DNA of 64,000 nucleotides, taken from positions 98,284 through 162,283 of the forward strand of contig JAGXBC010000001.1 in assembly GCA_018971305.1 (NCBI GenBank). The letters run 5' to 3'. The first letter of the stretch is position 1; each line of letters opens with the position of its first letter. The stretch is from Patescibacteria group bacterium. Its GTDB lineage: Bacteria; Patescibacteriota; Minisyncoccia; UBA6257; 2-01-FULL-56-20. The position numbers were made by a program, and so were the translations under genes. This document shows positions 1-64,000 of this stretch, piece by piece. The notes under the pieces are model-generated. The model was not told the DNA's origin and ran no database searches. It was given only the letters and a program-made list of their open reading frames with translations.

Positions 1-189
1 TAACATATCGGTTGCCTTATTTTCCAGATTATCCAATCTTTGACCAAGCGCGGAACAGAAATTCGCACCGGCGGCAGTGCCGGTTGAATTTCCTGCGGTC
101 GTCGGCCGGCCTTGAGCCGAAACGAAAACAGGCGCTATACTTGCCGTCGCCACAACTAAAATTAATGAATAGTTAATTAGTTTTTTCAT
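1..189 (-). CDS. Partial CDS (N-terminal 63 aa, continues beyond the window start). Secreted or membrane protein with a signal-peptide-like N-terminus.
   Basis: An ATG at 187-189 (minus) opens a frame that runs off the window edge. It translates MKKLINYSLILVVATASIAPVFVSAQ..., which reads as a hydrophobic signal peptide. Confidence 0.35.
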   Translation of the reverse strand, partial: MKKLINYSLILVVATASIAPVFVSAQGRPTTAGNSTGTAAGANFCSALGQRLDNLENKATDML

Positions 190-193
190 ATTT

Positions 194-475
194 TTAGAAT
201 TGGCTGGGGCTCAAAGATTGGTCAAAGGAATTACTGACATCTGTCGACGGAGCAACCAAAGATGGGTCCGACTCCGAAGGCGTAGCCGCGAGCTGATTAG
301 TGTCGCTCAAAATATTATTGGCTATCGCATCCGGATCAGAAGACTGCTGAGACTGCTGCGTGGCAGATGTTTCCGTCACAGGCGCACTGACCGGAGCAGC
401 GGGCTTCCATTGCAAATAAACTACCGCTACCGCCGCCACTACAATAATTATCACTAACAAAATTGTTTTATTCAT
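194..475 (-). CDS. Small hypothetical protein with an N-terminal TM anchor and a Ser/Gln/Pro-rich tail.
   Basis: 93-aa ORF. MNKTILLVIIIVVAAVAVVYL is a hydrophobic segment followed by a low-complexity tail. It sits in tandem with the upstream partial secreted protein. Confidence 0.4.
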   Translation of the reverse strand: MNKTILLVIIIVVAAVAVVYLQWKPAAPVSAPVTETSATQQSQQSSDPDAIANNILSDTNQLAATPSESDPSLVAPSTDVSNSFDQSLSPSQF

Positions 476-598
476 GAATTTTGACCAAATTTACTTCGAC
501 CTTTTATGTAAATATATACGGATTTACAGGATTAATTATAACATGGATTCGTTTATATTTTCGAGAAACGCGGTCCATTGCCTCCTGCAGCCAATGCC

Positions 599-658
599 CG
601 CTGCCTCTCGGAAATTTGAACGCCGCTTTGCGGCGTACCAAGCTCAAATTTCCTCCGA
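599..658. repeat. Left arm of a ~60-nt inverted repeat that flanks the 5S rRNA gene. Its partner is at 1040-1099.
   Basis: The reverse complement of 1040-1099 matches 599-658 at about 58 of 60 positions (cgctgcctctcggaaattYgaRcgccgctttgcggcgtaccaagctcaaatttcctccga). Confidence 0.8.
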
Positions 659-731
659 TAGCTTCTCGAAAACAAAAACTTCATCCGATAAAAATATTCA
701 AAGAATGAAGCAACAAAAAAACTGCGGTGCT

Positions 732-856
<125 letters not shown>

Positions 857-1039
857 AACACCGCAGCATTCTGTTGTTTACATTATTTTCAGAAACGTAG
901 GCTTGCTGTTTTGATGAAACGAATTTTCATCAAATGGTTCGCTCGACAAAAATTCATCCTTTGCGAATTCTTGTCTCGCTGCCATTTGTAAGAAGCTCGC
1001 CTATTTCAGAAACGGAAACTTTCCCTTCGCGAGGAGCTC

Positions 1040-1099
1040 TCGGAGGAAATTTGAGCTTGGTACGCCGCAAAGCGGCGCTCGAATTTCCGAGAGGCAGCG
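1040..1099. repeat. Right arm of the 5S-flanking inverted repeat, lying between the 23S 3' end and the 5S.
   Basis: See partner at 599-658. In the pre-rRNA the two arms would form a ~60-bp duplex enclosing the 5S. Confidence 0.8.
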
Positions 1100-1276
1100 A
1101 AAATTTCTCGCTTGAAGAAATTTATCGCGGTTCTCGGGAAGGGAAAGTTGTAGTAAGTCAGCATTGGGATGGTTGGCGTGTATTAGTACTCCTTGGCTTA
1201 AACCCTTGCGGGCCTTACACCTAGAGCCTATCAACGTCGTAGTCTTCAACGAACACATGATACCTAATCTTGGGGT

Positions 1277-1310
<34 letters not shown>

Positions 1311-1428
1311 CTTCCCGACATAGCTACCCGGCGCTTCAGTTGGTACCAAAGCCGGTAGACCAGAGGTCAGTTCAGCCCAGTCCTCTCGTACTAGGGCCAA
1401 CTCCCCTCAAGTATTAACGCCTGCAACA

Positions 1429-1469
<41 letters not shown>

Positions 1470-2125
1470 ACGTGCCACTTTAATTGGCGAACAGCCAAAC
1501 GCTTGGGAGCTTCTACACCCCCGCGCTGTGGCGAGCCGACATCGAGGTGCCGAGCGAAGTCGTCGATAGGAACTCTCGGACTTCACCAGCCTGTTATCCC
1601 CGGAGTAGCTTTTATCCGGTGTCTCCGATCTTTCTATGAAGAATCGTCGGGTCACTAACTTCTGCTTTCGCATCTGCTCGACTTGTATGTCTCGCAGTTA
1701 AGCCGGCTTTTGCGTTTACACGTCCTGCCCGATTTCCATCCGGGCTAAGCCGACCTTAATAAACTCCTCCGTTACTCTTTTGGAGGAAAACGCCCCATTT
1801 AAACTGCCTACCAAGCACTGTCCCGGTGAGATTTCCATTGTTAGGTTTCTCACTGGTTAGACGTTAAAGTTTTAAAAATGGCTGTTTCATTGTCGGATCC
1901 ACGGCGCCCGAGAGCACCGCTTCAAATCCTCACCACTACGCTACGTAGTAAAACTCTAAAATCAATACCAAGCTGCAGTAAAGCTTCCGGGGTCTTTTCG
2001 TCCCGCTGCAGGTATCCCGCGTCTTCACGGGAATCGCATTTTCACCGAGCTTGCCTCTGAGACAGTTCTCTGATCGTTACGCCTTTCGTGCGCTTCGGAA
2101 CTTACCCGAAAAGGAATTGCGCTTA

Positions 2126-2825
2126 ATTGTGTTATTCTGCCCGGCTCCTTTTCCGGACAACTCTGCATATCGCTATGCAGTTCGGACTATATCTTATCTA
2201 AACCCGAACCGCTCTGCGGTTTTAGGGCTGACCCCAACATATAGTCTCTGAGGATTCTAAAAACGTTTCTTTCTTCGATTCGTTTTGCCTGCAAATTTTA
2301 AAATCTTCTGCCATCCATTTTTTGTTAGGTGTTTCTTTCTCGCCATATCCGCAACAACTTTCTTAAAAATAGAAAAGTCGTTTATTTTATATGTTCGGAG
2401 TGGAAACCTATCAAAGAATGGAATAATAGTGCTTTGCAATTCCGAAATTGACCTTACGCAATAGCGATAAAGATGTTCATGATGATTATCGTATCGTTTA
2501 TTCAGAACGATACTGCCACAACTAAAAAATTCTTTTATCGCTTCTAGCGCTTTTAAACTTTTAGCGCCTTGTGTAATTACGAATTCCGGAAAAATTTGCT
2601 TGCCGAATCGAGTGGTCGGATTCTTGATAACCGAAATTACGAAGCTTCCTTCGCCATCGGTAAATCCAGAAATCCAACTTGCCATTTTTAGCCTTTCCTG
2701 CTGATTGTCTGCACCGAAAACTTTTTTACCTGGCATAATATATCTATGGACGTATTATACCATAGTAGTCTCGGATTCTCCAGATATTCCAGCATATAGT
2801 TGAGTTTTACTAAAGCAACGCATTC
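2126..2825 (-). mobile_element. Group I intron in the 23S rRNA. It is inserted between exon sequences that correspond to E. coli ...CGGTCCTAAGGT|AGCGAAATTCC... (about position 1917).
   Basis: Exon homology to 23S stops after ...CGTTCTAAGGT (complement of 2826-2836). It resumes at AAGCGCAATTCCTTTTCGGGTAAGTTCC (complement of ~2124 downward). The ~700 nt between encode a LAGLIDADG ORF. Boundaries are good to +/- a few nt. Confidence 0.7.
2257..2736 (-). CDS. LAGLIDADG-family homing endonuclease (single-motif, I-CreI-like), encoded inside the intron.
   Basis: 159 aa containing ...WISGFTDGEGSF..., the LAGLIDADG motif. It lies wholly within the 23S interruption. Confidence 0.85.
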   Translation of the reverse strand: MPGKKVFGADNQQERLKMASWISGFTDGEGSFVISVIKNPTTRFGKQIFPEFVITQGAKSLKALEAIKEFFSCGSIVLNKRYDNHHEHLYRYCVRSISELQSTIIPFFDRFPLRTYKINDFSIFKKVVADMARKKHLTKNGWQKILKFAGKTNRRKKRF

Positions 2826-5035
2826 ACCTTAGAACGATTATAGTTATCGCTGACATTGACGAGGGCTTGAGCCGGTGGGCAGTACATATTGCTACATACC
2901 ACTCCCAGCCTTGACCTTCTCGCATCGGTCAGGCGTCACCCCCTATACATCCTCTTGCGAGTTCGCAGGGAGCTGTGTTTTTGGTAAACAGTCGCCAGAG
3001 AGACTTTCGCTGCGGCCCTTCAATGAAGAAGGGCAGGCCATATCGCTAACTTACGGCCGCTTTTTTGCCGAGTTCCTTAGAGGCAAATCACTCGTTCCCC
3101 TTGGGCTTCTCGCCCTATCCACCTGTGTCGGTTTCCGGTACGGATCCCACATAACATAAACACCGCGCTTTTCTCGGAAGGCTATTCGTCGAAGTTTGCG
3201 GAGTAAATTCTCCGCATTCCCGCTCTCCCGGCCGGAGCCTTAGAGCACGGATGCCAAACCAATAAGGCACTTCGATTTATTTCCTTCGCACACTATGTGT
3301 AATTATGCGGGAGGGACGGAATATTAACCGTCTGACCATCAGCTGCGGCTTTCGCCATTGCCTTAGGACCGCCTAACCCGTGGTTGATTGCCAGTGCCAC
3401 GGAAACCTTGGATTTTCGGGGTTCCAATTTCTCATTGGGATTGTGGTTACTCATGCCAACATTTGCTCTTCGTACCGCTCCACGCGCCCTCGCGGGTCGG
3501 GCTTCAACGCAATACGAATGCTCTCCTACCACACCAATGCACAGCATTGGAAGCTCCAAACTCCAAAAATACAATTTCCAAACGTTTGGAAATTAAATAC
3601 TTGGAATTTGAAATTTCCAGTGCCATGCACTGGCATTCATATCTTCGGTACCATGCTTAGCCCCGGTACATTTTCGGCGCACATCGCCATCGAATAGTGA
3701 GTTGTTACACACTCTTTAAAGGATGGCTACCTCTAAGCCAACCTACTATCTGTCTATGGCGACACACTACCTTTAACACTTAGCATGGATTTAGGGACCT
3801 TAGATGATGATCTGGGCTGTTGCCCTCGCGACCATGGAGCTTAGCCCCCACAGTCTGACTAATGGAATTTTGACTCTTGGTATTCGGAGTTTGATTGATC
3901 TGTCGGCCTTTCGGCCTTTACAGATCATCCAGTGCTCTACCCCCAAGAGGAACTTCCACCGCTAGTCCTAAAACTATTTCGGAGAGAACCAGCTATTACC
4001 AGATTCGATTAGCTTTTCACTCCTTACCTCAGGTCATCCGAAGGTTTTGAACAACCAACCGGTTCGGGCCTCCAGTCCGCTTTCGCGAACTTTCACCCTG
4101 CCCAAGGCAAGCTCATCTGGCTTCGGGTCTATACTGCACTGCTTTATTTCGCCCTATTAAGACTCGGTTTCCCTATGCGTACATACCATTTAGGTACTTA
4201 CACGAGCAATGCAAAAATAAGTCGTTGGCTCATTCTTCAATAGGCACACTGTTGTCCTCGTTCTTCCTCTCGAAAAAACGTTCGGACTTCAGTTCCTTGT
4301 AGACAAATGGTTTCAGGTTCTATTTCAACGGCCTCACCGGCCTGCTTTTCGCCTTTCCCTCACGGTACTTGTTCACTATCGATCATCAAAAGTATTTAGC
4401 CTTACCAGATAGTACTGGCAAATTCCTTCGAGACTGTTTGACCTCGAAGTACTCAAGATGCAGCTTGATTTAACTCTTGCTGCAAAAAAACTAAGAAGTT
4501 CTCCGGTTTTCGCCTACCGGGCTATCACCGTCTTTGGCGCCCCTTTCCAGTGGGCTTCGACTAACCGAAAAATTTGTAACTTCTCCTTATTCCGTAAACC
4601 GCCAAATCTCCGACTCCGCCAGACGGCGGATCGGAAACTCGGCGATTCAAAGAACAGAGTTTTTTTCTTTTTACCCCAAGCTCTAAAACTTAGAGCTTAG
4701 TTTGGGCTCTTCCCTTTTCTCTCGCCGATACTAAGGGAATAACGTTTGTTCTTTATTCCTCCGCTTACTGGAATGTTTTACTTCAGCGGGTTTGCTTTCG
4801 GCTTACGCCGAAAAATTGAGGTTTGCTCAATTGGGTTTCCCCATTCGGAAATCCCCGGATCGCAGGTTGCTACGCACCTCCCCGGGGCGTATCGTTGCTA
4901 CGCCACGTCCTTCATCGCCTTTTGATGTCTAGGCATCCACCATTCGCCCTTATTGCCAACCATCCCAATACTGACTTTTTGCCGAGACTGAGAGAAAGAG
5001 GTCTCTATTATAAATAAAGAGACCGGAGTTTTTGC

Positions 5036-5108
5036 AGGCACGGGCAGGAATCGAACCTGCGATTAGATGGCTTGCACACCATCCGCCTTACCACTTGGCT
5101 ACCGTGCC
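5036..5108 (-). tRNA. tRNA, most consistent with tRNA-Cys(GCA), but the anticodon loop is non-canonical at 8 nt.
   Basis: Minus strand reads GGCACGG-TA-GCC..GGC-G-GATGG-UGUGCAAG-CCATC-TAATC-GCAGG-TTCGATT-CCTGC-CCGTGCC-T. Acceptor and T arms are canonical. The discriminator is U73, as in tRNA-Cys. The anticodon stem GATGG/CCATC leaves an 8-nt loop that contains GCA. Confidence 0.5.
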
Positions 5109-5149
5109 GAGCTAAAAACTAAAAATGAAAAAACAAAGAGCTAAGGGTT

Positions 5150-5226
5150 TGGTCGGTCCGGCTGGATTTGAACCAGCAACCTCCTGCTCCGACAGCAGAC
5201 GCGCTACCAGGTTACGCTACGGACCG
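5150..5226 (-). tRNA. tRNA-Arg-like (anticodon UCG), with G at position 33 and an encoded CCA.
   Basis: Minus strand reads CGGTCCG-TA-GCGT-AACCTGGTA-GCGC-G-TCTGC-TGTCGGA-GCAGG-AGGTT-GCTGG-TTCAAAT-CCAGC-CGGACCG-A-CCA. Acceptor, D and T arms are canonical. The loop UGUCGGA gives anticodon UCG, with G33 in place of the usual U33. Confidence 0.5.
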
Positions 5227-5454
5227 ACACAAAATTTCCTTCTCTCAGTCTCGGCTATGCCCTGCCCGCCACGAGAAATTGTACTCTGGAAAATAAAATG
5301 TTGTTCGAAAATGCGATTGTATTTTCAGAGATCCCGCTCCGCCAAATGGCGGACGGAATAAGATGTGACGCAGGGCTTCTGATATTTTCGCCCGACTCTA
5401 CATTTCGGGCGCTACCTAAAGTCGATAGTTTATAAAGCTGCGATCGGCTCAGGA

Positions 5455-5481
5455 GCAACAAAAAACCGCTTCGTAAAGCGG
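5455..5481 (-). terminator. Candidate Rho-independent terminator on the minus strand, upstream of the tRNA-tRNA-23S-5S transcription unit.
   Basis: The minus strand reads CCGCTT-TACG-AAGCGG followed by TTTTTTGTTG. Confidence 0.35.
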
Positions 5482-5617
5482 CGTTCATGCACCAAAAAGC
5501 GCATGCGAATCAGCCGCTTGTACTTAGGAGTTTTTTACAGATATTCATTCTTGAAGTTCATTATACTCCCCCGGTAAAACATGTCAAGGGCATAAGAATC
5601 TGATAAGATATAGCATT

Positions 5618-6616
5618 ATGACCGCCAAGAAAGCCATAAAAAATTGGCACATAGGAAAAATTTTCGGACTTTATCCTGTCTCCACGGGGATATTTAACGA
5701 AACACATATCGCACGCTCCAACACTGGCGTGTATGTTCTGCAAAGACTGCATCCTCTTATATCAAGAAAAGGACCGACAGAAAATTATCTGGCTGCATCG
5801 GTATTTCTCGCGAGCAAAAACCTGCCCGCCCAGAGAGTTATTCTTACGAAGCGCGGCAATCTGCTTGCTAAAGATGGCGATCGTTTTTGGAGATTGCTTA
5901 CCGCCATACCAGGGCATGTTTACAATAAAGCGAAAAATATAAAAATGGTCGGGGAAGCCGGGATGCAGCTTGGAAAATTCCATGCGCTTTTCAAAAGTTT
6001 TCGTGGCCAGATTAAAAAACCTTTACCGATGTTCCAATACGATAATGTCCTGAAAAATCTTAGACGCCACTCAAAAGAATTTTTCGCCGACAAAAATATC
6101 GCCGTTCGCGAAGCGGCTAAATTTCTGCTCGCAGAATTTCCCAAAAATTTTCTTCCCAAAAATCTTCCCCGCCGCCTCATCCACACCGACCCAAAAATTT
6201 CCAATTTTATTTTTGACGATAAAGACAACGCCGTCGCGATGATAGATATGGACACCATACAATACCTTTCCCCGCTCTACGACCTGGGCGATGCCCTGAG
6301 GTCTTTCTGCGGCAAAAAGGAGGACGACCCGAAAAATAAATTCGATATAAAAAAATATAAAGCGTTCTTAGCCGGATATAAAAAGAGTTCCGGCAGTTAT
6401 CTGGGCCGCAAGGAATGGCAACTTATCCGGCAGGCAACCGGGCTCGTAATTTTGGGCCTGGCAACCCGATTTTTGAACGATTACGTGGACGATTTCTACT
6501 TCGGCTGGAATCCGAAAAAATATAAATCAAGAAAAGAACATAACCTCGCCCGCGCATTGGGACAAATTGCGCTGTATAAAGATTTTAGAAGTAAGGTTCA
6601 TGGAGAACACTGGTAA
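5618..6616 (+). CDS. Aminoglycoside/homoserine-kinase-type phosphotransferase (APH family).
   Basis: 332 aa. Contains an HTDPKISNFIFD catalytic-loop-like motif (H-x-D-x4-N) and a DMDT..Y motif typical of the APH/choline kinase fold. Confidence 0.6.
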   Translation: MTAKKAIKNWHIGKIFGLYPVSTGIFNETHIARSNTGVYVLQRLHPLISRKGPTENYLAASVFLASKNLPAQRVILTKRGNLLAKDGDRFWRLLTAIPGHVYNKAKNIKMVGEAGMQLGKFHALFKSFRGQIKKPLPMFQYDNVLKNLRRHSKEFFADKNIAVREAAKFLLAEFPKNFLPKNLPRRLIHTDPKISNFIFDDKDNAVAMIDMDTIQYLSPLYDLGDALRSFCGKKEDDPKNKFDIKKYKAFLAGYKKSSGSYLGRKEWQLIRQATGLVILGLATRFLNDYVDDFYFGWNPKKYKSRKEHNLARALGQIALYKDFRSKVHGEHW

Positions 6617-6671
6617 GATATTTGTTTTTGCTATTTTACTCTTATTTAGATAATATTTTGCTATAGTTTTC

Positions 6672-6743
6672 TATAAAAAATCGGGCCGTAGTATACCGGT
6701 AGTACGTGCGCTTCGGGTGCGCAAAGACCGGGTTCGATTCCCG
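6672..6743 (+). tRNA. tRNA-Pro(CGG).
   Basis: CGGGCCG-TA-GTAT-ACCGGTA-GTAC-G-TGCGC-TTCGGGT-GCGCA-AAGAC-CCGGG-TTCGATT-CCCGG-CGGCCCG-A. Anticodon CGG, G37. Confidence 0.85.
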
Positions 6744-6798
6744 GCGGCCCGACATAACTGCCAGAGCGGTAGGAATACCATCCTTGCCAAACTTTACG

Positions 6799-7599
6799 CT
6801 ATTGGGTAAAAAGAGCTGCTTTCAGCTGGTTGTACTCGACTGTTGGATTAGAAGTATTTATGTGTATGCCGTTTTCATATAGAGCCTCGGCTAGGAGTCC
6901 TGGTTCATTTTGGATGGTCGCCGGCGATTCTATATCGAGCTCTAAGATTTTCGGGAGAGGATCCTCGGCTACTTTTGCTGCGTTGAATACATCGTACATT
7001 TCCATACCGTCATATCGCGTATAGTGTTCTTCGATCAAACAAATGTCCAAGTTCACGCTATAATGGGCACCCAGCCCCACGTCAGAATTGCCACTCGCAG
7101 AACCCGCGTACTGTTGCTGCCATGCTGCGTAAGAAACCTGACACCTTGCTTCATCTTGCGATGGCTGAATGGTCGCGTATGAGCCCGATTGAGGACCGTT
7201 GATATCAAATAGCGCCGAAGGGGCGGGTTGTTCTCCTGACTGGTGTGTAGTTGGGCTGCTGTATGAGGCTCCCTGATTATTAGATGCTGCGAAGGCGATG
7301 ATGATGACAACGATTGTGACTAACAAAATAAGCCACGCATTTCTCCATCTCCGCTGAGTATTCTTAAAATGTTCAACGCTGGCCCAGTGTTTGTTCTTCC
7401 AGGCCCATTCATTGCCTTTTGCGCCCAGAACGAAAATCATCACTAGATTGACGATAGGGATAAGCGCCAAAAGCGCGATATAGGTACCATTCCCGAGCCC
7501 CCATATCCAGTTCAATCCAAAAGCACCCCAATTCCACCCCCTTATCTCGGAAGGGACATAATCATCGACCCTACCGTCTTTAATTTTATATTTTGTCAT
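6799..7599 (-). CDS. Hypothetical membrane protein (two predicted TM segments with a Gln/Ser-rich extracellular region).
   Basis: 266-aa ORF. Hydrophobic stretches at IALLALIPIVNLVMIFVLG and AWLILLVTIVVIIIAFAA. Confidence 0.5.
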   Translation of the reverse strand: MTKYKIKDGRVDDYVPSEIRGWNWGAFGLNWIWGLGNGTYIALLALIPIVNLVMIFVLGAKGNEWAWKNKHWASVEHFKNTQRRWRNAWLILLVTIVVIIIAFAASNNQGASYSSPTTHQSGEQPAPSALFDINGPQSGSYATIQPSQDEARCQVSYAAWQQQYAGSASGNSDVGLGAHYSVNLDICLIEEHYTRYDGMEMYDVFNAAKVAEDPLPKILELDIESPATIQNEPGLLAEALYENGIHINTSNPTVEYNQLKAALFTQ

Positions 7600-7640
7600 A
7601 AATCTTTATTATAACCGTCTGATTGTTTTTATTATTTAGA

Positions 7641-8072
7641 CTATTTATCCCCCGTACTGCCGAATCCCCCGCGGGTTTTGCCAGGCATTTTTTCAACCTC
7701 TTCCCAGTCGGCTTTGGCGAATTTTATAAACATTCCCTGTGTCAGCCGCTCGCCTTTTTCCACGCGCACCGGTTTGTCCGTGAAGTTGTAATAGGCAGAT
7801 TTGAATTCGTCATCATCACCGCAATAATCCGGGTCAACGATTCCCACCCCATTAACCATCATCAATCCCTTTTTATGGGCCGAACTTCTGGCAGCAAGCA
7901 AAATAAAATGTTCCGCCGGCGCTTCCATTGCGACATTAAGCGGCACGAGGCGAATCTCTTTCGGGGGGATTTCCACGTCTTCCCTCGCCGTCAGGTCAAA
8001 AGCCGCGGCACCGCTAGTTTTGTGCTCCGGCAAGGGAATATTTTTATCAAAACGTTTTATTTTAACGCGCAT
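7641..8072 (-). CDS. dut: dUTP diphosphatase (dUTPase).
   Basis: 143 aa with the conserved dUTPase motifs AARSS..KKG, GVGIVDPDY.GD and the C-terminal RGGFGSTG. Confidence 0.85.
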   Translation of the reverse strand: MRVKIKRFDKNIPLPEHKTSGAAAFDLTAREDVEIPPKEIRLVPLNVAMEAPAEHFILLAARSSAHKKGLMMVNGVGIVDPDYCGDDDEFKSAYYNFTDKPVRVEKGERLTQGMFIKFAKADWEEVEKMPGKTRGGFGSTGDK

Positions 8073-8472
8073 TCGGGTGTTTTATATTTTTTCTGTGATG
8101 ATGCAATTTTTTTGATTTCTGCGTTAGGGCGAAAACAGTCAAAACAAGAATATAATCGGCTATGATATCGGAAGCGAGGTGATAATGCGTTCCCGAAATA
8201 AACGACACCACAAATAGGCTGGATATAAGGGCGGTCCAGAAAATAACAAACAGTTCTCCGGGATGGCGGCCATCATGCAGGTCGTACCAGCGGTCAAATT
8301 CTTTGGTGCCGACATAAATAGTTAGTATGCCGGCATATAGCGCGCTAAGCGGCGCTATCAGATCGGAATAAAAATCCATAGAGAAAAAATTCATGACAAT
8401 AAAAATCATGAATATCAGCGTCCAAATATCACATAGAATTCTCCAAATTTTTTCCTCGCGAAAAATATTCAT
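8062..8472 (-). CDS. Hypothetical integral membrane protein.
   Basis: 136 aa with 3-4 hydrophobic helices. It overlaps the dut start by 11 nt, which suggests one operon. Confidence 0.45.
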   Translation of the reverse strand: MNIFREEKIWRILCDIWTLIFMIFIVMNFFSMDFYSDLIAPLSALYAGILTIYVGTKEFDRWYDLHDGRHPGELFVIFWTALISSLFVVSFISGTHYHLASDIIADYILVLTVFALTQKSKKLHHHRKNIKHPNAR

Positions 8473-8588
8473 CCCATTAGAAGCAGGTCGCGATTAATGC
8501 AGCCTGCAAAATTATTTTATAATAACGACCATATATTTGATTAAATTATGTTGTTTAAGGAGGCAATTGCGGCTTCTAACGGGATTCA

Positions 8589-10082
8589 TTATTTAACGTG
8601 GTGTTTTTCTTTGATCTCCTCCTCGACGCCATCCTCAAATTCATCTTTGCGGTTTTTGGCTTTTTCCGCAAGCTTTTTAAGATCGTTGTCAGACATACTG
8701 CCCAGTTCTTTTACTCTCTCCTCCAGTTTTTCTTTGTCGTTACCTTTCGGTTCATCCAAAACCTCCTCTAAAAGGACCGATAAAACCCAACCAACGCGCG
8801 GTCCGGGCGGTACTTCTAAAATTTTCATCACATCATCACCGCGCACCGCAAGCATCTTCGGAGAAATAGGATCACGCTTGACTTTATCTATCATAAATAA
8901 AAGGTGGCGCAGTTTATAGGGAAACGCCTTGGGCACTCCCGAGCCGATCCTGTCAGCTTCGCGGACTTGCAACAGCTCATCAACGCTTTCCGGACCGACG
9001 CGAGCTAAAAACCTGCGCACCCCGGCGGCGGATACTTCATCGGTGTTGTAATAAAACATATGATAGCGGACAAGGTGTGCCACTTTCTCGGAAAATTCTT
9101 TGGGGAAGTGCAGGCGGTCAAGGGAGATGGTAGCAAGTTTTGCTCCGATATATTCGTGCTGATAAAAAGTCGAGTCCGGACCCTCGCCCCTCTTTGATTT
9201 CGGCTTGCCCACATCATGTAAAAGCGAGGCCAATCGCACTTCGGTCGAATAATTTTGCTTGGCGGTGTAATCGAGAGCACGCACGTTATGTTCGAAAACT
9301 GTGTAAATATGATGCTTATTCTGGCCGACATTTATCCCCTCACGCAGCTCGGGAATAACGTTCCTCAATAAATTAAGTTCTTCCAAAAGAATTATACCCT
9401 GGGCCGCGCGCGGACAGTTTAGAATCTTTATGAACTCGTCGCGGATGCGCTCTTTGGCTATCATCTCCAGTTCGCCGGAAAGTTTTTCGATGGCCTTACG
9501 CGTGCTTGGCTCTATCTGAAAATCCAACTCAACGGCAAAGCGGACCGCGCGCATTAGGCGCAACGCATCTTCAGAGAAACGCTCCTCTGAGTTGCCCACC
9601 GTACGAATAATTTTATCCTTCAGGTCGTCTTGCCCCTCAAAAGAGTCGATAATTTCACTTTTCTTCCCAACAACATCAAGCGCGAGGGCATTTATCGTAA
9701 AATCGCGCCTGGCCAGGTCTTCTTCCACCGTTTTGGCAAACTTAATTTCGTCCGGATGGCGTTTGTCGGTATATTTTCCTTCTATTCTATAAGTAGTAAC
9801 CTCCACAACCTTAAGCCGCGGGTCTTCCGACTCGGTTTTTATGCCAACTGTTCCAAAATCATTTTCATAAACCGTGGCGGGCTTGTCCTCCGTAGCACCA
9901 GCAAAGGAGGAAAATAATTTCTGCACTTCTTCCGGTTTGGCATTCGTAGTTATATCCCAATCTTTCGGCTCTCTTCCCAGCAAAAGATCGCGAACACAGC
10001 CGCCAACAAGATGGGCGTCGTAACCGGCCTCATTAAGCCTCTTCCCGATTCTTTTAACCTCTTTGGGGATGTCGTAATTCAT
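8589..10082 (-). CDS. cca: CCA-adding tRNA nucleotidyltransferase with an HD domain, plus a Lys/Glu-rich C-terminal tail.
   Basis: The N-terminus has GGCVRDLLLGREPKDWDITT, the PolyA_pol head signature. HDVGKP marks the HD domain. 497 aa. Confidence 0.8.
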   Translation of the reverse strand: MNYDIPKEVKRIGKRLNEAGYDAHLVGGCVRDLLLGREPKDWDITTNAKPEEVQKLFSSFAGATEDKPATVYENDFGTVGIKTESEDPRLKVVEVTTYRIEGKYTDKRHPDEIKFAKTVEEDLARRDFTINALALDVVGKKSEIIDSFEGQDDLKDKIIRTVGNSEERFSEDALRLMRAVRFAVELDFQIEPSTRKAIEKLSGELEMIAKERIRDEFIKILNCPRAAQGIILLEELNLLRNVIPELREGINVGQNKHHIYTVFEHNVRALDYTAKQNYSTEVRLASLLHDVGKPKSKRGEGPDSTFYQHEYIGAKLATISLDRLHFPKEFSEKVAHLVRYHMFYYNTDEVSAAGVRRFLARVGPESVDELLQVREADRIGSGVPKAFPYKLRHLLFMIDKVKRDPISPKMLAVRGDDVMKILEVPPGPRVGWVLSVLLEEVLDEPKGNDKEKLEERVKELGSMSDNDLKKLAEKAKNRKDEFEDGVEEEIKEKHHVK

Positions 10083-10163
10083 TCATTTTATTGTATGCTG
10101 ATTTGCTGCTTTTTTCTAATACATTTATACTTCTACCCAGAAACTTAATCAGTTGGAGGCAAG

Positions 10164-10649
10164 ATGGAACAATACGAGATAGCTCCAAAAATATTTCTAG
10201 AAACAGTAAAGTGCGCGCTTTCTCTCCGTAAGCCCGAATACATCTTCATCCGACAGGTCGGCTCCGCGGGCGGTAAAACCATTGTAAGCATAGAATTGAG
10301 GAATAAAAATCTGTCTTTGCAAAAAACTCGCGGCGGAATAAAAATAATCGTCAATAAAAAAGAGATATTTTTCTGGAGAACGTCGCGCTCGCTGCTCAGC
10401 GGAAAACAATGGTCTATTGCGTACGAACGCTGGGACGAAAATAACCGGCTCCATCACGCTGTCACCGGGTACGAAAATCCCGACGACAACGCATTGCCGC
10501 GAATTGTAAAGACATTCTTACGTGCGGTAAGTTCCGATCGTCATTACGGAGAAATTAGATTTAACGGGAAAATTTCTATAATAGTTGATGAGAAAAACAC
10601 GAACAGGAACGAAAATGTCGCTTACTGGAAGTGGAAACTAAAAAAATAA
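10164..10649 (+). CDS. Hypothetical protein.
   Basis: 161-aa ORF, divergent from cca, with a terminator immediately downstream. Confidence 0.4.
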   Translation: MEQYEIAPKIFLETVKCALSLRKPEYIFIRQVGSAGGKTIVSIELRNKNLSLQKTRGGIKIIVNKKEIFFWRTSRSLLSGKQWSIAYERWDENNRLHHAVTGYENPDDNALPRIVKTFLRAVSSDRHYGEIRFNGKISIIVDEKNTNRNENVAYWKWKLKK

Positions 10650-10651
10650 CC

Positions 10652-10681
10652 CCGACGGCCAATAACCGTCGGCAATTTTTT
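10652..10681. terminator. Bidirectional Rho-independent terminator between convergent genes.
   Basis: CCGACGG-ccaataa-CCGTCGG is followed by caaTTTTTT on the plus strand. The same hairpin is preceded by an A-run, so it reads as a T-run on the minus strand. Confidence 0.55.
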
Positions 10682-10781
10682 ACTCAGCCGCCAGAAGCGG
10701 CTGGGTTTATCTTGCCTCCGCCCCGAATTGTTTCTTCCTGCCTGCCGCCTGCCTGTCGGCAGACAGGGCGGGCAGGGGCTT

Positions 10782-11924
10782 CTACCTTATTTCGGCGTTG
10801 AATTGACCCTTTGTCTCATCTATAACTTTATTCTGTAACGGTTCTATCTCTTCGGTCTTTAGTGTCCGCTCGTTGGAACGATAGATGATACGGTACGTGT
10901 AACTAATTTTATCCACCCCGAATTTTTCCGCATTCTCATATTTATCAAGCAGCGAAACTTCTTCAACGAGATCCCCTCCTATATCGCGGATAAGGTCAAA
11001 ATAATTATTCGGCACAAAGCTCTTATCTACTACAAAAGAAATATCACGCGTGATGGGCGGGAATTTGCTGACCTCTTTGAATTTCTGTCCAAGTTTTAAT
11101 TGACGAGTGACGCGCGGATCGTTGGACCACAAAAGCCGGATATCCGGAAGCTGCATACTCAAAATCGCCAGGCGCTCCAAACCAAAACCAAAAGCCCAAC
11201 CGTTCCAGATTTTTGAATCCACGCCCAAATTGTCCAGAACTTTTGACTGTACGACGCCGCTCCCCAAAACTTCCACCCAATTGCCGGCCAGATCAATCTC
11301 CATTTCCAAACTCGGGTCCGTATAAGGAAATGTGTCTTTATTAAAACGATACTTAATATCTTTTCCGTAAATCGCCTGCGCGATTTTTACCAAAACATCC
11401 TGTAGCTCCTTGATGCCGATTTCTTTTTCTTCCCTGCGGCAAAGATACCAGCCGTCTATCTGATGGAAAACATTCATGTGCTTGCGGTCTATTTCGTCCT
11501 TGCGGTAAACCTTGCCATAAGAAAGCGCGCCAACGGCCTCTCCTTTCTTTATCTTTTCTTTCACCGATTCAAGCCCAAGCCAGTAATACCACATTATAGT
11601 GGTGTGCGTGCGCAAAATATTGGCGTCGTCCACGTAATACGTGTCCGAACGGCTCCGCGCCGGATGATCCGGAGGAAAATTAAATAAGTCAAAGCTTTCC
11701 TTGACGGGAACTATTTCCGGAACGTTTATCACGTCGAAATCCTTGAAGTCGGGCAGGGTTACCACTCTCTCGGCCAATTCGTGGATAGGATTTCCCGGCG
11801 TACGCGAAAGGTCCGGCATGTCCAAAAACCGCCGCATGCGCGCGGCCTCGGCGTCTGTGCGTTTTTCAAGCACTATCCGCAAACGTTTTGCCCCAGAAGA
11901 ATCGATTGTTGTTTCTTTGTGCAT
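10782..11924 (-). CDS. pheS: Phenylalanyl-tRNA synthetase alpha-type catalytic subunit fused to a C-terminal FDX-ACB anticodon-binding domain (monomeric, mitochondrial-like architecture).
   Basis: Class II aaRS motifs are present: motif 2 is FPPDHPARSRSDTYY and motif 3 is GWAFGFGLERLAIL. The C-terminal ~95 aa (FPPITRDISFVVDKSF...ERTLKTEEIE...) closely resembles the FDX-ACB domain normally found at the C-terminus of PheT. The long N-terminal coiled coil of bacterial PheS is absent. Confidence 0.8.
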   Translation of the reverse strand: MHKETTIDSSGAKRLRIVLEKRTDAEAARMRRFLDMPDLSRTPGNPIHELAERVVTLPDFKDFDVINVPEIVPVKESFDLFNFPPDHPARSRSDTYYVDDANILRTHTTIMWYYWLGLESVKEKIKKGEAVGALSYGKVYRKDEIDRKHMNVFHQIDGWYLCRREEKEIGIKELQDVLVKIAQAIYGKDIKYRFNKDTFPYTDPSLEMEIDLAGNWVEVLGSGVVQSKVLDNLGVDSKIWNGWAFGFGLERLAILSMQLPDIRLLWSNDPRVTRQLKLGQKFKEVSKFPPITRDISFVVDKSFVPNNYFDLIRDIGGDLVEEVSLLDKYENAEKFGVDKISYTYRIIYRSNERTLKTEEIEPLQNKVIDETKGQFNAEIR

Positions 11925-11949
11925 TGGAAAGCTCGCTTGTTTTAATTAT

Positions 11950-12972
11950 TTATCTCCGCCCCAACTCATCATTATAGTCTTTCAAAAATATATTACGTAA
12001 GCCATTCAATGATACATCGGATACATGCGTTCCCAAAAACTCCATAATGTTTTCCTCGGCCCGCCCATAATCTTCACCTCTGCTTTTTCGCTTTTCGTCG
12101 TCCACTTCACGCAAGGCCTCTTTCTCTGTCACCACAGAATCCAGGTCAACAATTCGGCCATCCAAAGTGATATTGTGATCAGAAAGATAGCCGTGTAGCC
12201 AGCCATGCTTGTGCATTCTGGCAATATTCTGTGCCGTCGTTTTTGTAAGCCAAATTAAATAATCTGTAGTATTAAATTTTTTTGGATCCAGCCCCAATTC
12301 TTGCGCCACTAGCAGGCGGGCGTCTTCGATCAGCTCTCTTTTATCATATGCATCTTCAAGCCGCATACGCGTCCCGAACGCGCGCACCAGCACAACCGGT
12401 TCGTCTTCGGAACGAAGATTGCCGGCCTCTTTCGCTTCTTTAATTCCCATTCTACGCCCACCACTGCCTATAATTTCGTTGAGTTTAATGAGCGCTATGT
12501 CGCGATGCGTCCTTATACCTGCCTTAAGAAATTTTTCGCTCATATCAATATCGCTCCTCGCGTAACCCTCATCTAGAATACCCCACGTTGATTCTTTATT
12601 TCTCTCGTGTGGCACCGGGGGCCGAACGGCGAGCCGAGGATTATAGTAATCATTAAATGCGTAGCCGATACCCTTAACGTCAACATCCCTATAAAGCCGC
12701 CCCTCATCATCTTTGAAAATAACGTGCCCGATTATGCCTGACCGCTTGTGTTGCCTATGAACTTCAAGCTCATATCCGTCCTCCGGATAATCTTCCTGTG
12801 TAAGGAACATTCCCAATTTGGACGGTTTCCCTTCTCGCAGATCAAAGGGCAACTGAAGATGGGGGTTTACCCACTCCACGACGTTCTTAACTTCAACTGC
12901 CGGAAGGGTTTCGCGCCCCTCCGCCAGTTTATCTCCGCCAATACCGATTGGTAAATTTTCTTTATTTTTCAT
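11950..12972 (-). CDS. Protein-kinase-like fold phosphotransferase (Kdo/WaaP/APH-like), function unknown.
   Basis: The HGWLHGYLSDHNITLDGRIVDLDS catalytic-loop-like segment points to this fold. The tracked ORF (to 13068) begins inside tRNA-Met, so the start is moved to the first ATG after the tRNA (12970-12972), giving MKNKENLPIG.... Confidence 0.5.
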   Translation of the reverse strand: MKNKENLPIGIGGDKLAEGRETLPAVEVKNVVEWVNPHLQLPFDLREGKPSKLGMFLTQEDYPEDGYELEVHRQHKRSGIIGHVIFKDDEGRLYRDVDVKGIGYAFNDYYNPRLAVRPPVPHERNKESTWGILDEGYARSDIDMSEKFLKAGIRTHRDIALIKLNEIIGSGGRRMGIKEAKEAGNLRSEDEPVVLVRAFGTRMRLEDAYDKRELIEDARLLVAQELGLDPKKFNTTDYLIWLTKTTAQNIARMHKHGWLHGYLSDHNITLDGRIVDLDSVVTEKEALREVDDEKRKSRGEDYGRAEENIMEFLGTHVSDVSLNGLRNIFLKDYNDELGRR

Positions 12973-12980
12973 ATTTTCTG

Positions 12981-13052
12981 TGCCGACGGCAGGAATCGAA
13001 CCTGCGACCCAGCGCTTATGAAACGCTTGCTCTACCACTGAGCTACGCCGGC
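12981..13052 (-). tRNA. tRNA-Met (elongator-type, anticodon CAU).
   Basis: GCCGGCG-TA-GCTC-AGTGGTA-GAGC-A-AGCGT-TTCATAA-GCGCT-GGGTC-GCAGG-TTCGATT-CCTGC-CGTCGGC-A. The anticodon stem lacks the GGG/CCC of initiator tRNAs. Confidence 0.85.
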
Positions 13053-13191
13053 AATTATTCCTCCCCAAACATGCCGTTCCCTTAAATATTTTTTAACATT
13101 TATTTTGTCTATTGGCAAAAAAAGCTTGATAAAAGAAGCTTGGCGGCGTACAATTGATTATAGATTGAAAGAAAATTTGCGGGGGTGACAC

Positions 13192-13563
13192 GTGTTTTCC
13201 GGAATCGGCAGAAACCCTAAAAGAGCCACCAACGAGAGAATAGGACTGGCAATTAGTCTGATTTTTGCGATAATCGTGGCTGTTATTGCCTCTAAGCGGA
13301 CAAAGAAAATCACCGAACAGAATTCCGAACTGCATCTTGGGCAACAACTTACGGATGCATATTGCCGCGGCTGCCATACTTTTAATCATGAGCCGATCGG
13401 TGGCATGCGACATGTTAATACACTTAAAACCAGCGACGAAACGTTGCTATGGCAAATAGGCAACGATCCATCGAATACATCCCCAAACAGAAAAGATGAC
13501 CAGGTGGCAATTTTTAAATTCCTGCGCTATCAGGAAAAGCATCCAACCCAGGCACAAAAGTGA
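13192..13563 (+). CDS. Hypothetical membrane-anchored protein (possible GTG start).
   Basis: 123-aa ORF with an N-terminal TM segment LAISLIFAIIVAVIA and a Cys/His pair (CRGCH). Confidence 0.35.
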   Translation: MFSGIGRNPKRATNERIGLAISLIFAIIVAVIASKRTKKITEQNSELHLGQQLTDAYCRGCHTFNHEPIGGMRHVNTLKTSDETLLWQIGNDPSNTSPNRKDDQVAIFKFLRYQEKHPTQAQK

Positions 13564-13748
13564 GTGCTAAGGCCTACAACGCGACACCAAAATAACGGTG
13601 CCGCTTTTTATATTCTTCACCCCATCCCGATAATTCACTCTCTATAAACACCGACAACAATTAGAATTTTTCCGCGACGCATTGACGACTAATTGAAAAC
13701 ATAAGATACTGGGGAATAGTTATTAACCAATAAAAAATTAATAAAGGA

Positions 13749-14645
13749 GTGATAATGGACGATATAAGTATTATCGCCGGCCCGTTCACTGACGACATCC
13801 TGAATGTTTTTTTCCGAACTTTTGGGTTTTGGAATAGACCTGTCGTAAACGAAAAAACGGTTACAACCAAAAAGCAATTACGAGTTAGAGATAAATTTCT
13901 GATTCGGAATAACGAACAAATAGTAACGGCACTGGAAAACAGGCGTCTCGGAAATCTTCTCCAAAAACTGCGGTGGGCAAATCCCCCGTCCATCTGTCTC
14001 GCTCAACTTGAAACATATCCTAAACGGATTAGGCTTGTTACTTATGTGACAAAATTTTCCGTCTTTCCGAAACGCATTCTGTCATTCTGCAAAAAATCAG
14101 CTTTCCTAATCGCAGGCGAACACGTTATGGAGTCCAACGCGATAACTATCTGTCCGGAAAATTTATGGCGAGCTTCTAATAAGAATCCGCGGGATGATGA
14201 TGTTTTTAGATATAAGCGCGCACTTACGTGGACCCTGGCGCACGAATTGGGCCATTCCTGGCTCCACAAACAAAAACATTGGACGCACGTTCCACCCTGG
14301 TTTATTAGAGTAATCCTTGCTGTGCCGCGGCTATTCCAGCAAGTCATCCTAGCCCACAAAGAAGGCCGGCTGGCGATAGCGGCGGGATTACTTTTCTATA
14401 TCTTCCTTCTCCCTCAGCAACTACTGACAGCGGTGGAATACACAATTTGTTCATTACTGGTCACTATCGCCTTACTGTGGCTGGACAAAATTATTCTTCC
14501 AATTATGATCGAAATGAAAGCCGATGAATTCGCGGAAAAGTTCATGTTAAAGAACGGCGAAGAGCTCTCCAGGTGTATCAGCGCCAGAAAAGAATCACCA
14601 TATTCTGATATCGGTTACAAAACCCCGACACCATTGTTCAAATGA
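13749..14645 (+). CDS. Membrane-associated zinc metallopeptidase-like protein (HExxH).
   Basis: LAHELGHSW is an HExxH motif. C-terminal hydrophobic helices. 298 aa. Confidence 0.5.
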   Translation: MIMDDISIIAGPFTDDILNVFFRTFGFWNRPVVNEKTVTTKKQLRVRDKFLIRNNEQIVTALENRRLGNLLQKLRWANPPSICLAQLETYPKRIRLVTYVTKFSVFPKRILSFCKKSAFLIAGEHVMESNAITICPENLWRASNKNPRDDDVFRYKRALTWTLAHELGHSWLHKQKHWTHVPPWFIRVILAVPRLFQQVILAHKEGRLAIAAGLLFYIFLLPQQLLTAVEYTICSLLVTIALLWLDKIILPIMIEMKADEFAEKFMLKNGEELSRCISARKESPYSDIGYKTPTPLFK

Positions 14646-14811
14646 CTTTCGGGGTTTTTATTTTTATAACTTGTTCAACTCCTATCATTATTTTTACTAG
14701 AAGCGTAAGTTTGCGCTTCTTGAGGGTTTCTCGGAGCCACGAAGGTGGTGAGAGTAAGCGCGCTTCAAGCATGAAGCGACGCGTCCCTCAAGAAGCACGA
14801 ACCGGAGCCAT

Positions 14812-14887
14812 TTGCGGGGGTGGGAGTTGAACCCACTTCAGCAGCTTATGGGGCTGCCCGGAGAAAACCTTCCCCAGCCCTCCCGCG
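14812..14887 (-). tRNA. tRNA-like gene with anticodon CAU. It has an initiator-like acceptor end but an irregular D-arm. It could be an atypical tRNA-Met/fMet or a pseudogene.
   Basis: The minus strand carries a clean anticodon arm GCAGC-CCCAUAA-GCUGC and a T arm GUGGG-UUCAACU-CCCAC. The 3' end CCCCGCAA is identical to the E. coli tRNA-fMet acceptor 3' strand plus A72-A73. The 5' side CGCGGGA... would give C1xA72. The D region is ~4 nt too long to fold canonically, and there is no GGG/CCC in the anticodon stem. Confidence 0.35.
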
Positions 14888-14953
14888 CATTAAACACAAA
14901 ATCAAGTATAAACGAATTGTCAAAAATCTCCAAGCGTGAGAACATAAATATTA

Positions 14954-16189
14954 ATGAGACTTGCGATACTTGGCTTCGGCCGCGAAGGAAAATCTATTTT
15001 GAAATTTATAAAAAAATCTCCCGAATACCGCGGCGCGAAAATTGAAATTCTTGATAAAAAGCGCAGTAAAAATTATCTAAAAAATCTGGAAAAATTCGGT
15101 ATTATATTCCGCTCCCCGGGAATCCCCTATAATCTGCCAGAGCTGAAACGCGCGAGGAAAACCGGTGTTAGATTTTCCAGCGCCACGAAACTGTTTTTTA
15201 ACAATTGTCCGACAAAAAATATCATCGGCGTTACAGGCACTAAAGGCAAAGGCACAACCTCTACGCTGCTTTATAAAATCCTTAAAGCTTCCGGTAGGCG
15301 GGTTTTACTCGCCGGCAACATCGGAAAATCCGCGCTGGAAATTTTGCCGAGACTAAAAAATAATTCCTTGGTTGTCTTGGAATTATCCAGTTTCCAGCTC
15401 CAAGACCTCACGCTATCACCGCATATCGCCGTAGTTCTGGATATCTTCCCAGACCATCAAGACGCGCACCTCAATCTCCGCGAATACTACGAAGCGAAAA
15501 CCAACGTCGCCCGCAATCAGAAAAAGTCGGATAAAATTTTCTTTTTTAAGGATAATGCCTTAAGCCGCTGGACTGCCGCAAAGAGCCGCGGCAAAAAAAT
15601 AGGAATTGATCCAAAAAAATTCCGTCTCTTCGGCTGGGAAGATTTAAAAATCAGGGGTTGGTATAATTTTAAAAATGCAGTCATGGCGGCGACCGTCACC
15701 GAATCCCTGGGAATACCGGAGAAAATAATATTAAAAACAGTAAAAAGTTTCCGCGGCAATGAACATCGCCTGGAATTCGTAAGAAAAATCGGCGGCGTAG
15801 AATTCTGGAACGATTCCGCCTCAACAAACCCGCAAACAACCGCGGCGGCGATAAAAGCATTCCCAAAGGAAGGCAAAATACTTATTGCCGGAGGCCAGGA
15901 TAAAGGACTAGATTACAAACCACTCGCTCAAGCCCTGAAAAATTCCGACACAAAGCTTGTAATTCTTTTCGGCGAGAATAAAAGTAAAATCGCCGGTGCA
16001 ATTAAAAAATCAGGCGTCCCAATAAAATTTGTTAAAGATTTAAAAACTGCCATCCGGACATCTTATAATTTCGCCAAAAAATCACCGCCCGCAAAAATAT
16101 TATTCTCACCCGGAGCCACAAGTTTTGATATGTTCGAAAACTATGCCAACCGCGGCAAACAGTTCAAACTATTGACAAAAAAGTTATAA
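14954..16189 (+). CDS. murD: UDP-N-acetylmuramoyl-L-alanine--D-glutamate ligase.
   Basis: 411 aa with GVTGTKGKGTT (P-loop) and LLAGNIG, an overall Mur ligase layout. Confidence 0.8.
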   Translation: MRLAILGFGREGKSILKFIKKSPEYRGAKIEILDKKRSKNYLKNLEKFGIIFRSPGIPYNLPELKRARKTGVRFSSATKLFFNNCPTKNIIGVTGTKGKGTTSTLLYKILKASGRRVLLAGNIGKSALEILPRLKNNSLVVLELSSFQLQDLTLSPHIAVVLDIFPDHQDAHLNLREYYEAKTNVARNQKKSDKIFFFKDNALSRWTAAKSRGKKIGIDPKKFRLFGWEDLKIRGWYNFKNAVMAATVTESLGIPEKIILKTVKSFRGNEHRLEFVRKIGGVEFWNDSASTNPQTTAAAIKAFPKEGKILIAGGQDKGLDYKPLAQALKNSDTKLVILFGENKSKIAGAIKKSGVPIKFVKDLKTAIRTSYNFAKKSPPAKILFSPGATSFDMFENYANRGKQFKLLTKKL

Positions 16190-16237
16190 CAGGATACAAT
16201 CTGAACAGCTTAAATTTTTAATTTAGTGAGGTGATAA

Positions 16238-16843
16238 GTGAAAAAGTTTGAGATTCTGCAGCTTAAGAAGGGGCTGCACCTAATGGCAACGACAAGCGAA
16301 AAAAATCGTCCCGCTGGATATATTCCCGAAGAATGTCTCTTGGAATATTTCCAGAGACCGAACATAACAACTCCGTTCATAGAATTGGTAATTTACAGGA
16401 GGCAGGCAGGAAGGTTTGAATACTTATACCAGAACCGCAACGATAAATGGTGGAAGGGGTTCTGCGCTTACGGCAGTATGGTCCGCAAGAGCCATCCGGC
16501 TTCTCCGGTGGAGATCGCCCAAAAAGCGATGGACCGGGAATTCAAGGGTCTTGGACTTGTAGTCAAATCGCTTCAGATTGTGAGTTCTCTTCATTGGCGG
16601 AAGCATCCGTGGTGCAATCCATTTGCCACTGTTTACCTGGTAAGAGTTCTCGGAGATGTTCCGGAAACGTCTGACCGCAAATGGATTTCGGCAGACAACA
16701 TGCCGAAAAATATGGTGATGAACCATGGGCTCTACATCCTCCAATGCGAATATTTCCTCAGCAGCGGACCGCTTATCTTCACACCGGAGGAACCAGACGG
16801 TCTACCGAAAAACTTTCGGAAACAATTCAAGGAGAAGCTATAG
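16238..16843 (+). CDS. Hypothetical protein (GTG start).
   Basis: 201-aa ORF preceded by a GAGGTGA ribosome-binding site. A hairpin terminator overlaps its stop codon. Confidence 0.4.
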   Translation: MKKFEILQLKKGLHLMATTSEKNRPAGYIPEECLLEYFQRPNITTPFIELVIYRRQAGRFEYLYQNRNDKWWKGFCAYGSMVRKSHPASPVEIAQKAMDREFKGLGLVVKSLQIVSSLHWRKHPWCNPFATVYLVRVLGDVPETSDRKWISADNMPKNMVMNHGLYILQCEYFLSSGPLIFTPEEPDGLPKNFRKQFKEKL

Positions 16844-16860
16844 GCTTCTCCTGTTTTTTT
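16831..16860 (+). terminator. Rho-independent terminator.
   Basis: GGAGAAGC-tatag-GCTTCTCC followed by TGTTTTTTT. Confidence 0.6.
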
Positions 16861-16887
16861 GCAAAAATCCATAAAAATCAATAGAAT
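16859..16887 (+). promoter_or_regulatory. Candidate sigma70-like promoter for gatCA, placed so the transcript would be nearly leaderless.
   Basis: TTGCAA (16859-16864), a 17-nt spacer, then TAGAAT (16882-16887). The gatC ATG is at 16896, only 8 nt beyond the -10. Confidence 0.35.
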
Positions 16888-16895
16888 TTACTTAT

Positions 16896-17189
16896 ATGTC
16901 ATCCCCTATCAACAAAAAAACATTGGAGCATTTAGCCGAACTTGCCCGCATAAAGCTGAACACTCAGGAAGAAGAGAAATTACTCCAGGACCTGCAAAAA
17001 ATATTGGAGCATTTTGAAGAGTTAAAAACTCTTGATACCGCAGGCGTGGAACCGATGAGCGGCGGCGGGGGCCTGAAAAACATTTTCCGCGACGACGCGG
17101 CTGCAGAAAATACAAATCAGCGTGCCGGCATTGAACAATTCCCGGACAAACAAGATGACTACTTAAAAGTTCCACCCGTCTTTGAATAA
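16896..17189 (+). CDS. gatC: Glu-tRNA(Gln)/Asp-tRNA(Asn) amidotransferase subunit C.
   Basis: 97 aa, GatC-like (LARIKL...EEE..L..L..IL.....L), immediately upstream of gatA. Confidence 0.75.
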   Translation: MSSPINKKTLEHLAELARIKLNTQEEEKLLQDLQKILEHFEELKTLDTAGVEPMSGGGGLKNIFRDDAAAENTNQRAGIEQFPDKQDDYLKVPPVFE

Positions 17190-17191
17190 AA

Positions 17192-18649
17192 ATGGCGACA
17201 GTACTTGAAAACCTAACCCTTAAATCCTTCCACGAAGGATTGGTAAATAAAAAATTTTCCGCCCTAGAGATAACGCAGGCTGTTTTTTCACATATCAAAA
17301 ATACGGACAAACAAATAGGCGCCTACCTAAGCTTGAACGAAAACGGAGCCATTAAAGACGCCGAGAAGGTTGACGTAGCCATAGCTCGCGGAGAAAACAT
17401 TGGCTATCTGGCCGGAGCATCTCTTGCCGTAAAGGACAACATATTGATAGATGGCTTACCTGCGACAGCTGCCTCAAAAATTTTGGAAAACTACGTGGCT
17501 AGCTATGATGCCGGAGTTATAAAGAAGCTCAAATCGGAAAACGCGGTGTTTTTGGGCAAGGCAAATCTTGATGAATTCGCGATGGGTTCTTCCACGGAAA
17601 ACTCCGGTTTCAAGATAACAAAGAACCCGCACGACCATGAACGCGTTCCCGGAGGTTCGTCCGGCGGTTCTGCCGCAGCTGTTGCGGCGCACATGGCAAT
17701 CGCGGCTTTGGGCTCGGACACCGGGGGATCTATCCGCCTGCCGGCAAGCTTCTGCGGAGTAGTTGGACTTGGTCCGACATACGGCTCTGTCTCCCGCTCG
17801 GGGCTTATTGCCATGACCTCCAGCCTTGACCAGATAGGACCCATCACAAAAACCGTTGAGGATTCCGCGATTTTGTTTAAGGCGATATCCGGCGGTGATA
17901 GCATGGACTCAACAAACGCTAATCGTAGTTACGGCGACGAACTTCTGAATCCTAATCTTGATAGCATTAAAGGATTAACTGTCGGCCTGCCAGACGAGTA
18001 TTTTGGCGAAGGCATCAGCGCAGAAGTCCGTTCCGGAGTTGAAACAGCTATAGAAAAAATAAAAAGTTTGGGGCTTAAATTCAAAAAAATATCACTGCCG
18101 CACACGAAATATGCGCTTTCCTGCTACTACATAATAGTTCCGGCGGAGGTGAGTTCTAACTCGGCAAGATATGATGGCATACGCTACTCACGGAACACGG
18201 AACACGCGCCACAGAACACGAAACTTTATGATATCTATCTCAAACAGCGTGGCGTAGGGTTCGGGCCGGAACCGAAGCGAAGAATAATCCTCGGAACCTT
18301 TGTTCTATCTTCTGGATATTACGATTCTTATTACGATAAAGCCCAGCGGGTTCGCACTCTCATTAAAAAAGATTTTGATGAGGCATTTAAAGAGGTGGAC
18401 GTGATGCTCACTCCTGTTGCGCCAACAACCGCCTTCAAGATTGGAGAGAAGGCGAACGATCCTATTTCCATGTATCTGGCCGATACCTTCACTATTCCAT
18501 TGAAACTTGCGGGACTCCCGGCAATTTCTATCCCAGTGAAGCAATACAAAGTCGGCTCCAAAGAACTTCCTGTCGGTTTCCAACTCATCGGCAAACACTG
18601 GCGCGAAGTTGATATTTTGGGCCTGGGACAATATTATGAAAAATTATAA
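17192..18649 (+). CDS. gatA: Glu-tRNA(Gln) amidotransferase subunit A (amidase-signature enzyme).
   Basis: 485 aa with the amidase signature GGSSGGSAAAVA and a conserved Ser-cisSer-Lys context. Confidence 0.85.
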   Translation: MATVLENLTLKSFHEGLVNKKFSALEITQAVFSHIKNTDKQIGAYLSLNENGAIKDAEKVDVAIARGENIGYLAGASLAVKDNILIDGLPATAASKILENYVASYDAGVIKKLKSENAVFLGKANLDEFAMGSSTENSGFKITKNPHDHERVPGGSSGGSAAAVAAHMAIAALGSDTGGSIRLPASFCGVVGLGPTYGSVSRSGLIAMTSSLDQIGPITKTVEDSAILFKAISGGDSMDSTNANRSYGDELLNPNLDSIKGLTVGLPDEYFGEGISAEVRSGVETAIEKIKSLGLKFKKISLPHTKYALSCYYIIVPAEVSSNSARYDGIRYSRNTEHAPQNTKLYDIYLKQRGVGFGPEPKRRIILGTFVLSSGYYDSYYDKAQRVRTLIKKDFDEAFKEVDVMLTPVAPTTAFKIGEKANDPISMYLADTFTIPLKLAGLPAISIPVKQYKVGSKELPVGFQLIGKHWREVDILGLGQYYEKL

Positions 18650-18658
18650 AATTACATC

Positions 18659-19234
18659 ATGCCAACCCCACTTTTAGCGCAACTAACACAAATACAGCAA
18701 CTGAATAATGTTCTGAAGAGCCAGCAGGTGCAGCAGGTAGAGCAACAAACCTTGAATGTCTATTCTTCTAATTTAGGATACCTTAAGGCCGGCTCCATAC
18801 TCTTAACGATATTTTTTCTTATTAGCTGCGTATTCTTTATGGTCAAAACAGGCTGGCTCGCCCTGCGTATAGATAGAGTTGAAGACGTGCTCCTGAAAAG
18901 CGATATGCCGAGAAAGCGTTCTATCAAAGTTTGGAATAAAATAAAAACGCACTTCTTTGCCGGCGACGATAATAGTCTAAAATTGGCTCTCATAGAAGCT
19001 GATAACGTTTTAGATGAGGCGCTGCGCCTTGCCGGTTTTAGAGGCGACAACCTTGGCGAACGCCTGAAGCAGATTGAAGAATCCCAGCTCGCGAACATCC
19101 AAGAGGTCTGGGAAGCCCATAAATTGAGAAATCGCCTCGTACACGAAACGGATTTCAAGTTAAACAGAAACATCGCCGAAAAAGCCCTTACTATTTACGA
19201 GGAAACCCTCAAAGACCTAGGACTTCTCGACTAA
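18659..19234 (+). CDS. Hypothetical membrane protein. It sits where gatB would normally be.
   Basis: 191 aa with a TM segment ILLTIFFLISCVFFMV. No GatB motifs. Confidence 0.4.
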   Translation: MPTPLLAQLTQIQQLNNVLKSQQVQQVEQQTLNVYSSNLGYLKAGSILLTIFFLISCVFFMVKTGWLALRIDRVEDVLLKSDMPRKRSIKVWNKIKTHFFAGDDNSLKLALIEADNVLDEALRLAGFRGDNLGERLKQIEESQLANIQEVWEAHKLRNRLVHETDFKLNRNIAEKALTIYEETLKDLGLLD

Positions 19235-19282
19235 AAACTCCCCAATCTTTGTCGGAACGAGCCGATATTTAATATTTCAGAA

Positions 19283-20233
19283 CTATTGAGTGGTAGAAGA
19301 GCTGCTTACCGCGGATGTGGATGTGATGGTAGATATGTCCGAACCGTTGACTGCCGTTATAGTGGCATCTCTTGAACCTGGCGCGTGCGTTCCAGATAGG
19401 GAAACAGTTTGATTCACGAATGGTTTCAGTGCTGCATCAACTTTGGCATCTTTGTAATTTTTTACGTAAATCTTTATACCGTTTTTAGTGGTGAGATTGT
19501 ATTGTACCTGCCCGCCTCCGGCGAGTACGCCGCTCACACTGAAGGCCAGGTCTTCGGTAGACGTAGAACCCGAAGGAACTCCGACAAAAGAAATCTCATC
19601 AATCAGCCCCTGGTTATCTTTTTGCAACGAAGAAACTTGCGAGGCTAGATCGCCATTCTTGCTCTTTAAATCGGCAATTTGGGAATTGAGAGCGGTTATA
19701 TTTGATACGACGGCGTCTCCACTAGAAGAAAAAGCTGTTATTTTTTGCTGAAAAGATTTGTCCTGTAAGTACAAATATACGTCCCCTGCCGCGAGCGCCA
19801 CTGCAACCACTCCGAGAACAATCATAATGATGGTTGGCGCGGTAAATCTTGACATACCTGGCATTTTCTTCGTCAATAAAATTTTATTGGCTGTTTCGGG
19901 TTTGTTATTATTTTTATCGGCAGTTGCTTTCGCAGCCATATTAAGCTGCGTACTGCCCAAAAGATCGCTTACGATTATGGGGGCCTGCTGACTGGAAGGT
20001 AGACCGAAATTAGCTACGATTGGAGCATTCGATTTAGCTGCCATGTCTTTGCTGGTCGCTGCTTGTCCATCTGATACAGCGGCTTGTTTCCCGCCACCGG
20101 ATATCTCACCCAAGGAATCTTCTACGTCCGCAGACGGCCAACCGGCATCCACAAGAGCCGCCTTCGTCGCACTCGCATCAACTCCGAGCTTGAGCTGTTC
20201 TTTTATATAATCAACGAGTTGCTGTTGAACCAT
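19283..20233 (-). CDS. Hypothetical membrane-anchored protein with a coiled-coil region and an Ala/Ser-rich sequence.
   Basis: 316-aa ORF with a central TM segment IIMIVLGVVAVALAAG. Confidence 0.4.
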   Translation of the reverse strand: MVQQQLVDYIKEQLKLGVDASATKAALVDAGWPSADVEDSLGEISGGGKQAAVSDGQAATSKDMAAKSNAPIVANFGLPSSQQAPIIVSDLLGSTQLNMAAKATADKNNNKPETANKILLTKKMPGMSRFTAPTIIMIVLGVVAVALAAGDVYLYLQDKSFQQKITAFSSSGDAVVSNITALNSQIADLKSKNGDLASQVSSLQKDNQGLIDEISFVGVPSGSTSTEDLAFSVSGVLAGGGQVQYNLTTKNGIKIYVKNYKDAKVDAALKPFVNQTVSLSGTHAPGSRDATITAVNGSDISTITSTSAVSSSSTTQ

Positions 20234-20401
20234 ATGAATAATTATAGCACTTTTACACGACTACACATCCACAATATGGTAAACCCCGATTTATATAACT
20301 CACGGATTGTTGCGGGAAGCTCATATAAGCCGGATATTTGACGACGATAACAATGTCTTGCTACGGTAGTGATAGCAGAATTGAGTATTGGAGGAAAAGA
20401 T

Positions 20402-22042
20402 ATGAAACAAACACTATGCTTGTTGCTGTTGTTGATTGGCTTACCGTCTATTGCTCTTACCCAACAGAAAGGAATAGTTGACCCCAAAAGCGCTATCGTA
20501 AGAATTAAGTCCGGAAGGGTTTTTTCCATTAGGAAATCGGGAAATGGGATTTGCCTCGACACCCCATGCCTGCACGTACTCGCCAATGCCCACACAATAT
20601 ATTTTATGGAAAAAGGGATTCGAGTTGAAGGTGTAAAGGTTAAAAAGTCTCAGATGGCAACCGGCCCAAAAGACGAAGGCGCAAAGCCATCGCTTATCGC
20701 TGGAGTTTACAGTTGGACCGGAAATCCAGAACGAGATATAGCATTGCTTACCCTGGAAAAACCTCTGCCGGATAGATTCCGCAGCCTACCATTTGCCGAT
20801 CATAATCCTGCCATGAATGAACAGGTAACGGGTATTGCTTATAGCGGTGATGTTTTAAAGATTTATGATGGACAAATTACCGGGCTTGGAGTAGTTATTG
20901 GTACAGATCAAGACCCCCGCTCTTCCGCGGTAAAAATTGAGAGGCTTCTTGATTTAAGCTTTATTATCAGCTTCGGTAACAGCGGCGGCGCTGTCTGTGA
21001 TGCAACTGGCCATATCATAGGAATCATAAAAGGCATTACCTATGACAAAGATTCCGGAGGGTCATCGGTCGCAACCGGCACCCTGGCAGTTCCGATATCC
21101 ACTATATACAAATTTCTTGCGGATACAGATCACGATCTATGGACACGACTCTTCAAGTCCGAGCTACTACCGTATGAAATATCCGACGGATCTTCGATAA
21201 ACAATAATAATCCTGTTAATCCGAAGGTTCCGGATACAATCGTTGCGCCTGCGGTCCCCAACTCCATTGTCACGGGAGATGCCCAAACTATAACCCCCAC
21301 AAATGCCGAGAGGATAAAAAGTTATCTGGATACACCACCAGTAAAGGACAAGACCGTCGACGAGAAACTGTTTATAAGCAAAGCGAAAAATGTTGCGAGC
21401 GCCAATCTTTCATCAATGATAAATGTTTTCGCAACACAGAAAGTAGACTTCTGGGGAGACGGACAGGAGAAAATGTCTTGGTCCTATGAAGTGGCGATTT
21501 ACGAAGACAGGGAGATGTTCAAAAGGGTCCACCCGAACGGTAAAATAGATAAGGATACATCTTCGCCGCCATGTCCATCGTACGGAACTTGTCCAGAAAG
21601 ACAGTGGAGGGATTTTCTCTATTACTTTACCACTGCGAAGAATTTGTCATATGAGGGCAGAAGCTCTGTTAAAAAAGAAATCGTATATGTGTTCAGTTAC
21701 GAGAATAATCTATGTCCCGTACACGAAATAAACACCTCTTTATTGATTCATTTTAATTGGAGGGGGTATGTCGGTTGTTCTAGTAAAATCATAACGGATG
21801 TAAACCTTAATCCGATAAAGATTTATCTCCAGTACTCACCAATGTCAATCCCCCGCATTATGACCACGGAGGTGGAATATTCCAGGATTGACTTCCAAAA
21901 TGGTTCCAAACCTCTATGGCTGCCGACAAAGATAGATATGTCTGCCACGTTTTACAATGGCAGCAAACATTTCGCCTCGGGAACTTGGAACAATTACCAC
22001 AAGTTCTATTCCAAAACAAAGATCGTATCGTTCAAGCAATAA
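20402..22042 (+). CDS. Secreted trypsin-like (S1 family) serine peptidase with a ~300-aa C-terminal domain of unknown function.
   Basis: A signal peptide MKQTLCLLLLLIGLPSIAL follows a GGAGGA ribosome-binding site. Catalytic His is at HVLANAH, Asp at DIALL, and Ser in GNSGG. Confidence 0.65.
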   Translation: MKQTLCLLLLLIGLPSIALTQQKGIVDPKSAIVRIKSGRVFSIRKSGNGICLDTPCLHVLANAHTIYFMEKGIRVEGVKVKKSQMATGPKDEGAKPSLIAGVYSWTGNPERDIALLTLEKPLPDRFRSLPFADHNPAMNEQVTGIAYSGDVLKIYDGQITGLGVVIGTDQDPRSSAVKIERLLDLSFIISFGNSGGAVCDATGHIIGIIKGITYDKDSGGSSVATGTLAVPISTIYKFLADTDHDLWTRLFKSELLPYEISDGSSINNNNPVNPKVPDTIVAPAVPNSIVTGDAQTITPTNAERIKSYLDTPPVKDKTVDEKLFISKAKNVASANLSSMINVFATQKVDFWGDGQEKMSWSYEVAIYEDREMFKRVHPNGKIDKDTSSPPCPSYGTCPERQWRDFLYYFTTAKNLSYEGRSSVKKEIVYVFSYENNLCPVHEINTSLLIHFNWRGYVGCSSKIITDVNLNPIKIYLQYSPMSIPRIMTTEVEYSRIDFQNGSKPLWLPTKIDMSATFYNGSKHFASGTWNNYHKFYSKTKIVSFKQ

Positions 22043-22048
22043 AGATAA

Positions 22049-22078
22049 CCGGACGCCAGAATCGTCCGGTTTTTTAAT
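22049..22078 (+). terminator. Rho-independent terminator.
   Basis: CCGGACG-ccagaat-CGTCCGG followed by TTTTTTAATTTT. Confidence 0.65.
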
Positions 22079-22141
22079 TTTATTGGCGCAACGTACTGGA
22101 CGCCGCTGGAACCAGAATTAGGGAGTATACTAGGGCGATTT

Positions 22142-22882
22142 TTATAGCTCGCCCACCTTAATAGTTTCGATTACCATCTTCATTGGGATGCCACTTTTGT
22201 AATGCTTGCCCTGCCTAATCATATCTGATGACGGTTCTCGTATTGATTTCGTGAGTAAGCCATTTTTACCACACAAATTCATGTAATACTCCATCGGCCT
22301 ATAATACACAGACAGATCATCTTGCTTGCTCAGCCAGTGGTTGAAGGTTTTAACCTTGCGAGCTTCTAAATACTTTTCATTTTCATCATCGGCTTTCTCT
22401 TGAGGTACTGCTTCAATAGCTTTATAAAGAGACCATTTCATGGGATGGTCTATTGAGTAGATAAATCTGCCATTCATTTTAAGAATCTTTCGGACGTTAG
22501 AAAGGAATTTATCTACATCTTCTACATACCAAATAGCCATATGGATAATGACCAAATCAAAATAATTCTCTGGAAAATTTGTAAAATCTTCTGCTTCTTG
22601 TACGAAAAACTTTACGTTTAAGTTCTCATACTTTTCTTTCGATAGTTTTATTAGCTCGGGAGATATATCTGAAGCCCATACTTCTTTAGCGCCTTCTCTC
22701 ATTAGCTTCCTTGCAATATAGCCATTACCGCAAGCTATGTCGCAAATAGCTAGGCCTTTCTGGTCGCCAATTAAATCAAAAAGCGGTGGGTCGATGGTGT
22801 GCTGGTGATTATAGCTACCAGTATCACCCATATCTTCGTCATATTGTTTCGCGAACCTTTCAAACGAGGTATCGGAGTCCAT
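22142..22882 (-). CDS. Class I SAM-dependent methyltransferase.
   Basis: 246 aa. Motif I is ICDIACGNGY and motif post-I is ASDIS. Confidence 0.65.
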   Translation of the reverse strand: MDSDTSFERFAKQYDEDMGDTGSYNHQHTIDPPLFDLIGDQKGLAICDIACGNGYIARKLMREGAKEVWASDISPELIKLSKEKYENLNVKFFVQEAEDFTNFPENYFDLVIIHMAIWYVEDVDKFLSNVRKILKMNGRFIYSIDHPMKWSLYKAIEAVPQEKADDENEKYLEARKVKTFNHWLSKQDDLSVYYRPMEYYMNLCGKNGLLTKSIREPSSDMIRQGKHYKSGIPMKMVIETIKVGEL

Positions 22883-22963
22883 ACGATAATTTAAGCAAGG
22901 CGTAGTTCAAACGTCCATTCGCCCGCGTTTATAAAGCGAGGAAATATAAGGCTCAAATTTTTG

Positions 22964-23038
22964 CGCGGCCGACCGGATTCGAACCGGCGATCTTCCCCGT
23001 GACAGGGGGACGTGTTAACCAGGCTACACCACGGCCGC
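22964..23038 (-). tRNA. tRNA-Asp(GUC).
   Basis: GCGGCCG-TG-GTGT-AGCCTGGTTA-ACAC-G-TCCCC-CTGTCAC-GGGGA-AGATC-GCCGG-TTCGAAT-CCGGT-CGGCCGC-G. Confidence 0.85.
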
Positions 23039-23202
23039 ATACAAGTTAAATCTAATGTAAATAAAGAAAAAAGTGAAGTGGCGGAACGGTGCAATCATAA
23101 CCTGCTTGGCTCCTTGATTATTTATATCGGGATATTGTCATATCTTAAAGATGGTGGTATAGAATTATAGATAGAGATTCTATTGATGCGCAAAAAGGAG
23201 GT

Positions 23203-23754
23203 GTGCGGATGAGCAATGACGAAAGGCCCCCAAAATGCACTGAGTGGCTAAAAATTCCCCGCTTAATATATAAAAACAAAATTCTGCCGGTCTCCTTCAT
23301 AAGACACCTGAAGCATTGCAATGATTGTTTCATCCCTGCCACTTATTTTTTGGCAGAGATAGAAGCGGTCTCGACAATCTCCCACGCCTTCCGAGATAAC
23401 AACTGTCCGGAATCGGATAGCTTCCTTGTATTGCTAAGTTATGCCATAAGAGAATCCTTGATAAAAATAATGGGGAACACGAAAACGTTTCGCCTATATT
23501 TTACGCAACAAGAATGCGACGGGCTGATTGCCACCTGTAACCATATAAAGGGGCACCCACCGAGCTGTTGCGATCTGTGCAGATCATATTACGAACATCT
23601 GCTCGACCTGACGATAGAACTGCAAAAAAAATATGCCGAAAATATAAACCATGGCAAAAGAGTAATGGTGATCATCAGAGAACAATCCGTTACTGTGTGT
23701 GCCTCCGAAATACTGGAAAATCTTACGCTGAAGCCAGGCACTAAACCCAACTGA
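23203..23754 (+). CDS. Hypothetical Cys-rich protein.
   Basis: 183-aa ORF with several Cys pairs (CNDC, CC..C..C) that could bind metal. Confidence 0.35.
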   Translation: MRMSNDERPPKCTEWLKIPRLIYKNKILPVSFIRHLKHCNDCFIPATYFLAEIEAVSTISHAFRDNNCPESDSFLVLLSYAIRESLIKIMGNTKTFRLYFTQQECDGLIATCNHIKGHPPSCCDLCRSYYEHLLDLTIELQKKYAENINHGKRVMVIIREQSVTVCASEILENLTLKPGTKPN

Positions 23755-23786
23755 GAAAAGTTGGGATTTTTTTCTCCAAAACACTA

Positions 23787-25847
<2,061 letters not shown>

Positions 25848-26417
25848 TTACTGCGGGGGCGCAAAAACCTGGAAGTAGGTACGGAAAGACCTGCTCGCGA
25901 AGTTAGCCTCTCCAACCGCCTGGACGGAAGAAGCGTTAGAACAATTCAATTGTTGTTGCTCGGTGCCGTTAGAAGGGTCAAGACCGTAACAGGTCACGAC
26001 AACACTCGCGCCGTCGGCATATGGTCCAAGATTATATCCGCCGCTTGAATCGCAATTACTGCTCGGACATCCGATCGGGGGGCTTGATGGATGGAAATAC
26101 TGATACAATCCCCATTCCACGCCGCTGTCTGCTGCCATAATTGATTTAGTGGAATTGGTGAGGTCGGTTGTCTGGCGTATCTGATACGTCATTAAAAGTC
26201 CGGCTAAAGCGGATATTCCCAAAAGCGCTCCGCCCAAAGCCATAGAGGCGAGAATCATTATCTGGCCGCGGCGATTATCGGTTAGTGATTTATAGATCAG
26301 GAATTTTGAGGAAACAAAAGGCATATTTAAATTATACCCGTAAAAAATCCATCTCCAAAATCCTAAACATGCAGCCGATCGGTTCCCAGCTCTCTGTGAT
26401 TCGATAATAAATATCAA
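25848..26417 (-). CDS. Hypothetical secreted or pilin-like protein at the distal end of the pilus locus.
   Basis: 189-aa ORF. The internal segment RRGQIMILASMALGGALLGISALAGLL is a hydrophobic N-terminus that resembles a degenerate prepilin. It is Cys-rich. Confidence 0.35.
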   Translation of the reverse strand: MIFIIESQRAGNRSAACLGFWRWIFYGYNLNMPFVSSKFLIYKSLTDNRRGQIMILASMALGGALLGISALAGLLMTYQIRQTTDLTNSTKSIMAADSGVEWGLYQYFHPSSPPIGCPSSNCDSSGGYNLGPYADGASVVVTCYGLDPSNGTEQQQLNCSNASSVQAVGEANFASRSFRTYFQVFAPPQ

Positions 26418-26431
26418 AAAGTCGTAACCAA

Positions 26432-26986
26432 CTATTTCTCTATATAACCCAAAGTGATTACCTTAACGGTAGTTTGGACCGGAACAGATGTCTGGCCAGC
26501 AAAGTTTTGGCAAGTCAAAGTGTAGACGGTCGTAGCACCCGGAGAAACCTGGATTTGTCCTGAAGGGTTCTGATTTTGAGCTGCTACGAAAGCGCCGCTG
26601 CCATCGGTCTTGGACCCCATGATAACACAGGATGCGGGTACGGCATTCGTACAGTTCCAGGAAAGCGTAGACGATGCCGGAGGCGGGATAAGAAGTTGGG
26701 GCGGATTTGCGCTGAATGTCGGGCACGCGGCAGGATCAAAGACTTGAAGTGTAAGCGTAAGTGCCTGGGAATTTACACTGTTCCCTGTTGAAGCGTCTAT
26801 TCCCTGGACCGTTAGCGGTATAGAATACGTATTCGCCACACTGGGAGTAACATCTATTGAACCGGGTATCGCCGTTGAAGCCGCCGGAACTCTCCGGAAA
26901 GAAAAAAGGAATAGGGCGATGATGGCAACGATGACTATGGATACCGCTTCTTTGCCGCTTAAGATTTTTACAATTTTTTGTTTCAT
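26432..26986 (-). CDS. Hypothetical secreted protein (Ig-like or beta-rich). It may start further upstream.
   Basis: MKQKIVKILSGKEAVSIVIVAIIALFLF is a signal anchor. It is followed by a Thr/Ser/Pro-rich beta-like sequence. Confidence 0.4.
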   Translation of the reverse strand: MKQKIVKILSGKEAVSIVIVAIIALFLFSFRRVPAASTAIPGSIDVTPSVANTYSIPLTVQGIDASTGNSVNSQALTLTLQVFDPAACPTFSANPPQLLIPPPASSTLSWNCTNAVPASCVIMGSKTDGSGAFVAAQNQNPSGQIQVSPGATTVYTLTCQNFAGQTSVPVQTTVKVITLGYIEK

Positions 26987-27047
26987 TTGTTTCGTGTTCG
27001 TGATTAATATTAAATATTTATTATCAGGGAAACTCAGTATTGATTTA

Positions 27048-30000
27048 CTATAATGTCCCACCTCCGCCATTAATATCTGTTACTGTAATGGTGGCCTGCG
27101 CGTATTTACTGGGATCCGCATCACTTGTTACTGTCAAAGTACACGTCCCGATGCCATTCGGTGTATAGATCCAATAATTACCACTGCTGAAATTAAGCGA
27201 GCCGGCGCAGGTATCATCATAGGAGAAAGAAGTGTTAGTCGTCCCTCCGACCACAATGGTGAAAGTCTTAGTCCCACCAATCTTCACCCCTGCTGTAGTC
27301 GGAGAGATTGTAATGGTTACAGGATTTACGGTAACTGTTGCAGACGCGGTCTTTGTGCTATCAACGATGCTTTTCGCCGTGACGGTGCAGGTGGTTACGA
27401 CCGTAACGGAAGACGGCGCCGTGTACGAACCGATATTGGAAACAGTACCGCAACCGGTAGCGGGACTCACCGACCAGGTAACACCGGAATTGTTGACAGT
27501 TCCGTTAATGGAAGCGTTGAATTGTTGGCTGTTGCCGACAGATAGAGTAGCACTCGTTGGAGATATGGTAACGACCATAGAATTTACGGTAACTGTTGCC
27601 GACGCCGACTTTGTGCTATCGGCATTACTTGTAGCTGTTACGGTGCAAGTCGCCGCGGAACTAGGAGCGGTGTAAAGACCACCGGAAGATACAGAACCGC
27701 AACCGGTAGCAGGACTCACGGACCAGGTAACACCGGAGTTATTTACAGTCCCATTAATGGAAGCGTTGAATTGTTTTTGATTACTACCATTAGACGGGAG
27801 AGTAGCGCTCGATGGAGAAATCGTAACTGCTATAGAGGCCTGAGTGGCTTGAAGAGTAATGTTCGCTATAGAGGATTTCGTGGGGTCGGCATTGCTTGTC
27901 GCCGTCACGGTGCAACCCGTTGCCACGGAACTGGGAGCGGTGTATGTCACGTAATCTGTTGAAGTTGCGGTAGTTAGCGGGGAAACCGAACCGCAACCGC
28001 TTACTGGGCTTAGGGACCAGGTAACGGAGGTGTCATCATCTCCCCCAACCGTAGCCGAGAATGACTGGTTACCATTTGTTGGCACTGTGGCGGATGTAGG
28101 TGCGATGGAAACAATTACTGGGTTTATTGTGAAAGTGGCGGAGGAGGATACCGTTGGGTCGGCATTACTTGTTGCAGTCACCGTGCAAGTAGTTGCAACT
28201 GCAACTGAAGACGGCGCAGTGTATATAACAGAATTAGGGTTGCCGGAAGTAGCGAGCGGGGAAACCGAACCGCAACCGCTCGCGGGACTGACGGACCAGG
28301 TAACGGCGGTATTTATAGTTCCATCAACCGCCGCAGAGAATGATTGAGTATCTTTGATTTGTAATGGTGCAAGGGTTAGCGCTGCGGTTGTCGGTGAAAC
28401 TGAGATAATTATGTTATTCATAGTAACGGTTGCCGAGGCCGTTTTAGTCGGGTCTGCATTACTGGCGACAGTAACGGTGCAAGTTTCTTTAATACTAGGC
28501 GCAGTGTATAAGCCACCAGCAGTGATAGAACCGCAACCGCTTGCTGGGCTTACGGACCAGGTAACAGCGGTATTCGTGGTTCCACTGCCGATTACCGCTT
28601 GAAATTGATGGGTCTCGCCGAATCGTAGAACCACAGCTGTCGGCGAAGAGATTGAAATAGTCACGGGAAGTGTTGAGCCGGTAACTTGGCCGCTGGCGTC
28701 TACCGGGCAATTGATAGACGCGCTCGCATCGGAAGATATTGATCCTAATGTACAGATAGCTCCAAGCTCACCTCCACCAGTATTTTTCACATAGAAAGGT
28801 ATGGATACTTTTTGACCAGTTGTAGATTTGAGAGTAATTGACGGCTGATAATTAACAGAATCAAATGATGCCCAAAGAACAGGGGCAGTAATCCAGTTAA
28901 TAGTAAAAGTAATATTGCCTCCGCCGTTCAACGGACAGGTGGCCTGAGGCCCGCTACTGCCGCAGCTTGAAGTAATGCTCCCCAATACATAACCCGTCGG
29001 AGCCACTGGCGCACCTACCGTATAATTGGCGCCAGTAGGTAGGTTATCGTAAGTAGCAGAGGTACCCGAACAAGATGATATAGAACAAGGATCAATTGAT
29101 GGATAATAAGGAAATTGCCAAGAAGCGGAAAGCGGAGTACCGGTAGTTGGATCGTTTGAACTCACTGCCTGAGAGTTAACGGTTATCGATCCACCGGGGC
29201 TGAAAAATTTATAAACAACAGAATTGGTCGTATAATTTCCACCGCTGCATCCTGAATAGCTTGTTGAAACGGAAACATTTCCCGGAGACGAAAGGCTGAT
29301 TATTGCATGAGACGGCTCGCTACCTGCGGCCTGAGTATTGTATTCAAACACGCGGAATGTTCCATCGCTGTTCCAGGGGACAGGTGCTCCGGAAACATTA
29401 GTATGTATATAACAACCTCCGCCGGACTGATCGCCTCCGCCAACTCCAATAATATGAGGTGTATTTTCCACGAGCCAATGCCCGGCAGGAAGACTTACTG
29501 TTGGAGCGGCATACACCGATGTCCTGACGGCCGCAAAATCCGTGCCTCCATTAATCAAAAAAAACTTATAAACGATGGAATTGCTGGTATAGTTACCGCC
29601 GCTGCAGCCCGGATAGCTTGTTGAAACAGATACGTTACCGGGGGATGAAAGATTAAACATCGCCTGGGAAGGCTCCAGTATCGCTGCTCCTGCGGAGTAT
29701 TCAAAAACGCGGAAAGTTCCGTCATCATTGGAGGAAACTAGTGGCCCGGAGACAGTTGTGTGTATTGAACAACCTCCGCCGGACTGATCGCCTCCGCCGC
29801 TTCCTACGATATGAGGCGTATTTTCCACAAGCCAATTCCCTGCGGGCAGACTTACAGTCATAACAGAATTACTCGTGGTCCTCGCAACAGCAAATTCTGC
29901 ACTACCAGTGATCAGGAAGAACTTATAGACAACCGAGTTCGTGGTATAATTTCCTCCATCGCAGCCGGTATAACTTGTTGAAATATAAATCTTCCCGGGA

Positions 30001-30395
30001 GCAGAAAGGCTTATTCTGGTGTGAGCAGGTTCAATACCTGCGGCCTGAGTATTGTATTCAAACACGCGGAAAGTGCCGTTATCATTCCAGGAAACTAGTG
30101 CTCCCGAAACACTCGTATATATGGAACATCCTCCGCCGAACCGATTGCCTCCTCCGGCTCCAACAATATGAGGAGTATTTTCCACAAGCCAGTCTCCGGC
30201 AGGCAAGCTTACCGTTTGCAAACCGACTGTCGGAGAGGTCACCACAAGAAAAGCCGACGAACCTGAAGATGCATACGCCTTGTTAACTGACGCCGGAGAT
30301 AGAAATGATAAACATATCGAAAGAGATAAAACAAAAATAGCTGGACCAAGATAGAATTTTTTCATATAAAATTTACTCGCTGTTTTTTGTTTCAA
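27048..30395 (-). CDS. Giant (1115 aa) secreted surface protein or adhesin with internal tandem repeats (bacterial Ig-like-type).
   Basis: It has a signal peptide. There are three ~110-aa N-terminal repeats (LPAG.WLVENTPHI.G.GGG...GGGC.I.T.VSG...). There are seven or more ~90-aa repeats (VTWSVSP.SGCGS...YTAPSS...TCTVTATSNADPTK.ASATVTVN). Confidence 0.7.
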   Translation of the reverse strand: MKQKTASKFYMKKFYLGPAIFVLSLSICLSFLSPASVNKAYASSGSSAFLVVTSPTVGLQTVSLPAGDWLVENTPHIVGAGGGNRFGGGCSIYTSVSGALVSWNDNGTFRVFEYNTQAAGIEPAHTRISLSAPGKIYISTSYTGCDGGNYTTNSVVYKFFLITGSAEFAVARTTSNSVMTVSLPAGNWLVENTPHIVGSGGGDQSGGGCSIHTTVSGPLVSSNDDGTFRVFEYSAGAAILEPSQAMFNLSSPGNVSVSTSYPGCSGGNYTSNSIVYKFFLINGGTDFAAVRTSVYAAPTVSLPAGHWLVENTPHIIGVGGGDQSGGGCYIHTNVSGAPVPWNSDGTFRVFEYNTQAAGSEPSHAIISLSSPGNVSVSTSYSGCSGGNYTTNSVVYKFFSPGGSITVNSQAVSSNDPTTGTPLSASWQFPYYPSIDPCSISSCSGTSATYDNLPTGANYTVGAPVAPTGYVLGSITSSCGSSGPQATCPLNGGGNITFTINWITAPVLWASFDSVNYQPSITLKSTTGQKVSIPFYVKNTGGGELGAICTLGSISSDASASINCPVDASGQVTGSTLPVTISISSPTAVVLRFGETHQFQAVIGSGTTNTAVTWSVSPASGCGSITAGGLYTAPSIKETCTVTVASNADPTKTASATVTMNNIIISVSPTTAALTLAPLQIKDTQSFSAAVDGTINTAVTWSVSPASGCGSVSPLATSGNPNSVIYTAPSSVAVATTCTVTATSNADPTVSSSATFTINPVIVSIAPTSATVPTNGNQSFSATVGGDDDTSVTWSLSPVSGCGSVSPLTTATSTDYVTYTAPSSVATGCTVTATSNADPTKSSIANITLQATQASIAVTISPSSATLPSNGSNQKQFNASINGTVNNSGVTWSVSPATGCGSVSSGGLYTAPSSAATCTVTATSNADSTKSASATVTVNSMVVTISPTSATLSVGNSQQFNASINGTVNNSGVTWSVSPATGCGTVSNIGSYTAPSSVTVVTTCTVTAKSIVDSTKTASATVTVNPVTITISPTTAGVKIGGTKTFTIVVGGTTNTSFSYDDTCAGSLNFSSGNYWIYTPNGIGTCTLTVTSDADPSKYAQATITVTDINGGGGTL

Positions 30396-30396
30396 T

Positions 30397-30900
30397 TTAT
30401 TTCCCCGGCGTATAGCTTATAGTAACTTCTCGCACCTTACCGTTATCGACGATAGCCATACTCATAGATGTGCCGCCCTTCTCCGCGCCTAAGCCTCGAG
30501 AATTAGTATACTTTGTTATCTCGCGAGTGATAGTCCAGCCGTTTTGCGAAAAATATTTCTTATATTGAGAAAACAAATCCAACATAGATTCCGCCGATAT
30601 AAAATCGGTTGTGTCTTGCGTTGAACCGTCATACGGATAATTTATCTGGTAGCTCTGGCTTGTTGTTGCGTTCGCGGAACCCAAAATCAACTCACTCGGG
30701 AAACCGGGAGTTAGCTTACCCTGGGAAGCGTACGCGGCAATTGGTTTTACGTTCTCAGCTACCGAAGGCGATGGCGAGGACGTATTTTGTACCGCCTTTT
30801 TTTGCGCCGGTTTGCGGAACACCACTAAAGCCGTAGCGGCAACGACCACTATTATTATCGCTGTTACAGGTATTAGACTGTGTTTTGTATTTATCTCCAT
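30397..30900 (-). CDS. Hypothetical membrane-anchored protein. The start is uncertain, and the ORF is open to 31023.
   Basis: MEINTKHSLIPVTAIIIVVVAATALVVF is a TM anchor followed by a soluble domain. Confidence 0.4.
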   Translation of the reverse strand: MEINTKHSLIPVTAIIIVVVAATALVVFRKPAQKKAVQNTSSPSPSVAENVKPIAAYASQGKLTPGFPSELILGSANATTSQSYQINYPYDGSTQDTTDFISAESMLDLFSQYKKYFSQNGWTITREITKYTNSRGLGAEKGGTSMSMAIVDNGKVREVTISYTPGK

Positions 30901-31074
30901 CGTTGGCCTATGATGATGTCTTTTTCTAGCTATCTTTCTGTGTCGCCGCATGATTCCTGCTAATAATTTTATTATACCACATGGAATATGAACATATCGT
31001 TGAAAATTGCCTATCGTATGCATAAAACAAAACCCCCTCCGGCCGAAGTCGGAGGGGTTGAGAGATAAGGTAAT

Positions 31075-32667
31075 TTACGGTAACAGCCACCTGCCTATCA
31101 CGGCCGTTCCGCAATTTGCAGAACCGCAGGCGTTATTGCCGTCTGTGCCGGTTCCAACAAGAGCAATGCCTCCTGCGTCAGATTTGCTGCCGCTATTCCA
31201 GGAAGAAACAATGCCTAGGGGCAGCGAATCGAATCGCTGTTTCCATAGCACGGCTCCTCCAGAAGCTCCATTACCGTCCGAAGCCCAGGAAATCGCGCCA
31301 CCGTTGCTGACCTGGTTATTTATAAGCCCGGAGAGAGAACCAACAACAACTATATCGGTTCCATTGTTAATGAAAGAGCCGTTGTTCAAGTTAGTGAAGG
31401 AAGTAGCGGCATTATCTCCATCCCAAGTGCGGGACGTTGTAACATTTTGTATATCAGAGGCTAAACCCATGATTCCGAAATAGGTTTTGCTGCCGCTGAA
31501 AAATGTTTCTGAGACAATGACATTACCGTTCACCAACTCTTCAACCGGTCTTGCGTTAAACCAACCTGAAAAAACTGTGGCGCCATTAATTGACAACTGC
31601 CCATTAGGTGTCCATTTCTCCATATAGAAACCGGATACGTACCAGCTTCCGTCGCCGCCAAGGGTAAACCAGTTGCCTGTCACCCACATATGGTCGGCCA
31701 GGACTAGGAGCCCGGTGATTTCCGTTCTGTCGGCAAATCTCTCCGCAGGGATATTACCTACGGCAAACATGTTCAGAACGTTTCCCGCTAAATCCGCGGT
31801 AACAACCCAGTCGCCCGAGCAAGCATTAAACGCCAGCCCGCACAACTGATAGTCTGACCTAACGGCAAGATAAAGTTTGCCGCCCATAACTGAAATGGCT
31901 ACGGCCTCTGTTCGCAAGCCGCTCCCATCCCCGACAACGTTGCCGTTCCGGTCAAACTGAAAAGTTTTTTCCAGAACGACATGCGTTGGATCCGACGGCA
32001 ACAATCCCAAAATCATCGCCGAACGTCCGGAGGGGTCAGAACTAGTGCCAGCGTAACCAACGGCAAAAACATTGCCGCTGACTGTGTCGTAGAACGAGGC
32101 GCTTAAACTTGACGGCCAGGTATTAACCCATTCGCCAAGTTTATTTCCGTCCGCGCCGTAAGTAATGAATGCTGCCTGCGGGTCCGCGGCTCCTTGTAGC
32201 ACAGCATCAGCTCCGGCAACAAGAATTCCTGTTGCAGTAGTTGACGCTGTTTCCCCCGAAGCCGTTCCATTTTGCGGCGCCCAGAACTTGAGTGCTGTAA
32301 AACTTCCCGGACCGGCAACGATAGTCACCGTAGCAATCGCGCAGTTTGTCGCATCCGTGCGAGAACAATTTTTTACCTTAACCGTTGCCGGATTCGGCGG
32401 TAGTTGCGGTGGTGTATAGAGGCCAGAGATATCTATGGTCCCCACGGTAGAGTTACCGCTCTGAACATCATTAACATACCAGTTCGCGTCCACGTTGGAC
32501 GTAAACTGTTGAGTTTTCCCGATCGGCACAGTTGCCGAAGTCGGTGAGACGGTAGCTTTCACTGGTGGTGGAGGCGGAGGTGGAGTTGCGCTTCCATTAT
32601 TACCCTTACCACAAGCCCCTAAAAAACTAATCCAAAAGATCAGAGTAACCAAATATACTTTTCGCAT
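31075..32667 (-). CDS. Lipoprotein with a Pro-rich linker, an Ig-like segment and a beta-propeller-like repeat region.
   Basis: Signal peptide plus lipobox LGAC|G, then PPPPPPP. 530 aa. Confidence 0.55.
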   Translation of the reverse strand: MRKVYLVTLIFWISFLGACGKGNNGSATPPPPPPPVKATVSPTSATVPIGKTQQFTSNVDANWYVNDVQSGNSTVGTIDISGLYTPPQLPPNPATVKVKNCSRTDATNCAIATVTIVAGPGSFTALKFWAPQNGTASGETASTTATGILVAGADAVLQGAADPQAAFITYGADGNKLGEWVNTWPSSLSASFYDTVSGNVFAVGYAGTSSDPSGRSAMILGLLPSDPTHVVLEKTFQFDRNGNVVGDGSGLRTEAVAISVMGGKLYLAVRSDYQLCGLAFNACSGDWVVTADLAGNVLNMFAVGNIPAERFADRTEITGLLVLADHMWVTGNWFTLGGDGSWYVSGFYMEKWTPNGQLSINGATVFSGWFNARPVEELVNGNVIVSETFFSGSKTYFGIMGLASDIQNVTTSRTWDGDNAATSFTNLNNGSFINNGTDIVVVGSLSGLINNQVSNGGAISWASDGNGASGGAVLWKQRFDSLPLGIVSSWNSGSKSDAGGIALVGTGTDGNNACGSANCGTAVIGRWLLP

Positions 32668-32799
32668 TGTCTGTCCCCCTTAGACCCTAAAATATTCAAG
32701 AGTCAATTATTGCCTTTTTATACAATACCAAAAAATTTCCGATTTGTCAAATGACCTCGGGTTTATAGTAATAAAACCGTAGCTCACACCTCCATAATT

Positions 32800-33447
32800 C
32801 TATCCGTCAGGCTGCCTAGAACTAATTGTCGTCTGCAGGTGAATAATGCTTTGTTGCAGGGCCGGGTCGGTTGTGTTCGGATGAATACCCAAAAAAATAG
32901 TTATACGCGGCTGGTATTTATCAAAAGACTGATTGCCCATTAACTGAAAATAAAGATAATCAACAATTACATTAGAGCTCGTAAGGGCGTCTGATGAAAC
33001 GCTACACGAAGGCAGCACCCCGGAAACAACATTACTGTTCTTCCTAAGAACTCCGTCCGGCGTTCGGCAATAAGCAACCTCTCGGCCAATGGCATCCACA
33101 AAAGCAAGGGTATTATAACTTCCCCAGGCGGCACTTTGAGGATTGCAATCTTCGTATGTCGCCAGGGCATTTGGGTCTTCTGTTCCGTGGCAAAACCACC
33201 TGCCGGTCCTGATGTCTCGAGCTATCGTCTCTATAGCCAAGCTGGCATTGCTGTTCGCGGCCAGAAGCTGCTGGACTTCACGCTGGATGCGAATCGCCCG
33301 AGCAAAACCCCCAGCGGCGATACCAACCAATATCACAAAGACAGATACCGCTACGATAAGTTCGATTAAGGTAAAACCGCATTTACGGCTTGAAATTTTA
33401 AATTGTCTGACCGTCAGCAAGACAGGAAAGTTTGAATTTTTTTTCAT
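32800..33447 (-). CDS. Type IV pilus minor pilin or pseudopilin.
   Basis: Prepilin-type N-terminus ...RKCG|FTLIELIVAVSVFVILVGIAAG, a class III signal with a methylation motif. Confidence 0.7.
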   Translation of the reverse strand: MKKNSNFPVLLTVRQFKISSRKCGFTLIELIVAVSVFVILVGIAAGGFARAIRIQREVQQLLAANSNASLAIETIARDIRTGRWFCHGTEDPNALATYEDCNPQSAAWGSYNTLAFVDAIGREVAYCRTPDGVLRKNSNVVSGVLPSCSVSSDALTSSNVIVDYLYFQLMGNQSFDKYQPRITIFLGIHPNTTDPALQQSIIHLQTTISSRQPDG

Positions 33448-33448
33448 A

Positions 33449-34012
33449 TTATTGTCGCCAGTTCCAAAAAACATCATCTATTTCTACGCTCTCCGTTCTG
33501 CCACCCTGGGCAAGCCAGGTAACTTTTGATGCCACGGTTGTGGAAGCAGACCCCGAAGTGCCTATCGTGATAACTCTCTTAAAAAAAGTCGGTACGCCGG
33601 TCGCCCCCGGGCTTTTCGGATCATTATAAGTGTTATTGGATGAATCAAAAAGCAAATAACTGCTGGCCGACCCCACAGGACGCAGTGCCGCCCCCGGGCA
33701 TGGAACCGTGGCAGTGTCATAATAAGAAACTTCAAAGTCTCCACCAGCCGGAAAACCGCAATTCCAGGAATACCCTTGGATATGATTTGCATCAATTAAA
33801 TTTTTCACAACCTCTATCCCCTCCATGGCAAGATAATTAGCAGTATAGGTATTAGCTATTCTTCGATTGAGCCCCAAAGAAGAAGAAAGCAATGCGACTA
33901 TGCCCAAAAAACCTACCATAAGAATGCTAAGGGCCACCATCGCCTCCACAAGAAAAAAACCGCGCCGGGCATTAAAGCAGAACCGCAAAAACTCTGGAAT
34001 TTTTTTTAACAT
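33449..34012 (-). CDS. Type IV pilus minor pilin (PilV-like).
   Basis: N-terminus ...NARRG|FFLVEAMVALSILMVGFLGIVAL. Confidence 0.65.
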   Translation of the reverse strand: MLKKIPEFLRFCFNARRGFFLVEAMVALSILMVGFLGIVALLSSSLGLNRRIANTYTANYLAMEGIEVVKNLIDANHIQGYSWNCGFPAGGDFEVSYYDTATVPCPGAALRPVGSASSYLLFDSSNNTYNDPKSPGATGVPTFFKRVITIGTSGSASTTVASKVTWLAQGGRTESVEIDDVFWNWRQ

Positions 34013-34017
34013 CTTAA

Positions 34018-34674
34018 TTAAAAATTAATTTGGCCCAACGGGGCAGAAACATTGATTGTTTGTTTGGAAGAACCATCGGCGGTTTGCAGGTAAATAGTCC
34101 CTACGCCGCTTTTATAGACCGTAAAAAGCGAGTTCGAATTATTATTCACGGCTATAAAAGTGTCCGGAACGGGCGCCAGAAAGAATACCATATCTAAAAC
34201 GCTAAATGGTGCCGGCGGTTTCGGGCTGGAAGATTCGTAAAGAAATTTTAATTGGCTGGGAAGGGCGGTAGTGGAAACATCTGTATAGCGGGGAAGCGTT
34301 TTGCCTCCGATAGAATATTGATCTCCGGTTCCCATTATATAACCATCTTTTATCTGGTTGCAGCCATAGGCATAACTAAAAATATGGGCAACGCCTGAAA
34401 CATAATCCATGCGCACGCCGTAACCACAAGGCACGTTCAGGTCGTTTCTTCTTGTTGTAATCGCGAGAGATTTAGCCTTAAAAATAAAGCCGACAAGCCC
34501 AGCCTCTTCATTAGACAATATTAACTGATTGCGGCTTGAACTGCTGTAAGAAATAACCATAGAGGACATCATGGCTATTATACCTACGACTACAAGAAGT
34601 TCGATTAGCGTAAAACCGGAGCCTCTGCTGTTTATGATTTTAGATTCGTGGCTTGGAGTTGCATTCATCGGCAA
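34018..34674 (-). CDS. Type IV pilus minor pilin.
   Basis: N-terminus ...SRGSG|FTLIELLVVVGIIAMMSSMVI. Confidence 0.7.
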   Translation of the reverse strand: MPMNATPSHESKIINSRGSGFTLIELLVVVGIIAMMSSMVISYSSSSRNQLILSNEEAGLVGFIFKAKSLAITTRRNDLNVPCGYGVRMDYVSGVAHIFSYAYGCNQIKDGYIMGTGDQYSIGGKTLPRYTDVSTTALPSQLKFLYESSSPKPPAPFSVLDMVFFLAPVPDTFIAVNNNSNSLFTVYKSGVGTIYLQTADGSSKQTINVSAPLGQINF

Positions 34675-34716
34675 CTTTATTTTACCACAAAAAACGATTG
34701 GCCCTCGGGGACTTCT

Positions 34717-35553
34717 TCACCGCAAAAGCCAGTTGAAATAATTATCCAAAACCGTCCGACCAAAAAAGAAAATCAATACCGAGGAGGCAACGAGAAACGG
34801 CCCAAAGGGTACTGCGCTTTTAAGTTTTTTTCCATAAGCCAAAATGAGATAACCGCCGCAAATCGCTCCGATAATGAATCCTGCAGCCATAATAAAGAGA
34901 ATGTCCGGCCAGCCGAATAAAAAACCTAGCGGGATTATCAGTTTAAGATCTCCTAAACCCATTCCCCTGCCCTTAGTGGCCAAAATCAAAAAGCCGAAAA
35001 ACGCTCCGCCGATTATTGCGGCAAAGATATGATTCAGCCAAACATTACCTTGAAATCCGAAAAGTGTGCCATAAGAACCGGAGAACGACGCACCTCCACC
35101 AAACACTAAAATAAGGATGGCAAGTGCAAGCAATATAATATTCGCTTCATCGGGAATAATAGATAAACGCAGGTCTATTAAAAAAACAACAAGGAGCGTA
35201 AGAAAGACCAACGTCCACAGGACGGAGAGCGTATAGTAAGTGATGGGTAGCGAGTAGTAGGAAGATAGATATTGGGGAACAAAAACAAAAAATATCCCGC
35301 TTACGATCTCAACTGCAGGATACTGGAAGCTCAAGCGCTCGCCGCAGCGACGGCAACGCCCGCCTTGAATCATAAAACTTAAAAGCGGTACAAGCTCAAA
35401 CCAGCGCAAAGTTTTTTTGCAATTCGGGCAATGGGATCTGCCGCCGATAATCTTTCCAGAAAATAAAAACTTGTCCGGCTGATAGCGAACAGAAACAACG
35501 TTTAAAAAACTGCCGATAGCCGCTCCGAAAATAAAAAGTAAGGCGATATTCAT
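34717..35553 (-). CDS. pilD: Prepilin peptidase (A24 family).
   Basis: An N-terminal Zn-finger-like Cys tetrad (CPNC....C..C), multiple TM helices, and a conserved GLGD.KL region. Confidence 0.8.
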   Translation of the reverse strand: MNIALLFIFGAAIGSFLNVVSVRYQPDKFLFSGKIIGGRSHCPNCKKTLRWFELVPLLSFMIQGGRCRRCGERLSFQYPAVEIVSGIFFVFVPQYLSSYYSLPITYYTLSVLWTLVFLTLLVVFLIDLRLSIIPDEANIILLALAILILVFGGGASFSGSYGTLFGFQGNVWLNHIFAAIIGGAFFGFLILATKGRGMGLGDLKLIIPLGFLFGWPDILFIMAAGFIIGAICGGYLILAYGKKLKSAVPFGPFLVASSVLIFFFGRTVLDNYFNWLLR

Positions 35554-35630
35554 TATTTTATTTTATCACAAAAACAGGCGGGGTATCGCTTTCGGCATAT
35601 ACAGAATTACTGTCTGGGCTACTTAGAAAA

Positions 35631-36146
35631 TTATAATCGGACACAGTAAACCGGACTACTGCAGTCAACTCCGTAGATAATACTGTGCGGACTGCTCTGA
35701 AGAGCCTGGTTGTTTGGGTCTTCAAGAACCGCTCCTAAAACATAACTGCTTCCACCGTCCGTCCCATAAAAATAATCGTTGCCTATTGTTGGATCATTAG
35801 GTACGCTATCAATACGAATATTGCTGTTTATGAGAACCGATTGAAGATCAGACCACTGGAGATTGACTATCCCTTTCGCCGCCGCAGGGCATGCTTGTCC
35901 ATCCGTAGAAGGAGCAGGAGTAGCCGAAGTTGGATAATGTGTACATCTATTAAAGAAAATTTCCAGGGCGTTTTGCACTTCGCGCAAGTCGGCTATGCGG
36001 CGCGCGTCGCGGCTGGCAGTCCTTGCGGGACCAAGACCCACAAGAATTACCGACGCCAAAATGGAAATAATGGCCACAACGATGAGCATTTCAATGAGCG
36101 TAAAACCACGCCCTCTTTGGAATAAATTGCTATTGTTATTTATCAT
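35631..36146 (-). CDS. pilA: Type IV pilin (major pilin candidate, PilA-like), paralog 1.
   Basis: ...FQRGRG|FTLIEMLIVVAIISILASVILVGLGPARTASRDARRIADLREVQNALE. Strongly similar to the adjacent pilin. Confidence 0.75.
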   Translation of the reverse strand: MINNNSNLFQRGRGFTLIEMLIVVAIISILASVILVGLGPARTASRDARRIADLREVQNALEIFFNRCTHYPTSATPAPSTDGQACPAAAKGIVNLQWSDLQSVLINSNIRIDSVPNDPTIGNDYFYGTDGGSSYVLGAVLEDPNNQALQSSPHSIIYGVDCSSPVYCVRL

Positions 36147-36323
36147 GTTATTGTCGTTTAGTTCTCTCCGACCTTTTCCCGAATTGCTTACAAAATAAAA
36201 TTTGATGTTATGAATATTATAACATACCAAGCTAGCCGATAGCCGCAGGTAACCCCCAAAATATACAGCCGGCGAAATAATTCGCCGGCTGTATAGACAA
36301 ACGATAATCTGTTAAAACTTTTC

Positions 36324-36902
36324 TTATTGCGAACCAACGCAGTAATAAGGTGGATTTTCAGGAGCTTGCCCGGAAGAAGTCGGAGTCGGGGAAGTGCCGC
36401 AATCCATAGAGCCAATAGTAGGAGCAGCAGTAGTACCTGCGTCAACAGGCAATTTCACTGAAGCCGAGGGGTTGTCTATGTCACTGGACAATGCTTGGTT
36501 ATTCTTATCCTCAAGCAAGGTCCTCAAAACATATCCAGTTCCACCACCAGTAGAGGCATAGGAATAAAAATTGGTCGCGTTATTTATAGGATCAAGCGGT
36601 AAGGTAACGGAGCTGACTACATTATTTAGGGCAGTCTGTAGTTTAGTCCAAGAGGTGGAATCGTTCGGAGTAATCAGTCCCTGCTTAGTACAGTTTGAGT
36701 TGGTAGAAGGACCACCGGGGTAAGAGTTGCAATCATTATAGTACTGCTCTATAAGACCCTGTACTTGACGCATATCGGCTATACGGCGGGCATCACGGCT
36801 CGATATCCTAGCAGGCCCAAGACCGAGCAAAACGATGGAAGCCAGAATAGCTATAATGGCCACAACGATGAGCATTTCAATGAGCGTAAAGCCGGAACCC
36901 AT
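36324..36902 (-). CDS. pilA: Type IV pilin (PilA-like), paralog 2.
   Basis: ...MGSG|FTLIEMLIVVAIIAILASIVLLGLGPARISSRDARRIADMRQVQGLIE. It matches the neighbouring pilin through the N-terminal ~60 aa. Confidence 0.75.
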   Translation of the reverse strand: MGSGFTLIEMLIVVAIIAILASIVLLGLGPARISSRDARRIADMRQVQGLIEQYYNDCNSYPGGPSTNSNCTKQGLITPNDSTSWTKLQTALNNVVSSVTLPLDPINNATNFYSYASTGGGTGYVLRTLLEDKNNQALSSDIDNPSASVKLPVDAGTTAAPTIGSMDCGTSPTPTSSGQAPENPPYYCVGSQ

Positions 36903-37091
36903 TTTCCCGCCCCACTTATTCCGCTCAATATCCTGCCTGGTGATATTATTTTTTGATGAAAACATTTTATTTTAAGATTTATTTACATGATTTCGACCTT
37001 TCTTTCGGCCCCTTAAAGGAGCACGACTTTAAATAATTATAGCATATTGAAATATGGCAATAAGCAATGGTTGTAAAATATGGCTAATATA

Positions 37092-38306
37092 TTAGCTGCC
37101 GAAACTGGACGTTAGCTTATAAAGCGGGATGATAATGGCCGCAAATAAGAGGCCCACCATTACACCGATAACAACCATTAAGAGCGGCTGGATAAGGTCA
37201 ACGAGGTTGTTGGTAACCGTATCCGCCTCACGGCTGTAGAAATTACCCAGTCGGATAAAAATCTGTTCGATTTTTCCGGTTGTTTCCCCGACCGCTACCA
37301 TCTGGGCCACGAGCGGAGGGAAATATTCCGGATATTCTTCTATACTTTGTGAAAGCAACCTCCCCTGTCGCACTTTCTCCGCAATTTCGTGCAAGATATC
37401 GCGATAAAGTACGTTACCAACCATATGGCCCATAACTTCCAAGGCCTGAGCTACGGGAATGCCGCCGTGGACCAAAAGTACTGCGGCATTTGAAAACCTG
37501 GATATTGTGAGCGGTAAAAAAACTTTATTCAAAAGAGGCAGCTTAATTTTTGCGTCATCTACCATGGCACGGCCTTCCGGCGTACGCGCATAATCCAACG
37601 CCAAAATAACCAAGCCCACGAGAACCACGAGGACGAGCAGCCACCACTTCCCTAAAAACGTACCACTGGAGAGTAATACTTGGGTATAAATAGGCAGTTG
37701 CACGTTCGATTGCTGGAAAATTGGCAAGAGCTGCGGGAAAACGAATGTGACCATAATAAAACCCACGACAATAAACAAACCGACGATTATTCCCGGATAG
37801 ATAAGCGCGGAAGAAGCCTTGCTTGCCAAGATACCTTCTTTTTCGGTGTAGTCAGCTAAAAATCCCGCGACTTCATTCAGGTTTCCAGTAATTTCGGCAG
37901 CACGCACCATTTCAACGTAGAAACTGGGAAAAACATCTCCCTGCCTATCCATCGCCTGAGAAAAAGAAAGTCCGGCATCAATATCTTCCGCAACCTGGAA
38001 AATTGCCTCCCGGAGCACTGGCTGTCTTGTCTGGGCGTAAAGAGTTCTGAGTGCGGCGTTCAGAGGCAAACGTGCTTCCAACAGGGTGGCAAGCTGACGC
38101 GCAAAAATAACCATATCCTTGCGCTTAACTCTGCCGAAGTAACTAGCAATGTTTTCAAACCAGCTCTTACCCTCGGCCGACTCTATGCTTAATATAAAAA
38201 GGTTGTGCCCGGCTAAAATATTGGCAGCGGAATCCCTATCTCCTGCCTCCACAAAACCGATCTGCATTTCTCCTTCCTGGGTTTTGGCTTTGTACTTGAA
38301 TTTCAT
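37092..38306 (-). CDS. pilC: Type IV pilus inner-membrane platform protein (GspF family).
   Basis: MKFKYKAKTQEGE..G...A.....A...L, a typical PilC N-terminus. Two GspF repeats with TM helices. Confidence 0.8.
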   Translation of the reverse strand: MKFKYKAKTQEGEMQIGFVEAGDRDSAANILAGHNLFILSIESAEGKSWFENIASYFGRVKRKDMVIFARQLATLLEARLPLNAALRTLYAQTRQPVLREAIFQVAEDIDAGLSFSQAMDRQGDVFPSFYVEMVRAAEITGNLNEVAGFLADYTEKEGILASKASSALIYPGIIVGLFIVVGFIMVTFVFPQLLPIFQQSNVQLPIYTQVLLSSGTFLGKWWLLVLVVLVGLVILALDYARTPEGRAMVDDAKIKLPLLNKVFLPLTISRFSNAAVLLVHGGIPVAQALEVMGHMVGNVLYRDILHEIAEKVRQGRLLSQSIEEYPEYFPPLVAQMVAVGETTGKIEQIFIRLGNFYSREADTVTNNLVDLIQPLLMVVIGVMVGLLFAAIIIPLYKLTSSFGS

Positions 38307-38392
38307 AGCTTGCGGAGCATGCAACAAGAAACATATAACCTTGAGCCCAGAATTCGGTGATACTCAACGTTACGTATCCCCTGTTCCATGTT

Positions 38393-39466
38393 TTACGTCC
38401 TTTCGAGAAGTATCCGGAGTTCTGCCGGATTCAAAGAGTAGAGCTCGGCGTTCTCCAGCGTAACTTCTTTGTTTTTTATCAAACCTACAAGTGAACGATT
38501 GAGCGTAACCATTCCTTCCTGTAAGCTCGTCTCAATAACGAGGTCTATCTGATAAATTTTCCGTTCACGGATGAGATTCCTTATAGCAGGATTCACAAGC
38601 ATGATTTCCATAGCCGGAATTCTTCCTCCCGATATGCGCGGCAAGAGACGCTCGGAAACGATGGCCACAAGAGTGGCGGCAAGTTGAGATGTGACCTGCC
38701 CCTGCTGTTCTGCCGGGAAAGAATCTATGATTCGGTCTATTGTTTGGGAAGCAGAGTTTGTGTGAAGAGTGGAGAATACCAAGTGGCCGGTTTCCGCAGC
38801 CGTCATGGAAGTGGCAATAGAAGTAGCGTCGCGCATTTCGCCGATCATAATAACATCCGGATCTTGACGCAAAATCGTCCGCAAACCGGCGTGGAATGTC
38901 GGCGTGTCGGTTCCCACTTCTCTTTGTGACACAATGCATCTGTCCTGAGTAAAAAGATATTCTATCGGGTCCTCAATCGTAATAATGTGATCGGAGCGCG
39001 TATGATTGACCTCATCTAGAACCGCGGCAAGAGTTGAGGATTTTCCGTGCCCCGCCGGACCCACTGCCAAAACGAAACCCTGGGAAAGCCTGGTGAAATC
39101 ATGGAGTATCGGCGGCAGGTTGAGTTCTTCAATATTCTTTATACGCGCCGCGATAAGCCGGAGGGAAGCCGCGACATATCCGCGCTGGAAATAAACGTTG
39201 GTCCTGAACCTGGCCTTCTCTTCAAAACTATAAGCGAAGTCCAATTGCTTATCTTTTAAGAATCGCTCTTTTTGTTCCGAGTTCAAAAGATTGAAAACCA
39301 ATCCTTCGGCAACCTCCGGAGTAATCACGGGCTCTTTTTGCAGGGGAACGAGAACTCCGTCCACCCTCAAGGTTGGCCGCCTGCCTACGGCAATGTGCAA
39401 ATCCGAAGCATTAAGCTTCGCTGTAGTTATTAATAAATCTTTTAATTTATCTTTATAGTCATCCAT
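38393..39466 (-). CDS. pilT: Type IV pilus retraction ATPase (twitching motility).
   Basis: 357 aa. Walker A is GPAGHGKSST. PilT-type layout, shorter than PilB, lacking the N-terminal GSPII domain. Confidence 0.8.
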   Translation of the reverse strand: MDDYKDKLKDLLITTAKLNASDLHIAVGRRPTLRVDGVLVPLQKEPVITPEVAEGLVFNLLNSEQKERFLKDKQLDFAYSFEEKARFRTNVYFQRGYVAASLRLIAARIKNIEELNLPPILHDFTRLSQGFVLAVGPAGHGKSSTLAAVLDEVNHTRSDHIITIEDPIEYLFTQDRCIVSQREVGTDTPTFHAGLRTILRQDPDVIMIGEMRDATSIATSMTAAETGHLVFSTLHTNSASQTIDRIIDSFPAEQQGQVTSQLAATLVAIVSERLLPRISGGRIPAMEIMLVNPAIRNLIRERKIYQIDLVIETSLQEGMVTLNRSLVGLIKNKEVTLENAELYSLNPAELRILLERT

Positions 39467-39478
39467 TTATTTATATTA

Positions 39479-41200
39479 TTACATATCTTCTGTTTCTCGG
39501 ATAACCTCCTCTATAGTCACCAAACCATCAAGCGCCTTCAAGACACCGTCAGTCCTCATCGTCATCATCCCCTGGTCTTTGGCAACTTTGAATATTCTCT
39601 GCTGAGTGGGACCACTGCTTATCACCTCCTCCAGCTCCGGAGACATTTTTAATACCTCAAACAGGGCGCCGCGGCCGACGGTTCCTCGCCCCCTGCATTT
39701 AGGACAGCCTTTGCCGTGATATATCTTGTGGGGTTCTTTGTATTTAGATTGCAATTCTGGTGGTAAGTCGCTAAGAGCTTTATTAATGGCTTTTTCAATG
39801 GCCGGTGACGCAGCTTCGGCCTCTTTGCAGTCCTGGCAAAGCAAACCAACAAGTCTCTGCCCTATCATAAGATTAAGAGACACTGGCAAAAGAAATGGCT
39901 CTATCTTCATATCAAGCAAACGCGGAATAACACCAAGGGCGTTATTGGTGTGCAAGGTTGAAAGAACTATATGTCCGGTAAGAGCGGCCTGTACGCCAAG
40001 TCCGGCAGTTTCGTTATCACGGATCTCGCCGACCATAATAATGTCGGGGTCCTGGCGAAGAATCTGCCTCAAGCCCGAAGAAAAATCATAACCTATCTCC
40101 GGACGAACCTGCGACTGGTTTACTCCGGAAACAAAATACTCAACCGGATCTTCCAAGCTTACGATGTTAACGTTCTCTTTATTTAATATCTGCAACAGCG
40201 CGTAGATAGTGGTTGTTTTACCAGAACCCGTAGGCCCGGTGACAAGAATCATGCCGAACGGCTTATTAATCCCCTCCTTAACGATATCCAGGTTTGTATG
40301 TATCAATCCGAGATCGCTAAAGTCCTTTAAGCCAACAGTGGAATCCAGTACTCTGATAGCCACTTTTTCCCCAAGCGGCGTAGGGAAAGTTGAAACGCGG
40401 AAATCTATTTCCCTGTCAAAAACCCTGGAGCGGAATCTGCCGTCCTGCGGGATGCGATTTTCATCTATTTTCAAACTGGAAATAACCTTTATCCTTGAAA
40501 TTACCGGCTGAGACAACTCTAATGGCAACGAGGCAACTTCGCGCAAATCGCCGTCAACCCTGAATCTGATCCTCAAGTAACTCTCCTGCGGTTCAATATG
40601 AATATCCGAGGCCTTGGAAGAAATAGCTTCCTTAAAAGTATCGCCGACAATTCTAATTATCGGAGCCTCATCCCTGGAACCGCCCTCATCCAAACTTACG
40701 ATTTTTCTCCCGCCCTCTCCATGTTTAAGCCCTAGCGACTGGACAGCTCTTTCCACTTCTGAACGATAGGGGGAATATTTTCTGAGAACCGACTCCCAAT
40801 CCCCATAAGAGATAACATAAACCCCGAGGTTGAGATGACTTTGCCGCGCCACAAATTTTAGAGCATCCTGAGCCTTAGTGTCGTCCGGGTTCAACATGCC
40901 GACAACAAGCAAATTGTCTCTTCTGCTGATAGGTATAGAGCCGTAAGTTCTCGCCGTTTCTTCCGGAATCATATCCAAAATATCGCTGCTTATTGCCGCA
41001 GCATCAATTTTTTTGTAAGGAACATTCAATGTCACGCTCTTTAATCTTGCCAATTTCTCTTCATCAATCAGCCGGCGCCCGAAAATAATCGCCTCGGCCG
41101 AACGACCGGACAGTAAAGACTCGCGCCGCAGTTTAGTTACTGCCGGCTCATCTAACAGTTTGGCTCGTTGGATTTGTTTTAATAATTCGTCGTCTGACAT
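39479..41200 (-). CDS. pilB: Type IV pilus assembly (extension) ATPase, GspE family, with a C-terminal tetracysteine.
   Basis: 573 aa. Walker A is GPTGSGKTTT. A GSPII-like N-terminus and the Cys motif CQDC....CPKC. Confidence 0.85.
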   Translation of the reverse strand: MSDDELLKQIQRAKLLDEPAVTKLRRESLLSGRSAEAIIFGRRLIDEEKLARLKSVTLNVPYKKIDAAAISSDILDMIPEETARTYGSIPISRRDNLLVVGMLNPDDTKAQDALKFVARQSHLNLGVYVISYGDWESVLRKYSPYRSEVERAVQSLGLKHGEGGRKIVSLDEGGSRDEAPIIRIVGDTFKEAISSKASDIHIEPQESYLRIRFRVDGDLREVASLPLELSQPVISRIKVISSLKIDENRIPQDGRFRSRVFDREIDFRVSTFPTPLGEKVAIRVLDSTVGLKDFSDLGLIHTNLDIVKEGINKPFGMILVTGPTGSGKTTTIYALLQILNKENVNIVSLEDPVEYFVSGVNQSQVRPEIGYDFSSGLRQILRQDPDIIMVGEIRDNETAGLGVQAALTGHIVLSTLHTNNALGVIPRLLDMKIEPFLLPVSLNLMIGQRLVGLLCQDCKEAEAASPAIEKAINKALSDLPPELQSKYKEPHKIYHGKGCPKCRGRGTVGRGALFEVLKMSPELEEVISSGPTQQRIFKVAKDQGMMTMRTDGVLKALDGLVTIEEVIRETEDM

Positions 41201-41261
41201 TGCTTTTTAGTTAATTGACCTACGTTGCTTATAAAATTTGGGGTTGGCTATCGGATGCGAC

Positions 41262-41555
41262 TTACTGCACTGGTACAAAGGGATTATCGCGACCTGCATT
41301 ACCGGGAACCGGGGGAGCGACATATTGCTTTAAGGACTGAAAACTCTGGCTGTTTATTACGTCTTCGGGATTCAACTTTATTTTGGAGAGCGGATCAACG
41401 TTTTGGAAGTTAGCGGGAGCGGCTACTTCCACCAATTGAGGCTGATTGAAAAAGATGTAATAAACAGCCGCAACAATAATTCCAAGAACTGCAAGCCAGG
41501 TTATAATGCTCACTATATTTGTTTTGTTTTTTTCTTCTTCTAAAACTATAGCCAT
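41262..41555 (-). CDS. Small membrane protein in the pilus operon (PilP-like?).
   Basis: 97 aa with a single TM segment IITWLAVLGIIVAAVYYIFF. It sits between pilO and pilB. Confidence 0.4.
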   Translation of the reverse strand: MAIVLEEEKNKTNIVSIITWLAVLGIIVAAVYYIFFNQPQLVEVAAPANFQNVDPLSKIKLNPEDVINSQSFQSLKQYVAPPVPGNAGRDNPFVPVQ

Positions 41556-41591
41556 GTTAATTTATTTTGTTGTATATTTTATCACTCCGTA

Positions 41592-42200
41592 TCACTTGGT
41601 AATCTGATAATAGGTAACCAGGGATAAATTGTAATGATAGATAGGAATGGCCACTCCTTTGTCTGGAGGCGTCGGCTGGATACCCAAAGACTTCACGTCA
41701 AAAATTCTTATATTGGTTTCCAACATAGAAACAAATTTTTGGAAGTCGCTATACGAACCGCTGCCGGAGAGGTTTATATTAACCGATCCTACCGGTTTCT
41801 GCAGGGAGGACTGTGCTGATTTTTGGGCTGCCGGACCATACGCCGCGCCACCCGTGGAGCCAGAAGAAGAAAGACCTATAGAAGGTATTTCTATAGAACT
41901 GGCCTGAGTCAAACCATAAATTTGCACCAAGGCACCAGCCAAATCTTCTCCGTCGGGCAAGGCAGCAGAAACGACTTGCTGAACCTGACCCTGCCCTTGA
42001 TAAGCGCTTATCAAGGCTTGCACCTGCTGTATCGCATTTTTCTCAGAATTCAGGAATGCCTGCTTGCTTAGTTCGTCTGCTTTTATACTTTGGGCGTCTT
42101 GATATGCCGGCTGTATCAACTGAGAATAAATAACTATAGAAGCCACGAGAAAGAATAATCCCAGTATCAAACTTAGAAATCTTTTTGTTGGTTGTTTCAT
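41592..42200 (-). CDS. pilO: PilO-like pilus assembly protein.
   Basis: 202 aa with an N-terminal TM segment then coiled coil. Position between PilN and PilB. Confidence 0.5.
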   Translation of the reverse strand: MKQPTKRFLSLILGLFFLVASIVIYSQLIQPAYQDAQSIKADELSKQAFLNSEKNAIQQVQALISAYQGQGQVQQVVSAALPDGEDLAGALVQIYGLTQASSIEIPSIGLSSSGSTGGAAYGPAAQKSAQSSLQKPVGSVNINLSGSGSYSDFQKFVSMLETNIRIFDVKSLGIQPTPPDKGVAIPIYHYNLSLVTYYQITK

Positions 42201-42229
42201 TTTCCAATATTGATAGAGAACTTATAAGT

Positions 42230-42817
42230 TTATTTACCGGAAGAATTTACCGTGGAAGCGGAAAAGTACCCTCCGATAAATTTCAGGTCAACACTGAATT
42301 GCCAATTGTTGCCGCTACCGGAGACGCCATTGGTTTCCATACTTGTAAGTTCCGGCAAGGATTGGAAGATCGCCAATTGTTGTCCAACGTCCGCTACGGA
42401 CTTGGCTGTTCCCGATAAAGATACTTGACCCCCTTGTGAGTCTAGGCTGAAACTTGTCCAGTAAACATTGGTCTGGGTATTTTTACTAAGCCAGGAAAAG
42501 ATCCTGGAAGAGATAGTATGGTTGTCCAATAATTTTTTAAGGTTGGCTAACTGGGAATAGAATTGTATTATTTTCGCCTGCTGATCAAGTGGTATTTGCT
42601 GGCCAAAAGCTTGGATCTGGTCCTGTAATTGCTGAACCTGCGTATTCAAATAAGATTTATAGCCAAAAGCGAGTCCGAAATATATAAGCAGGCTAAAAAT
42701 AAAAACCGTGCTGGAAAACATTAAAAGCTGGCGAGACCAACCCGGGGTTTTGGGAGGCTCTCTGCCTATTTGCTCTAAAGCTTTTTGGGGTAGTGGCATG
42801 ATTATGGTAAATTTCAA
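42230..42817 (-). CDS. pilN: PilN-like pilus assembly protein.
   Basis: 195 aa with an N-terminal TM segment then a coiled coil (QVQQLQDQIQ). Directly downstream of pilM. Confidence 0.5.
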   Translation of the reverse strand: MKFTIIMPLPQKALEQIGREPPKTPGWSRQLLMFSSTVFIFSLLIYFGLAFGYKSYLNTQVQQLQDQIQAFGQQIPLDQQAKIIQFYSQLANLKKLLDNHTISSRIFSWLSKNTQTNVYWTSFSLDSQGGQVSLSGTAKSVADVGQQLAIFQSLPELTSMETNGVSGSGNNWQFSVDLKFIGGYFSASTVNSSGK

Positions 42818-42897
42818 TTTACATTTTTACAGTTCCCAGATGTCTCAAAAGGCAAATCGGGAATCGTTTAAAAATTGTAAATTAATGATCGGGGGAT

Positions 42898-43995
42898 TTA
42901 TGTGAACTCCCTAAGCGCTAATCCCAGTGCCACGCTCATTACTGGGCTTAACTCCGGAATTAATGGTTCAACGGCCAACGGATATTCAAATTTGGCAAAA
43001 GGGGCGGTTATGGCTATCGGTAATTTAAGCTCCTTTTCAAAATATTTTTCTATCCCCGGCAGGTTTGCTCCCCCGCCGGAAAGGATTATCCGCTCAGGAT
43101 TTGCAGCTTTGGGAAATTGGCCTCCGTATTTATAGAGTGCCTTTCTCACCTCATTAATTATAGCATCCAAAAAAGGCAACATTATTGTGGATAACTCGTA
43201 GTTTGGACCAGTTCCTATGACACCGCGTTCCTTCTTTAGCTCCTCGGCGCGCAAAGGGTTAATCCCCAAACTCACGGCTATAGCCTGCGTGAGAGACGAC
43301 CCGCCGAAATCATTCTGGGTAAAGAATTTAAGCTGGCCTTTTTCTAGAAATGTAATGCTTGTTGAGCGGCTGCCGATGTCTACTACCGCAGTAGGGGTCG
43401 GATCAACTCCCCCAAAAATCCTTGCCAGGCCCAGATTTTCAATTTCCAGGGCTTTAAGATGAAGTCCGGCAGCCTTAAAAATTTTCTGATACTTCTTTAT
43501 CTGTTCCTGCGGAACGGATATCAAAAGTATTTGGTTGTGATCAAAACCTTTATCGTCCCGATAATCCCCTACCTTCAGCCAATCCAGAGCGACTTCTGAT
43601 ATAGGCTGAGGTATATATTGCTTCGCTTCAAACACCAATGATTTTTCCAATTCACTTGGCTTCATAGCCGGAAAATCCAATACGGTCATAAAGGCTAAAA
43701 ATGGCGGCAGAGACGCAAGGGCTTCCGTAGTATCCGTCTTCATTTCCGCAACAACCATCTTTAAAAGATCAACAACTTCGTTATCAAAAAGTTTTAGCGA
43801 ACTTGTTTGTAGCGCCTGGTTAGCTCTCGCGAGATAACCGCTCGACTCCAAAATACCGTAATTAGTTATTTCCGGAGACTGCTTGCCCTGTTTTATGTCT
43901 GCTACCTTTATGGATGTAGTACCGATATCTACTGCCAAATAAGACGGGAAAACCTTCTGTTTAAAAAATTTAAAAAGGCCGAAGGGGTTGTTCAT
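42898..43995 (-). CDS. pilM: Type IV pilus assembly protein PilM (actin-like ATPase fold).
   Basis: 365 aa. N-terminus ...YLAVDIGTTSIKVA, an actin-fold phosphate-1 motif. First gene of the pil operon. Confidence 0.75.
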   Translation of the reverse strand: MNNPFGLFKFFKQKVFPSYLAVDIGTTSIKVADIKQGKQSPEITNYGILESSGYLARANQALQTSSLKLFDNEVVDLLKMVVAEMKTDTTEALASLPPFLAFMTVLDFPAMKPSELEKSLVFEAKQYIPQPISEVALDWLKVGDYRDDKGFDHNQILLISVPQEQIKKYQKIFKAAGLHLKALEIENLGLARIFGGVDPTPTAVVDIGSRSTSITFLEKGQLKFFTQNDFGGSSLTQAIAVSLGINPLRAEELKKERGVIGTGPNYELSTIMLPFLDAIINEVRKALYKYGGQFPKAANPERIILSGGGANLPGIEKYFEKELKLPIAITAPFAKFEYPLAVEPLIPELSPVMSVALGLALREFT

Positions 43996-44020
43996 TTCCC
44001 ATTAATTATACCACTATAAT

Positions 44021-44746
44021 TTGCCATTTGCCCCCGCTGCGCTTACATTATTGATAATGATCTTGGACGGACTTTTAGATATAATTTTCCCTTCGTATTG
44101 CGTGGGCTGCAATATTTATATTACCGGAGGAAAAACCATCTGTGAAAAATGTTTCGCGGGAATAAAAATAAACTCTGGGTTTTTTTGCGGCCGATGTTCT
44201 GCGCGCCTGCCCGTTGCGAAAAAAATCTGCCATCCAGACTTTCCCTATATTCTCGGTTCGGCCTCAAGTTATGATGACGAAAAAATAAAAAATCTTGTCC
44301 GTCTTTTGAAATTCAAATATATAAAAAAATCCGCCGAACCGCTTGCCGACCTGATTGTCCGTTATATTAGTGCAACAAACCTGGAAATAAAAAACTTTAC
44401 GGTGGTGCCGATTCCTCTTTCCAGGAAACGCCTGCGTGAGCGCGGATTCAACCAGGCGGAGTTAATAGCTGCGAAGATTGCCGAATATTTCGGACTTCCA
44501 TTGCGAACAGACATACTGCTCCGCCAGAAACACACGAAGCCGCAAAGTGAAACAAAAACATTGTATGAAAGAAAAAATAATGTTATCGGTTGCTTTGTTA
44601 TAAACAACTCCGAAAAACTCCTAAATGGAAACATATTACTGATAGACGACGTGACAACCTCTGGAGCGACACTACTCGCGGCAGCGGAAGCTCTGAAGCT
44701 CTGCGGCGCAAGAAAAATAATCGCGTTAACAGCGGCAAGGGCTTAA
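44021..44746 (+). CDS. comFC: ComF-family protein (competence, phosphoribosyltransferase domain, ComFC-like).
   Basis: The N-terminus has 4 Cys (CVGC...C..C). The C-terminus has a PRTase motif LLIDDVTTSGATL. Confidence 0.75.
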   Translation: MPFAPAALTLLIMILDGLLDIIFPSYCVGCNIYITGGKTICEKCFAGIKINSGFFCGRCSARLPVAKKICHPDFPYILGSASSYDDEKIKNLVRLLKFKYIKKSAEPLADLIVRYISATNLEIKNFTVVPIPLSRKRLRERGFNQAELIAAKIAEYFGLPLRTDILLRQKHTKPQSETKTLYERKNNVIGCFVINNSEKLLNGNILLIDDVTTSGATLLAAAEALKLCGARKIIALTAARA

Positions 44747-44806
44747 CCACCGGAGTAAACTTGGGGAAACTTTAAGAAATGGGGTGTTCGTGTTAAATTA
44801 TTAGCA

Positions 44807-45277
44807 ATGGCACAATTTGAAATAAAATGGACTGCTCCGGAATTCCCCTTCAGGGAAAAGGGGGTCTCTTGGTACTGGATTTCTATCATCGTGGCGGTAA
44901 TCATTCTCGGGATTTCTATTTGGCAGAAAAATTTCCTCTTCGGATTTTTTATTGTCATCGCCGAAATTCTTGTCCTGACCTGGGCTAATCGCGAACCGCA
45001 GCTCGTGGAATTCGTCATAAACGAGAAGGGTCTTTCCATCGGAGAAAATAAGTTTACCGCCTACACGACGATGGAGAGCTTCAGTGTAGAAGCAAATGCA
45101 GACAAAGAATGGCCCGATATATTCTTTCAATTTCATAGACGCCTTAGGCCGATTTTGAAAATAAGAGTTCCGCACGACCGTCTCACGGAAATCCAAAAAT
45201 CTTTAAAAGCCGTTTTACCGCAAACGGAGCACGAGACCTCTTTTCTTGACACATTAGAGGAACTTATAGGATTCTAA
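44807..45277 (+). CDS. Hypothetical membrane protein.
   Basis: 156 aa with two TM helices near the N-terminus. Confidence 0.4.
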   Translation: MAQFEIKWTAPEFPFREKGVSWYWISIIVAVIILGISIWQKNFLFGFFIVIAEILVLTWANREPQLVEFVINEKGLSIGENKFTAYTTMESFSVEANADKEWPDIFFQFHRRLRPILKIRVPHDRLTEIQKSLKAVLPQTEHETSFLDTLEELIGF

Positions 45278-45286
45278 TAAAGAACT

Positions 45287-45358
45287 GCCCTCGTCGTTCA
45301 ACGGATAGGACGCAAGATTGCGGATCTTGTAATCGAGGTTCGATTCCTCGCGGGGGCA
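45287..45358 (+). tRNA. tRNA-Arg (anticodon GCG).
   Basis: GCCCTCG-TC-GTTC-AACGGATA-GGAC-G-CAAGA-TTGCGGA-TCTTG-TAAT-CGAGG-TTCGATT-CCTCG-CGGGGGC-A. Accessory DNA begins directly downstream. Confidence 0.75.
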
Positions 45359-45451
45359 CAAGCTAGTGAGACCCCTCTCGATACCGAGAGGGGTCGGTGC
45401 GTTGCCCAGCCTAAAATTGACAGAGGAAAAGGAAAGTAGAATATTTAATGC

Positions 45452-45988
45452 ATGCCAATTGGAAGCTCCTCAATTTCTTTATGGGGGATAGCCTCGTCAA
45501 TATTTGATCTTTACTGGACCGGCGAACTTATCTGGGCCGTAGTTATAATTGGGATAGCGACAATTCTTGCCTTCCGAGCGATTTACAGAAAAGAACGGAG
45601 ATTTATAAAAAACATTTCAAAAAGGTTTACTATTTTCTCGCTAACTAGCGTCAGCCTAGATGCCGAACTCGACCTTGTTAAACGGAGCGGATTATTCAAT
45701 GCGCCGGGTAAGATAGAAACGGATCAGCGAATTTTCGATGGCCTTGATAGAAATCAAGGCCTGCTCGTTCTTGCAATCGATGAAAAAACCAATGAACAGA
45801 CGTTCGAGCAAATTTACAGGAAAATAGAGGCATTGCGGAAGCCGGTGATCATCTACACCGCGGGCAACAGACAAATCCCTTGGCTGACTAGCGATTTACA
45901 CGCCTATTCTTTTTATACGATCGCAACGAGCCCCCTGAGATTGATGAGTGACATTTTTACAATCCTTTCCACATTCCCCAATGATTGA
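45452..45988 (+). CDS. Small two-TM protein with a ~110-aa C-terminal alpha/beta domain. Candidate membrane effector or sensor of the adjacent nucleotidyltransferase pair.
   Basis: 178 aa. TM helices at SLWGIASSIFDLYW and LIWAVVIIGIATILAF. The C-terminus has beta-alpha-beta-like segments (LLVLAIDE..., PVIIYTAG...). Its stop overlaps the start of the next gene. Confidence 0.5.
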   Translation: MPIGSSSISLWGIASSIFDLYWTGELIWAVVIIGIATILAFRAIYRKERRFIKNISKRFTIFSLTSVSLDAELDLVKRSGLFNAPGKIETDQRIFDGLDRNQGLLVLAIDEKTNEQTFEQIYRKIEALRKPVIIYTAGNRQIPWLTSDLHAYSFYTIATSPLRLMSDIFTILSTFPND

Positions 45989-47285
45989 GGAACTCCTCTC
46001 GCAATATATAAAGAAAACACTCTCGCCAGAAAGGAAAGAAAGGGAGAATGTTTCTGCTCGATATGAACAACTGCAAAAAATTTTCGGCGACTCAGCCGAA
46101 ATTTTTCAAATTGGTTCATACGTAAGATTTACGGCTATAAAACCAATTCACGATCTGGATGTAGTTTGGGTTTTGCCAGACGAAGTTCGCATCAAGAAAG
46201 CTATTAACCCAGAGAATTTCACTGCTAGTGGTGTTTTAGAAGAGTTGGCTCAGCAACTTGAAAATGAATACAAGAAAATTGGGGAGCGGCCATCAATTGA
46301 AGCTCAAACCCATTCCGTGGTGATTCGCTTTGGGAAAAATCTTGATTTTTCAATTGATGTGGTGCCTGCATTTAAAACGAAAGAAAAAAACGAATTTGGT
46401 TCTTTCATATATCTAGTTCCAGAAGGCGATCCCGTGCGCTGGATAAAATCAGATCCGCTCGGATATATTGAGGTTGCCAAGAAGTTAAACGAGAAAAACA
46501 ATTCCTTCAGGAAGATAACGAAATTTGTAAAAGGCTGGGAAAAATCACGTAGGAAAAATTACCCACTTATCGAACTGAAATCCTTCCATCTGGAAAACAT
46601 CGTCTCCGATCTGCTGCAGAAAAATCCTGACCTCAATTGCTACGAAGGCATCAAGAAGTTTTATCAGTCGCTCAGCGCATACCTGATTCCCCAACTCAGA
46701 GATCGCGCGGATGGCACCCGTTTTATCGATGATTATCTAAAAGACATTGACGCCTTCGATAAAAGAGAAATTGCAGAGCTTGCGCTTTTAGCTCAGAGGA
46801 CAATCTCAGAAATCGAATCATCGAGCGAAAAAGAAGACGTAATAAAGCTCAGCGAACGATTGGCGGATGCCAGTGATTTCGGCGAAGAATTTATTCAAAA
46901 ACAGGGAATCGCTTTCGTGCATAAAAAAGATTTACTTAAGTTGAGAGTTGACGGTCGAGTTACCGGAGAGGAAAGGAAGAGAGGCTCTTTCCGTGAATAT
47001 CTATTAAAAAATGCGGAGAATAGAGTTCGTGGCTTGGGAAGAAAAATTCATTATTATCTTTCCAATCCCAGAAACATTCCAGACGGTGCAGTGCTAAAAT
47101 GGAAGGTTAAAAATAGAATTAGTGACTATGCCAAGGAACATCCTCGAGGCGAAATCAGCAATCATGCCACAAAAAATGATCCGGAAGTCACGGCGTTTCG
47201 CGGGCAGCACTATGTGGATTGTTATCTCGTGAAAGATAGTAAAGTTCTAGGAATCGGGAGGCAATATTTGATTATTGAACTTTAA
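45981..47285 (+). CDS. cGAS/DncV/OAS-like nucleotidyltransferase (CD-NTase-like), paralog A.
   Basis: Pol-beta NTase catalytic motifs IGSYVRFTAIKPIHDLDVVWVL (GS...[DE]h[DE]h) and, downstream, FSIDVVPAF as the third acidic residue. A ~45-aa helical N-terminus and a large C-terminal helical domain. ~434 aa from MIEELL. Confidence 0.6.
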   Translation: MIEELLSQYIKKTLSPERKERENVSARYEQLQKIFGDSAEIFQIGSYVRFTAIKPIHDLDVVWVLPDEVRIKKAINPENFTASGVLEELAQQLENEYKKIGERPSIEAQTHSVVIRFGKNLDFSIDVVPAFKTKEKNEFGSFIYLVPEGDPVRWIKSDPLGYIEVAKKLNEKNNSFRKITKFVKGWEKSRRKNYPLIELKSFHLENIVSDLLQKNPDLNCYEGIKKFYQSLSAYLIPQLRDRADGTRFIDDYLKDIDAFDKREIAELALLAQRTISEIESSSEKEDVIKLSERLADASDFGEEFIQKQGIAFVHKKDLLKLRVDGRVTGEERKRGSFREYLLKNAENRVRGLGRKIHYYLSNPRNIPDGAVLKWKVKNRISDYAKEHPRGEISNHATKNDPEVTAFRGQHYVDCYLVKDSKVLGIGRQYLIIEL

Positions 47286-47291
47286 ACCACC

Positions 47292-48071
47292 ATGACGCAG
47301 GATCAGTATTTCGATTCGATTCTTGCGCGACACAACCCAGTTCCGCTCGGATTTTTTGGATCGCCCCTAAACATCGCTATTGATGCCTTAACTAAAGAAG
47401 CCCGAGCTTGGGGCGGGCACCACATTTCCAATATCGGTCTTTCCGGGTCATATGCGAAAGGGACCGCCATTTCCGGCCAGTCGGACGTAGATTTATTTAT
47501 TTCACTACACCACAACGTGATACAAGGAAACGTCACGCTCAAAGACGTGTATGAAAGCCTCTACAATTATCTGAAAAAATATGGCGCTCAAAAGCAAAAT
47601 GTTTCTCTGCATATAAAACATGGGAATGTCGAAATCGATCTAGTGCCCGCGGTCAGGCAGAACGTTTTGAGCAGCGACCATTCTTTGTGGAGTAATCGAA
47701 AACAAACCTGGCTGAAAACAAATGTTCTGACCCACATCAATACCATCAAATCTTCTGGGAGAAATAAGGAAATCCGAGCCACTAAAATATGGCGAAAACT
47801 TCATGGCTTAGATTTCCCTTCCCTCTACCTTGAACTTTCGGTTATCGAAGCACTTTCCAATCAGTACATCTTTTCTTTCCCTTCGCCAGCCGATAATTTT
47901 CTTAAGGTACTGGACTATTTTCAAGGTTCGTTTTTAACAGCGAAAGTTGTTGATCCCGCAAACACCAATAATGCAATTTCCGACGATCTAACTTTTCAGG
48001 AAAAGCAGAGCATAGCTCGCCAGGCAAAAATTTCCAGATCGCAACCAAACTGGAGCGGAATTATTTGGTAG
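47292..48071 (+). CDS. Minimal cGAS/OAS/SMODS-like nucleotidyltransferase, paralog B.
   Basis: LSGSYAKGTAISGQSDVDLFISL and VEIDLVPAV. The motif spacing matches paralog A. 259 aa. Confidence 0.55.
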   Translation: MTQDQYFDSILARHNPVPLGFFGSPLNIAIDALTKEARAWGGHHISNIGLSGSYAKGTAISGQSDVDLFISLHHNVIQGNVTLKDVYESLYNYLKKYGAQKQNVSLHIKHGNVEIDLVPAVRQNVLSSDHSLWSNRKQTWLKTNVLTHINTIKSSGRNKEIRATKIWRKLHGLDFPSLYLELSVIEALSNQYIFSFPSPADNFLKVLDYFQGSFLTAKVVDPANTNNAISDDLTFQEKQSIARQAKISRSQPNWSGIIW

Positions 48072-48102
48072 ATGCCCGCTAGGCAGAAAGGTATATTCGT
48101 CG

Positions 48103-49452
48103 CTATGAATCCTTTGTTTTCGCGAGCGTCAGTTCTTTATCCTTCAACACGAGTTTGCTCTTCAGTGATTCCAAAATCTCACGTTTCTCAATAAGCGTCC
48201 CGGATTTTAGGATATGCTTCGCGTATGCCCGCAGGTTGAATTCTTGATCTTTCGTCTCATCCTCTTCTTCGCGGATACCCAGGATGTTTTTATTGAAGCT
48301 CCGGTGCCGCTCGATCTCATCCCGCAGTTTCTCCTTGATTGCAAGCTCGTTCAGGTCAATCGTATCCATAATGTCGACGAGCTGATGGAGCACGCCATCT
48401 TCCTTGATGTAGGTGTTCTTGCAGTGCCGATCTTTGCTCCGCGAGCAGAGATAATAGACGTGGCGATTCGTGCCGCCGCCCTTGAGCTTCTTGAATTTCT
48501 CCATGGCAGTGATGCCCGATCCACAGGGACCACACGATATCAGATTGGTGAATGCCCACTCCTTTGCTTCACCACGCACATATTTATCCCGTGTGACGCG
48601 CTCGCGCGTTTTCTCGAAGAGTTCTCTTGTAATGAGGGCCTTATGCTGCCCGGTATACCAGTTGCCGCTCTTTCTCGGATATTCGAAGATGCCGTAGTAA
48701 AAAGTGTTTTCAAGGATAGTATAAATATTTCCTATTGAGAGATACTTGCCGTTTTTCGTTTTGAAATTTAGATCGAATCTGAGCCAATGGTAGAGCTTCA
48801 CGCCCGACCATTGTTCGTTCCCGATCTTCTCGAACATCTGCCGGATGACAGGAGCTCGTTCCGGATCGACGAGCAGCTGACACTTCCGATCCAGGCGCTT
48901 TTCCGACAAGTATCCTGTTGGCGTCGATGACGGCCATAGCCCCATCTCACAGCGCGTCCGCAGTCCTCGTTTCACATTTTCCGATTTGTTGTCGTTTTCG
49001 AGTTTCGCTTGGGAGCAAAGGATCATCAACAGGAATTTCTCGTTCGGCGAATTCTTGAAATTCTGCGTGTACGTCCTTATCTCTATGAGAAGCTTCTGAT
49101 CCATAAGGTCAACCAAGCTGCCGAGATCTCCAGCGTTTCTGCTTAACCGATCTGCTGCCCACGTGAGGATGCCCGTGTACCTTCCGCTCCGTAGGTCACG
49201 GATGATGTCGTTGAACACGGGGCGGGTGCCCGAGTCTTTCGCCGAGTGGGCCTCGCGCCGGATGTCCACGATCTCGAGCGTATCCCGTTCGGCGATCCGC
49301 AACATCTCCTTTACCTGTGAATCGATAGAAAGGGCTTGCTTCTCATCCTGTTCGGTTGATTTCCTCGCGTAGAGCACGTATTTGACCTTTTCCGGCTGCT
49401 GGACGCTCGTGGGGGCCCCAGCTGCCATCAGCCCCATGGTTTGGTTGGTCAT
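48103..49452 (-). CDS. Large serine recombinase (integrase).
   Basis: 449 aa. N-terminal resolvase catalytic domain (YARKSTEQDEKQALSIDSQ with the Ser nucleophile, LTWAADRLSRN), a recombinase domain, and a zinc-ribbon C-x2-C...C-x2-C region. Confidence 0.8.
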   Translation of the reverse strand: MTNQTMGLMAAGAPTSVQQPEKVKYVLYARKSTEQDEKQALSIDSQVKEMLRIAERDTLEIVDIRREAHSAKDSGTRPVFNDIIRDLRSGRYTGILTWAADRLSRNAGDLGSLVDLMDQKLLIEIRTYTQNFKNSPNEKFLLMILCSQAKLENDNKSENVKRGLRTRCEMGLWPSSTPTGYLSEKRLDRKCQLLVDPERAPVIRQMFEKIGNEQWSGVKLYHWLRFDLNFKTKNGKYLSIGNIYTILENTFYYGIFEYPRKSGNWYTGQHKALITRELFEKTRERVTRDKYVRGEAKEWAFTNLISCGPCGSGITAMEKFKKLKGGGTNRHVYYLCSRSKDRHCKNTYIKEDGVLHQLVDIMDTIDLNELAIKEKLRDEIERHRSFNKNILGIREEEDETKDQEFNLRAYAKHILKSGTLIEKREILESLKSKLVLKDKELTLAKTKDS

Positions 49453-49574
49453 ACCCTAAGGGATGACGCGATCTCCCTAGAAAGTCCAGACCTTCAAAGG
49501 CCGCCGAAACGCTCGTTTAATGCTTCCCCAGATTGTGCCACTCTCGCTATTAGCCGGGAGGTGGATTAAAATCG

Positions 49575-50291
49575 TTAGACCATTTTTTGCATTAGCAATT
49601 GTGTCGCAATGTTGAAATATAAATATTCCTCCTTGGATAGTGCTTCGTTGTGCTGAATCCTATTACGATACTCTGCTAATTCCGCAAGTTTTCCGGCAAT
49701 CACAAATGTGCTAGGAAATCTACCTCTAAACAAATCACGATTATTCTTGTCGCCCATAATATGGGAGAAATCTTTAATTCCTGCCGCTGAAAAAAGCTCT
49801 TCTGGGTGGCCACCTGGCTTCCACGAAGCATGCCTCGATTTCCAATATTGCGTTTTAAGTATTTCGTATGTCGTTTCATCCAGATGCTTCTCCCAACTAC
49901 TGCCGTAGACATCTTCAAAAACATCGGCGTACAATTTTCTCAACGCTTCTTCGAGTAATCGAATGTTCTTTCTTGCGGTAGTCAACCTTGTTAGCTCAAA
50001 AGGATCTATCTGTATAGCAGCCTTTTTTCGCAAGACAATCGGTTCGTCTCCAGGTAGCCTTTTCCCCCAAAAGACATCGCCATCTTCATCAATCTCCTTT
50101 TTTAAGACACCCTTTCGATACATAGATTTCAAAGCGATAAGCACAGCGCCCTTCTTCTTATCTCCGGCCTTCGCTATGCCATGTTTTTTCCTCGCAATGG
50201 CAGAGAGGAGGGTTTCTTGAGAAACCCATTCCTTATCAAACATCTCTATCTTAATCAATTCTTGATAGTTAGTAGCCATTATACGGTCCAC
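49575..50291 (-). CDS. HEPN-domain protein (Swt1/Abi-like).
   Basis: 238 aa with a C-terminal R-x4-H motif (RNRIQHNE), the HEPN RNase signature. It overlaps the upstream gene by 13 nt. Confidence 0.5.
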   Translation of the reverse strand: MDRIMATNYQELIKIEMFDKEWVSQETLLSAIARKKHGIAKAGDKKKGAVLIALKSMYRKGVLKKEIDEDGDVFWGKRLPGDEPIVLRKKAAIQIDPFELTRLTTARKNIRLLEEALRKLYADVFEDVYGSSWEKHLDETTYEILKTQYWKSRHASWKPGGHPEELFSAAGIKDFSHIMGDKNNRDLFRGRFPSTFVIAGKLAELAEYRNRIQHNEALSKEEYLYFNIATQLLMQKMV

Positions 50292-50791
50292 GCGAATTTT
50301 TTGATTCGACCTGGGTGTTTAACAGATGACGCGACATATAGATATCTAAAACCCCTAGATCCAGGGCACACGCTCTTGCAAAGATTGACCGAATCTAGCA
50401 GCTTTCGCTCACCCTTTTTCCCTTCCTTATAGGTTGTTACAAAAAGACGGAACTCGGCGATGCCAACCGTGAGCTTCCGAAAATCTTTTAATATATTATC
50501 ATCGTCATTCTGCCTTTCAATCTCGGAGATTAATTTTAATCCCTTTAGATCCCGCCAGTTTTTCCCGAGATCAGCCCAACAAAGATCGAAAAGCCATTCA
50601 CCACTATCGGTATTAAGTTTTTTGGGACCGGATGCAAAAACTTTGTAGTCAAGTTTGTGCCCTAGATTGGTCAAAGACTTCTTTATTGAAAAAGTCCAGG
50701 CCGCCGAGCTTTCCCTATTCTCGTTTTTGCGTCCAGCATGCCGAATCACAGCTACCATTTTATCTTCTATTGGGAAAGAATTTGTAGGCAT
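50279..50791 (-). CDS. Hypothetical protein, co-transcribed partner of the HEPN protein.
   Basis: 170-aa ORF that overlaps the HEPN gene start. Confidence 0.4.
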   Translation of the reverse strand: MPTNSFPIEDKMVAVIRHAGRKNENRESSAAWTFSIKKSLTNLGHKLDYKVFASGPKKLNTDSGEWLFDLCWADLGKNWRDLKGLKLISEIERQNDDDNILKDFRKLTVGIAEFRLFVTTYKEGKKGERKLLDSVNLCKSVCPGSRGFRYLYVASSVKHPGRIKKFAWTV

Positions 50792-50803
50792 GAGGCTAAG
50801 GGT

Positions 50804-51199
50804 TTATAAAAGCCGTGCCGCTGCTTGCACGCTTTTGTCAAAGTTTTTATCGAACTGATGTTCCCAAAATCTGGTTACCCGCCAACCCTTACTTCTCAAT
50901 GCTCGGTTTACGATTTTCGCTCGCTCCTTATTGCCGCGAATTTTTTTCTGCCAATAGCTCCGTTGTGATTTTGGCATTCTACAGTGCCACCTACAGCCGT
51001 GCCAAAAGCACGAATCGAGAAAAATAACCGACTTTTTTCTCTTGGAAACGATGTCCGGCTTTCCAATTAAACTCGCGTGTTGCTGAAACGACTTTCCTTG
51101 TTTCTTCAGGGCTTTGACGATCCCTCTTTCGAGTCTAGTATTCTCGGAACGAATGAGAGACATCACCCCTGAGCGTTGCTTCTTAGTTAGGGTGTCCAT
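50804..51199 (-). CDS. vsr: Very-short-patch repair endonuclease.
   Basis: 131 aa with the Vsr signature IFLDSCFWHGC and a downstream His. Confidence 0.8.
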   Translation of the reverse strand: MDTLTKKQRSGVMSLIRSENTRLERGIVKALKKQGKSFQQHASLIGKPDIVSKRKKSVIFLDSCFWHGCRWHCRMPKSQRSYWQKKIRGNKERAKIVNRALRSKGWRVTRFWEHQFDKNFDKSVQAAARLL

Positions 51200-51202
51200 A
51201 AA

Positions 51203-51712
51203 TTAGGTGCTAAAAACAGTTTTCGTCTGCGAAATGAGATCTTGACTCAAGATGAGATACCAAGCTCGCATCCTCTTTTGCCACTTCCGAAATTTCAGGA
51301 ATTGATCCCATGTAATCTCGATGACTTTCTTGGGTTGGTAGGTCTTATCGATCAAGACAACGATAACGTATTCAAATTTTTTCTCAGGCTGCTGTTCGTC
51401 TTGATCCCCGCAACCATAGAACACACCCGTGACATTCCCTGGTTCAGAGATCGTCTTAACGCTGTAGCGCTCTCCCTTTCTGCTCAACGCATCCACGTTT
51501 TGCGTTCCTTCAGGAGCCGCCTGGAGTTTCGGCAAACTCGGCACTTCATTGTAAATTTTTATTGCCAAAAATTCTCCTCGCTCGCCGACGATGTTCCGCG
51601 TTCTCACTAATCCGCGCTCTTTCAATTTAAGTCCTATATAGGGATAGATGGTCCACATCTCCTCATCGGATAGATTATTAATCTCCCTTTCGAGATCTTC
51701 AATTTTAGGCAT
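51203..51712 (-). CDS. Hypothetical protein between dcm and vsr (possible nuclease or specificity component). The start is set at an internal ATG to give an 8-nt overlap with the dcm stop.
   Basis: The ORF is open from 51847, but upstream of 51712 it would overlap dcm by 142 nt. Confidence 0.4.
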   Translation of the reverse strand: MPKIEDLEREINNLSDEEMWTIYPYIGLKLKERGLVRTRNIVGERGEFLAIKIYNEVPSLPKLQAAPEGTQNVDALSRKGERYSVKTISEPGNVTGVFYGCGDQDEQQPEKKFEYVIVVLIDKTYQPKKVIEITWDQFLKFRKWQKRMRAWYLILSQDLISQTKTVFST

Positions 51713-52934
51713 TGGATTGTCGTTTCCGCTTCGCGGCCAAAACGCGTTCTCCGAAATGTTCTGCAAAGACTTTTGCCAATAAAGGCGGCACCGCGTTCCC
51801 AACGTGTTTTTGTTGCGTATCCATCTTTCCGTAAAAAACGAAGTCATCGTCGAATGATTGAAAGCGAGCCGCTTCTCTCACTGTGATAGCGCGATTGCTT
51901 TCGTAATGCAGGAAGCGGCCGGATCCCGGATTCAGAAAGTGAGCGGTGATAGTTTGGGCTATACCGTCGCGATGCAAACGGCCATAAGCTTGACTGAAAT
52001 ATTCCTGATCTCGCTTTCGATCAAAGCGGCTATTCTTGGGTAAATCTTTATTACTCGACCCCTCTTCGATTTTGTTGATTTTTATCAAGAAGTCTTCTCC
52101 GTGGGATCGTGCCACGTGGTTACAAAGAATCTTTGCTCGTTGCCTGCGGGATGCTTGGTAATCCGTAAATGGGGCGGCGGCATACCCGGTCGCTTCTTGG
52201 CCAGCCTCAATACGCGGTAAGTCGCCGATGGCATCCTCCACAGAAATATACGGCGTTAAAATAGTTCCGAAATCATCCAAGGCAACTTCTTCCAAAATGT
52301 CCTTCGCAAAAGGCAATTTCTTATATCGTAACGGAGGAAAGTCGAGCGGTACGTCGGCAGCATACTTATTTTGAACCGCTGCTATGAGTAAGCGCTTTCT
52401 GAGCTGTGGAACTCCGTAATCATGCGCGATGACCACCTGCATATTTGAGCTATAGCCCATTTTTTCAAGCTCCTCTCGGATCTCGACGATAAATTTGCCC
52501 TTTGCGTATGATGCTGCATTTGGGACGTTTTCGATAAGGACGAAGATGGGTTTCAGCAATCCGACAAAGCGCAAGAATTCTTTCATCAACCTATTGCGCG
52601 GATCGTTGATAATGCGGTCGGATCTATTGGCGGTGAGCGCGGAGAATCCTTGGCATGGCGGTCCACCAACTAGGAAATCGAGTTCTGCCCCGCCGTTTAG
52701 CAGAGCGTTCTTGCGCAATGTTTTCTCATCAAGTTTTCCGATATCGGCCCAGAGGTAAGGCACTGATGGCCTATTTCTCTTGAAGGTAGTGATTGCGTCA
52801 GCATCATGATCGACCAATAAGACTGGTTGGAGTCCCCAATCTTTCGGTAAAAGCGCTTTGCAAAATCCTTCCGTTATACCTCCGACGCCAGCGAATAGGT
52901 CTATGAACGTAAGGGTATGCGCTTCTCTTTTCAT
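51705..52934 (-). CDS. dcm: DNA (cytosine-5)-methyltransferase.
   Basis: 409 aa. Motif I is DLFAGVGG, motif IV is GGPPCQGFS, motif VI is ENV. Confidence 0.9.
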   Translation of the reverse strand: MKREAHTLTFIDLFAGVGGITEGFCKALLPKDWGLQPVLLVDHDADAITTFKRNRPSVPYLWADIGKLDEKTLRKNALLNGGAELDFLVGGPPCQGFSALTANRSDRIINDPRNRLMKEFLRFVGLLKPIFVLIENVPNAASYAKGKFIVEIREELEKMGYSSNMQVVIAHDYGVPQLRKRLLIAAVQNKYAADVPLDFPPLRYKKLPFAKDILEEVALDDFGTILTPYISVEDAIGDLPRIEAGQEATGYAAAPFTDYQASRRQRAKILCNHVARSHGEDFLIKINKIEEGSSNKDLPKNSRFDRKRDQEYFSQAYGRLHRDGIAQTITAHFLNPGSGRFLHYESNRAITVREAARFQSFDDDFVFYGKMDTQQKHVGNAVPPLLAKVFAEHFGERVLAAKRKRQSNA

Positions 52935-54820
52935 AGTTGATTGTTTGGTTCTATTACTTCGTTACTTTTAGATGCCGCCGCAGCTTTCGCGGTTATTTTT
53001 CCGTTAGAGACAAATTTTTCATGGAAAAGAAATGGCTCGAGTTCCTTCGTCGCAGAGTCATGCAATCGCTTGGAAACCTCGTCGAATTTATTGTCGATCT
53101 CGTCGGCGGTTAATTGGGTTCCCCGTTTTTCCATCTCGTGCACGGTTTGCTTCAAAATGATGTCCACGTATCTTTGAAACATATACTCGCGCCACCGAAC
53201 ATGTTCCGTCCCGTAATCCTCGCGGATTTTATGCGCGAGCGGGGCCTGAGTATTAATCCAATACACATTGTGTTCGTAGTCGGCACGGCGCTGATAAACA
53301 AGAGGGTGGCGTGCGTCGCAGTTTACCGTATTGCCCGGACTAAGCGGATCATCGTCAGAGTTAGAAAGGAGAACAAGCGGAAATTTATGGCCTTTGCTTT
53401 TTTGATCTCCAGAACCACTTCCTTCGGTCGTCGATCCGCCATCGCCCTCAGTCTCTCCCTTGCCCATCCCCGCTCCTTGTCCTTCTCGCAGTCCGCCCGC
53501 ATCTCCTGGGTTTGTGCCCGCAAAGATTTCTCCATAAACTTGCGACATAAAACCATTTTTCCATCGGTTCAGAAAATCGTTAAATATCGAGGTGTTCTTA
53601 AGATCAATCTGTTGCTGCTCGAGCTTGGTCCGCTCAACCATTTTATCGGTTAGATCGTTTATTCGTTCGCAAATCCACCAAAGTAGAGCGTCTGTAAGTT
53701 CGGTTTTGGCGAGATGTTCTCGGTCATTCAGCACCAGGTCATTATCAGGGTCCTCTAGAATGGGACACTCACACTCGCCGTATACAAATTCGGTCATTTC
53801 GGAGTTCCGCAAAGCCCCTCCCAGCTCGCTGATCTTATATGACGCGATAATGCCAATATCTTTGCTTTTAAAGTTGATGCAATTGAGCGCGGCGCGATCC
53901 CCGTATCGGTTAAAAGGTTCCTCTGAGGTGAAGAGGGTCAATCCTCCCTTCGGAAATTTTTCGTTAGCTAATGCCACATATTCCTTGCCATACGGCAATT
54001 GCTCTGGAATTTCAAAGGTTACGGGATCTTCGAATCCAAACTTCGGCTTTATAACCTCCGGCTCGAGACGCATGAGATCGCCATTGTCCAGCACACCGTA
54101 CACCAATTTCGTTTGCACGATATTTCGCGCCTGAGGATGAACCCGCAAGCGGTACAGTAAGTTGTTATATTTTCTCATCCCGACATTTTCCGGCTTGGTG
54201 CCACTAATCACAGTGAAGCGGATGTCCTTAAGACGGAATCGTTCCTGAAGCGCGTCCGTTTCGGGGAGTTTCAAAAGCTGGGGGATCAAATCAGCGATGC
54301 CAGCTATCTTGAATGCTTCTTCCGGTTTTACTTTTTTATCTTCAAATCCATTTAAGAAGCCATAGTCTTTGTCCTCGTCGAATCCAAAGATGTTCAGATG
54401 ACCATTGCGATACGTGATGAATCGGCTCGTCTGAAACATCTGGCGCATATAGAATTTTCCGCCGTTTCCATGTCCGCCGTACGTTTTCAACTCTTTCAGC
54501 CCCTGCTTTGCAGCCATGCGATCGAACCAGCGAGCGAAATTATCGTTGATGACCTTGTGTGTTGTTCCTGAAAAATCTATACATTCGAAACGAATTGGGT
54601 CTGTTTTGGTCTTGCTTCGGAACCGAACCACAATGACTTGCTCGGAATCTGGAATGTGAATTTTCTGCGCGGCCCCGTCCCTTAAGTAAGCGTCAACAGA
54701 GTTTTTGAGCCATTCCGCGAGCCCCTTTACATGATCGAATCTGAAGCTCTTGCCAAACATGTCAAGCGCGCTCTTCGCGTCTATGACGGCTTCGATCTTA
54801 TTGATCTTGGGATTTTTCAT
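52931..54820 (-). CDS. GHKL-superfamily (histidine-kinase/MutL/MORC-like) ATPase with a long C-terminal region.
   Basis: An N-box-like AEWLKNSVDAY, a G1/G2-like NGDLM...G.G, and a C-terminal Gly/acidic low-complexity linker. ~629 aa from an internal ATG. The ORF is open to 54883, but that would overlap the upstream gene by 62 nt. Confidence 0.55.
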   Translation of the reverse strand: MKNPKINKIEAVIDAKSALDMFGKSFRFDHVKGLAEWLKNSVDAYLRDGAAQKIHIPDSEQVIVVRFRSKTKTDPIRFECIDFSGTTHKVINDNFARWFDRMAAKQGLKELKTYGGHGNGGKFYMRQMFQTSRFITYRNGHLNIFGFDEDKDYGFLNGFEDKKVKPEEAFKIAGIADLIPQLLKLPETDALQERFRLKDIRFTVISGTKPENVGMRKYNNLLYRLRVHPQARNIVQTKLVYGVLDNGDLMRLEPEVIKPKFGFEDPVTFEIPEQLPYGKEYVALANEKFPKGGLTLFTSEEPFNRYGDRAALNCINFKSKDIGIIASYKISELGGALRNSEMTEFVYGECECPILEDPDNDLVLNDREHLAKTELTDALLWWICERINDLTDKMVERTKLEQQQIDLKNTSIFNDFLNRWKNGFMSQVYGEIFAGTNPGDAGGLREGQGAGMGKGETEGDGGSTTEGSGSGDQKSKGHKFPLVLLSNSDDDPLSPGNTVNCDARHPLVYQRRADYEHNVYWINTQAPLAHKIREDYGTEHVRWREYMFQRYVDIILKQTVHEMEKRGTQLTADEIDNKFDEVSKRLHDSATKELEPFLFHEKFVSNGKITAKAAAASKSNEVIEPNNQL

Positions 54821-54821
54821 G

Positions 54822-55424
54822 TTATTTTTGGGGGATGATAGTTTTAAATTTTTCATCAGTAAGTAAATATTTATTAAGATCATTCAAGATTTTAAACCGA
54901 GGATTGCCCGAAAAGATGCGTCGAGCGTTTTCGATCGCGGAGCTGATGACCGCAATACGACCCAAAAATTCGTTTTTGCCAGTTCGAACCGTCACGCTGT
55001 AAAACGCGTAGATGTCGCTATCCAAAATTTTCTCCTTTTCGCCGCCTTCATAAAGCTTGAAGGCGTCTGATTGAAATAATTTATCGGCTTCTGCCTGCTC
55101 GTCTCTGCCGAGCCGCTCTGTTCGAGTTTTCTCCACCTGGTCGCCGCTAATTTTTGAGACGAGAGGCCCAATGTAAGCAAGGCCATGTTCAGTAAGCGAA
55201 AAGAATTTATTTGCCGTTCTAATAAAACCCTTGCTTTTCAAAGGTCCATAAAGTGGCTTATGAATATCCGAAGAATCGGGGTATTCGTAACCGCGCAGAC
55301 TGAAATCCTCTGGAAATTTTTTCCACACCGCGACAACGATGTCCTCGTATTTAAGGGGCTTCGTCGATCCCTGCGATAGGTCGTACATAGCAACTAGTAT
55401 TTTGTCGCGAACTGATAACGCCAT
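54822..55424 (-). CDS. Hypothetical protein (possible wHTH), first large gene of the GHKL-Dcm-Vsr cassette.
   Basis: 200-aa ORF with translational coupling to the GHKL gene. Confidence 0.4.
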   Translation of the reverse strand: MALSVRDKILVAMYDLSQGSTKPLKYEDIVVAVWKKFPEDFSLRGYEYPDSSDIHKPLYGPLKSKGFIRTANKFFSLTEHGLAYIGPLVSKISGDQVEKTRTERLGRDEQAEADKLFQSDAFKLYEGGEKEKILDSDIYAFYSVTVRTGKNEFLGRIAVISSAIENARRIFSGNPRFKILNDLNKYLLTDEKFKTIIPQK

Positions 55425-55429
55425 TTGGG

Positions 55430-55675
55430 TTATAGTTTAAAGTCTTTGTTTTTAGGATAGTGAAATTTCGCTTTGACGTCTTTTACACGTCGATCGATTT
55501 CGGAAAATATTTTGTTGATATCTTCTTCGGTGTATTCATATGCGCTGCGATTAGAACAGTTTCCAAGAACTTTCAACCGCCGGAGAATGGCGTTGGTTCT
55601 AAGAGTCGCAAGCCTTTTGAACCTTTCTCTCTTCGCTTCTTTCGGGAAATTTTTTTCCATATATTCTATATACAA
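55430..55675 (-). CDS. Small hypothetical basic protein.
   Basis: 81-aa ORF, 5 nt upstream of the next gene on the same strand. Confidence 0.35.
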   Translation of the reverse strand: MYIEYMEKNFPKEAKRERFKRLATLRTNAILRRLKVLGNCSNRSAYEYTEEDINKIFSEIDRRVKDVKAKFHYPKNKDFKL

Positions 55676-55895
55676 TAGGATACCTTTATTTGCAAGGGCG
55701 ACACATATGTACTTATAGTAATGCGCTATTTCAAAAAGTCAAGTTTGCGTTGGGGATAAACATCCCGATGCCGGATTCCATCGTCACATTGATTTTTCAT
55801 AATAACTCATTTTCCGAGCACTTTCATAGATTGAATATTAGATCTCACAACTTAAAACTCCTCTTCGCGAGGAGCTTTAAGTTTTTCTTTTTCTC

Positions 55896-56477
55896 TTACT
55901 GCAGCTGTATGTCCACCGGCTGCCCAAAGGAAAAGAGCGGCTGGTAATGGAGAATCATCTTCGCAGTGGCATTACTCGGCACCTCGAAGACCATATCTCC
56001 CGTGACGCTGCCGCCGGGGGCAAGTTCGCTGGCCGCCGAGTCAAGCTTGTTGAGCCCTATACCCGCCGTGATTGCTTCATCGTGCAGGGCACCGTTCGCA
56101 TCCTGCAGCTTGAAACCCCACATGCCGGAGACGCTCAAATTGCCCGTTCCTTGATTCGTCATCGATACCGTGACGACCACGAAGACGTCGCTTGGGTTCT
56201 GCGGCGTGTCAAACTGGTTGGAACTGTGCCAGTTTTTGTTCACCTTCGTGACCGAGAGCACCGTATCGCCCTGCTTGATCTGGTCGCCGACGTTGAAAAC
56301 CTGCGGCTGGTTACTTGGCGCTTGCGCTCCGGCGGTCGTATTTCCGTTTTCGCCGACCTTCTGCGGGGCACTATTACTCCCGCTCACTCCCGCGATGATA
56401 AGGATCACGATAACGACCAAGCCCCAGAACCACCACTGCTTATAGAATTTCTTTTTTGGCTTTTCAGAGTTTTCCAT
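55896..56477 (-). CDS. DUF4352-like membrane-anchored beta-sandwich protein.
   Basis: MENSEKPKKKFYKQWWFWGLVVIVILIIAGV is a TM anchor followed by a soluble domain. The ORF is open to 56534. Confidence 0.45.
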   Translation of the reverse strand: MENSEKPKKKFYKQWWFWGLVVIVILIIAGVSGSNSAPQKVGENGNTTAGAQAPSNQPQVFNVGDQIKQGDTVLSVTKVNKNWHSSNQFDTPQNPSDVFVVVTVSMTNQGTGNLSVSGMWGFKLQDANGALHDEAITAGIGLNKLDSAASELAPGGSVTGDMVFEVPSNATAKMILHYQPLFSFGQPVDIQLQ

Positions 56478-56663
56478 AGTATTAGCTGTTTTTATTTCGA
56501 CCTTTCGGGATTTGCTATTTTCTTCCCAAAACAATTGATGACGCCTGGGCGGCGGAAGTCCATAGCCTCAAAACCGCCGCGCTGGCTTCACGAATCGCGC
56601 CAGACTGACCACTCCAGCTTATCATAATATCTAAAATTTGGATATTGGTTTTCTGGATATAGC

Positions 56664-56894
56664 GTGAGAGGTATGGTGAAATCAATCCAGACGAAGGAAT
56701 ATGCCCTGCTCGTGGAACGACTGCGAAAGGCGAGGATAGGAGCCGGGCTTACCCAGGCGCAAATCGCCAAGAAGATCGGACGACCGCAGTCCCATATTTC
56801 GAATATTGAATCGGGGCAGCAACGGATTGACGTAGTCGAGTTGAAACGGTTCGCGGAGTTGTACGGGAAAAACATTAAATTCTTCATAAAGTAA
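56664..56894 (+). CDS. XRE-family helix-turn-helix transcriptional regulator.
   Basis: ...LTQAQIAKKIGRPQSHISNIESGQQ... is a classic Cro/C1 HTH. 76 aa. Confidence 0.75.
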   Translation: MRGMVKSIQTKEYALLVERLRKARIGAGLTQAQIAKKIGRPQSHISNIESGQQRIDVVELKRFAELYGKNIKFFIK

Positions 56895-56962
56895 GCAAGG
56901 TGGTCTCCAATGAAAAAAGAGCATCTCGTAGATGCTCTTTTTTCTACCGCTGCGGTTCCGTC

Positions 56963-57685
56963 CTATTTCGGCCGCGGTCCTTGCCACGATGGCCGATAAC
57001 CATCTTTCGGCACCTCGAGGCGCGGAACGGGCGCAAAGACCTGCGGGGTCACTGTGATCGTACCGCTGTCGCTCGGCGGGTTCGTTGGGTTCGCCCTCGG
57101 CAGGAGATCGATTGGCTTAGTCGTGTCATTCGAACGTGGCGCAGGCGGCGCCGATTCGGTTGCCGGTAGCTCCTGCGATGACGTGCCCGAGGGATCGCTC
57201 TTTGCGCCGCCCGCGATGATCCCGCGCAACGCCGCCGGAATCGGTTTCGCCTTCGGCGCCGGGATGCTGATCCTCGGCAATGCCGTGCCTGATGGCGATG
57301 ACGATTCCTGCCTGCCCGCTTCCGCTTGGGCATCAGCGGGAGGCTTCGCGCCTTGGCCGGCACTTGCGCTTGCAGAGGCCGACTGCCGCAAGAGCAGCGG
57401 GTTCACTTCGTCCCGCATCTCCCATGTCGGCATGCCAATGGCGAGGGCGATGTCGTTGTAGGGAATATCCACGGTAAAAGGGTCCGGAGCGATATCCGTC
57501 TTCGGGTCGGTGCTGACCGCTTGGATGTCGAGGTGCCTCGTCGGCGGTTCTTGCGCCGTTGTTGTAACCTCCGGTTGCTCCGCTTCCGCTTCACTTGCGG
57601 CAACTGCCTGAGCTTTACCGCCTATGAGCCATTCGCCGAACCGAACAAAGAAGCGTCCGGCCAAATTCAATATGTTGTTAAACAT
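56963..57685 (-). CDS. Hypothetical Ala/Pro-rich protein at the distal end of the GC-rich phage-like segment.
   Basis: 240-aa ORF in a ~60% GC region. Low-complexity sequence. Confidence 0.4.
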   Translation of the reverse strand: MFNNILNLAGRFFVRFGEWLIGGKAQAVAASEAEAEQPEVTTTAQEPPTRHLDIQAVSTDPKTDIAPDPFTVDIPYNDIALAIGMPTWEMRDEVNPLLLRQSASASASAGQGAKPPADAQAEAGRQESSSPSGTALPRISIPAPKAKPIPAALRGIIAGGAKSDPSGTSSQELPATESAPPAPRSNDTTKPIDLLPRANPTNPPSDSGTITVTPQVFAPVPRLEVPKDGYRPSWQGPRPK

Positions 57686-57699
57686 GATTGAAAATATAA

Positions 57700-59322
57700 T
57701 TAGGTTTGGTCGACCTTTGGTTCCGGTAATGGTGGCGAAGAAGTGGGGCGCGAGCCAAAGCCTTGCGCGGAAGCATTGTCCAGGAGATCAATGGGATCAA
57801 CGGAATAACTTTCGGCGGGCTTGGAGCTGCGGTTTTTGTCGCCGCAGACGGTTTCAATTTCGCCGGTATCCAGGTCAAGCGTCCACATGCCCGCGAATTG
57901 CACGTCCTGGCCGATCGTGGCGTGGGCGAGAATCGTAAACGCGTCCACTTGATCGTCGTAGCGTTCCACGCCGAATCCCACGAGCTGCTGCTCAAGGGTT
58001 TCCGTCCGCGGCTTTTGGGGAAAAAGAATCCTGCCGATGCGGATGAGGCCCGCCACCGTGGAAAGCCGGGCGCGTTTGTCGGTTGTGGCCGGGACCCCGA
58101 TCACCGGGAGCCCCATGGCGGCGAGCCGCTCAATGAGCATCTGCTGGTACTGCACCTTCTCAATGCGCAGTTCAACAGCGCCGTAGAGCGCGGCGTATTT
58201 CTCATAGAGCGCCTTCAGGGCGTTCACGACGTCTTCGGAGTTCATGCGCCGGTTCACCGTCTCTATGATGTAGGCACGGAACGCGTCCCCGTGGCCCGCG
58301 AAAAGGCCCACCGCGATCCCGGTATAGTCCGCGCTGCTTTTCGTGCTGATCGCGGGGTCGCAGGCGATCACCACTTTCAGGATCTCCTTCGCGGGAAGTT
58401 CGCTCCAACGCTGGAACCAGTCCGGGAAGACGAGCCGGTCCTCGTTCGCAATAATGCGGAGACCGTACTCGCGTTCCCAGGTCGCCTCGTCGCCGATTTT
58501 CTTTTTGAACGCGTCAAGCGATTCCGCCGTGGGGAATTTTTCCGGCCACTGGCAGACGCCTTCGTCGTCCACGAGCGGAAAGCGGCGGAAGACGCCCCTG
58601 CGGTCGCCTTTCACAATCTGTTCCTTGAGGCGGCCGAGGAGCGAATATTCATTCAGGAAATTCCCGAGGACGTACACCTTCGTTTCGGGCGTGCCGAGGG
58701 GAATGATCTCGGAGTTAAAGAATTCATACGTTTGATCGCGCGATTCCTTCACGCGGGTGTTCTGCAAATTTTCGAGGTCGTCACAGATAATCAGGTCTGG
58801 GCGGTAATGCCGGTAGCGCAGTCCGCGCACCGCCTGCTCCGAGGAGAGCGCGACGATCCGCGCGTCAAATTTCTTGAATGTCATCCCGAGCGCGGTGCGT
58901 TCGTCGCCGTCCATGTCGATCGGTCCGAAATCGTTGCGGAGCAGCGGCGATGCGAGCGCCATGCGGATGTTTGAGAAGTGCTGTTTTGACTGGTGCAGGG
59001 TTTCACTGATAATCGTGATAAAGTGCGCCCGGCCGCTCAGAATTGACCACAGGGAGAGCGAGGTGTTGAAGATGGCGGACTTCCCGCTGTTGCGAAAACC
59101 CGCCACGATGCAGAGGTCGCTCGCATTCGCTTCCGTGAGCGCGAACATTTCCTTGTGGAATTGTCCCATCGGGTCCTTGAGGTAGTCCGCCAAATAGATG
59201 TTGAAGAAGAGCGGGTGCGACCACTGGCCGAGCTTGCGCCGCAAAAGGCGGCTCTTCCGAATGACATCAATGAAGAAATTGAACTTGTCTGCGTTGTTGC
59301 TGGGGGCTGGTAAAAGATTCAT
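57700..59322 (-). CDS. Phage terminase large subunit.
   Basis: 540 aa. Walker A-like AGFRNSGKS, Walker B LIICDDLEN, and a C-terminal RNaseH-like nuclease region. Directly downstream of a small-terminase-like gene. Confidence 0.7.
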   Translation of the reverse strand: MNLLPAPSNNADKFNFFIDVIRKSRLLRRKLGQWSHPLFFNIYLADYLKDPMGQFHKEMFALTEANASDLCIVAGFRNSGKSAIFNTSLSLWSILSGRAHFITIISETLHQSKQHFSNIRMALASPLLRNDFGPIDMDGDERTALGMTFKKFDARIVALSSEQAVRGLRYRHYRPDLIICDDLENLQNTRVKESRDQTYEFFNSEIIPLGTPETKVYVLGNFLNEYSLLGRLKEQIVKGDRRGVFRRFPLVDDEGVCQWPEKFPTAESLDAFKKKIGDEATWEREYGLRIIANEDRLVFPDWFQRWSELPAKEILKVVIACDPAISTKSSADYTGIAVGLFAGHGDAFRAYIIETVNRRMNSEDVVNALKALYEKYAALYGAVELRIEKVQYQQMLIERLAAMGLPVIGVPATTDKRARLSTVAGLIRIGRILFPQKPRTETLEQQLVGFGVERYDDQVDAFTILAHATIGQDVQFAGMWTLDLDTGEIETVCGDKNRSSKPAESYSVDPIDLLDNASAQGFGSRPTSSPPLPEPKVDQT

Positions 59323-59326
59323 GTTT

Positions 59327-59731
59327 TTATTTTTGGATCATGAGGTTTATGTAATTTGCGGGGAATCCTGCTAAGCGGAGCGCTTCGCGAAGGAGTTCGA
59401 CTTCTTCGGGAGTCAACTCTTCGCGCAGATCAACGGTCCCTGAAAGCTCCAGCCGGTTGCGGTACTCGTCCTTGTTGTTCTTGAGCCAAAAAATGGCTGC
59501 ATTCAGTTTCCCTTGTTTGATCGCCTGGATAATTTGACTCTCCGCCGCGTCGTTCACGAGGTTCTTGCCGTCGAGCTGCGCTTCGTCGGCCTCCTTCGCG
59601 AACGCGGGGTCCTCCTGCTTGCGGCGGTAGAACGTCCGCCTGCTGATGCCCGCCTTCGCGCACGCCGACTCTATGACCGGCGACCTCCGCAGCGCGTCGA
59701 GAATGATTTGTTTTTCTTCGTCGCGGGTCAT
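59327..59731 (-). CDS. Phage terminase small subunit-like DNA-binding protein. The start is set at an internal ATG, and the ORF is open to 59869.
   Basis: MTRDEEKQIILDALRR...GISRRTFYRRKQ is an HTH. It abuts terL, and its start overlaps the stop of the upstream gene at 59731. Confidence 0.55.
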   Translation of the reverse strand: MTRDEEKQIILDALRRSPVIESACAKAGISRRTFYRRKQEDPAFAKEADEAQLDGKNLVNDAAESQIIQAIKQGKLNAAIFWLKNNKDEYRNRLELSGTVDLREELTPEEVELLREALRLAGFPANYINLMIQK

Positions 59732-61065
59732 TAGAGTGTTACGGCCTTGCGGCCCGTTAATTTTTCCCACCGCCGTATCGCGACCGTAAGATACACCGGC
59801 GATTTTTCCATCATGAAGCAGCGGCGCTTCATCTTGGTCGCGGCGATCAGCGTGCTCCCCGATCCGCAAAACGGTTCAAGGACAAGATCGCCGCGATGCG
59901 TGAGCACTTTCAAATAGGGAATGAGCAGGGGCAGGGGCTTGGTCCCGAAGACGATGTTTTGCCCGCTGTGCTTCGCGTCGTCCGCGACGTGCTCGATGTA
60001 ATCGGTCGGACAAATCTTTTTTCCTTTTTCGTAACTTTCCCACGCCGGTTTTCCGGAGGTCATGAAGAGCGCGTTTTCGTATTCGTTCTGCAGCAGTTCG
60101 TCCTCCTCCGGTTCGAGATTGAGCGCGACGTCGCCGCCGGTGCCTACGACGGCAATGTCGGTTTTATTAAAGAACTTATATTTCGCCGAGAAATTTTGCA
60201 CTCTGTTCGGCACATGCCAGGTGATCGTGTTGCGATAGCGCCAGTGCTTTTCCATGGCGTTCCATATCGTCCGCAAGTTTTTTGGATTTTCAAAAACTAT
60301 TATCGAGAAATCCGGCTTCTGCACTTTCGCCACGGCATCCATCCACCGCTCGGTAAAGTCCGGCGGCAGTTCGTCCGTCCCCAAATACTTCCGGTCCTTC
60401 CTGTAGCCAAACCCTTCGGTAGGCTTGCCGTGCCGCTTGCCGCCGCGCAAATAGTGGAGGATGTAGGGCGGATCGGTAAAACACATGTCGGCCCTCTCGC
60501 CGCCCATGAGCTTCAGCATGTCCGCTTCTATGGTTGAGTCGCCGCACATGGCGCGGCTGCCATCCAGGTCGTACACGTCGCCCTTCTGTATTTCGATGGA
60601 GGCGATGTCCAATTTCTCAAGCTCGCGCTGCAGGTCAAAGACCTCGTGGTTGTCCTCAACCTGAAAGATGTCGTCCAGCTCCTCGCTCGTGAAGCCCAGG
60701 TTTTTCAGAAAACCCTCGTCGAACTCCGCGAGCGCGGCGAAGTCAAACTCGCCGACGTTTTTTGAAAGGCGAATACAGAGTTCTTTTTCGCGCTCAAGGT
60801 CAGGGATATTGACGTAGACGCAAGGAACTTTTTCATATCCCAGTTTCCGATACGCCTTGAGGCGCTGGTGGCCGCCGATCAGAACGTTCTTCCGCTGCGG
60901 CGCGGAGTTCAGGATGAGAGGGTCCACGATGCCGAACCCGACGATGGACTGCTCCAGGTCGGCGAGCCCTTTCGCGTCTATCGTTTTGGGGTTGTACTCG
61001 TTTTCGCGGATGTTCGCGATGGGAACGTATTCAATGTGCAGTTTTTCTTCTAGGATTTTGTCCAT
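59731..61065 (-). CDS. ParB-like nuclease domain fused to an N6-adenine/N4-cytosine DNA methyltransferase.
   Basis: The N-terminus has a ParB/Srx fold (...GGHQRLKA...). The MTase has motif IV TDPPY and motif I FCGSGST. 444 aa. Confidence 0.75.
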   Translation of the reverse strand: MDKILEEKLHIEYVPIANIRENEYNPKTIDAKGLADLEQSIVGFGIVDPLILNSAPQRKNVLIGGHQRLKAYRKLGYEKVPCVYVNIPDLEREKELCIRLSKNVGEFDFAALAEFDEGFLKNLGFTSEELDDIFQVEDNHEVFDLQRELEKLDIASIEIQKGDVYDLDGSRAMCGDSTIEADMLKLMGGERADMCFTDPPYILHYLRGGKRHGKPTEGFGYRKDRKYLGTDELPPDFTERWMDAVAKVQKPDFSIIVFENPKNLRTIWNAMEKHWRYRNTITWHVPNRVQNFSAKYKFFNKTDIAVVGTGGDVALNLEPEEDELLQNEYENALFMTSGKPAWESYEKGKKICPTDYIEHVADDAKHSGQNIVFGTKPLPLLIPYLKVLTHRGDLVLEPFCGSGSTLIAATKMKRRCFMMEKSPVYLTVAIRRWEKLTGRKAVTL

Positions 61066-61224
61066 GGTATTAATAGATTATTTTTTGTCGACATTTTTAT
61101 TTTTATTCAACCATGCACAAATCATCCCGGTGGTTCTTGCTATTTCCTGCTGCCCGCCAAGAGAGCAATAAAAACGGGCCGCATTGGCGGCTCATTTTGC
61201 CTATTCACAAACAACCAGCAAGAA

Positions 61225-61833
61225 TCAGGTTTCTATCACGAGACCCTTGCCGGGCACCGTCCGAATGAGGGGCGATCCATCAGGACGATTGAGGGGAAAT
61301 TTGATCTTCTGTCGCTTGCGCTTGTGCTTCAATGTAGTGAGCGCGTTCGCGATGCGCTGGCGCTGAACCTTTTTGTCCTCCGCGAAACGCCGCCTCCCAT
61401 GGTGTTCAAGATATTCATAAAGGTCATCGTATGATAAAAATCCGCCTGCGTCCGATTCCTGCAAGAGCGCTTTTACGACAAGCACGTAATCCGCCATCGG
61501 ATCAGGGAAGTCGATGAGCTTGCCTCGGGTATAAAAATTATCGTCACGATATTCAAGGAGAGCCTCTTTCGCGTGTATGGTTTTTCCCGTGCCCGCGCGG
61601 ATGGCCCTGATAGAAGCTTCATCTAAATGAACGGGCTTTGAAAGGACGGGGAAGAATTTAATCGGCTTCGGGTTCAACATCTCCTGAAGTCTCTTAGCCC
61701 CTTCATTCAAAGATTTCAAGTGCGGCTCGAGATATACCGTGCTTAGCTCAGCCATTGCCTTTTTACCCTCCGACGTTTGTCGCCATTCGCGGGCCGTCAT
61801 CTGGGATTTACCTTTTTTCTTCATCGCGCGCAT
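61225..61833 (-). CDS. Hypothetical protein (phage-associated).
   Basis: 202-aa ORF. Confidence 0.35.
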   Translation of the reverse strand: MRAMKKKGKSQMTAREWRQTSEGKKAMAELSTVYLEPHLKSLNEGAKRLQEMLNPKPIKFFPVLSKPVHLDEASIRAIRAGTGKTIHAKEALLEYRDDNFYTRGKLIDFPDPMADYVLVVKALLQESDAGGFLSYDDLYEYLEHHGRRRFAEDKKVQRQRIANALTTLKHKRKRQKIKFPLNRPDGSPLIRTVPGKGLVIET

Positions 61834-61916
61834 GTCATAATTTTACCAATGTTCAGGGGTGTATGCCATTTGCGCCAGATCAAGCCCTCATCCAAACATG
61901 CTGCTATAATTTATTC

Positions 61917-62552
61917 ATGATTAAGGCGGTGATTTTTGATATTGACGGCACGCTCCTCGATTCATTTGAATCAAATTTTGAGTTTTATCGGGTGTTGTTA
62001 AGAGCAAGCGGCTATGAGGCTCCGACCCGAGAGGAATTCGCAAAACTTACCCACGCGACCCTGCACGACGCGATCCGGGCGTTTACCGGCGTTTCTGATC
62101 CTGATGAGATAAAGAAAATTTGGGCCGCAGGATATGATGCGGCTTCGAAAGTTCAGGATGCAGTGCTTCTCAAGGGAGCGGTTGAGGCGATTCGGGAACT
62201 CTCCAGGCGCTACGCGCTCGCCATCGCGACGAACCGGAACGCGGTGTATGTCTACGAGCCTCCCCTCGACCAGTTAAAGCCGTATTTCAAGACGAGCGTG
62301 AGCTACGAAGACACGAGGAACCATAAGCCGGACCCGGAGCCATTGCTTCTTGCAGCCACGCAGTTGGGAGCGAAGCCGATAGAGTGCGTCTACGTGGGAG
62401 ATGCGGAAGTCGACTTCCAAGCCGCCCGATCGGCCGGAATGAGATTTATTCTCTGCGGAAACGCCGCGCTCAAAGTAGCTGATGGTTATGCTACCACCCT
62501 TCAAGAGGTGCCCCGAATCCTCAAAACACTGGATAACGCCGATCAAAAGTGA
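61917..62552 (+). CDS. HAD-superfamily hydrolase (phosphatase).
   Basis: MIKAVIFDIDGTLLDS is HAD motif I, followed by motif II/III-like segments. The ORF is open from 61755. Confidence 0.7.
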   Translation: MIKAVIFDIDGTLLDSFESNFEFYRVLLRASGYEAPTREEFAKLTHATLHDAIRAFTGVSDPDEIKKIWAAGYDAASKVQDAVLLKGAVEAIRELSRRYALAIATNRNAVYVYEPPLDQLKPYFKTSVSYEDTRNHKPDPEPLLLAATQLGAKPIECVYVGDAEVDFQAARSAGMRFILCGNAALKVADGYATTLQEVPRILKTLDNADQK

Positions 62553-62568
62553 GCGGCTCGTTTAGAGT

Positions 62569-62743
62569 CCGAAAACCCTTGCTTTTCTTTTGAATGGCAC
62601 AGCGGGATGGCATATGAGAAAGTCACCCTGTGCAGTGCCATTTGTGCCATTTTATGGAATTAAGTCCAGCTCGTGGGGCACCCTACAAGAGAGAAGAAGG
62701 GTGCGATCTTCCAAAACCCTTGTTTTTCCGTTAGAATGAACGC
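62569..62743. repeat. Imperfect ~30-nt direct repeats with an internal palindrome, between HAD and the second recombinase gene. Candidate recombination (att) or regulatory site.
   Basis: 62569-62600 (ccgaaaacccttgcttttcttttgaatggcac) against 62710-62743 (tccaaaacccttgtttttccgttagaatgaacgc). Also an inverted pair aatggcac...gtgccatt at 62593-62650. Confidence 0.4.
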
Positions 62744-62760
62744 TACCGAGGGAGCTGTTT

Positions 62761-64000
62761 TCACTTTTCAAAACGACCCCAAAGGACGCTTGTAAAATCT
62801 CGTTGTGGTATGTTCAGTACCGACACAGCGCACACCGTAGTAAAAGTCAAATCCCCAGACACCGCCGCGCACGGCTCGGCGGCCAGTTCGTATTGTAATT
62901 TGGGGGCAAACGAGAATTCGCGGTTTCGCAAAATATGGTTCGAGCCGATGTTTTTAAGAAATGTTGTCATTGCGTTCGTGTCTCCGCTCTCAACGAGTTT
63001 TGATGCCTGATTGAGCGATAAAACGAACTCGCGGGCCGGTTCGAGCCACGACAGACCCTTGTCGGTAAAATCTTTTATTTTTTCATTGAGTTCGACCTTT
63101 CGGGAAAGCAGCTGCTCTTTCTTCGCGGCGTATTCCGTTTGGGTCAAGGCGTCGGCAAGATATGCGTCGAGAAGTTTGGACAGCTTTGCTTCGATTTTGG
63201 AAACTTCGTTTTTCAATACATCAATCTCGGCTCGCGCCTCATCTCTCGCCTTGTCCTGTTCCGCGTCGAACGCCGCTAATACTTTCTCAGCGTCCTCGCT
63301 CGATAAAGAAACTTTTTCGAGAAATGAAATTATCTGCTCCATTAGCAACTCCTCGCGCAGATAATGTTTTTCTTGGCATACACCGCCTTTCTTCGTGCAG
63401 CGATAATATGCGTGGCCTTTCTGCATTTCGGCGGTGATAGATGAGCCGCACGAGGCGCACTTCAACAAACCAAGAAAAGCGAACTTGTGCTTGCCTGTCT
63501 CTATCTCCTTGCCGCGTTTCGTCCTCACGTCTTGGCATTTATCAAAAAGTTTCTTTGATATCAGCGGTTCGTGCGTCCCTTCAAAGATTTCGCCTCGGTA
63601 TCTCATCAGGCCGACATAGAACGGGTTGGTCAAAATCTTCTGTATGTTGCTAAGCGAGATTTCCTTACCCAGATTGCCGCGCAATCCGTTCGCTTTGCAC
63701 CATAGAACGAGCGCGTGAAGCGTATAGGTGCCCGTTCCGTAAATCTCAAAGAGCTTGCGGACTTTAGGAGCTTTCTCGGTATCAACGTCTATGCCTCGCG
63801 TCTTCGGGTTGTTGAGGTAGCCAATCGGTGCCCAGCTCGGCCATACGCCGTTTCTTAGCTTCTGTCGCAAGCCGCGCTTCACATTCTCTCGAAGATTATC
63901 TACGAAATATTTGCTTTGACCGAACGCGATATTGAGCATAAATAGGCCTTGCGGTGTCGGCTCAAACCAGAACGTCGGGAACTTGAGGGACTTAATCAGG
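62761..64000 (-). CDS. Large serine recombinase, truncated by the window end. The N-terminal catalytic domain lies beyond 64000.
   Basis: The recombinase domain and a zinc-ribbon region (C..C....C..C) followed by a coiled coil. It aligns with the C-terminal two-thirds of the recombinase at 48103-49452. Confidence 0.7.
   Translation of the reverse strand, partial: LIKSLKFPTFWFEPTPQGLFMLNIAFGQSKYFVDNLRENVKRGLRQKLRNGVWPSWAPIGYLNNPKTRGIDVDTEKAPKVRKLFEIYGTGTYTLHALVLWCKANGLRGNLGKEISLSNIQKILTNPFYVGLMRYRGEIFEGTHEPLISKKLFDKCQDVRTKRGKEIETGKHKFAFLGLLKCASCGSSITAEMQKGHAYYRCTKKGGVCQEKHYLREELLMEQIISFLEKVSLSSEDAEKVLAAFDAEQDKARDEARAEIDVLKNEVSKIEAKLSKLLDAYLADALTQTEYAAKKEQLLSRKVELNEKIKDFTDKGLSWLEPAREFVLSLNQASKLVESGDTNAMTTFLKNIGSNHILRNREFSFAPKLQYELAAEPCAAVSGDLTFTTVCAVSVLNIPQRDFTSVLWGRFEK

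Follow-up and report, generated by a model that had tools for sequence, protein, structure and literature searches.

The window, by which we mean the whole 64,000-nt stretch of DNA that was analyzed, carries a 23S-5S rRNA unit on its minus strand. Downstream of the promoter the order on that strand is leader, tRNA, tRNA, 23S and 5S. The features outside the tRNA region are listed here in the direction of transcription.

5560..5587, minus strand, sigma-70-type promoter of the 23S-5S unit (TTGACA, 16-nt spacer, TATAAT; 12 of 12 consensus positions)
5465..5482, minus strand, candidate terminator-like hairpin with a U-run in the leader (GCGGCTGATTTTTTT type), kept across the clade
5256..5281, minus strand, most conserved leader block, CAATTTCTCGTGGCGGGCAGGGCATA, the end of which is the exact start of the variable insert
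4955..4977, minus strand, 5' strand of the 23S processing stem, pairing with 1155-1177 (inverted repeat I3, 23 nt, 96% complementary)
1167..4963, minus strand, 23S rRNA gene of 3797 nt, found with the Rfam model
About 3534-3633, minus strand, AT-rich hairpin insert in helix 45 of 23S, without any tRNA
About 2124-2826, minus strand, LAGLIDADG intron inside the 23S gene, with its ORF at 2257-2736
736..851, minus strand, 5S rRNA, found with the Rfam model

The 23S processing stem has a predicted duplex energy of -44.7 kcal/mol, and the 5S gene is enclosed by a 120-nt inverted repeat (562-681 / 1017-1136). No 16S gene adjoins the 23S gene. The SSU rRNA model gave no match at the Rfam gathering threshold in the whole 64 kb, a stretch that extends upstream from the 23S gene by no less than 59 kb, and the syntenic locus of a relative, L003, likewise contained no 16S in 21 kb. 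The preliminary description of this DNA had reported an rRNA operon without a 16S gene. This was borne out, but the absence is by itself ordinary for Patescibacteria, in which unlinked rRNA genes with 23S-5S apart from 16S are already known (bioRxiv 10.1101/705046). The unit resembles those of Patescibacteria and other reduced genomes in this separation; that work concerns gene order only, and tRNA-like cassettes are not described there.

The roughly 390 nt further upstream hold no 16S gene, as had been stated, but they are not empty, since they contain the 12/12 promoter (5587-5560) and a clade-conserved leader. The promoter is kept in position and sequence in L003 and other relatives. A weaker promoter-like match (9 of 12) was found at 5345-5316. 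Both matches lie upstream of both tRNAs, and therefore there is no promoter between the tRNAs and the 23S gene. The leader block at 5256..5281 is invariant between the window and L003, stands immediately before the insert site in many relatives, and is predicted by RNAduplex to pair with the trailer 3' of the 23S gene.

Both tRNA genes lie inside a cassette in the 23S leader, at 4981-5255, which is closed by a 19-bp stem. The enclosing stem, and with it the insertion cassette, was overlooked in the preliminary description. The cassette contains the following features.

5237..5255, minus strand, 5' arm of the closing stem, GCCGAGACUGAGAGAAGGA (inverted repeat I5)
5150..5226, minus strand, upstream tRNA-like gene (slot A), tRNA-Arg(tcg) according to ARAGORN, also found with the Rfam tRNA model
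5134..5144, minus strand, spacer motif TTAGCTCTTTG, presumably boxA-like, followed by a T-run and kept in L003
5036..5108, minus strand, downstream Cys-type gene (slot C), tRNA-??? '(gc)' according to ARAGORN, also found with the Rfam tRNA model
5000..5024, minus strand, small hairpin (GGTCTCT...AGAGACC) just 5' of the 3' arm, from the MFE fold
4981..4999, minus strand, 3' arm of the closing stem, UCUUUCUCUCAGUCUCGGC (inverted repeat I5), from the MFE fold

The arms of I5 (19 nt, 95% complementary) are separated by 237 nt, and the arm motif occurs twice in the window where 0.15 occurrences are expected. In the MFE fold the closing stem forms and encloses a multiloop with both cloverleaves (z = -5.6). 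The possibility that this stem is a vestige of a 16S processing stem was rejected, because the tRNAs are inside the stem and not after it. A counterpart of the small hairpin precedes the 3' arm in six related loci (L003, L058, L098, L038, L070 and L110).

Both genes were called by ARAGORN, and a relaxed search (-ps90) gave nothing beyond the default settings. Their scores with the Rfam tRNA model are 58.3 and 57.0 bits, where the gathering score is 29 bits. Both have a cloverleaf with conserved D- and T-loop positions (U8, A14, G18G19, T-loop UUCRAWU), and neither contains a broken pair. Comparison of a window gene with its counterpart in another species gave 3-5 double compensatory changes in each of two species pairs. 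Neither gene has the anticodon loop of a decoder, namely one of 7 nt in which position 33 is U and position 37 a purine. The anticodon arm of slot C is GAUGG-UGUGCAAG-CCAUC, which is 18 nt long instead of 17, and can be read as an 8-nt loop or, equally, as a 6-bp stem with a U.G closing pair and the 6-nt loop GUGCAA. This gene has U73 and no encoded CCA. In slot A the loop UGUCGGA, flanked by the stem strands UCUGC and GCAGG, has G33 in place of the U33 that is near-universal in tRNAs. Slot A also has C1-G72, A73 and an encoded CCA, and its nucleotides -1 and -2 pair with 73 and 74. On the 8-nt loop with GCA and U73 in one gene, and on G33 and the encoded CCA in the other, the earlier reading of the letters was accurate.

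Such loops could in principle be artifacts of sequencing or, as had been suggested, of assembly, the tRNA genes themselves being normal. A single-base indel would account for the 8-nt loop, and many of the related genomes are long-read MAGs. This explanation is hardly credible for several reasons. First, the Logan assemblies of two independent short-read runs are 100% identical to the window over both genes (SRR32006840, L001, for 4940-6711; SRR32006850, L002, for 4954-6706), and three assemblies are identical at the loops. Secondly, a sister species also has the 18-nt Cys arm, although its sequence differs. Lastly, G33 is a substitution and not an indel.

The extra nucleotide of the Cys-type gene lies 5' of U33 (UG-U-GCA-AG), and the core from the anticodon to position 37 is normal. 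The ortholog in L003 has CUUGCAAG and differs by five compensatory pair changes with no broken pair. UGCAAG and U73 are conserved between the two, and in both the bases at the two ends of the loop are able to pair (U.G in the window, C-G in L003). U73 and GCA agree with Cys identity. Classical +1 frameshift suppressors carry their extra base within or beside the anticodon, whereas in slot C it is 5' of U33 and the loop ends can pair; thus the frameshift-type loop that had been considered does not fit this gene. Its likeness to natural and suppressor tRNAs with 8-nt loops consists in the 18-nt anticodon arm with an intact U33-GCA-A37 core, and an 8-nt loop is used for decoding by the yeast mitochondrial tRNA-Thr(UAG). 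Since the anticodon core, U73 and the stems are conserved through five compensatory changes, the reading as a real, unusual tRNA remains for slot C, and from its sequence this gene may still decode, being charged and used.

A wider version of this idea is that both genes are working decoders with unusual loops, slot C being the only tRNA-Cys (UGU/UGC) and slot A reading Arg CGA/CGG or Pro CCG. We consider it rather unlikely for the pair. The Cys-type gene lends itself to this reading, since it keeps U73, U33-GCA-A37 and four stems and lacks CCA like the native genes, and ARAGORN found no second tRNA-Cys in the 64 kb, which are part of a contig of 319,838 bp. In addition, nearly every complete Patescibacteria genome of Table S2 in PMC13011429 has a single tRNA-Cys gene. 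As regards slot A, some tRNA must exist that reads CGA and CGG, which together make up 150 of the window's 591 Arg codons. There was no sign of an altered genetic code, as ORFs translated with table 11 yield normal Pfam domains.

The details of slot A do not suit a decoder. Slot A lacks A20, the expected identity base of Arg tRNAs, which each of the five canonical tRNAs for Arg in the examined loci has. C1-G72 and A73 are found in tRNA-Pro. The preliminary description named Arg, as does the ARAGORN call, Arg(tcg), and missed that the body looks Pro-like. The triplet CGG is present, shifted by one base from the anticodon register, and at 6682, 1.5 kb from slot A, there is a canonical tRNA-Pro(CGG). 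Slot A thus looks like a tRNA-Pro(CGG) paralog with its anticodon shifted by one base. Pairwise identity was uninformative about the parent isoacceptor, with all values near 0.7 and a reference set of mostly Pro and Met genes, so the suggested tRNA-Pro origin comes solely from C1-G72, A73 and the out-of-register CGG.

At the same position in relatives, the loops are unrelated to one another (UGUCGGA in the window, then CUGUUCAA, CGUUCAA, CGAUUAG and CUAUUAA), with anticodons UCG, GUUC, UUC, AUU and AUU, and the cloverleaf is kept throughout. For example, the slot A genes of L058 and L099 differ at 3 of 7 positions in the loop and at 6 of 66 in the rest, with one double compensatory change. Since these counterparts have UUC, AUU or a 4-base loop, the relatives, L003 included, must depend on a different tRNA for CGA/CGG. 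Of the two window genes, only slot A appears free of constraint as a decoder; the Cys-type gene does not. Slot A is most likely a non-decoding, tRNA-like processing module, judging by these comparisons. The earlier suggestion that the two tRNAs are processing handles thus gains from slot A, with its drifting loops, kept cloverleaf and missing A20, and for slot C it stands beside the alternative of a real, unusual tRNA.

The tRNA-like elements embedded in pre-rRNA were compared with free-standing tRNA genes across all loci (22 and 44, respectively). Loop or identity anomalies were present in 15 of the 22 embedded elements and in 2 of the 44 free-standing tRNAs (p = 6.5e-8), and an enrichment of this strength is not explained if both window genes are simply decoders. 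An encoded CCA showed a similar bias (17/22 versus 4/44, p = 4e-8); the four free-standing tRNA genes of the window have no encoded CCA, and the neighborhood contains a gene for a CCA-adding enzyme. Several embedded tRNAs look fully canonical, namely Arg(UCG) and Thr(GGU) without CCA in L064, Lys(CUU) in L067, Phe(GAA) in L020 and Gly(GCC) in L099, and hence the cassettes may simply carry working tRNA genes. A MAFFT alignment of 25 tRNAs misaligned the 3' strand of the anticodon.

Two observations count against a model in which these elements are RNase P handles. The pairing of -1/-2 with 73/74 described for slot A is present in 13 of the 22 embedded elements, and it should hinder, not help, the binding of RNase P to the RCCA end. 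The Cys-type gene, with its conserved loop core, its five compensatory changes and its native-like lack of CCA, also points away from a handle.

The leader is conserved among relatives, and the insert point is variable, holding nothing, a plain hairpin, or one to three tRNA-like genes. It is empty in L037, and small or long hairpins were found in L015, L051, L048 and L023. Cassettes with tRNAs and the same arms are present in L003, L058, L099, L112 and L060, where compensatory replacements have changed the base of the stem. Four homologs of the neighboring APH-family phosphotransferase were found at 75-50% identity, and only the one in L003 is syntenic with an rRNA operon. Among four further APH-family loci, L115 was informative, having an AT-rich hairpin as its insert despite 74% identity of the neighboring protein; the L114 sequence stops short of the insert, and synteny is absent in L116 and L117. 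A metagenome scan for the leader and arm pattern gave two matches only, one of which (L113) is identical to L099, so the sample of orthologous leader-site cassettes remained small, at 5-6 species.

This variability could also be expected of duplicated tRNA genes that decay neutrally, as pseudogenes without a role of their own, in a tolerated and excised part of the leader. We regard neutral decay as unlikely, although gene number (0, 1, 2 or 3) and identity at the site do vary among close relatives, slot A of L003 has two broken pairs, an additional Tyr-like gene of L003 (slot B, with C33) duplicates a canonical tRNA-Tyr on the same contig, and strongly degenerate tRNA-like remnants occur in L070, L059 and L067. 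The window genes themselves do not look decayed. Their Rfam scores (57-58 bits) equal those of canonical tRNAs, and their stems are maintained by the double compensatory changes noted above for each species pair. In slot B of L003 the tertiary 19-56 pair appears from the sequence to be swapped from G-C to C-G and not lost. The encoded CCA is kept in most embedded elements although the clade's own genes are without it, and the damage is concentrated in the anticodon loop instead of being spread over the molecule.

Matches to the tRNA model were also found inside the 23S gene of relatives, on the same strand, at helix 45 in five loci (L098, L038, L070, L064 and L067) and at helix 63 in two (L020 and L110). 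These sites were assigned by Rfam alignment and flanking sequence; BLAST mapping on E. coli matched only two odd, short 23S records labeled as plasmid. The intragenic cassettes share one build (arm, tRNA-like element, hairpin, arm), and the helix-63 arms are identical to those of the window at 14-15 of 20 positions. The spacer motif TTAGCTCTTTG of the window leader reappears after the first tRNA-like element of the helix-45 cassette in L070.

A selfish, mobile intervening-sequence element with tRNA-like cargo, which spreads among excisable sites of the rRNA operon and whose shapes serve the element itself, would produce a distribution of this kind. The same architecture and similar purine-rich arms at the leader, helix 45 and helix 63, the shared spacer motif and the patchy presence among close relatives are in its favor, and an encoded CCA in a CCA-less clade could mean copying from a mature tRNA. 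We nevertheless find such an element fairly improbable. No transposase, reverse transcriptase or homing endonuclease was found in or beside the cassette, no target-site duplication was seen, and no copy of the cassette exists outside the rRNA operon in the 64-kb window. The similarity of the arms could instead reflect a shared requirement of the processing enzymes.

The explanation that we favor, and in which we place about half of our confidence, combines three parts. The two tRNA genes would be the cargo of an insertion cassette, slot A being non-decoding and slot C a conserved Cys-type gene; the promoter, conserved leader, stem-closed cassette, 23S and 5S would form one transcription unit and be co-transcribed; and the host would be a Paceibacteria-type Patescibacterium with its 16S encoded elsewhere. 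In this proposal the cassette, built of a 5' arm, one or more tRNA-like genes, a small hairpin and a 3' arm, would branch off sideways where the 23S processing helix has its base, and the leader site would be one of three excisable pre-rRNA sites used in relatives, the others being the tips of 23S helices 45 and 63. Folding of the primary transcript would bring the two arms together and shape the cloverleaves. The long stems would then be cut by RNase III, and the tRNA shapes by RNase P and 3'-end enzymes. The leader would be dismantled in this way, and 23S would be fragmented in relatives with intragenic cassettes. Selection on slot A would concern only the L-shape, the acceptor end and CCA, so its anticodon loop would drift. 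Slot C would be a conserved RNA of the tRNA-Cys type with one extra nucleotide 5' of U33, processed likewise and possibly charged and used.

No published description of such cassettes was found. The closest known system is that of the t-elements, tRNA-like signals for RNase P and tRNase Z upstream of the 5S rRNA of Haloferax volcanii and in plant mitochondrial transcripts, in which a non-decoding tRNA shape within the precursor of another RNA sets its ends (PMC4326828; PMC1920247). In the window, tRNA-like folds occupy what would be the same-strand precursor of another stable RNA, and slot A fits by its position, kept fold and drifting anticodon loop. There are several differences. The known cases are archaeal or organellar and this one is bacterial; the cassettes carry one to three elements with a full cloverleaf and an encoded CCA; they are enclosed by a long stem and are found within 23S helices as well; and the mature 23S end is about 70 nt beyond the tRNA ends instead of adjoining them, with cleavage only predicted. 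We tentatively suggest, with more doubt than confidence, that Paceibacteria-type Patescibacteria have a counterpart of the t-element, a family of stem-closed cassettes whose tRNA-shaped RNAs end in CCA, are mostly non-decoding and punctuate pre-rRNA at the leader and at 23S helices 45 and 63. RNase P/Z and RNase III would take off the leader and, in some species, break up the 23S, and one cassette member in the window's lineage could also be the only tRNA-Cys of the cell, with an 8-nt loop.

If this is true, bacteria with tiny genomes reuse the tRNA shape as a general signal for cutting in rRNA maturation; until now, the documented cases of such a strategy come from archaea and organelles. Some of the many insertions in CPR rRNA genes that lack an explanation would be accounted for, 23S rRNA in pieces would be expected in some species, and annotators would be warned not to count tRNA calls beside or inside the rRNA genes of these genomes as decoders. 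Slot C would offer a natural test of whether a bacterial ribosome can use a tRNA that has gained one base on the 5' side of U33.

Two bacterial systems are also similar in part. The spacer and distal tRNAs of ordinary rRNA operons, such as tRNA-Ile/Ala in the 16S-23S spacer, are co-transcribed with rRNA, as would be the case here, and freed by RNase P, 3' enzymes and RNase III stem cuts. However, they are canonical, essential decoders between two processing stems, whereas the window tRNAs have non-canonical loops, an identity that varies among close relatives, a stem of their own and no 16S in the operon. The second system is the 23S intervening sequences of helix 25 and helix 45, which are excised by RNase III without religation (PMC11270868; PMC4990558). 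These known sequences hold a hairpin or small ORF and no tRNA-like genes, and the window cassette is in the leader (4981-5255) and not in helix 25 or 45. The likeness is in an extended stem at a tolerated point of pre-rRNA, here a long closing duplex of 19 bp with 95% complementarity, that is patchy among relatives. The tRNA cassettes of relatives are located exactly in helix 45, where the window itself has its plain AT-rich insert.

The two tRNA-shaped genes directly upstream of the 23S rRNA gene, on which ARAGORN and the Rfam tRNA model agree, belong to a family of tRNA-like cassettes in the pre-rRNA of Patescibacteria that is apparently undescribed. The operon contains the following features.

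5587-5560, minus strand: sigma-70 promoter, 12/12 consensus matches
5465-5482, minus strand: terminator-like hairpin with a U-run, ~80 nt 3' of the rRNA promoter
5237-5255 / 4981-4999, minus strand: cassette-closing inverted repeat, 19 nt, 95% complementary
5150-5226, minus strand: upstream tRNA-shaped gene, ARAGORN Arg-UCG, Rfam tRNA model 57.0 bits
5036-5108, minus strand: downstream tRNA-shaped gene, ARAGORN "???" with a two-base anticodon, Rfam tRNA model 58.3 bits
1167-4963, minus strand: 23S rRNA gene (Rfam)
736-851, minus strand: 5S rRNA gene (Rfam)

The preliminary description of both tRNA genes agrees with ARAGORN, Rfam and our own reading. The downstream gene is of the tRNA-Cys type (D arm GCCAAGUGGUAAGGC, U73, anticodon GCA), and its anticodon arm, GAUGG-UGUGCAAG-CCAUC, has 18 nt rather than the usual 17, which reads as an 8-nt loop or as a 6-nt loop on a 6-bp stem. 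A perfect cloverleaf is formed by the upstream gene: its first pair is C1-G72, base 73 is A, CCA is encoded, and its loop, UGUCGGA, has G at position 33. That the loops might be assembly indels, as had been proposed, is ruled out. Two Logan assemblies from separate runs match the window at 100% identity (SRR32006840 over 4940-6711, SRR32006850 over 4954-6706), both spans including both tRNA genes, and an 18-nt arm of other sequence (GAGGG-CUUGCAAG-CCCUU) occurs in the Cys-type gene of L003 (Microflora Danica MAG MFD03726.bin.1.80), a different species with the same gene order and a neighbouring protein 75% identical. The operon does lack a 16S, since Rfam found no small-subunit rRNA anywhere in the 64-kb window; this is ordinary, unlinked rRNA genes being already known in Patescibacteria (bioRxiv 10.1101/705046).

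The closing repeat encloses both tRNA genes and has no further copy in the window. The 326-nt stretch with this repeat has a minimum free energy of -130.7 kcal/mol (z = -5.6), and in its predicted fold the repeat forms a stem that closes a multiloop with a small hairpin and the two cloverleaves. The leader after the promoter shows blockwise conservation in L003 (mean column identity 79%), and also in many Paceibacterota, Parcubacteria, Liptonbacteria and Minisyncoccia MAGs recovered by a 23S 5'-flank pattern. A 23-bp stem joining both 23S flanks starts 4-5 nt beyond the cassette, and the conserved block immediately 5' of the cassette is predicted to pair with the 23S trailer, so at the base of the 23S processing helix the cassette would form a side branch. 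The terminator-like hairpin, a possible attenuator or target of antitermination, is conserved across the 23S leaders of the clade. The 5S processing stem is unusually long, a 120-nt inverted repeat (562-681 / 1017-1136, 79% complementary) lying around the 5S gene.

The junction at which the conserved leader block (...GCAGRGCAT) meets the 23S stem varies among related loci.

Content of the variable junction
Nothing: L037
Small hairpin: L015, L051
Long hairpins: L048, L023
AT-rich hairpin: L115 (neighbouring protein 74% identical)
Same purine-rich arms with three tRNA-like genes: L003
Same arms with two tRNA-like genes: L099 (= L113)
Same arms with one tRNA-like gene each: L058, L112, L060

Only G-C / G.U switches separate these species in the inner part of the arms; the base of the stem is swapped wholesale in a compensatory manner (GCC...GGC vs CUUAUU...AAUAAG).

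The preliminary description had raised the possibility that the genes are tRNA-like processing handles rather than decoders. For the upstream gene this gains support, and it is most likely a non-decoding tRNA-like paralog acting as a processing module, for several reasons. First, its loop drifts.

Loop and nominal anticodon of the upstream gene and its positional counterparts
Window: UGUCGGA, UCG
L003: CUGUUCAA, GUUC
L099: CGUUCAA, UUC
L058: CGAUUAG, AUU
L112: CUAUUAA, AUU

Secondly, the fold is kept: three double compensatory changes separate the window from L003, and between L058 and L099, which differ at 3/7 loop positions vs 6/66 elsewhere (p = 0.036), the stem changes preserve pairing. 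Third, A20, an ArgRS identity element, is missing in the window gene and present in 5/5 canonical Arg tRNAs of the loci. CGA and CGG make up 25% of Arg codons in the window; the L003 cassette has no UCG gene, so that lineage must have a regular CGA/CGG reader at another place. In bacteria, C1-G72 together with A73 marks tRNA-Pro, and the loop holds CGG shifted by one base from the anticodon register. At 6682-6753, 1.5 kb from the gene, is a canonical tRNA-Pro(CGG); this tRNA gene is near-invariant and in most relatives lies 0.5-1.7 kb upstream of the 23S, on either strand, commonly at 0.5-1.1 kb. It is a likely donor of the Pro-like cassette members (the window's upstream gene and the third element of L070). 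The middle, Tyr-like gene of L003 has C33, and a canonical tRNA-Tyr is present on the same contig. In the Tyr-like gene the tertiary 19-56 pair apparently reads C-G in place of G-C, which again suggests selection on shape.

The Cys-type gene may be either a processing module or a real unusual tRNA. Window and L003 differ by five double compensatory changes and one single pairing-preserving change, with no broken pairs; the loop core UGCAAG is identical, U73 is retained, and only the two 5'-most loop bases differ. The first and last loop bases can pair in both (U.G in the window, C-G in L003). Its shape and core are conserved, it lacks an encoded CCA like the native free-standing genes, and nearly every complete Patescibacteria genome has exactly one tRNA-Cys (PMC13011429, Table S2), so this gene may be the functional tRNA-Cys of the organism.

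Unexpectedly, tRNA-model matches by Rfam and ARAGORN also lay within the 23S genes of relatives, on the rRNA strand. Sites were assigned by comparison with the window 23S and the Rfam alignment.

tRNA-like inserts within 23S genes
Helix 45 tip: L098 (3045-3116, minus), L038 (2328-2504, plus), L070 (742-815, minus), L064 (147-310, minus), L067 (988-1062, plus); degenerate remnants in L059
Helix 63 tip: L020 (5361-5434, minus), L110 (227-497, plus)

The helix 45 tip is the classical IVS site. These inserts are built like the leader cassette, with a 5' arm, tRNA-like gene(s), a small hairpin and a 3' arm. For example, the helix-63 arms GTCGAGGCAGAAAGAAGGAG and GTCGAGGTTGGAAGAAGGAG are identical to the window arm GCCGAGACTGAGAGAAGGAA at 15/20 and 14/20 positions, and the L070 helix-45 cassette repeats the motif TTAG(TA)GCTCTTTGTTTT that stands 3' of the upstream tRNA in the window. 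Unrelated projects yielded the host genomes, among which are the long-read complete chromosomes OY970175.1 and OY970382.1. Canonical loops occur in some elements (L064 Arg-UCG and Thr-GGU, L067 Lys-CUU, L020 Phe-GAA); others show a 6-nt loop or a Ser anticodon on a short-arm body. The helix-45 inserts of L070 (23S, ~1280-1370 of the locus) and L059 hold degenerate tRNA-likes, GGGGCG...CGCUCCACCA, with a G3.U70 pair, A73 and CCA and without a normal D arm; the acceptor is AlaRS-type or tmRNA-like. A tRNA-like gene in the L067 helix-45 insert has a loop of ~85 nt, rather than 7 nt, on its anticodon stem CCUAG/CUAGG, with acceptor, T arm and CCA normal.

Helix 45 of the window has only an IVS-like, nearly perfect AT-rich hairpin of ~100 nt (about 3534-3633), from which fragmentation of the 23S is predicted. 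AT-rich "aatttctaa" hairpins resembling it lie in helix 45 of L026, helix 63 of L003 and the leader site of L115. The window 23S also carries a ~700-nt insertion (2124-2826), absent at that position in L098, L112 and L003, with a LAGLIDADG_1 homing endonuclease ORF (2257-2736, minus strand; Pfam E = 5e-23); the Rfam group I intron model stayed below its gathering score there.

Across all loci, with duplicates removed, 22 tRNA-likes embedded in pre-rRNA were compared with 44 free-standing tRNAs. Anomalies (a loop that is not 7 nt long, absence of U33, a pyrimidine at 37, A34 outside ACG, or a Ser anticodon on a short-arm body) were found in 15/22 embedded vs 2/44 free-standing genes (p = 6.5e-8), an encoded CCA in 17/22 vs 4/44 (p = 4e-8), and pairing of -1/-2 with 73/74 in 13/22 vs 3/44 (p = 8e-6). 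The window's free-standing tRNA genes all lack CCA (4/4), and 8589-10082 codes for a CCA-adding enzyme.

Stem-closed cassettes of tRNA-likes would be pre-rRNA processing modules, an overall explanation for and against which we see the balance as even. One transcript would start at 5560-5587; the arms, cloverleaves and 23S and 5S stems would fold on it, RNase III would cleave the long duplexes, and RNase P and 3'-end enzymes would cleave at the tRNA shapes, the CCA-less Cys-type gene being a possible RNase Z substrate. The leader would be removed, and the 23S fragmented where relatives carry intragenic cassettes. An encoded CCA would favour RNase P binding and disfavour RNase Z. The common pairing of -1/-2 with 73/74 argues against simple RNase P optimisation.

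The closest functional analogue of the tRNA-likes is the t-elements, tRNA-like signals at which RNase P and tRNase Z process transcripts upstream of 5S rRNA in Haloferax volcanii and in plant mitochondria (PMC4326828, PMC1920247), and the closest structural analogue of the cassette is the RNase III-excised helix-45 IVSs (PMC11270868, PMC4990558). CPR rRNA genes are known to contain LAGLIDADG introns as well as other insertions; the word tRNA is absent from the comprehensive survey of those insertions (PMC11270868), and a full-text literature search found no description of tRNA-like elements in Parcubacteria 23S rRNA. Unlike t-elements, IVSs, unlinked rRNA genes and the known insertions, the cassettes are bacterial, stem-closed and multi-copy, carry full cloverleaves with CCA and occupy three sites.

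The window also encodes a single-chain PheRS of 380 aa (10782-11924, minus strand) with a class II core and FDX-ACB domain, whose solved relatives are led by human mitochondrial monomeric PheRS (E ~ 1e-58), with bacterial alpha subunits scoring lower (E ~ 1e-38). The usual bacterial tRNA-Arg anticodon is ACG; the tRNA-Arg at 45287-45359 has GCG (G34), as in L064, which suggests that CGU/CGC are read without inosine.

What the first reader, a model, noticed from the sequence alone, without database searches (positions are those of the whole stretch)
10782..11924. Single-chain, mitochondrial-like PheRS: PheS catalytic core fused to an FDX-ACB anticodon-binding domain, with no adjacent pheT
Bacterial PheRS is normally an (alpha-beta)2 enzyme with pheS-pheT adjacent and the FDX-ACB domain at the PheT C-terminus. 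Here the PheS lacks the N-terminal coiled coil. It carries a C-terminal ~95-aa segment, FPPITRDISFVVDKSF...ERTLKTEEIE, that aligns convincingly with FDX-ACB. This is the architecture of monomeric organellar PheRS. The flanking genes are unrelated and on the opposite strand.
Basis: partly seen in the sequence, partly recalled or inferred. Interest (0 to 1): 0.55.

Follow-up and report, generated by a model that had tools for sequence, protein, structure and literature searches.

The report
Single-chain bacterial phenylalanyl-tRNA synthetase
This gene encodes a compact, one-polypeptide phenylalanyl-tRNA synthetase of the type known from mitochondria; it is the conserved form in a large branch of ultra-small Patescibacteria (CPR), which therefore probably charge tRNA-Phe without the usual beta subunit and its proofreading domain.

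Summary
ORF 10782..11924 (-) encodes a 380-aa protein with a PheS class-II core (aa 45-275) fused to an FDX-ACB anticodon-binding domain (aa 286-380). It has no N-terminal coiled coil, and there is no pheT anywhere in the 64-kb window. A high-confidence AlphaFold model superposes over its full length on human mitochondrial PheRS. ATP-, Phe- and anticodon-contact residues are conserved.

The host is a Patescibacterium (Liptonbacteria-like Paceibacteria). Close relatives (66% identity or more among the 80 loci kept) occur in 376 GTDB species. More distant members occur in other Parcubacteria and in a UGA=Gly lineage. This clade (98/100 bootstrap) is sister to the clade of organellar and viral single-chain PheRS.

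I could not scan the whole genome for pheT. Indirect evidence favours its absence: a marker matrix of CPR genomes, a canonical-type CPR genome that lacks the fused form, and a PheT-derived 140-aa tRNA-binding gene next to the fused gene in Doudnabacteria.

The most likely function is the cell's only PheRS, without editing, working like the mitochondrial enzyme (about 0.75). The main rival is a paralogous ligase. NCBI labels the family 'hypothetical protein', and I found no paper describing it. Verdict: a new member of a known kind, of moderate to high interest.

The parts
10782..11924 (-). Gene for the single-chain PheRS (380 aa plus stop codon). It is identical to NCBI MAG protein KGJ89_00545, annotated 'hypothetical protein', Patescibacteria group bacterium.
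   Evidence: ORF; Pfam PF01409 plus PF03147; exact database match P0001; AF2 model pLDDT 94.6; full-length fold match to human mtPheRS.
11793..11924 (-). N-terminal 44 residues, modelled as a short helical hairpin. They take the place of the roughly 90-aa coiled coil of canonical PheS.
   Evidence: No Phe_tRNA-synt_N hit; helices 10-21 and 25-35 in the model; the consensus R..R.L.MPDLSR..G.PI.EL is conserved in the family.
11100..11792 (-). Class IIc catalytic core (aa 45-275). It contains motif 2 (VYRKDEIDRKHMNVFHQIDG, nt 11451-11510), the Phe-pocket loop FPYTDPS (nt 11310-11330) and motif 3 (WAFGFGLER, nt 11172-11198).
   Evidence: Pfam tRNA-synt_2d; translations. R141, H149, F153, Q155, P200, G246 and R251 are invariant across 86 single-chain sequences. 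T202 and A244 align with E. coli PheS T251 and A294 and are invariant in 120 family members.
10785..11069 (-). FDX-ACB (B8-type) anticodon-binding domain, aa 286-380, joined to the core by a 10-residue linker.
   Evidence: Pfam FDX-ACB 1-94/94; translation; alignment with the E. coli PheT C-terminus. D327, S341 and R380 are invariant or nearly so, and position 329 is aromatic (Y/F/W).
10652..10672 (.). Terminator-like GC-rich hairpin with T-runs on both strands. It lies between the 3' end of the PheRS gene and the 3' end of the convergent 161-aa ORF.
   Evidence: Consensus scan. This is a pattern match only. The number of such sites in the region (7) is barely above the shuffled expectation (4.2 +/- 2.1).
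10164..10649 (+). 161-aa ORF of unknown function on the opposite strand. It lies between PheRS and cca in this genome but is absent at that position in close relatives.
   Evidence: ORF; called as a gene on an independent Logan contig (L003); no significant Pfam or NCBIfam hit; PheRS and cca are directly adjacent in L001/L007.
8589..10082 (-). CCA-adding tRNA nucleotidyltransferase gene, on the same strand. It is the conserved downstream partner of the PheRS gene in the window's subclade.
   Evidence: Pfam PolyA_pol, PolyA_pol_RNAbd, HD and tRNA_NucTran2_2; it is the downstream neighbour in 10 of 80 related loci, all in the part of the tree nearest the window.
11950..12975 (-). 341-aa ORF of unknown function on the same strand, ending 25 nt upstream of the PheRS start codon. 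It is probably co-transcribed with PheRS.
   Evidence: ORF (the longer TTG-start call overlaps the tRNA-Met gene); no Pfam or NCBIfam hit. It is not conserved as the upstream neighbour in the 80 related loci.
12980..13052 (-). tRNA-Met (CAU) gene at the head of the same-strand gene string.
   Evidence: ARAGORN; Rfam tRNA, 70.9 bits.

Best explanation
The gene encodes the organism's housekeeping, and probably only, phenylalanyl-tRNA synthetase. It is a single polypeptide in which the alpha-type class II catalytic core is fused through a short linker to the ferredoxin-fold anticodon-binding domain that canonical bacteria carry at the C-terminus of PheT.

By analogy with mitochondrial PheRS (inferred, not shown), the enzyme activates Phe with ATP in the core. 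It recognises the GAA anticodon with the FDX-ACB domain after a hinge movement from the closed to an open conformation. It then transfers Phe to tRNA-Phe, probably as a monomer. It has no B3/B4 editing domain, so it has no cis proofreading of Tyr-tRNA-Phe.

Shown here: the domain architecture, the fold, the conservation of catalytic, Phe-pocket and anticodon-contact residues, strong purifying selection, wide distribution in Patescibacteria, and the absence of pheT from the window and from the neighbourhoods of 80 relatives. Inferred: the catalytic activity, the monomeric state, the hinge mechanism, and the absence of a canonical PheST pair elsewhere in the genome.
For: Architecture and fold.

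Active site: motif 2 residues R141, H149, F153 and Q155 and motif 3 residues G246 and R251 are invariant in 86 diverse single-chain sequences. The Phe-specificity positions that align with E. coli T251 and A294 are T202 and A244 in all 120 family members. That these two positions set specificity is established knowledge that I recalled, not something tested here.

Anticodon domain: D327, an aromatic residue at 329, S341 and the C-terminal R380 are conserved. They align with the E. coli PheT FDVY motif, a Ser, and the terminal Arg.

Selection: 32% of positions are at least 98% invariant among 120 homologues that share 70-81% identity with the window protein. Each of the 80 loci holds a single copy.

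Distribution: close relatives occur in 376 GTDB species genomes labelled Liptonbacteria, Yanofskybacteria, Giovannonibacteria, Paceibacter and Doudnabacteria. More distant members are labelled Wolfe-, Staskawicz-, Nealson- and Portnoybacteria, and one comes from a UGA=Gly lineage.

Context is tRNA-related. The cca gene lies directly downstream in the window's subclade. In 16 of 80 loci a 130-150-aa tRNA_bind ORF lies directly upstream. Its best NCBIfam match is PheT positions 46-151, which makes it look like a remnant of the beta subunit.

Complementary distribution: among 178 CPR genomes in a published marker matrix, 25 have FDX-ACB without the PheT B5 domain. Of these, 24 also lack the PheS N-terminal domain, compared with 31 of 85 genomes where B5 is present (Fisher p = 8e-8). 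Conversely, a Paceibacteria genome with a full annotation table has one canonical pheS, one pheT and only one FDX-ACB protein. A family member 68% identical to the window protein passes NCBI's curated pheS_mito cut-off (264.3 against 258.35).
Against: The rest of this genome could not be read. The window is 64 kb of a 320-kb contig.

The marker-matrix genomes are anonymous drafts. A missing B5 hit could reflect a divergent PheT or an incomplete assembly.

MAGs labelled 'Nealsonbacteria' include one with a canonical PheT and another with the fused form. The two types are therefore not cleanly separated by name.

The best-scoring NCBIfam model is 'PheS-related mystery ligase SrmL' (250 bits), ahead of pheS_mito (243.6). 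Both scores are below their cut-offs. NCBI annotates the family as 'hypothetical protein'.

Two pocket positions differ from both E. coli and organellar PheRS. The residue aligned with E. coli E210 is Asp in every member of the CPR clade checked. The second Phe of the FPF motif is Tyr in 117 of 120 family members.

There are no biochemical data.
Confidence: 0.75

Rival explanations
1. The protein is a paralogous PheS-like ligase, analogous to what NCBI calls the 'PheS-related mystery ligase SrmL'. It would coexist with a canonical PheS/PheT pair encoded elsewhere in the genome and do something other than bulk tRNA-Phe charging. Examples would be charging a special tRNA or supplying aminoacyl groups for a non-ribosomal process.
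For: SrmL is the top NCBIfam model for this protein and for the other members of the Patescibacterial clade (250, 253, 220, 221 and 219 bits), ahead of pheS_mito. NCBI leaves the family as 'hypothetical protein'. One member sits on a contig labelled Oligoflexia, among peptide-metabolism genes rather than translation genes. There are family-specific pocket changes, E-to-D and FPF-to-FPY. Whole-genome absence of pheT was not verified.
Against: Every score is below SrmL's curated cut-off of 300, so membership is not met. No hit in either homologue search carries the SrmL name. The Phe-specificity and anticodon-contact residues are retained. A redundant aaRS paralogue would be unexpected in genomes under 1 Mb (complete relatives are 888-899 kb), although that is an argument rather than a test. 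CPR genomes exist with FDX-ACB but without B5 or the PheS N-terminal domain. A canonical-type CPR genome lacks the fused form. A PheT-derived tRNA_bind gene is adjacent in Doudnabacteria.
Confidence: 0.12
2. The protein is the PheRS but does not act alone. It needs a small trans-acting tRNA-binding partner, a reduced beta subunit, so the holoenzyme is a new alpha-plus-mini-beta form rather than a mitochondrial-type monomer.
For: In 16 of 80 related loci, a 130-150-aa ORF containing only PF01588 lies upstream on the same strand, 11-175 nt away in 15 loci and about 670 nt away in one (L046). It matches E. coli PheT residues about 40-150 (E 1e-11 to 1e-18). Its best NCBIfam hit is pheT_bact positions 46-151 (104 bits, above YtpR at 79). 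The protein database search returned 554 such proteins, and JGI names them 'phenylalanyl-tRNA synthetase beta chain'.
Against: A profile built from these ORFs finds none in the 64-kb window, and none in the roughly 10 kb on either side of the gene in the other 64 loci, including the window's own subclade. The B2 domain is reported as missing from many CPR PheT proteins (PMC5370408). From memory, it is also dispensable for aminoacylation in E. coli. Mitochondrial PheRS works without any such partner (established knowledge).
Confidence: 0.1
3. The gene is a recent horizontal acquisition from a eukaryote (an organellar FARS2-type gene) or from a giant virus or huge phage, rather than an old bacterial lineage of PheRS.
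For: The closest solved structure and many top-scoring cluster representatives are eukaryotic mitochondrial enzymes. Single-chain PheRS genes occur on 47 IMG/VR contigs, many of 200-536 kb, and on a 341-kb phage-like contig.
Against: In a neighbour-joining tree of the core, the Patescibacterial sequences form their own clade (98/100). It lies outside the eukaryote-plus-virus clade (86/100), not nested inside it. Core identity to the viral and eukaryotic forms is only 37-40%. That compares with 52% to other Patescibacterial members and 80% within the subfamily. No viral contig carries a close relative; the best is 42% identical. The gene's surroundings have ordinary base composition.
Confidence: 0.05

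Closest known systems
Mitochondrial phenylalanyl-tRNA synthetase (human FARS2, yeast MSF1; TIGR00469 pheS_mito; PDB 3CMQ, 3TUP, 5MGH)
   Same: Same two-domain architecture: a PheS-type core plus a C-terminal FDX-ACB domain, with no coiled coil and no editing domain. The full-length fold matches the closed form (TM 0.79/0.74, rmsd 2.8 A). It is the best PDB sequence match (E 8e-58). Motif 2, motif 3, the specificity Ala and the anticodon-domain residues are conserved.
   Different: Only about 30% identical. The protein lacks the insertion that splits the core alignment in opisthokont enzymes. It scores 243.6, below the curated cut-off of 258.35. It belongs to a separate, bacterial clade (98/100). 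It has Asp where the residue aligned with E. coli E210 is Glu, and FPY in place of FPF. It is encoded in a bacterial chromosome next to bacterial genes.
Canonical bacterial (alpha-beta)2 PheRS (pheS TIGR00468 plus pheT TIGR00472)
   Same: The catalytic core is homologous to PheS (E. coli, 32% identity over 234 aa, E 1e-37). The C-terminal domain is homologous to PheT B8 (29% over 103 aa).
   Different: It is one chain instead of two. It has no N-terminal coiled coil and no B1-B7, so it lacks the B3/B4 editing site, B5 and the catalytic-like module. It scores 166 against the pheS cut-off of 237. No pheT is adjacent. Some other Paceibacteria do keep the canonical adjacent pair.
NCBIfam NF051887 'PheS-related mystery ligase SrmL'
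   Same: It is the highest-scoring NCBIfam model (250 bits) and aligns from aa 62 to 368, so it spans both domains. SrmL proteins evidently share the fused architecture.
   Different: The score is below the curated cut-off of 300. The same holds for every relative tested. None of the 240 listed homologues is named SrmL. I found no paper describing SrmL, so its biology could not be compared.
Single-chain PheRS genes of huge phages and giant viruses
   Same: Same fused architecture, and even shorter at about 340-375 aa. They occur on 47 IMG/VR contigs and on a 341-kb phage-like contig.
   Different: They are 32-42% identical to the window protein. All ten representatives of this roughly 350-aa group that were tested pass the pheS_mito cut-off. 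They group with the eukaryotic enzymes, not with the Patescibacterial clade.
Stand-alone tRNA_bind proteins (the Trbp111/CsaA type as recalled; NCBIfam YtpR and TapR). This applies only to the mini-beta found beside relatives of the gene.
   Same: A PF01588 OB-fold of about 140 aa encoded as a separate small protein.
   Different: It scores best against PheT itself (104 bits) rather than YtpR (79), TapR (45) or the CsaA-like model (23.5). It sits directly upstream of a PheRS gene. It is not present in this window.

Membership tests
Class IIc PheRS catalytic core (Pfam PF01409, tRNA-synt_2d) | Profile match above the gathering score, covering motifs 1-3 | tested here: met
   186.5 bits against 19.8, profile positions 17-245 of 246. 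The motif 2 and motif 3 arginines are invariant.
FDX-ACB anticodon-binding domain (Pfam PF03147) | Profile match above the gathering score over the whole domain | tested here: met
   83.4 bits against 31.1, profile positions 1-94 of 94. The model shows a beta-alpha-beta-beta-alpha ferredoxin-like pattern of secondary structure.
Mitochondrial-type monomeric PheRS (TIGR00469 pheS_mito) | Score at or above the curated equivalog cut-off | tested here: not met
   243.6 bits against 258.35. A member 68% identical to this protein (P0121) does pass, at 264.3.
Mitochondrial-type monomeric PheRS (TIGR00469 pheS_mito) | Single chain: PheS-type core plus C-terminal FDX-ACB, no coiled coil, no editing domain | tested here: met
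Mitochondrial-type monomeric PheRS (TIGR00469 pheS_mito) | Three-dimensional similarity over both domains to a solved mitochondrial PheRS | tested here: met
   Foldseek E 1.5e-34, TM 0.79/0.74, rmsd 2.8 A against 5MGH and 3CMQ, from a model with pLDDT 94.6.
Mitochondrial-type monomeric PheRS (TIGR00469 pheS_mito) | Active as a monomer and aminoacylates tRNA-Phe | not testable with these tools
   This needs biochemistry: an oligomeric-state measurement and an aminoacylation assay.
Mitochondrial-type monomeric PheRS (TIGR00469 pheS_mito) | Orthology with the eukaryotic organellar enzymes (same clade) | tested here: not met
   A separate Patescibacterial clade (98/100) is sister to the eukaryote-plus-virus clade (86/100) in a neighbour-joining tree of the core. 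This was neighbour-joining only, with two outgroup sequences.
PheS-related mystery ligase SrmL (NF051887) | Score at or above the curated equivalog cut-off | tested here: not met
   250 bits against 300.
Canonical bacterial PheS alpha subunit (TIGR00468) | Score at or above the curated cut-off | tested here: not met
   166.2 bits against 237.45.
Canonical bacterial PheS alpha subunit (TIGR00468) | N-terminal coiled-coil domain (Phe_tRNA-synt_N) | tested here: not met
   No Pfam hit. Only 44 residues precede the core.
Canonical bacterial (alpha-beta)2 PheRS system | A pheT gene adjacent to the catalytic-subunit gene | tested here: not met
   There is no PheT-like sequence other than the fused FDX-ACB in the window. 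There is none within about 10 kb on either side in 80 related genomes either, apart from small B2-only ORFs in 16 of them.
Canonical bacterial (alpha-beta)2 PheRS system | A pheT gene with B3_4, B5 and catalytic-like domains somewhere in the same genome | tested here: inconclusive
Indirect evidence: 25 of 178 CPR genomes have FDX-ACB without B5, and 24 of these also lack the PheS N-terminal domain. One canonical-type Paceibacteria genome has no fused copy.

The most novel reading that the evidence does not exclude
A whole branch of the Patescibacteria decodes Phe with a single-chain PheRS that has no editing domain and replaced the universal bacterial alpha-2-beta-2 enzyme. The branch includes many Paceibacteria, Doudnabacteria and at least one UGA=Gly lineage. 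In Doudnabacteria the old beta subunit survives only as a 140-aa tRNA-binding protein encoded beside it, which would be a previously undescribed alpha-plus-mini-beta PheRS. Because this bacterial clade is sister to all organellar and viral single-chain PheRS, the fusion of PheS with the FDX-ACB domain would predate mitochondria. Mitochondrial PheRS would then descend from a bacterial or phage-borne single-chain enzyme rather than from a fusion invented in eukaryotes.
Probability: 0.3. Interest if true: 0.75.

Novelty: new member of a known kind. Interest (0 to 1): 0.55.

Why it matters
PheRS is the textbook exception among class II synthetases. It is a large heterotetramer in all bacteria studied, and its beta subunit carries the proofreading site.

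If hundreds of bacterial species rely on a 380-aa single chain, several things follow:
1. The minimal cellular PheRS is much smaller than assumed, and editing of Tyr-tRNA-Phe is dispensable for an entire radiation.
2. The origin of the monomeric mitochondrial enzyme becomes testable against a bacterial sister group.
3. Annotation and genome-quality pipelines that expect pheS and pheT will score these genomes as missing markers. The protein falls below the TIGR00468, TIGR00469 and TIGR00472 cut-offs and is released as 'hypothetical protein'. That GTDB and CheckM use these particular models as markers is my recollection and was not checked here.
4. KEGG-style annotation hides the change, because JGI names the fused protein 'alpha chain' and the 140-aa remnant 'beta chain'.
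5. A compact, self-contained bacterial PheRS could serve as a scaffold for genetic-code engineering.

Tried and rejected
**Whole-genome search for pheT.** This was not possible. The tools return at most 10 kb on either side of a gene, and the look-up for the window protein returned only a 4.3-kb Logan contig, not the 320-kb NCBI contig. Walking along complete 0.9-Mb chromosomes would have needed about 50 look-ups.

**Finding a CPR PheT sequence to use as a seed.** The aim was to compare locus-tag prefixes or contig lengths between PheT hits and the fused proteins. I abandoned this. The homologue search lists only the best 120 hits, so an E. coli query would return only enterobacteria, and no CPR PheT sequence could be obtained.

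**Literature.** None found a paper that describes a single-chain PheRS in bacteria or explains 'SrmL'. The two papers that mention PheRS together with CPR discuss other points: clustering of the alpha and beta subunits into one family, and loss of the B2 domain. The Nanobdellota preprint and the Vampirococcus paper were not relevant.

**Supplementary tables.** Four further CPR papers (the Minisyncoccus description, the Parcubacteria streamlining study, the two-novel-Patescibacteria paper, and the remaining files of the groundwater paper) held nothing on pheS or pheT.

**Canonical-looking cluster representatives.** I looked up names for the ones in the representative search, hoping to find a CPR PheS. 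None had an informative name, and most turned out to belong to the single-chain clade.

**Regulatory elements.** No T-box or other Rfam regulatory element reached the gathering score anywhere in the window. The promoter-like hexamers upstream of the gene are no more frequent than in shuffled sequence.

**Eukaryotic contamination or recent transfer.** Rejected on the basis of the bacterial context (rRNA, tRNA, murD, gatA, ligA and pilus genes) and the tree.
Full report
**The observation**

The window holds an ATG-to-stop ORF of 380 aa at exactly 10782..11924 on the minus strand.
- Pfam places a class II PheRS core (tRNA-synt_2d) at aa 45-275 (E 7.6e-55).
- Pfam places a complete FDX-ACB domain at aa 286-380 (E 1.6e-23, 83 bits against a gathering score of 31).
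- Only 44 residues precede the core, and no Phe_tRNA-synt_N domain is found. The coiled coil of canonical PheS is therefore missing.
- tblastn with E. coli PheS and PheT hits only this ORF in the whole 64 kb. PheS matches the core (E 1e-37). PheT matches only through its last 100 residues (E 3e-7).
- None of the ten largest ORFs in the window is PheT.

The upstream ORF (11950..12975) and the CCA-adding enzyme gene (8589..10082) are on the same strand as the target. Only a 161-aa ORF of unknown function (10164..10649), lying between PheRS and cca, is on the opposite strand.

**The organism**

- The 23S rRNA gene (1167..4963) is about 870 nt longer than the Rfam model and carries a LAGLIDADG endonuclease ORF. 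Insertions of this kind are described as a hallmark of CPR bacteria (PMC11270868, abstract listed).
- The protein is identical to NCBI MAG protein KGJ89_00545 from a 'Patescibacteria group bacterium', on a 319,838-bp contig.
- In a tree of 80 related loci, the window groups with Liptonbacteria-labelled genomes.

**Fold and residues**

An AlphaFold2 model built on 86 sequences has a mean pLDDT of 94.6 and a pTM of 0.90. Foldseek against the PDB ranks the closed form of human mitochondrial PheRS first, over the full length (E 1.5e-34, TM 0.79/0.74, rmsd 2.8 A). Bacterial alpha subunits match only the core (TMq about 0.55). By sequence, human mitochondrial PheRS is also the best solved relative (E 8e-58, against 4e-38 for the best bacterial alpha chain).

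- Across the 86 diverse single-chain sequences, R141, H149, F153 and Q155 (motif 2), P200 (Phe-pocket loop), and G246 and R251 (motif 3) are invariant.
- In 120 family members, the positions that align with E. coli T251 and A294 are always T202 and A244. From memory, these are the classical determinants of Phe specificity.
- Two pocket positions are family-specific. The residue aligned with E. coli E210 is Asp. The FPF motif is FPY in 117 of 120 members.
- In the anticodon domain, D327 is conserved in 84 of the 86 sequences, position 329 is always aromatic, and S341 and the C-terminal R380 are conserved in all 86. These align with the E. coli PheT FDVY motif, a Ser, and the terminal Arg. From memory, they correspond to the Thermus residues that read G34.

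The protein therefore has everything expected of an enzyme that activates Phe and reads a GAA anticodon.

**Distribution**

- The protein database returns over 100 homologues at 70-81% identity, all with the same two domains. They come from Liptonbacteria, Yanofskybacteria, Minisyncoccia and Paceibacterota MAGs. NCBI calls them 'hypothetical protein' and JGI calls them 'phenylalanyl-tRNA synthetase alpha chain'.
- A scan of one genome per GTDB species finds relatives in 376 species. These include two complete chromosomes of 888 and 899 kb, and genomes labelled Giovannonibacteria, Paceibacter and Doudnabacteria.
- A search seeded with a relative 45% identical to the window protein adds Wolfebacteria, Staskawiczbacteria, Nealsonbacteria and Portnoybacteria.
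- A 38%-identical relative has 13 in-frame TGA codons, 7 of them at Gly columns. It therefore comes from a code-25 lineage (Gracilibacteria or Absconditabacteria).
- In the library of 50%-identity representatives, only 262 clusters match at E below 1e-30. Nearly all of the best 150 are single-chain forms.

**Phylogeny**

I built a neighbour-joining tree of the core with 100 bootstraps.
- The Patescibacterial sequences form one clade (98/100).
- The window's subfamily is supported at 100/100.
- Eukaryotic organellar and viral sequences form the sister clade (86/100).
- The two canonical PheS sequences lie outside both.

Mean core identity to the window protein is 80% within the subfamily, 52% to other Patescibacterial members, 37-40% to the eukaryotic and viral forms, and 35% to canonical PheS. 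The caveat is that this is neighbour-joining with only two outgroup sequences.

**Is it the only PheRS?**

The indirect evidence is as follows.
1. Within about 10 kb on either side of the gene in 80 species (1.17 Mb in total), there is no B3_4, B5 or catalytic-like PheT sequence.
2. A published marker matrix of CPR genomes (the anvi'o training set, PMC8672522 supplement 1) was read for 178 genomes. Twenty-five have FDX-ACB but not the PheT B5 domain. Of these, 24 also lack the PheS N-terminal domain, compared with 31 of 85 genomes in which FDX-ACB and B5 are both present (Fisher p = 8e-8). In the half of the matrix where I checked other markers, these genomes mostly shared a distinctive profile (no enolase, RbfA present), which suggests a coherent lineage.
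3. In the other direction, the full annotation table of a Paceibacteria MAG (PMX_810_sub) lists one canonical pheS with the N-terminal domain, one adjacent 681-aa pheT, and only one protein with an FDX-ACB domain.
4. These genomes are under 1 Mb, where a redundant synthetase would be unexpected. This is an inference.

Together these points favour replacement rather than coexistence, but they do not prove it. MAGs labelled Nealsonbacteria include both types in different assemblies.

**Gene context**

- In the window's subclade, the gene directly downstream is cca, the CCA-adding enzyme (10 of 80 loci). The gaps or overlaps are -40 to +37 nt in 8 of these loci and 203-333 nt in the other two.
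- In the window itself, a 161-aa opposite-strand ORF lies between the two genes. A terminator-like hairpin (10652..10672) follows the PheRS gene.
- In 31 of 80 loci, the downstream gene is gyrB.
- The most informative finding is in a nearly monophyletic subgroup labelled Doudnabacteria. In 16 of 80 loci, a 130-150-aa ORF lies upstream on the same strand. It matches E. coli PheT residues about 40-150, the B2 (tRNA_bind) OB fold.
- The best NCBIfam model for this ORF is pheT_bact, positions 46-151 (104 bits). That is ahead of YtpR (79), TapR (45) and the CsaA-like model (23.5).
- The protein database search returned 554 such proteins, all containing PF01588 only. JGI names them 'phenylalanyl-tRNA synthetase beta chain'.
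- This looks like a remnant of the beta subunit kept beside the fused enzyme. It argues that the fused protein is the working PheRS in those genomes.
- No such ORF exists in the window.

**Known families**

NCBIfam ranks 'PheS-related mystery ligase SrmL' first (250 bits, cut-off 300). It ranks pheS_mito second (243.6, cut-off 258.35) and canonical pheS third (166, cut-off 237). None of the three cut-offs is met.
- A family member 68% identical to the window protein passes the pheS_mito cut-off.
- All ten of the roughly 350-aa members of the organellar-and-viral clade that I tested also pass it.
- No relative reaches the SrmL cut-off.
- No listed homologue carries the SrmL name, and no paper mentions it.

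The protein therefore works like, and is built like, mitochondrial PheRS. It is not an orthologue of that enzyme and is not a curated member of any named equivalog family.

**Mechanism**

The proposed mechanism, with the status of each step marked:
- The core binds ATP and Phe and forms Phe-AMP. The residues are shown to be conserved. The chemistry is inferred.
- The FDX-ACB domain binds the tRNA-Phe anticodon. The residues are shown to be conserved. The binding is inferred.
- The model adopts the closed arrangement seen in 3CMQ rather than the open tRNA-bound arrangement of 3TUP (TM 0.79 against 0.58). A large hinge rotation on tRNA binding is therefore inferred, by analogy with the human enzyme.
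- There is no editing domain (shown). Fidelity against Tyr must therefore rest on the synthetic site or on trans factors (inferred).
- The monomeric state is inferred from the architecture alone.

**Novelty and verdict**

I found no paper in the searchable library that describes a single-chain PheRS in bacteria. Public annotation either hides the protein or leaves it unnamed. The kind of enzyme is well known from mitochondria. What is new is its status as the conserved, and probably sole, PheRS of a large bacterial radiation.

I rate it a new member of a known kind, with interest 0.55. The more novel reading has a probability of about 0.3. It combines lineage-wide loss of PheRS editing, an alpha-plus-mini-beta variant in Doudnabacteria, and a bacterial sister group that bears on the origin of mitochondrial PheRS.

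Noticed in passing
L049:9562-9978, L065:9511-9939, L024:304-732 and 13 other related loci (not in the window): A 130-150-aa ORF containing only PF01588 (tRNA_bind) lies upstream of the single-chain PheRS gene in 16 of 80 species genomes, mostly labelled Doudnabacteria. Its best profile match is PheT positions 46-151, and JGI names it 'PheRS beta chain'. It may be a reduced beta subunit.
   Followed up: partly
L087 (341-kb ENA contig) and L088-L134 (47 IMG/VR contigs): Single-chain PheRS genes of about 340-375 aa occur on huge-phage-like contigs (200-536 kb) and on giant-virus contigs. They group with eukaryotic organellar PheRS rather than with the Patescibacterial clade.
   Followed up: partly
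L005:9463-10833 and L006:154-1524: A relative 38% identical to the window protein has 13 in-frame TGA codons, 7 of them at conserved Gly columns. It therefore belongs to a UGA=Gly (code 25) Patescibacterium. The database protein (P0128) was translated with UGA read as Trp, which is wrong.
   Followed up: yes
window 1167-4963 (-), ORF 2257-2736 (-): The 23S rRNA gene is about 870 nt longer than the Rfam model and contains a LAGLIDADG homing-endonuclease ORF. No 16S gene lies next to it; tRNA genes and an APH-family kinase gene follow instead. The 5S gene is at 736-851.
   Followed up: partly
window 5036-5108 (-): This tRNA gene scores 58 bits in Rfam, but ARAGORN cannot assign its anticodon. 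By eye, the anticodon loop seems to have 8 nt (TGTGCAAG) or 6 nt instead of 7, and it contains GCA (Cys).
   Followed up: no
window 45948-64000: This looks like a mobile or defence region. It holds a SMODS plus AGS_C nucleotidyltransferase (45948-47285), two serine recombinases (48103-49452, 62761-63939), a C5 DNA methylase (51705-52934), a ParB_N-N6/N4 methylase (59731-61065) and a terminase large subunit (57700-59322). G+C rises to 0.56-0.58 at 56-60 kb, against about 0.45 elsewhere. It is probably an integrated phage or similar element.
   Followed up: partly
window 37092-43995 (-): A type IV pilus gene cluster: PilM (42898-43995), a T2SSE/PilB ATPase (39479-41200) and a T2SSF/PilC protein (37092-38327).
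   Followed up: no
L038, L039, L048, L077 (genes downstream of PheRS): The gyrB gene that follows the PheRS gene in 31 of 80 relatives is 1124-1245 aa long in four of them, instead of about 690 aa. The extra length is consistent with an intein or another large insertion.
   Followed up: no
L004 (JAIBBV010000034.1, 'Oligoflexia') and L040 (DASPNG010000107.1, 'Candidatus Binatia'): Patescibacterial-type single-chain PheRS genes sit on contigs assigned to non-CPR phyla. L040 also carries the mini-beta ORF. This could be mis-binning or horizontal transfer.
   Followed up: no
window 11950-13068 (-): The mechanical ORF call (372 aa, TTG start) runs across the tRNA-Met gene at 12980-13052. The real protein probably starts at the ATG at 12975 (341 aa). 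It has no Pfam or NCBIfam match. It is not the conserved upstream neighbour of the PheRS gene in the related loci.
   Followed up: partly

Follow-up and report, generated by a model that had tools for sequence, protein, structure and literature searches.

On the minus strand, positions 14619-14932 of the window, the 64-kb stretch of DNA analyzed here, probably form a small stable-RNA transcription unit that consists of a promoter, a variant initiator tRNA (tRNA-fMet), a structured spacer or trailer RNA with a three-way junction (3WJ), and a shared terminator. The tRNA, at 14812-14887, is most likely the initiator, and its odd shape is common to the whole lineage. The 289-nt transcript of this strand folds with a z-score of −4.99, and none of 200 shuffled sequences reached equal stability. 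Both the variant tRNA and the 3WJ show compensatory changes across unrelated contigs. The gene beside the unit is murD, which scores 331 bits with TIGR01087 (cut-off 212). The genome belongs to the CPR/Patescibacteria and has Liptonbacteria and Paceibacterota among its relatives. Neither RNA is described in the literature that was searched by full text, of which coverage is incomplete.

The sequence-only reading of this DNA had noticed a CAU tRNA-like sequence with perfect anticodon and T arms on the minus strand at 14812-14887, and the sequence agrees. Using sequence, homologs, and covariation, we annotate it as a variant initiator tRNA orthologous to tRNA-fMet, 76 nt long, in which the CCA is not encoded. 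Read from 14887 to 14812, its 5′ part is CGCGGGA GGG CUGGGGAA-GGUU-UUCUCCGG, and the remainder is GCAGC-CCCAUAA-GCUGC UGAA GUGGG-UUCAACU-CCCAC CCCCGCA-A. The 3′ strand, CCCCGCAA, implies a C1×A72 mismatch and is that of E. coli tRNA-fMet, and the acceptor stem CGCGGG/CCCGCA with A73 likewise agrees with the E. coli molecule. An A is bulged from the acceptor stem after pair 6:67, followed by a GG(G/C) connector. The D region had been called over-long. It is non-canonical, as claimed, but it is not disordered, forming a regular hairpin of 6-8 bp, annotated here as 7-8 bp, with the 4-nt loop GGUU. The anticodon loop CCCAUAA, which contains C33, sits on a perfect stem of 5-6 bp, the variable loop has 3-4 nt, the T arm is canonical, and the discriminator is A73. 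The anticodon stem holds no GGG/CCC run, as had also been pointed out: in place of three consecutive G:C pairs, positions 29-31:39-41 are A29:U41, G30:C40, and C31:G39. The A11:U24 pair of a 4-bp D stem is likewise missing, the second pair of the D hairpin not being A:U, and the core lacks U8 and A14 as well.

Homologs lie directly upstream of murD in five GTDB genomes (L003-L007; blastn and ARAGORN). The homolog beside murD in L007 is a canonical tRNA-fMet, CGCGGGG...CCCCGCAACCA, which scores 58.4 bits with RF00005, and the one in L005 is an intermediate form. L007 shares the murD-side position, the downstream 3WJ, and a nearby second tRNA(CAU), which ties the variant by orthology to a recognized tRNA-fMet. 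This ortholog has a canonical D arm, and its anticodon stem also has just two of the three G:C pairs (A:U, G:C, G:C). It carries C33 as well, so this nucleotide extends beyond the members with a rebuilt D arm.

A metagenome scan yielded about 40 loci and 28 distinct variant sequences, metagenomic and genomic. The anticodon arm was fixed in the retrieval pattern, so its invariance within the family is by construction; the tRNA ends were taken with a pattern anchored on the acceptor stem. The form of the family, drawn from these 28 sequences, comprises C1×A72, A73, CAU in a CCCAUAA loop, a bulged acceptor-stem nucleotide, a D hairpin of 6-7 bp that ends in a UGGU-type tetraloop, a 6-bp anticodon stem, and a 3-nt variable loop. 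G2:C71, C3:G70, G4:C69, and A73 do not vary, allowing for one alignment gap at position 4. For 1:72, 24 sequences have C.A, three have U:A, and one has G.A; all three combinations are recorded among the annotated bacterial initiators in PMC5143459, which also gives A11:U24 in 4430 of 4438 annotated initiators. The cloverleaf of the family is 98.4% paired, with eight pairs changed on both sides. This level of pairing was reached by none of 500 shuffles, and slid controls gave 39-62%. RNAalifold independently returned the same cloverleaf with 6-bp D and anticodon stems. The variant family therefore folds as a covariation-supported, four-arm cloverleaf with a UUCRANY-type T loop; its D stem is near-invariant and is therefore backed by conservation, not covariation.

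Judged from these comparisons, the variant is a lineage-specific functional form; neither decay nor an indel accounts for it. It most likely serves this genome as tRNA-fMet, in a shape particular to one Patescibacteria subclade (Liptonbacteria/Paceibacterota-like). The earlier suggestion of a degenerate initiator keeps its noun and loses its adjective. The position of the L007 canonical tRNA-fMet, the acceptor stem, A73, and CAU all speak for an initiator, but 28 distinct sequences retain the odd D arm within the highly paired cloverleaf, and candidate promoters close to consensus (TTGACA-N16-18-TAnnnT, ending 3-27 nt upstream of the tRNA) precede the gene in 16 of 35 distinct upstream regions from relatives.

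Two standard tools pass over the gene. ARAGORN made no call at 14812-14887, and it calls four variant family members with a shifted frame. We ran Rfam 15 on the window and 20 related loci at gathering score and on 14560-15000 at E ≤ 10. RF00005 had no match at 14812-14887 at its gathering score of 29 bits, which among the variant relatives only L004 reached (29.6 bits). A covariance-model search had been proposed as a check on whether the locus folds as a standard tRNA. No Rfam model folds it so, but there is a sub-threshold signal, the best tRNA-clan match being tRNA-Sec, whose 27.5 bits fall short of its gathering score of 47 (E = 0.002 in a 441-nt stretch). At E ≤ 10 on 14560-15000, the only matches on the tRNA were this one and a tymovirus tRNA-like model, also sub-threshold, and none fell on the helices beside it.

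The variant might instead be a functional tRNA(CAU) with another role, for example in elongation as a tRNA-Met, as the precursor of tRNA-Ile2, or in regulation as a tRNA mimic. Its core does look like those of the special-purpose Sec and Pyl tRNAs, with 6-bp D and anticodon stems and a small D loop, and three family members have a U1:A72 pair. We consider such a role very unlikely. The acceptor stem and A73 are those of E. coli tRNA-fMet, the great majority of the sequences (24 of 28) have C1×A72, and the gene is the positional ortholog of the canonical initiator in L007. The CAU tRNAs in 392 kb of related loci fall into three classes, the variant and two with G1:C72, a pattern that fits fMet, Met, and Ile2, and the two remaining classes can cover Met and Ile2. 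The U:A and G.A combinations at 1:72 are themselves on record for bacterial initiators (PMC5143459).

Still less probable is that the gene is a decayed or supernumerary copy, with a canonical tRNA-fMet elsewhere in the genome working in its place. Such a copy might well fail ARAGORN and the RF00005 gathering score and lack the three G:C pairs and A11:U24, as this gene does, and the genome sequence searched amounts to the 64 kb of the window, in which no canonical tRNA-fMet was found. However, the odd form is retained with compensatory changes and 98% pairing in 28 distinct sequences, putative near-consensus promoters are common upstream, and the gene holds the position of the L007 canonical tRNA-fMet. 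Moreover, across the 392 kb of related loci a canonical initiator occurs in L007 only, and L007 is itself without the variant.

Three further candidates were rejected. An indel or sequencing error in the D region conflicts with two further assemblies that are identical and with the conservation of the family. A one- or two-piece tmRNA was not found by ARAGORN, and a full anticodon arm is present. As to phage origin, no such tRNA was found in IMG/VR by anticodon-arm pattern.

The variant resembles bacterial tRNA-fMet (e.g. E. coli metZ/metY) in CAU, C1×A72, G2:C71, C3:G70, G4:C69, A73, and the canonical T arm. It differs in keeping only G30:C40 of the three anticodon-stem G:C pairs, in lacking A11:U24, U8, and A14, in having C33 instead of U33, and in the nucleotide bulged between 6:67 and 7:66, as well as in a D arm with a 6-8 bp stem and a 4-nt loop, a 6-bp anticodon stem, and a 3-nt variable loop. 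With tRNA-Sec (RF01852) it shares the 6-bp D stem with a 4-nt UGGU-type loop and the 6-bp anticodon stem; unlike tRNA-Sec, its anticodon is CAU and not UCA, it has no long variable arm (3-4 nt), its acceptor/T geometry is 7/5 rather than the 8/5 or 9/4 that gives a 13-bp helix, and it scores 27.5 bits against 47. With tRNA-Pyl the variant shares a compact core, in that the D loop is very small, the variable loop has 3 nt, and the anticodon stem has 6 bp, but the variant keeps the D-loop GG, a UUCG-type T loop, and a 3-nt rather than 1-nt connector, and it differs in anticodon and acceptor identity. The cytoplasmic initiators of plants and fungi also have C33; they belong to another domain of life and have A1:U72 and a canonical D arm.

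The variant thus retains the features read by MetRS and the formyltransferase (CAU, A73, the 1:72 mismatch, G2:C71, C3:G70, and G4:C69), and its T arm is normal. The core is rebuilt: U8, A14, A11:U24, and two of the three anticodon-stem G:C pairs are lost, and what replaces them is the 6-7 bp D hairpin with its GG-containing tetraloop, the 6-bp anticodon stem, the 3-nt variable loop, C33, and the acceptor bulge. Maturation would involve RNase P, a 3′ endonuclease, and a CCA-adding enzyme-like nucleotidyltransferase, for which the window has a class-II gene at 8589-10082 that scores under curated cut-offs. Once mature, the tRNA would receive its amino acid, undergo formylation, and serve in the P site.

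The other parts of the unit surround this gene. A consensus scan placed a promoter-like site, TGGAGA-N16-TATACT, at 14905-14932 on the minus strand, with 9 of 12 matches; it ends 17 nt upstream of the tRNA 5′ end. On the other side, a 19-nt linker, AUGGCUCCGGUUCGUGCUU (14793-14811, minus strand), runs from the tRNA discriminator to the 3WJ element. By eye, the linker has a GCUNCRR-like motif that recurs in relatives. At 14619-14660, sequence and MFE folds give a hairpin, CCCCGA...UCGGGG, which has runs of A and U beside it on either strand. This is likely a bidirectional intrinsic terminator, predicted to serve a 298-aa ORF on the plus strand and the tRNA/3WJ unit on the minus strand; the scan tool left it uncalled because its loop exceeds 8 nt. 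A 20-bit Rfam match to the rimP leader was discarded, as it is just this hairpin.

Between the linker and the terminator lies the 3WJ element, at 14719-14792 on the minus strand, identified by its MFE fold and by covariance models R1 and R2 (88.7 bits). The nested inverted repeats reported here earlier, cttgaggg/ccctcaag enclosing the ccacgaaggtgg and gcttcaagcatgaagc hairpins, are real and together make up the junction. Helix P1 is CUUGAGGG/CCCUCAAG and extends outward to 14713-14798. P2 is the hairpin GCG-U-CGCUUCA-UGCU-UGAAGCG-CGC, and P3 is CUC-UCA-[CCAC-CUUC-GUGG]-CUCC-GAG, with a pyrimidine-rich internal loop. That the locus might be part of an unrecognized structured ncRNA proved right insofar as the nested helices belong to a conserved 3WJ family outside Rfam, but the element is a module separate from the tRNA; in the window, a further copy follows the 23S rRNA and another lies past the 5S rRNA. 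These rRNA genes are at 1167-4963 (23S) and 736-851 (5S). The second copy (1028-1138, minus strand; R2 35.2 bits, E ~4e-7) is a long form with a P3 inner hairpin and an ACCAAGC bulge; it lies inside the 23S-5S spacer, about 25 nt past the 23S rRNA 3′ end. The third, also a long form (560-670, plus strand; R2 34.4 bits, E ~6e-7), lies just beyond the 5S rRNA gene in the opposite orientation, and in P3 it shares about 90% identity with the second copy. All three copies in the window adjoin stable-RNA genes. They differ in every helix, with compensatory changes, and only the rRNA-side P3 arms are alike at about 90%.

The 3WJ is a previously unrecognized conserved RNA family whose existence, conservation, and position are established. 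Independent MFE folds gave the same architecture, and model R2 found 14 matches at E < 1e-4 in 412 kb of related loci, against a best match of E = 0.14 in 782 kb of unrelated loci. Conservation of the helices in relatives, which had been named as a check, was borne out: in an alignment of 12 members fitted to the covariance model, the helices are 93.1% paired and compensatory change is found at 24 of 26 pairs. The covariation score was 0.76 against 0.22 for shuffles, and slid controls were 40-50% paired. Rfam 15 has no family over 14719-14792 at E ≤ 10, nor over the homologous elements in 20 related loci at gathering score. One R2 match (L112, 10197-10288, 39 bits) lies within a 3390-aa ORF and almost lacks P3b, and it is therefore treated as a probable false positive.

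The position of the element is as regular as its fold. In the window, as in at least 10 other lineages, it stands behind tRNA-fMet, starting 18-30 nt after the tRNA in 10 of 11 loci and 117 nt after it in one; over the 10 loci where the distance was taken from the tRNA 3′ end, it was 18-20 nt in eight, 30 nt in L160, and 117 nt in L165. In L007 the element follows the canonical tRNA-fMet, and in both L007 and L132 tRNA-fMet precedes it and a second tRNA(CAU) comes after it, all on one strand. Its conserved unpaired motifs are a UC/YUCC internal loop, an ACCAAKC bulge in the long forms, and UCCRGCG loops; sequence conservation outside the helices is modest.

The 3WJ is most likely a cis-acting intercistronic module, co-transcribed right behind stable RNAs. 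By the mechanism we infer, endonucleases would be guided by the long closing helix and the conserved, pyrimidine-rich internal loop to separate neighboring stable RNAs, and/or these features would block 3′ exonucleases until processing. In the predicted folds, 3WJ copies have an unbroken closing helix of 14-30 bp, the precondition for cleavage of the RNase III type.

Alternatively, the element could be released as a stable small RNA that rides on strong stable-RNA promoters and acts in trans, for instance by protein titration or by pairing through its exposed C/U-rich loops. The conserved unpaired motifs fit such a role, and RNase P together with 3′ processing of the flanking tRNAs would excise the element in the L007 and L132 context. 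We think this unlikely, as no target or partner was identified, conservation outside the helices is modest, and the element is carried by just 10 of about 33 distinct variant-tRNA loci and is therefore dispensable at that site.

It is decidedly unlikely that the 3WJ is a repeat, selfish or neutral, of the MITE, REP, or Correia kind that accumulates in safe intergenic sites, with inverted repeats that act as DNA, although several observations point that way. The 64 kb contain at least three copies, and these are oriented both ways. The inverted repeats that close the element can reach about 30 bp, and no G.U excess marks an RNA strand (6 G.U against 7 A.C wobble pairs, with no strand signal). 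One L007 copy, at 7775-7887, lies away from stable RNAs and adjoins no detected stable-RNA gene. However, copies within one genome differ in all helix sequences yet keep their pairing, which argues against recent transposition and against transposase-recognized ends. The position and orientation behind tRNA-fMet are kept in genomes whose MurD is 52-62% identical to that of the window, in 13 of 14 cases the strand-specific motifs (CUC...YUCCG..A) run in the same direction as the RNA gene upstream, and no transposase was noticed among the listed ORFs around the copies examined.

The least probable of the readings weighed here is that the functional RNA is the opposite strand, an antisense RNA converging on tRNA or rRNA 3′ ends. 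The reverse complement does fold more stably in 13 of 14 copies (summed −987 vs −856 kcal/mol), and its loops would be purine-rich (GGA/GA). Against this, the element in L132 and L007 lies between same-strand tRNA genes with spacers of about 20-35 nt, which leave no room for an antisense promoter; no plus-strand promoter was found beside the window element, and no terminator separates it from the tRNA.

Known identities were also rejected. For SRP RNA, RNase P RNA, and 6S RNA, the conserved motifs were absent by eye and there were no Rfam matches; a hammerhead or other small ribozyme was rejected because the junction nucleotides are unconserved. A K-turn in P3 fails on both strands, the sense strand having no tandem G.A and the antisense GGA/GA loop breaking the 3-nt-bulge rule. 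Like 5S rRNA, the 3WJ is closed by its 5′ and 3′ ends, measures about 75-115 nt, and can follow 23S rRNA, but a 5S-like origin was dismissed: the 5S model has no match at E ≤ 10 in 14560-15000, the loop motifs are unrelated, and the true 5S rRNA is at 736-851.

As a cis-acting module, the 3WJ resembles the processing helices of rRNA and tRNA operons (RNase III-type helices and 3′ external transcribed spacers), which also stand between stable RNAs and have a long perfect closing helix. The 3WJ differs in being self-contained, with conserved internal-loop motifs, rather than a duplex of mature-RNA flanks, and the 23S and 5S rRNAs of the window have their own flank-pairing stems besides it. REP/BIME, ERIC, Correia, and RUP-type MITEs share its multiple copies, intergenic location, both orientations, and nested inverted repeats, but the 3WJ copies are divergent and compensatory, distant genomes keep their placement and orientation behind tRNA-fMet, and they bear no sign of recent mobility.

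The initiator tRNA is among the most conserved bacterial molecules, and the three G:C pairs and A11:U24 are held to be its near-universal marks. We give even chances to the broader reading that a Patescibacteria branch starts all its proteins with a rebuilt-core initiator and that the 3WJ is a reusable stable-RNA operon spacer with a processing or protein-binding role. If so, the core would have been rebuilt with Sec/Pyl-like 6-bp stems, a tetraloop D loop, C33, a single G:C of the "3GC" set, and a bulged acceptor stem, and IF3/16S rRNA, the formyltransferase, and RNase P would have co-evolved with it in the way they recognize it. A natural, widespread initiator that lacks both marks and has a Sec/Pyl-like core would test discrimination by IF3 and the 30S P site, the needs of the formyltransferase and RNase P, and the drift of tRNA cores in reduced genomes. 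It would also mean that, throughout this branch, annotation systematically leaves out tRNA-fMet. When 95 complete Patescibacteria genomes were surveyed in 2026, only the 20 amino-acid classes were scored, and the survey was therefore blind to a missing tRNA-fMet (PMC13011429). A covariance model built from the variant sequences would fill this likely tRNA-annotation gap in CPR genomes. The 3WJ, for its part, adds a structured RNA family with strong covariation to those outside Rfam, and because it stands behind tRNA-fMet and 23S rRNA, its function is open to direct tests by end-mapping.

The window element also has an alternative fold at its edge. Read from the sequence, a hairpin GAAGCG-CAAACUUA-CGCUUC (14700-14719, minus strand) reuses the outer 3′ arm of P1 and therefore competes with the outer 6 bp of that helix; a similar arrangement is present in L168.

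The whole feature lies within a 308-nt intergenic gap between a plus-strand 298-aa ORF without a family match (13749-14645) and murD (14954-16189, plus strand; TIGR01087, 331 bits against a cut-off of 212). Along the minus strand, we found a promoter-like site (TGGAGA-N16-TATACT, 14932 to 14905), a tRNA-like sequence (14887 to 14812), a 19-nt linker, nested helices (14792 to 14719, or out to 14798/14713 when the outer helix is counted), a stretch rich in A and U, and a terminator-type hairpin (14619-14660) that has U-runs on either strand and could end transcription of both the 298-aa ORF and the minus-strand unit. The 289-nt minus-strand RNA has a folding z-score of −4.99. Re-reading the sequence bore out every detail that the sequence-only reading had described in 14646-14953. 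Two more assemblies from this strain carry the region unchanged, which excludes an assembly slip as the source of the odd D region. Based on a 23S rRNA with large insertions and on the sources of the closest MurD proteins (Candidatus Liptonbacteria, Paceibacterota, and "Patescibacteria group" MAGs, 52-62% identity), the host is a CPR/Patescibacteria bacterium.

Synteny was evaluated by blastn against related loci fetched with MurD, and homologs of the tRNA-like gene directly adjoin murD in five of them (L003 to L007). The L007 gene is a textbook tRNA-fMet (CGCGGGGUGGAGCAGCUCGGUCAGCUCGUCAGGCCCAUAACCUGAAGGUCGCCGGUUCAAAUCCGGCCCCCGCAACCA; RF00005, 58.4 bits), L005 carries an intermediate form that ARAGORN calls tRNA-Met and Rfam does not call, and L003, L004, and L006 share the odd form of the window. 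ARAGORN identified three kinds of CAU tRNA in 392 kb of related loci, namely the variant and two with G1:C72, which matches the trio of fMet, Met, and Ile2; the only canonical initiator within the 392 kb is that of L007. The second CAU tRNA of the window (12980-13052) belongs to the G1:C72 class and is therefore not an initiator.

We scanned metagenomes with the anticodon-arm pattern GGSAGCCCCATAAGCTS and obtained at least 120 loci. Among the matches listed, the variant occurs in at least about 40 loci with at least 28 distinct sequences, and several of the contigs are named after 0.1-µm groundwater filter fractions. Of the 35 distinct upstream regions among the same matches, 16 contain TTGACA-N16-18-TAnnnT, whose end lies 3-27 nt from the tRNA; such sites are evidence that the gene is live. 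The scan also returned other initiator-like tRNAs with a CCCAUAA (C33) loop (metagenome loci L130, L135, L144, L146, L157, L087/L188, and L088), whose D arms are ordinary or differently odd; that of L130 has A1:U72, an archaeal-type acceptor end. Among initiator tRNAs, C33 seems to be spread more widely than the rebuilt D arm.

Aligning the 28 distinct variant sequences among the matches listed revealed a consistent structure. The 1:72 position is C.A in 24, U:A in three, and G.A in one; G2:C71, C3:G70, and G4:C69 are invariant, and pairs 5:68 and 6:67 covary (G:C to C:G, U:A, or U:G). The acceptor stem then bulges with one variable nucleotide (A, C, or U; missing in the metagenome locus L123), followed by an invariant G:C pair (G:U once) and a GG(U/C/A) connector. 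The D hairpin is of the GGGAA/UUUCC type, closed by UGGU, AGGU, or GGGU (GGUU in the window), and is nearly invariant, so its support comes from conservation rather than covariation. The anticodon loop is CCCAUAA and the stem can be extended to 6 bp by an added G:Y pair in 28/28 sequences, in an arm mostly fixed by the retrieval pattern. The variable loop has 3-4 nt, the T arm is normal (5 bp/7 nt, four of five pairs covarying), the discriminator is A73, and CCA is mostly unencoded. The minus strand at 8589-10082 encodes a 497-aa HD-domain nucleotidyltransferase of class II, which CCA tRNA nucleotidyltransferase models match at 267-280 bits, below their equivalog cut-offs; it resembles a CCA-adding enzyme and fits tRNA genes without an encoded CCA. 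The proposed cloverleaf pairs 98.4% of cells, with eight pairs changed on both sides; none of 500 shuffled controls reached the observed values, and sliding the partners reduced pairing to 39-62%. RNAalifold returned the same cloverleaf on its own, with 6-bp D and anticodon stems. In L177 (3579-3665, minus strand), the D hairpin of the variant is lengthened at its tip by about 13 nt (GGGAAUCUGGUGCCUUAUGGCUUUUCC), so this tip tolerates expansion; ARAGORN mis-calls the gene tRNA-Arg(CCU).

The variant is missed by tRNA finders, by which we mean ARAGORN and the Rfam gathering score: both call the same six tRNAs in the window and not this one. At a permissive Rfam threshold, its best clan match is tRNA-Sec (27.5 bits, where the gathering score is 47). 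Among the matches listed, ARAGORN calls four of the 28 sequences in a shifted frame, and one variant locus reaches the gathering score. The core is most like that of tRNA-Sec in its D arm and 6-bp anticodon stem, and presumably like that of tRNA-Pyl in its 3-nt variable loop and tiny D loop. Of the three anticodon-stem G:C pairs, just G30:C40 is left (L007 has two), position 33 is C, and U8 and A14 are absent. Nor is there a counterpart to A11:U24, which 4430 of the 4438 bacterial initiators with an annotation possess (PMC5143459).

The sequence-only reading had offered a degenerate initiator tRNA, a tRNA-derived element, or an unrecognised ncRNA. That interpretation is supported in part: judged by sequence, the gene is tRNA-fMet by descent and by its acceptor and anticodon identity, yet a structural variant of that class. 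We predict that it very probably acts as a functional initiator. In an incomplete literature search, which took in an initiator-tRNA gene census for bacteria, a Patescibacteria tRNA-gene study from 2026, and a CPR ribosome study, we found no published account of such an initiator form or of a three-way-junction spacer RNA. As far as that literature reaches, the variant is undescribed in this form within a known tRNA class. The 2026 study of 95 complete Patescibacteria genomes scored only the 20 amino-acid classes (PMC13011429), which would let elongator tRNA-Met mask the absence of a tRNA-fMet.

The nested helices form a three-way junction (3WJ), and many variant loci show the same architecture within 150 nt downstream of the tRNA: a long closing helix (P1) around a hairpin (P2) and a second arm (P3), whose lower helix and upper hairpin are parted by a pyrimidine-rich internal loop (UC on the 5′ side, (C)UCC then G on the 3′ side, and an A after the lower helix). 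Minimum-free-energy folds agree in the window and in nine related loci (L165, L154, L160, L132, L096, L004, L127, L168, and L197), with the junction 18-20 nt from the tRNA in eight of the ten; L160 (30 nt) and L165 (117 nt) are the exceptions. Among the matches listed, the 3WJ occurs in 10 of about 33 distinct variant-tRNA loci, with plain hairpins in the rest. Covariance models built from three (R1) and nine (R2) sequences recovered the folded loci. R2 also placed a 69-bit match right after the canonical L007 tRNA-fMet and added another L007 copy (7775-7887) and a tandem copy in L096; with filters off, it found exactly three copies in the window. The negative control, 782 kb of unrelated loci, gave one R2 match (E = 0.14). 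In a model-fitted alignment of 12 members, 93.1% of cells are paired (slid controls, 40-50%), 24 of 26 pairs changed on both sides, and the covariation score is 0.76 versus 0.22 for shuffles. Rfam returned no match to the element in the window at E ≤ 10, nor in 20 related loci at the gathering score. We regard the element as a candidate new RNA family. A 39.5-bit junction-model match in L112 (10197-10288, plus strand) lies inside a 3390-aa ORF and nearly lacks the P3 hairpin, which makes a false positive probable, although it scores far over anything from the negative control. Separately, the outer 3′ arm of P1 can pair with a downstream CGCUUC(GG) segment in the window (14700-14719, GAAGCG-N8-CGCUUC) and in L168 (about 7520-7560, CCGAAGCG-N8-CGCUUCGG); this helix and P1 are mutually exclusive, and the option is kept in these two closest relatives.

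The other window copies are long forms, placed in opposite orientations on the two sides of the 5S gene. One lies in the 23S-5S spacer (1028-1138, minus strand), about 25 nt past the 3′ end of 23S and just outside the 23S flank-pairing stem; the other (560-670, plus strand) lies, inverted, beyond both the 5S gene and its terminator, a flank-pairing stem of its own (CUGCGGUGUUUUGUUG / CAACAAAGCACCGCAG) followed by U7. Over about 55 nt, the P3 arms of the two copies share about 90% identity, and they could form a long duplex bracketing 5S rRNA if a transcript passes the 5S terminator. In L007 and L132, the 3WJ sits between tRNA-fMet and a second same-strand tRNA(CAU), and spacers of about 20-35 nt leave no room for an antisense promoter. 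The wobble pairs (six G.U versus seven A.C) mark no strand; for 13 of the 14 copies, the predicted fold of the reverse complement is the more stable one, owing to C/U-rich loops on the sense strand.

Since 12 of the 14 copies are co-oriented with an upstream stable-RNA gene (one is inverted, and L007 7775-7887 has no stable-RNA gene detected nearby), we take the 3WJ for a module of stable-RNA transcripts, either intercistronic or in the trailer. The lack of a strand signal in the wobble pairs, the more stable reverse complement, those two exceptional copies, and the majority of variant-tRNA loci that have no 3WJ weigh against this reading or qualify it. That it is instead a mobile repeat is weakened by two observations: same-genome copies differ in all helices yet stay paired, and the place behind tRNA-fMet is kept across genomes whose MurD is just 52-62% identical to that of the window. 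We are highly confident that the 3WJ is a structured element, conserved and associated with stable-RNA genes. For the module, a role in cis in processing or protection is a tentative suggestion: duplexes such as its uninterrupted closing helix of 14-30 bp are substrates for double-strand-specific endonucleases and an obstacle to 3′ exonucleases, and the conserved loop might plausibly contact a protein.

The rRNA operon runs tRNA-Arg, a tRNA-Cys-like gene, 23S, and 5S, with no 16S gene within the 64 kb. The 23S rRNA (1167-4963, minus strand) spans 3797 nt against a 2925-position model, with several large insertions, among them one of about 80 nt near model position 312 and others near 400 and 583. 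The tRNA between tRNA-Arg(UCG) and 23S (5036-5108, minus strand; RF00005, 58 bits) is given a two-base "anticodon (gc)" by ARAGORN and reads GAUGG-UGUGCAAG-CCAUC, which gives an anticodon loop of 8 nt or, on a 6-bp stem, one of 6 nt; with GCA present and a U73 discriminator, it resembles a tRNA-Cys whose anticodon loop is abnormal. A G-rich segment recurs about 80-200 nt downstream of the variant tRNA in L092, L093, L138, L177, and L168; it is absent from the window, where a pattern search gave matches at chance level only, and neither ARAGORN nor Rfam at the gathering score calls it. It ends in a hairpin plus GUGU(C/A)GGA (e.g. GGGGUCGGGGAACCACCGGUUCCCCGUGUCGGAGG) and may be another conserved non-coding element of variant-bearing genomes.
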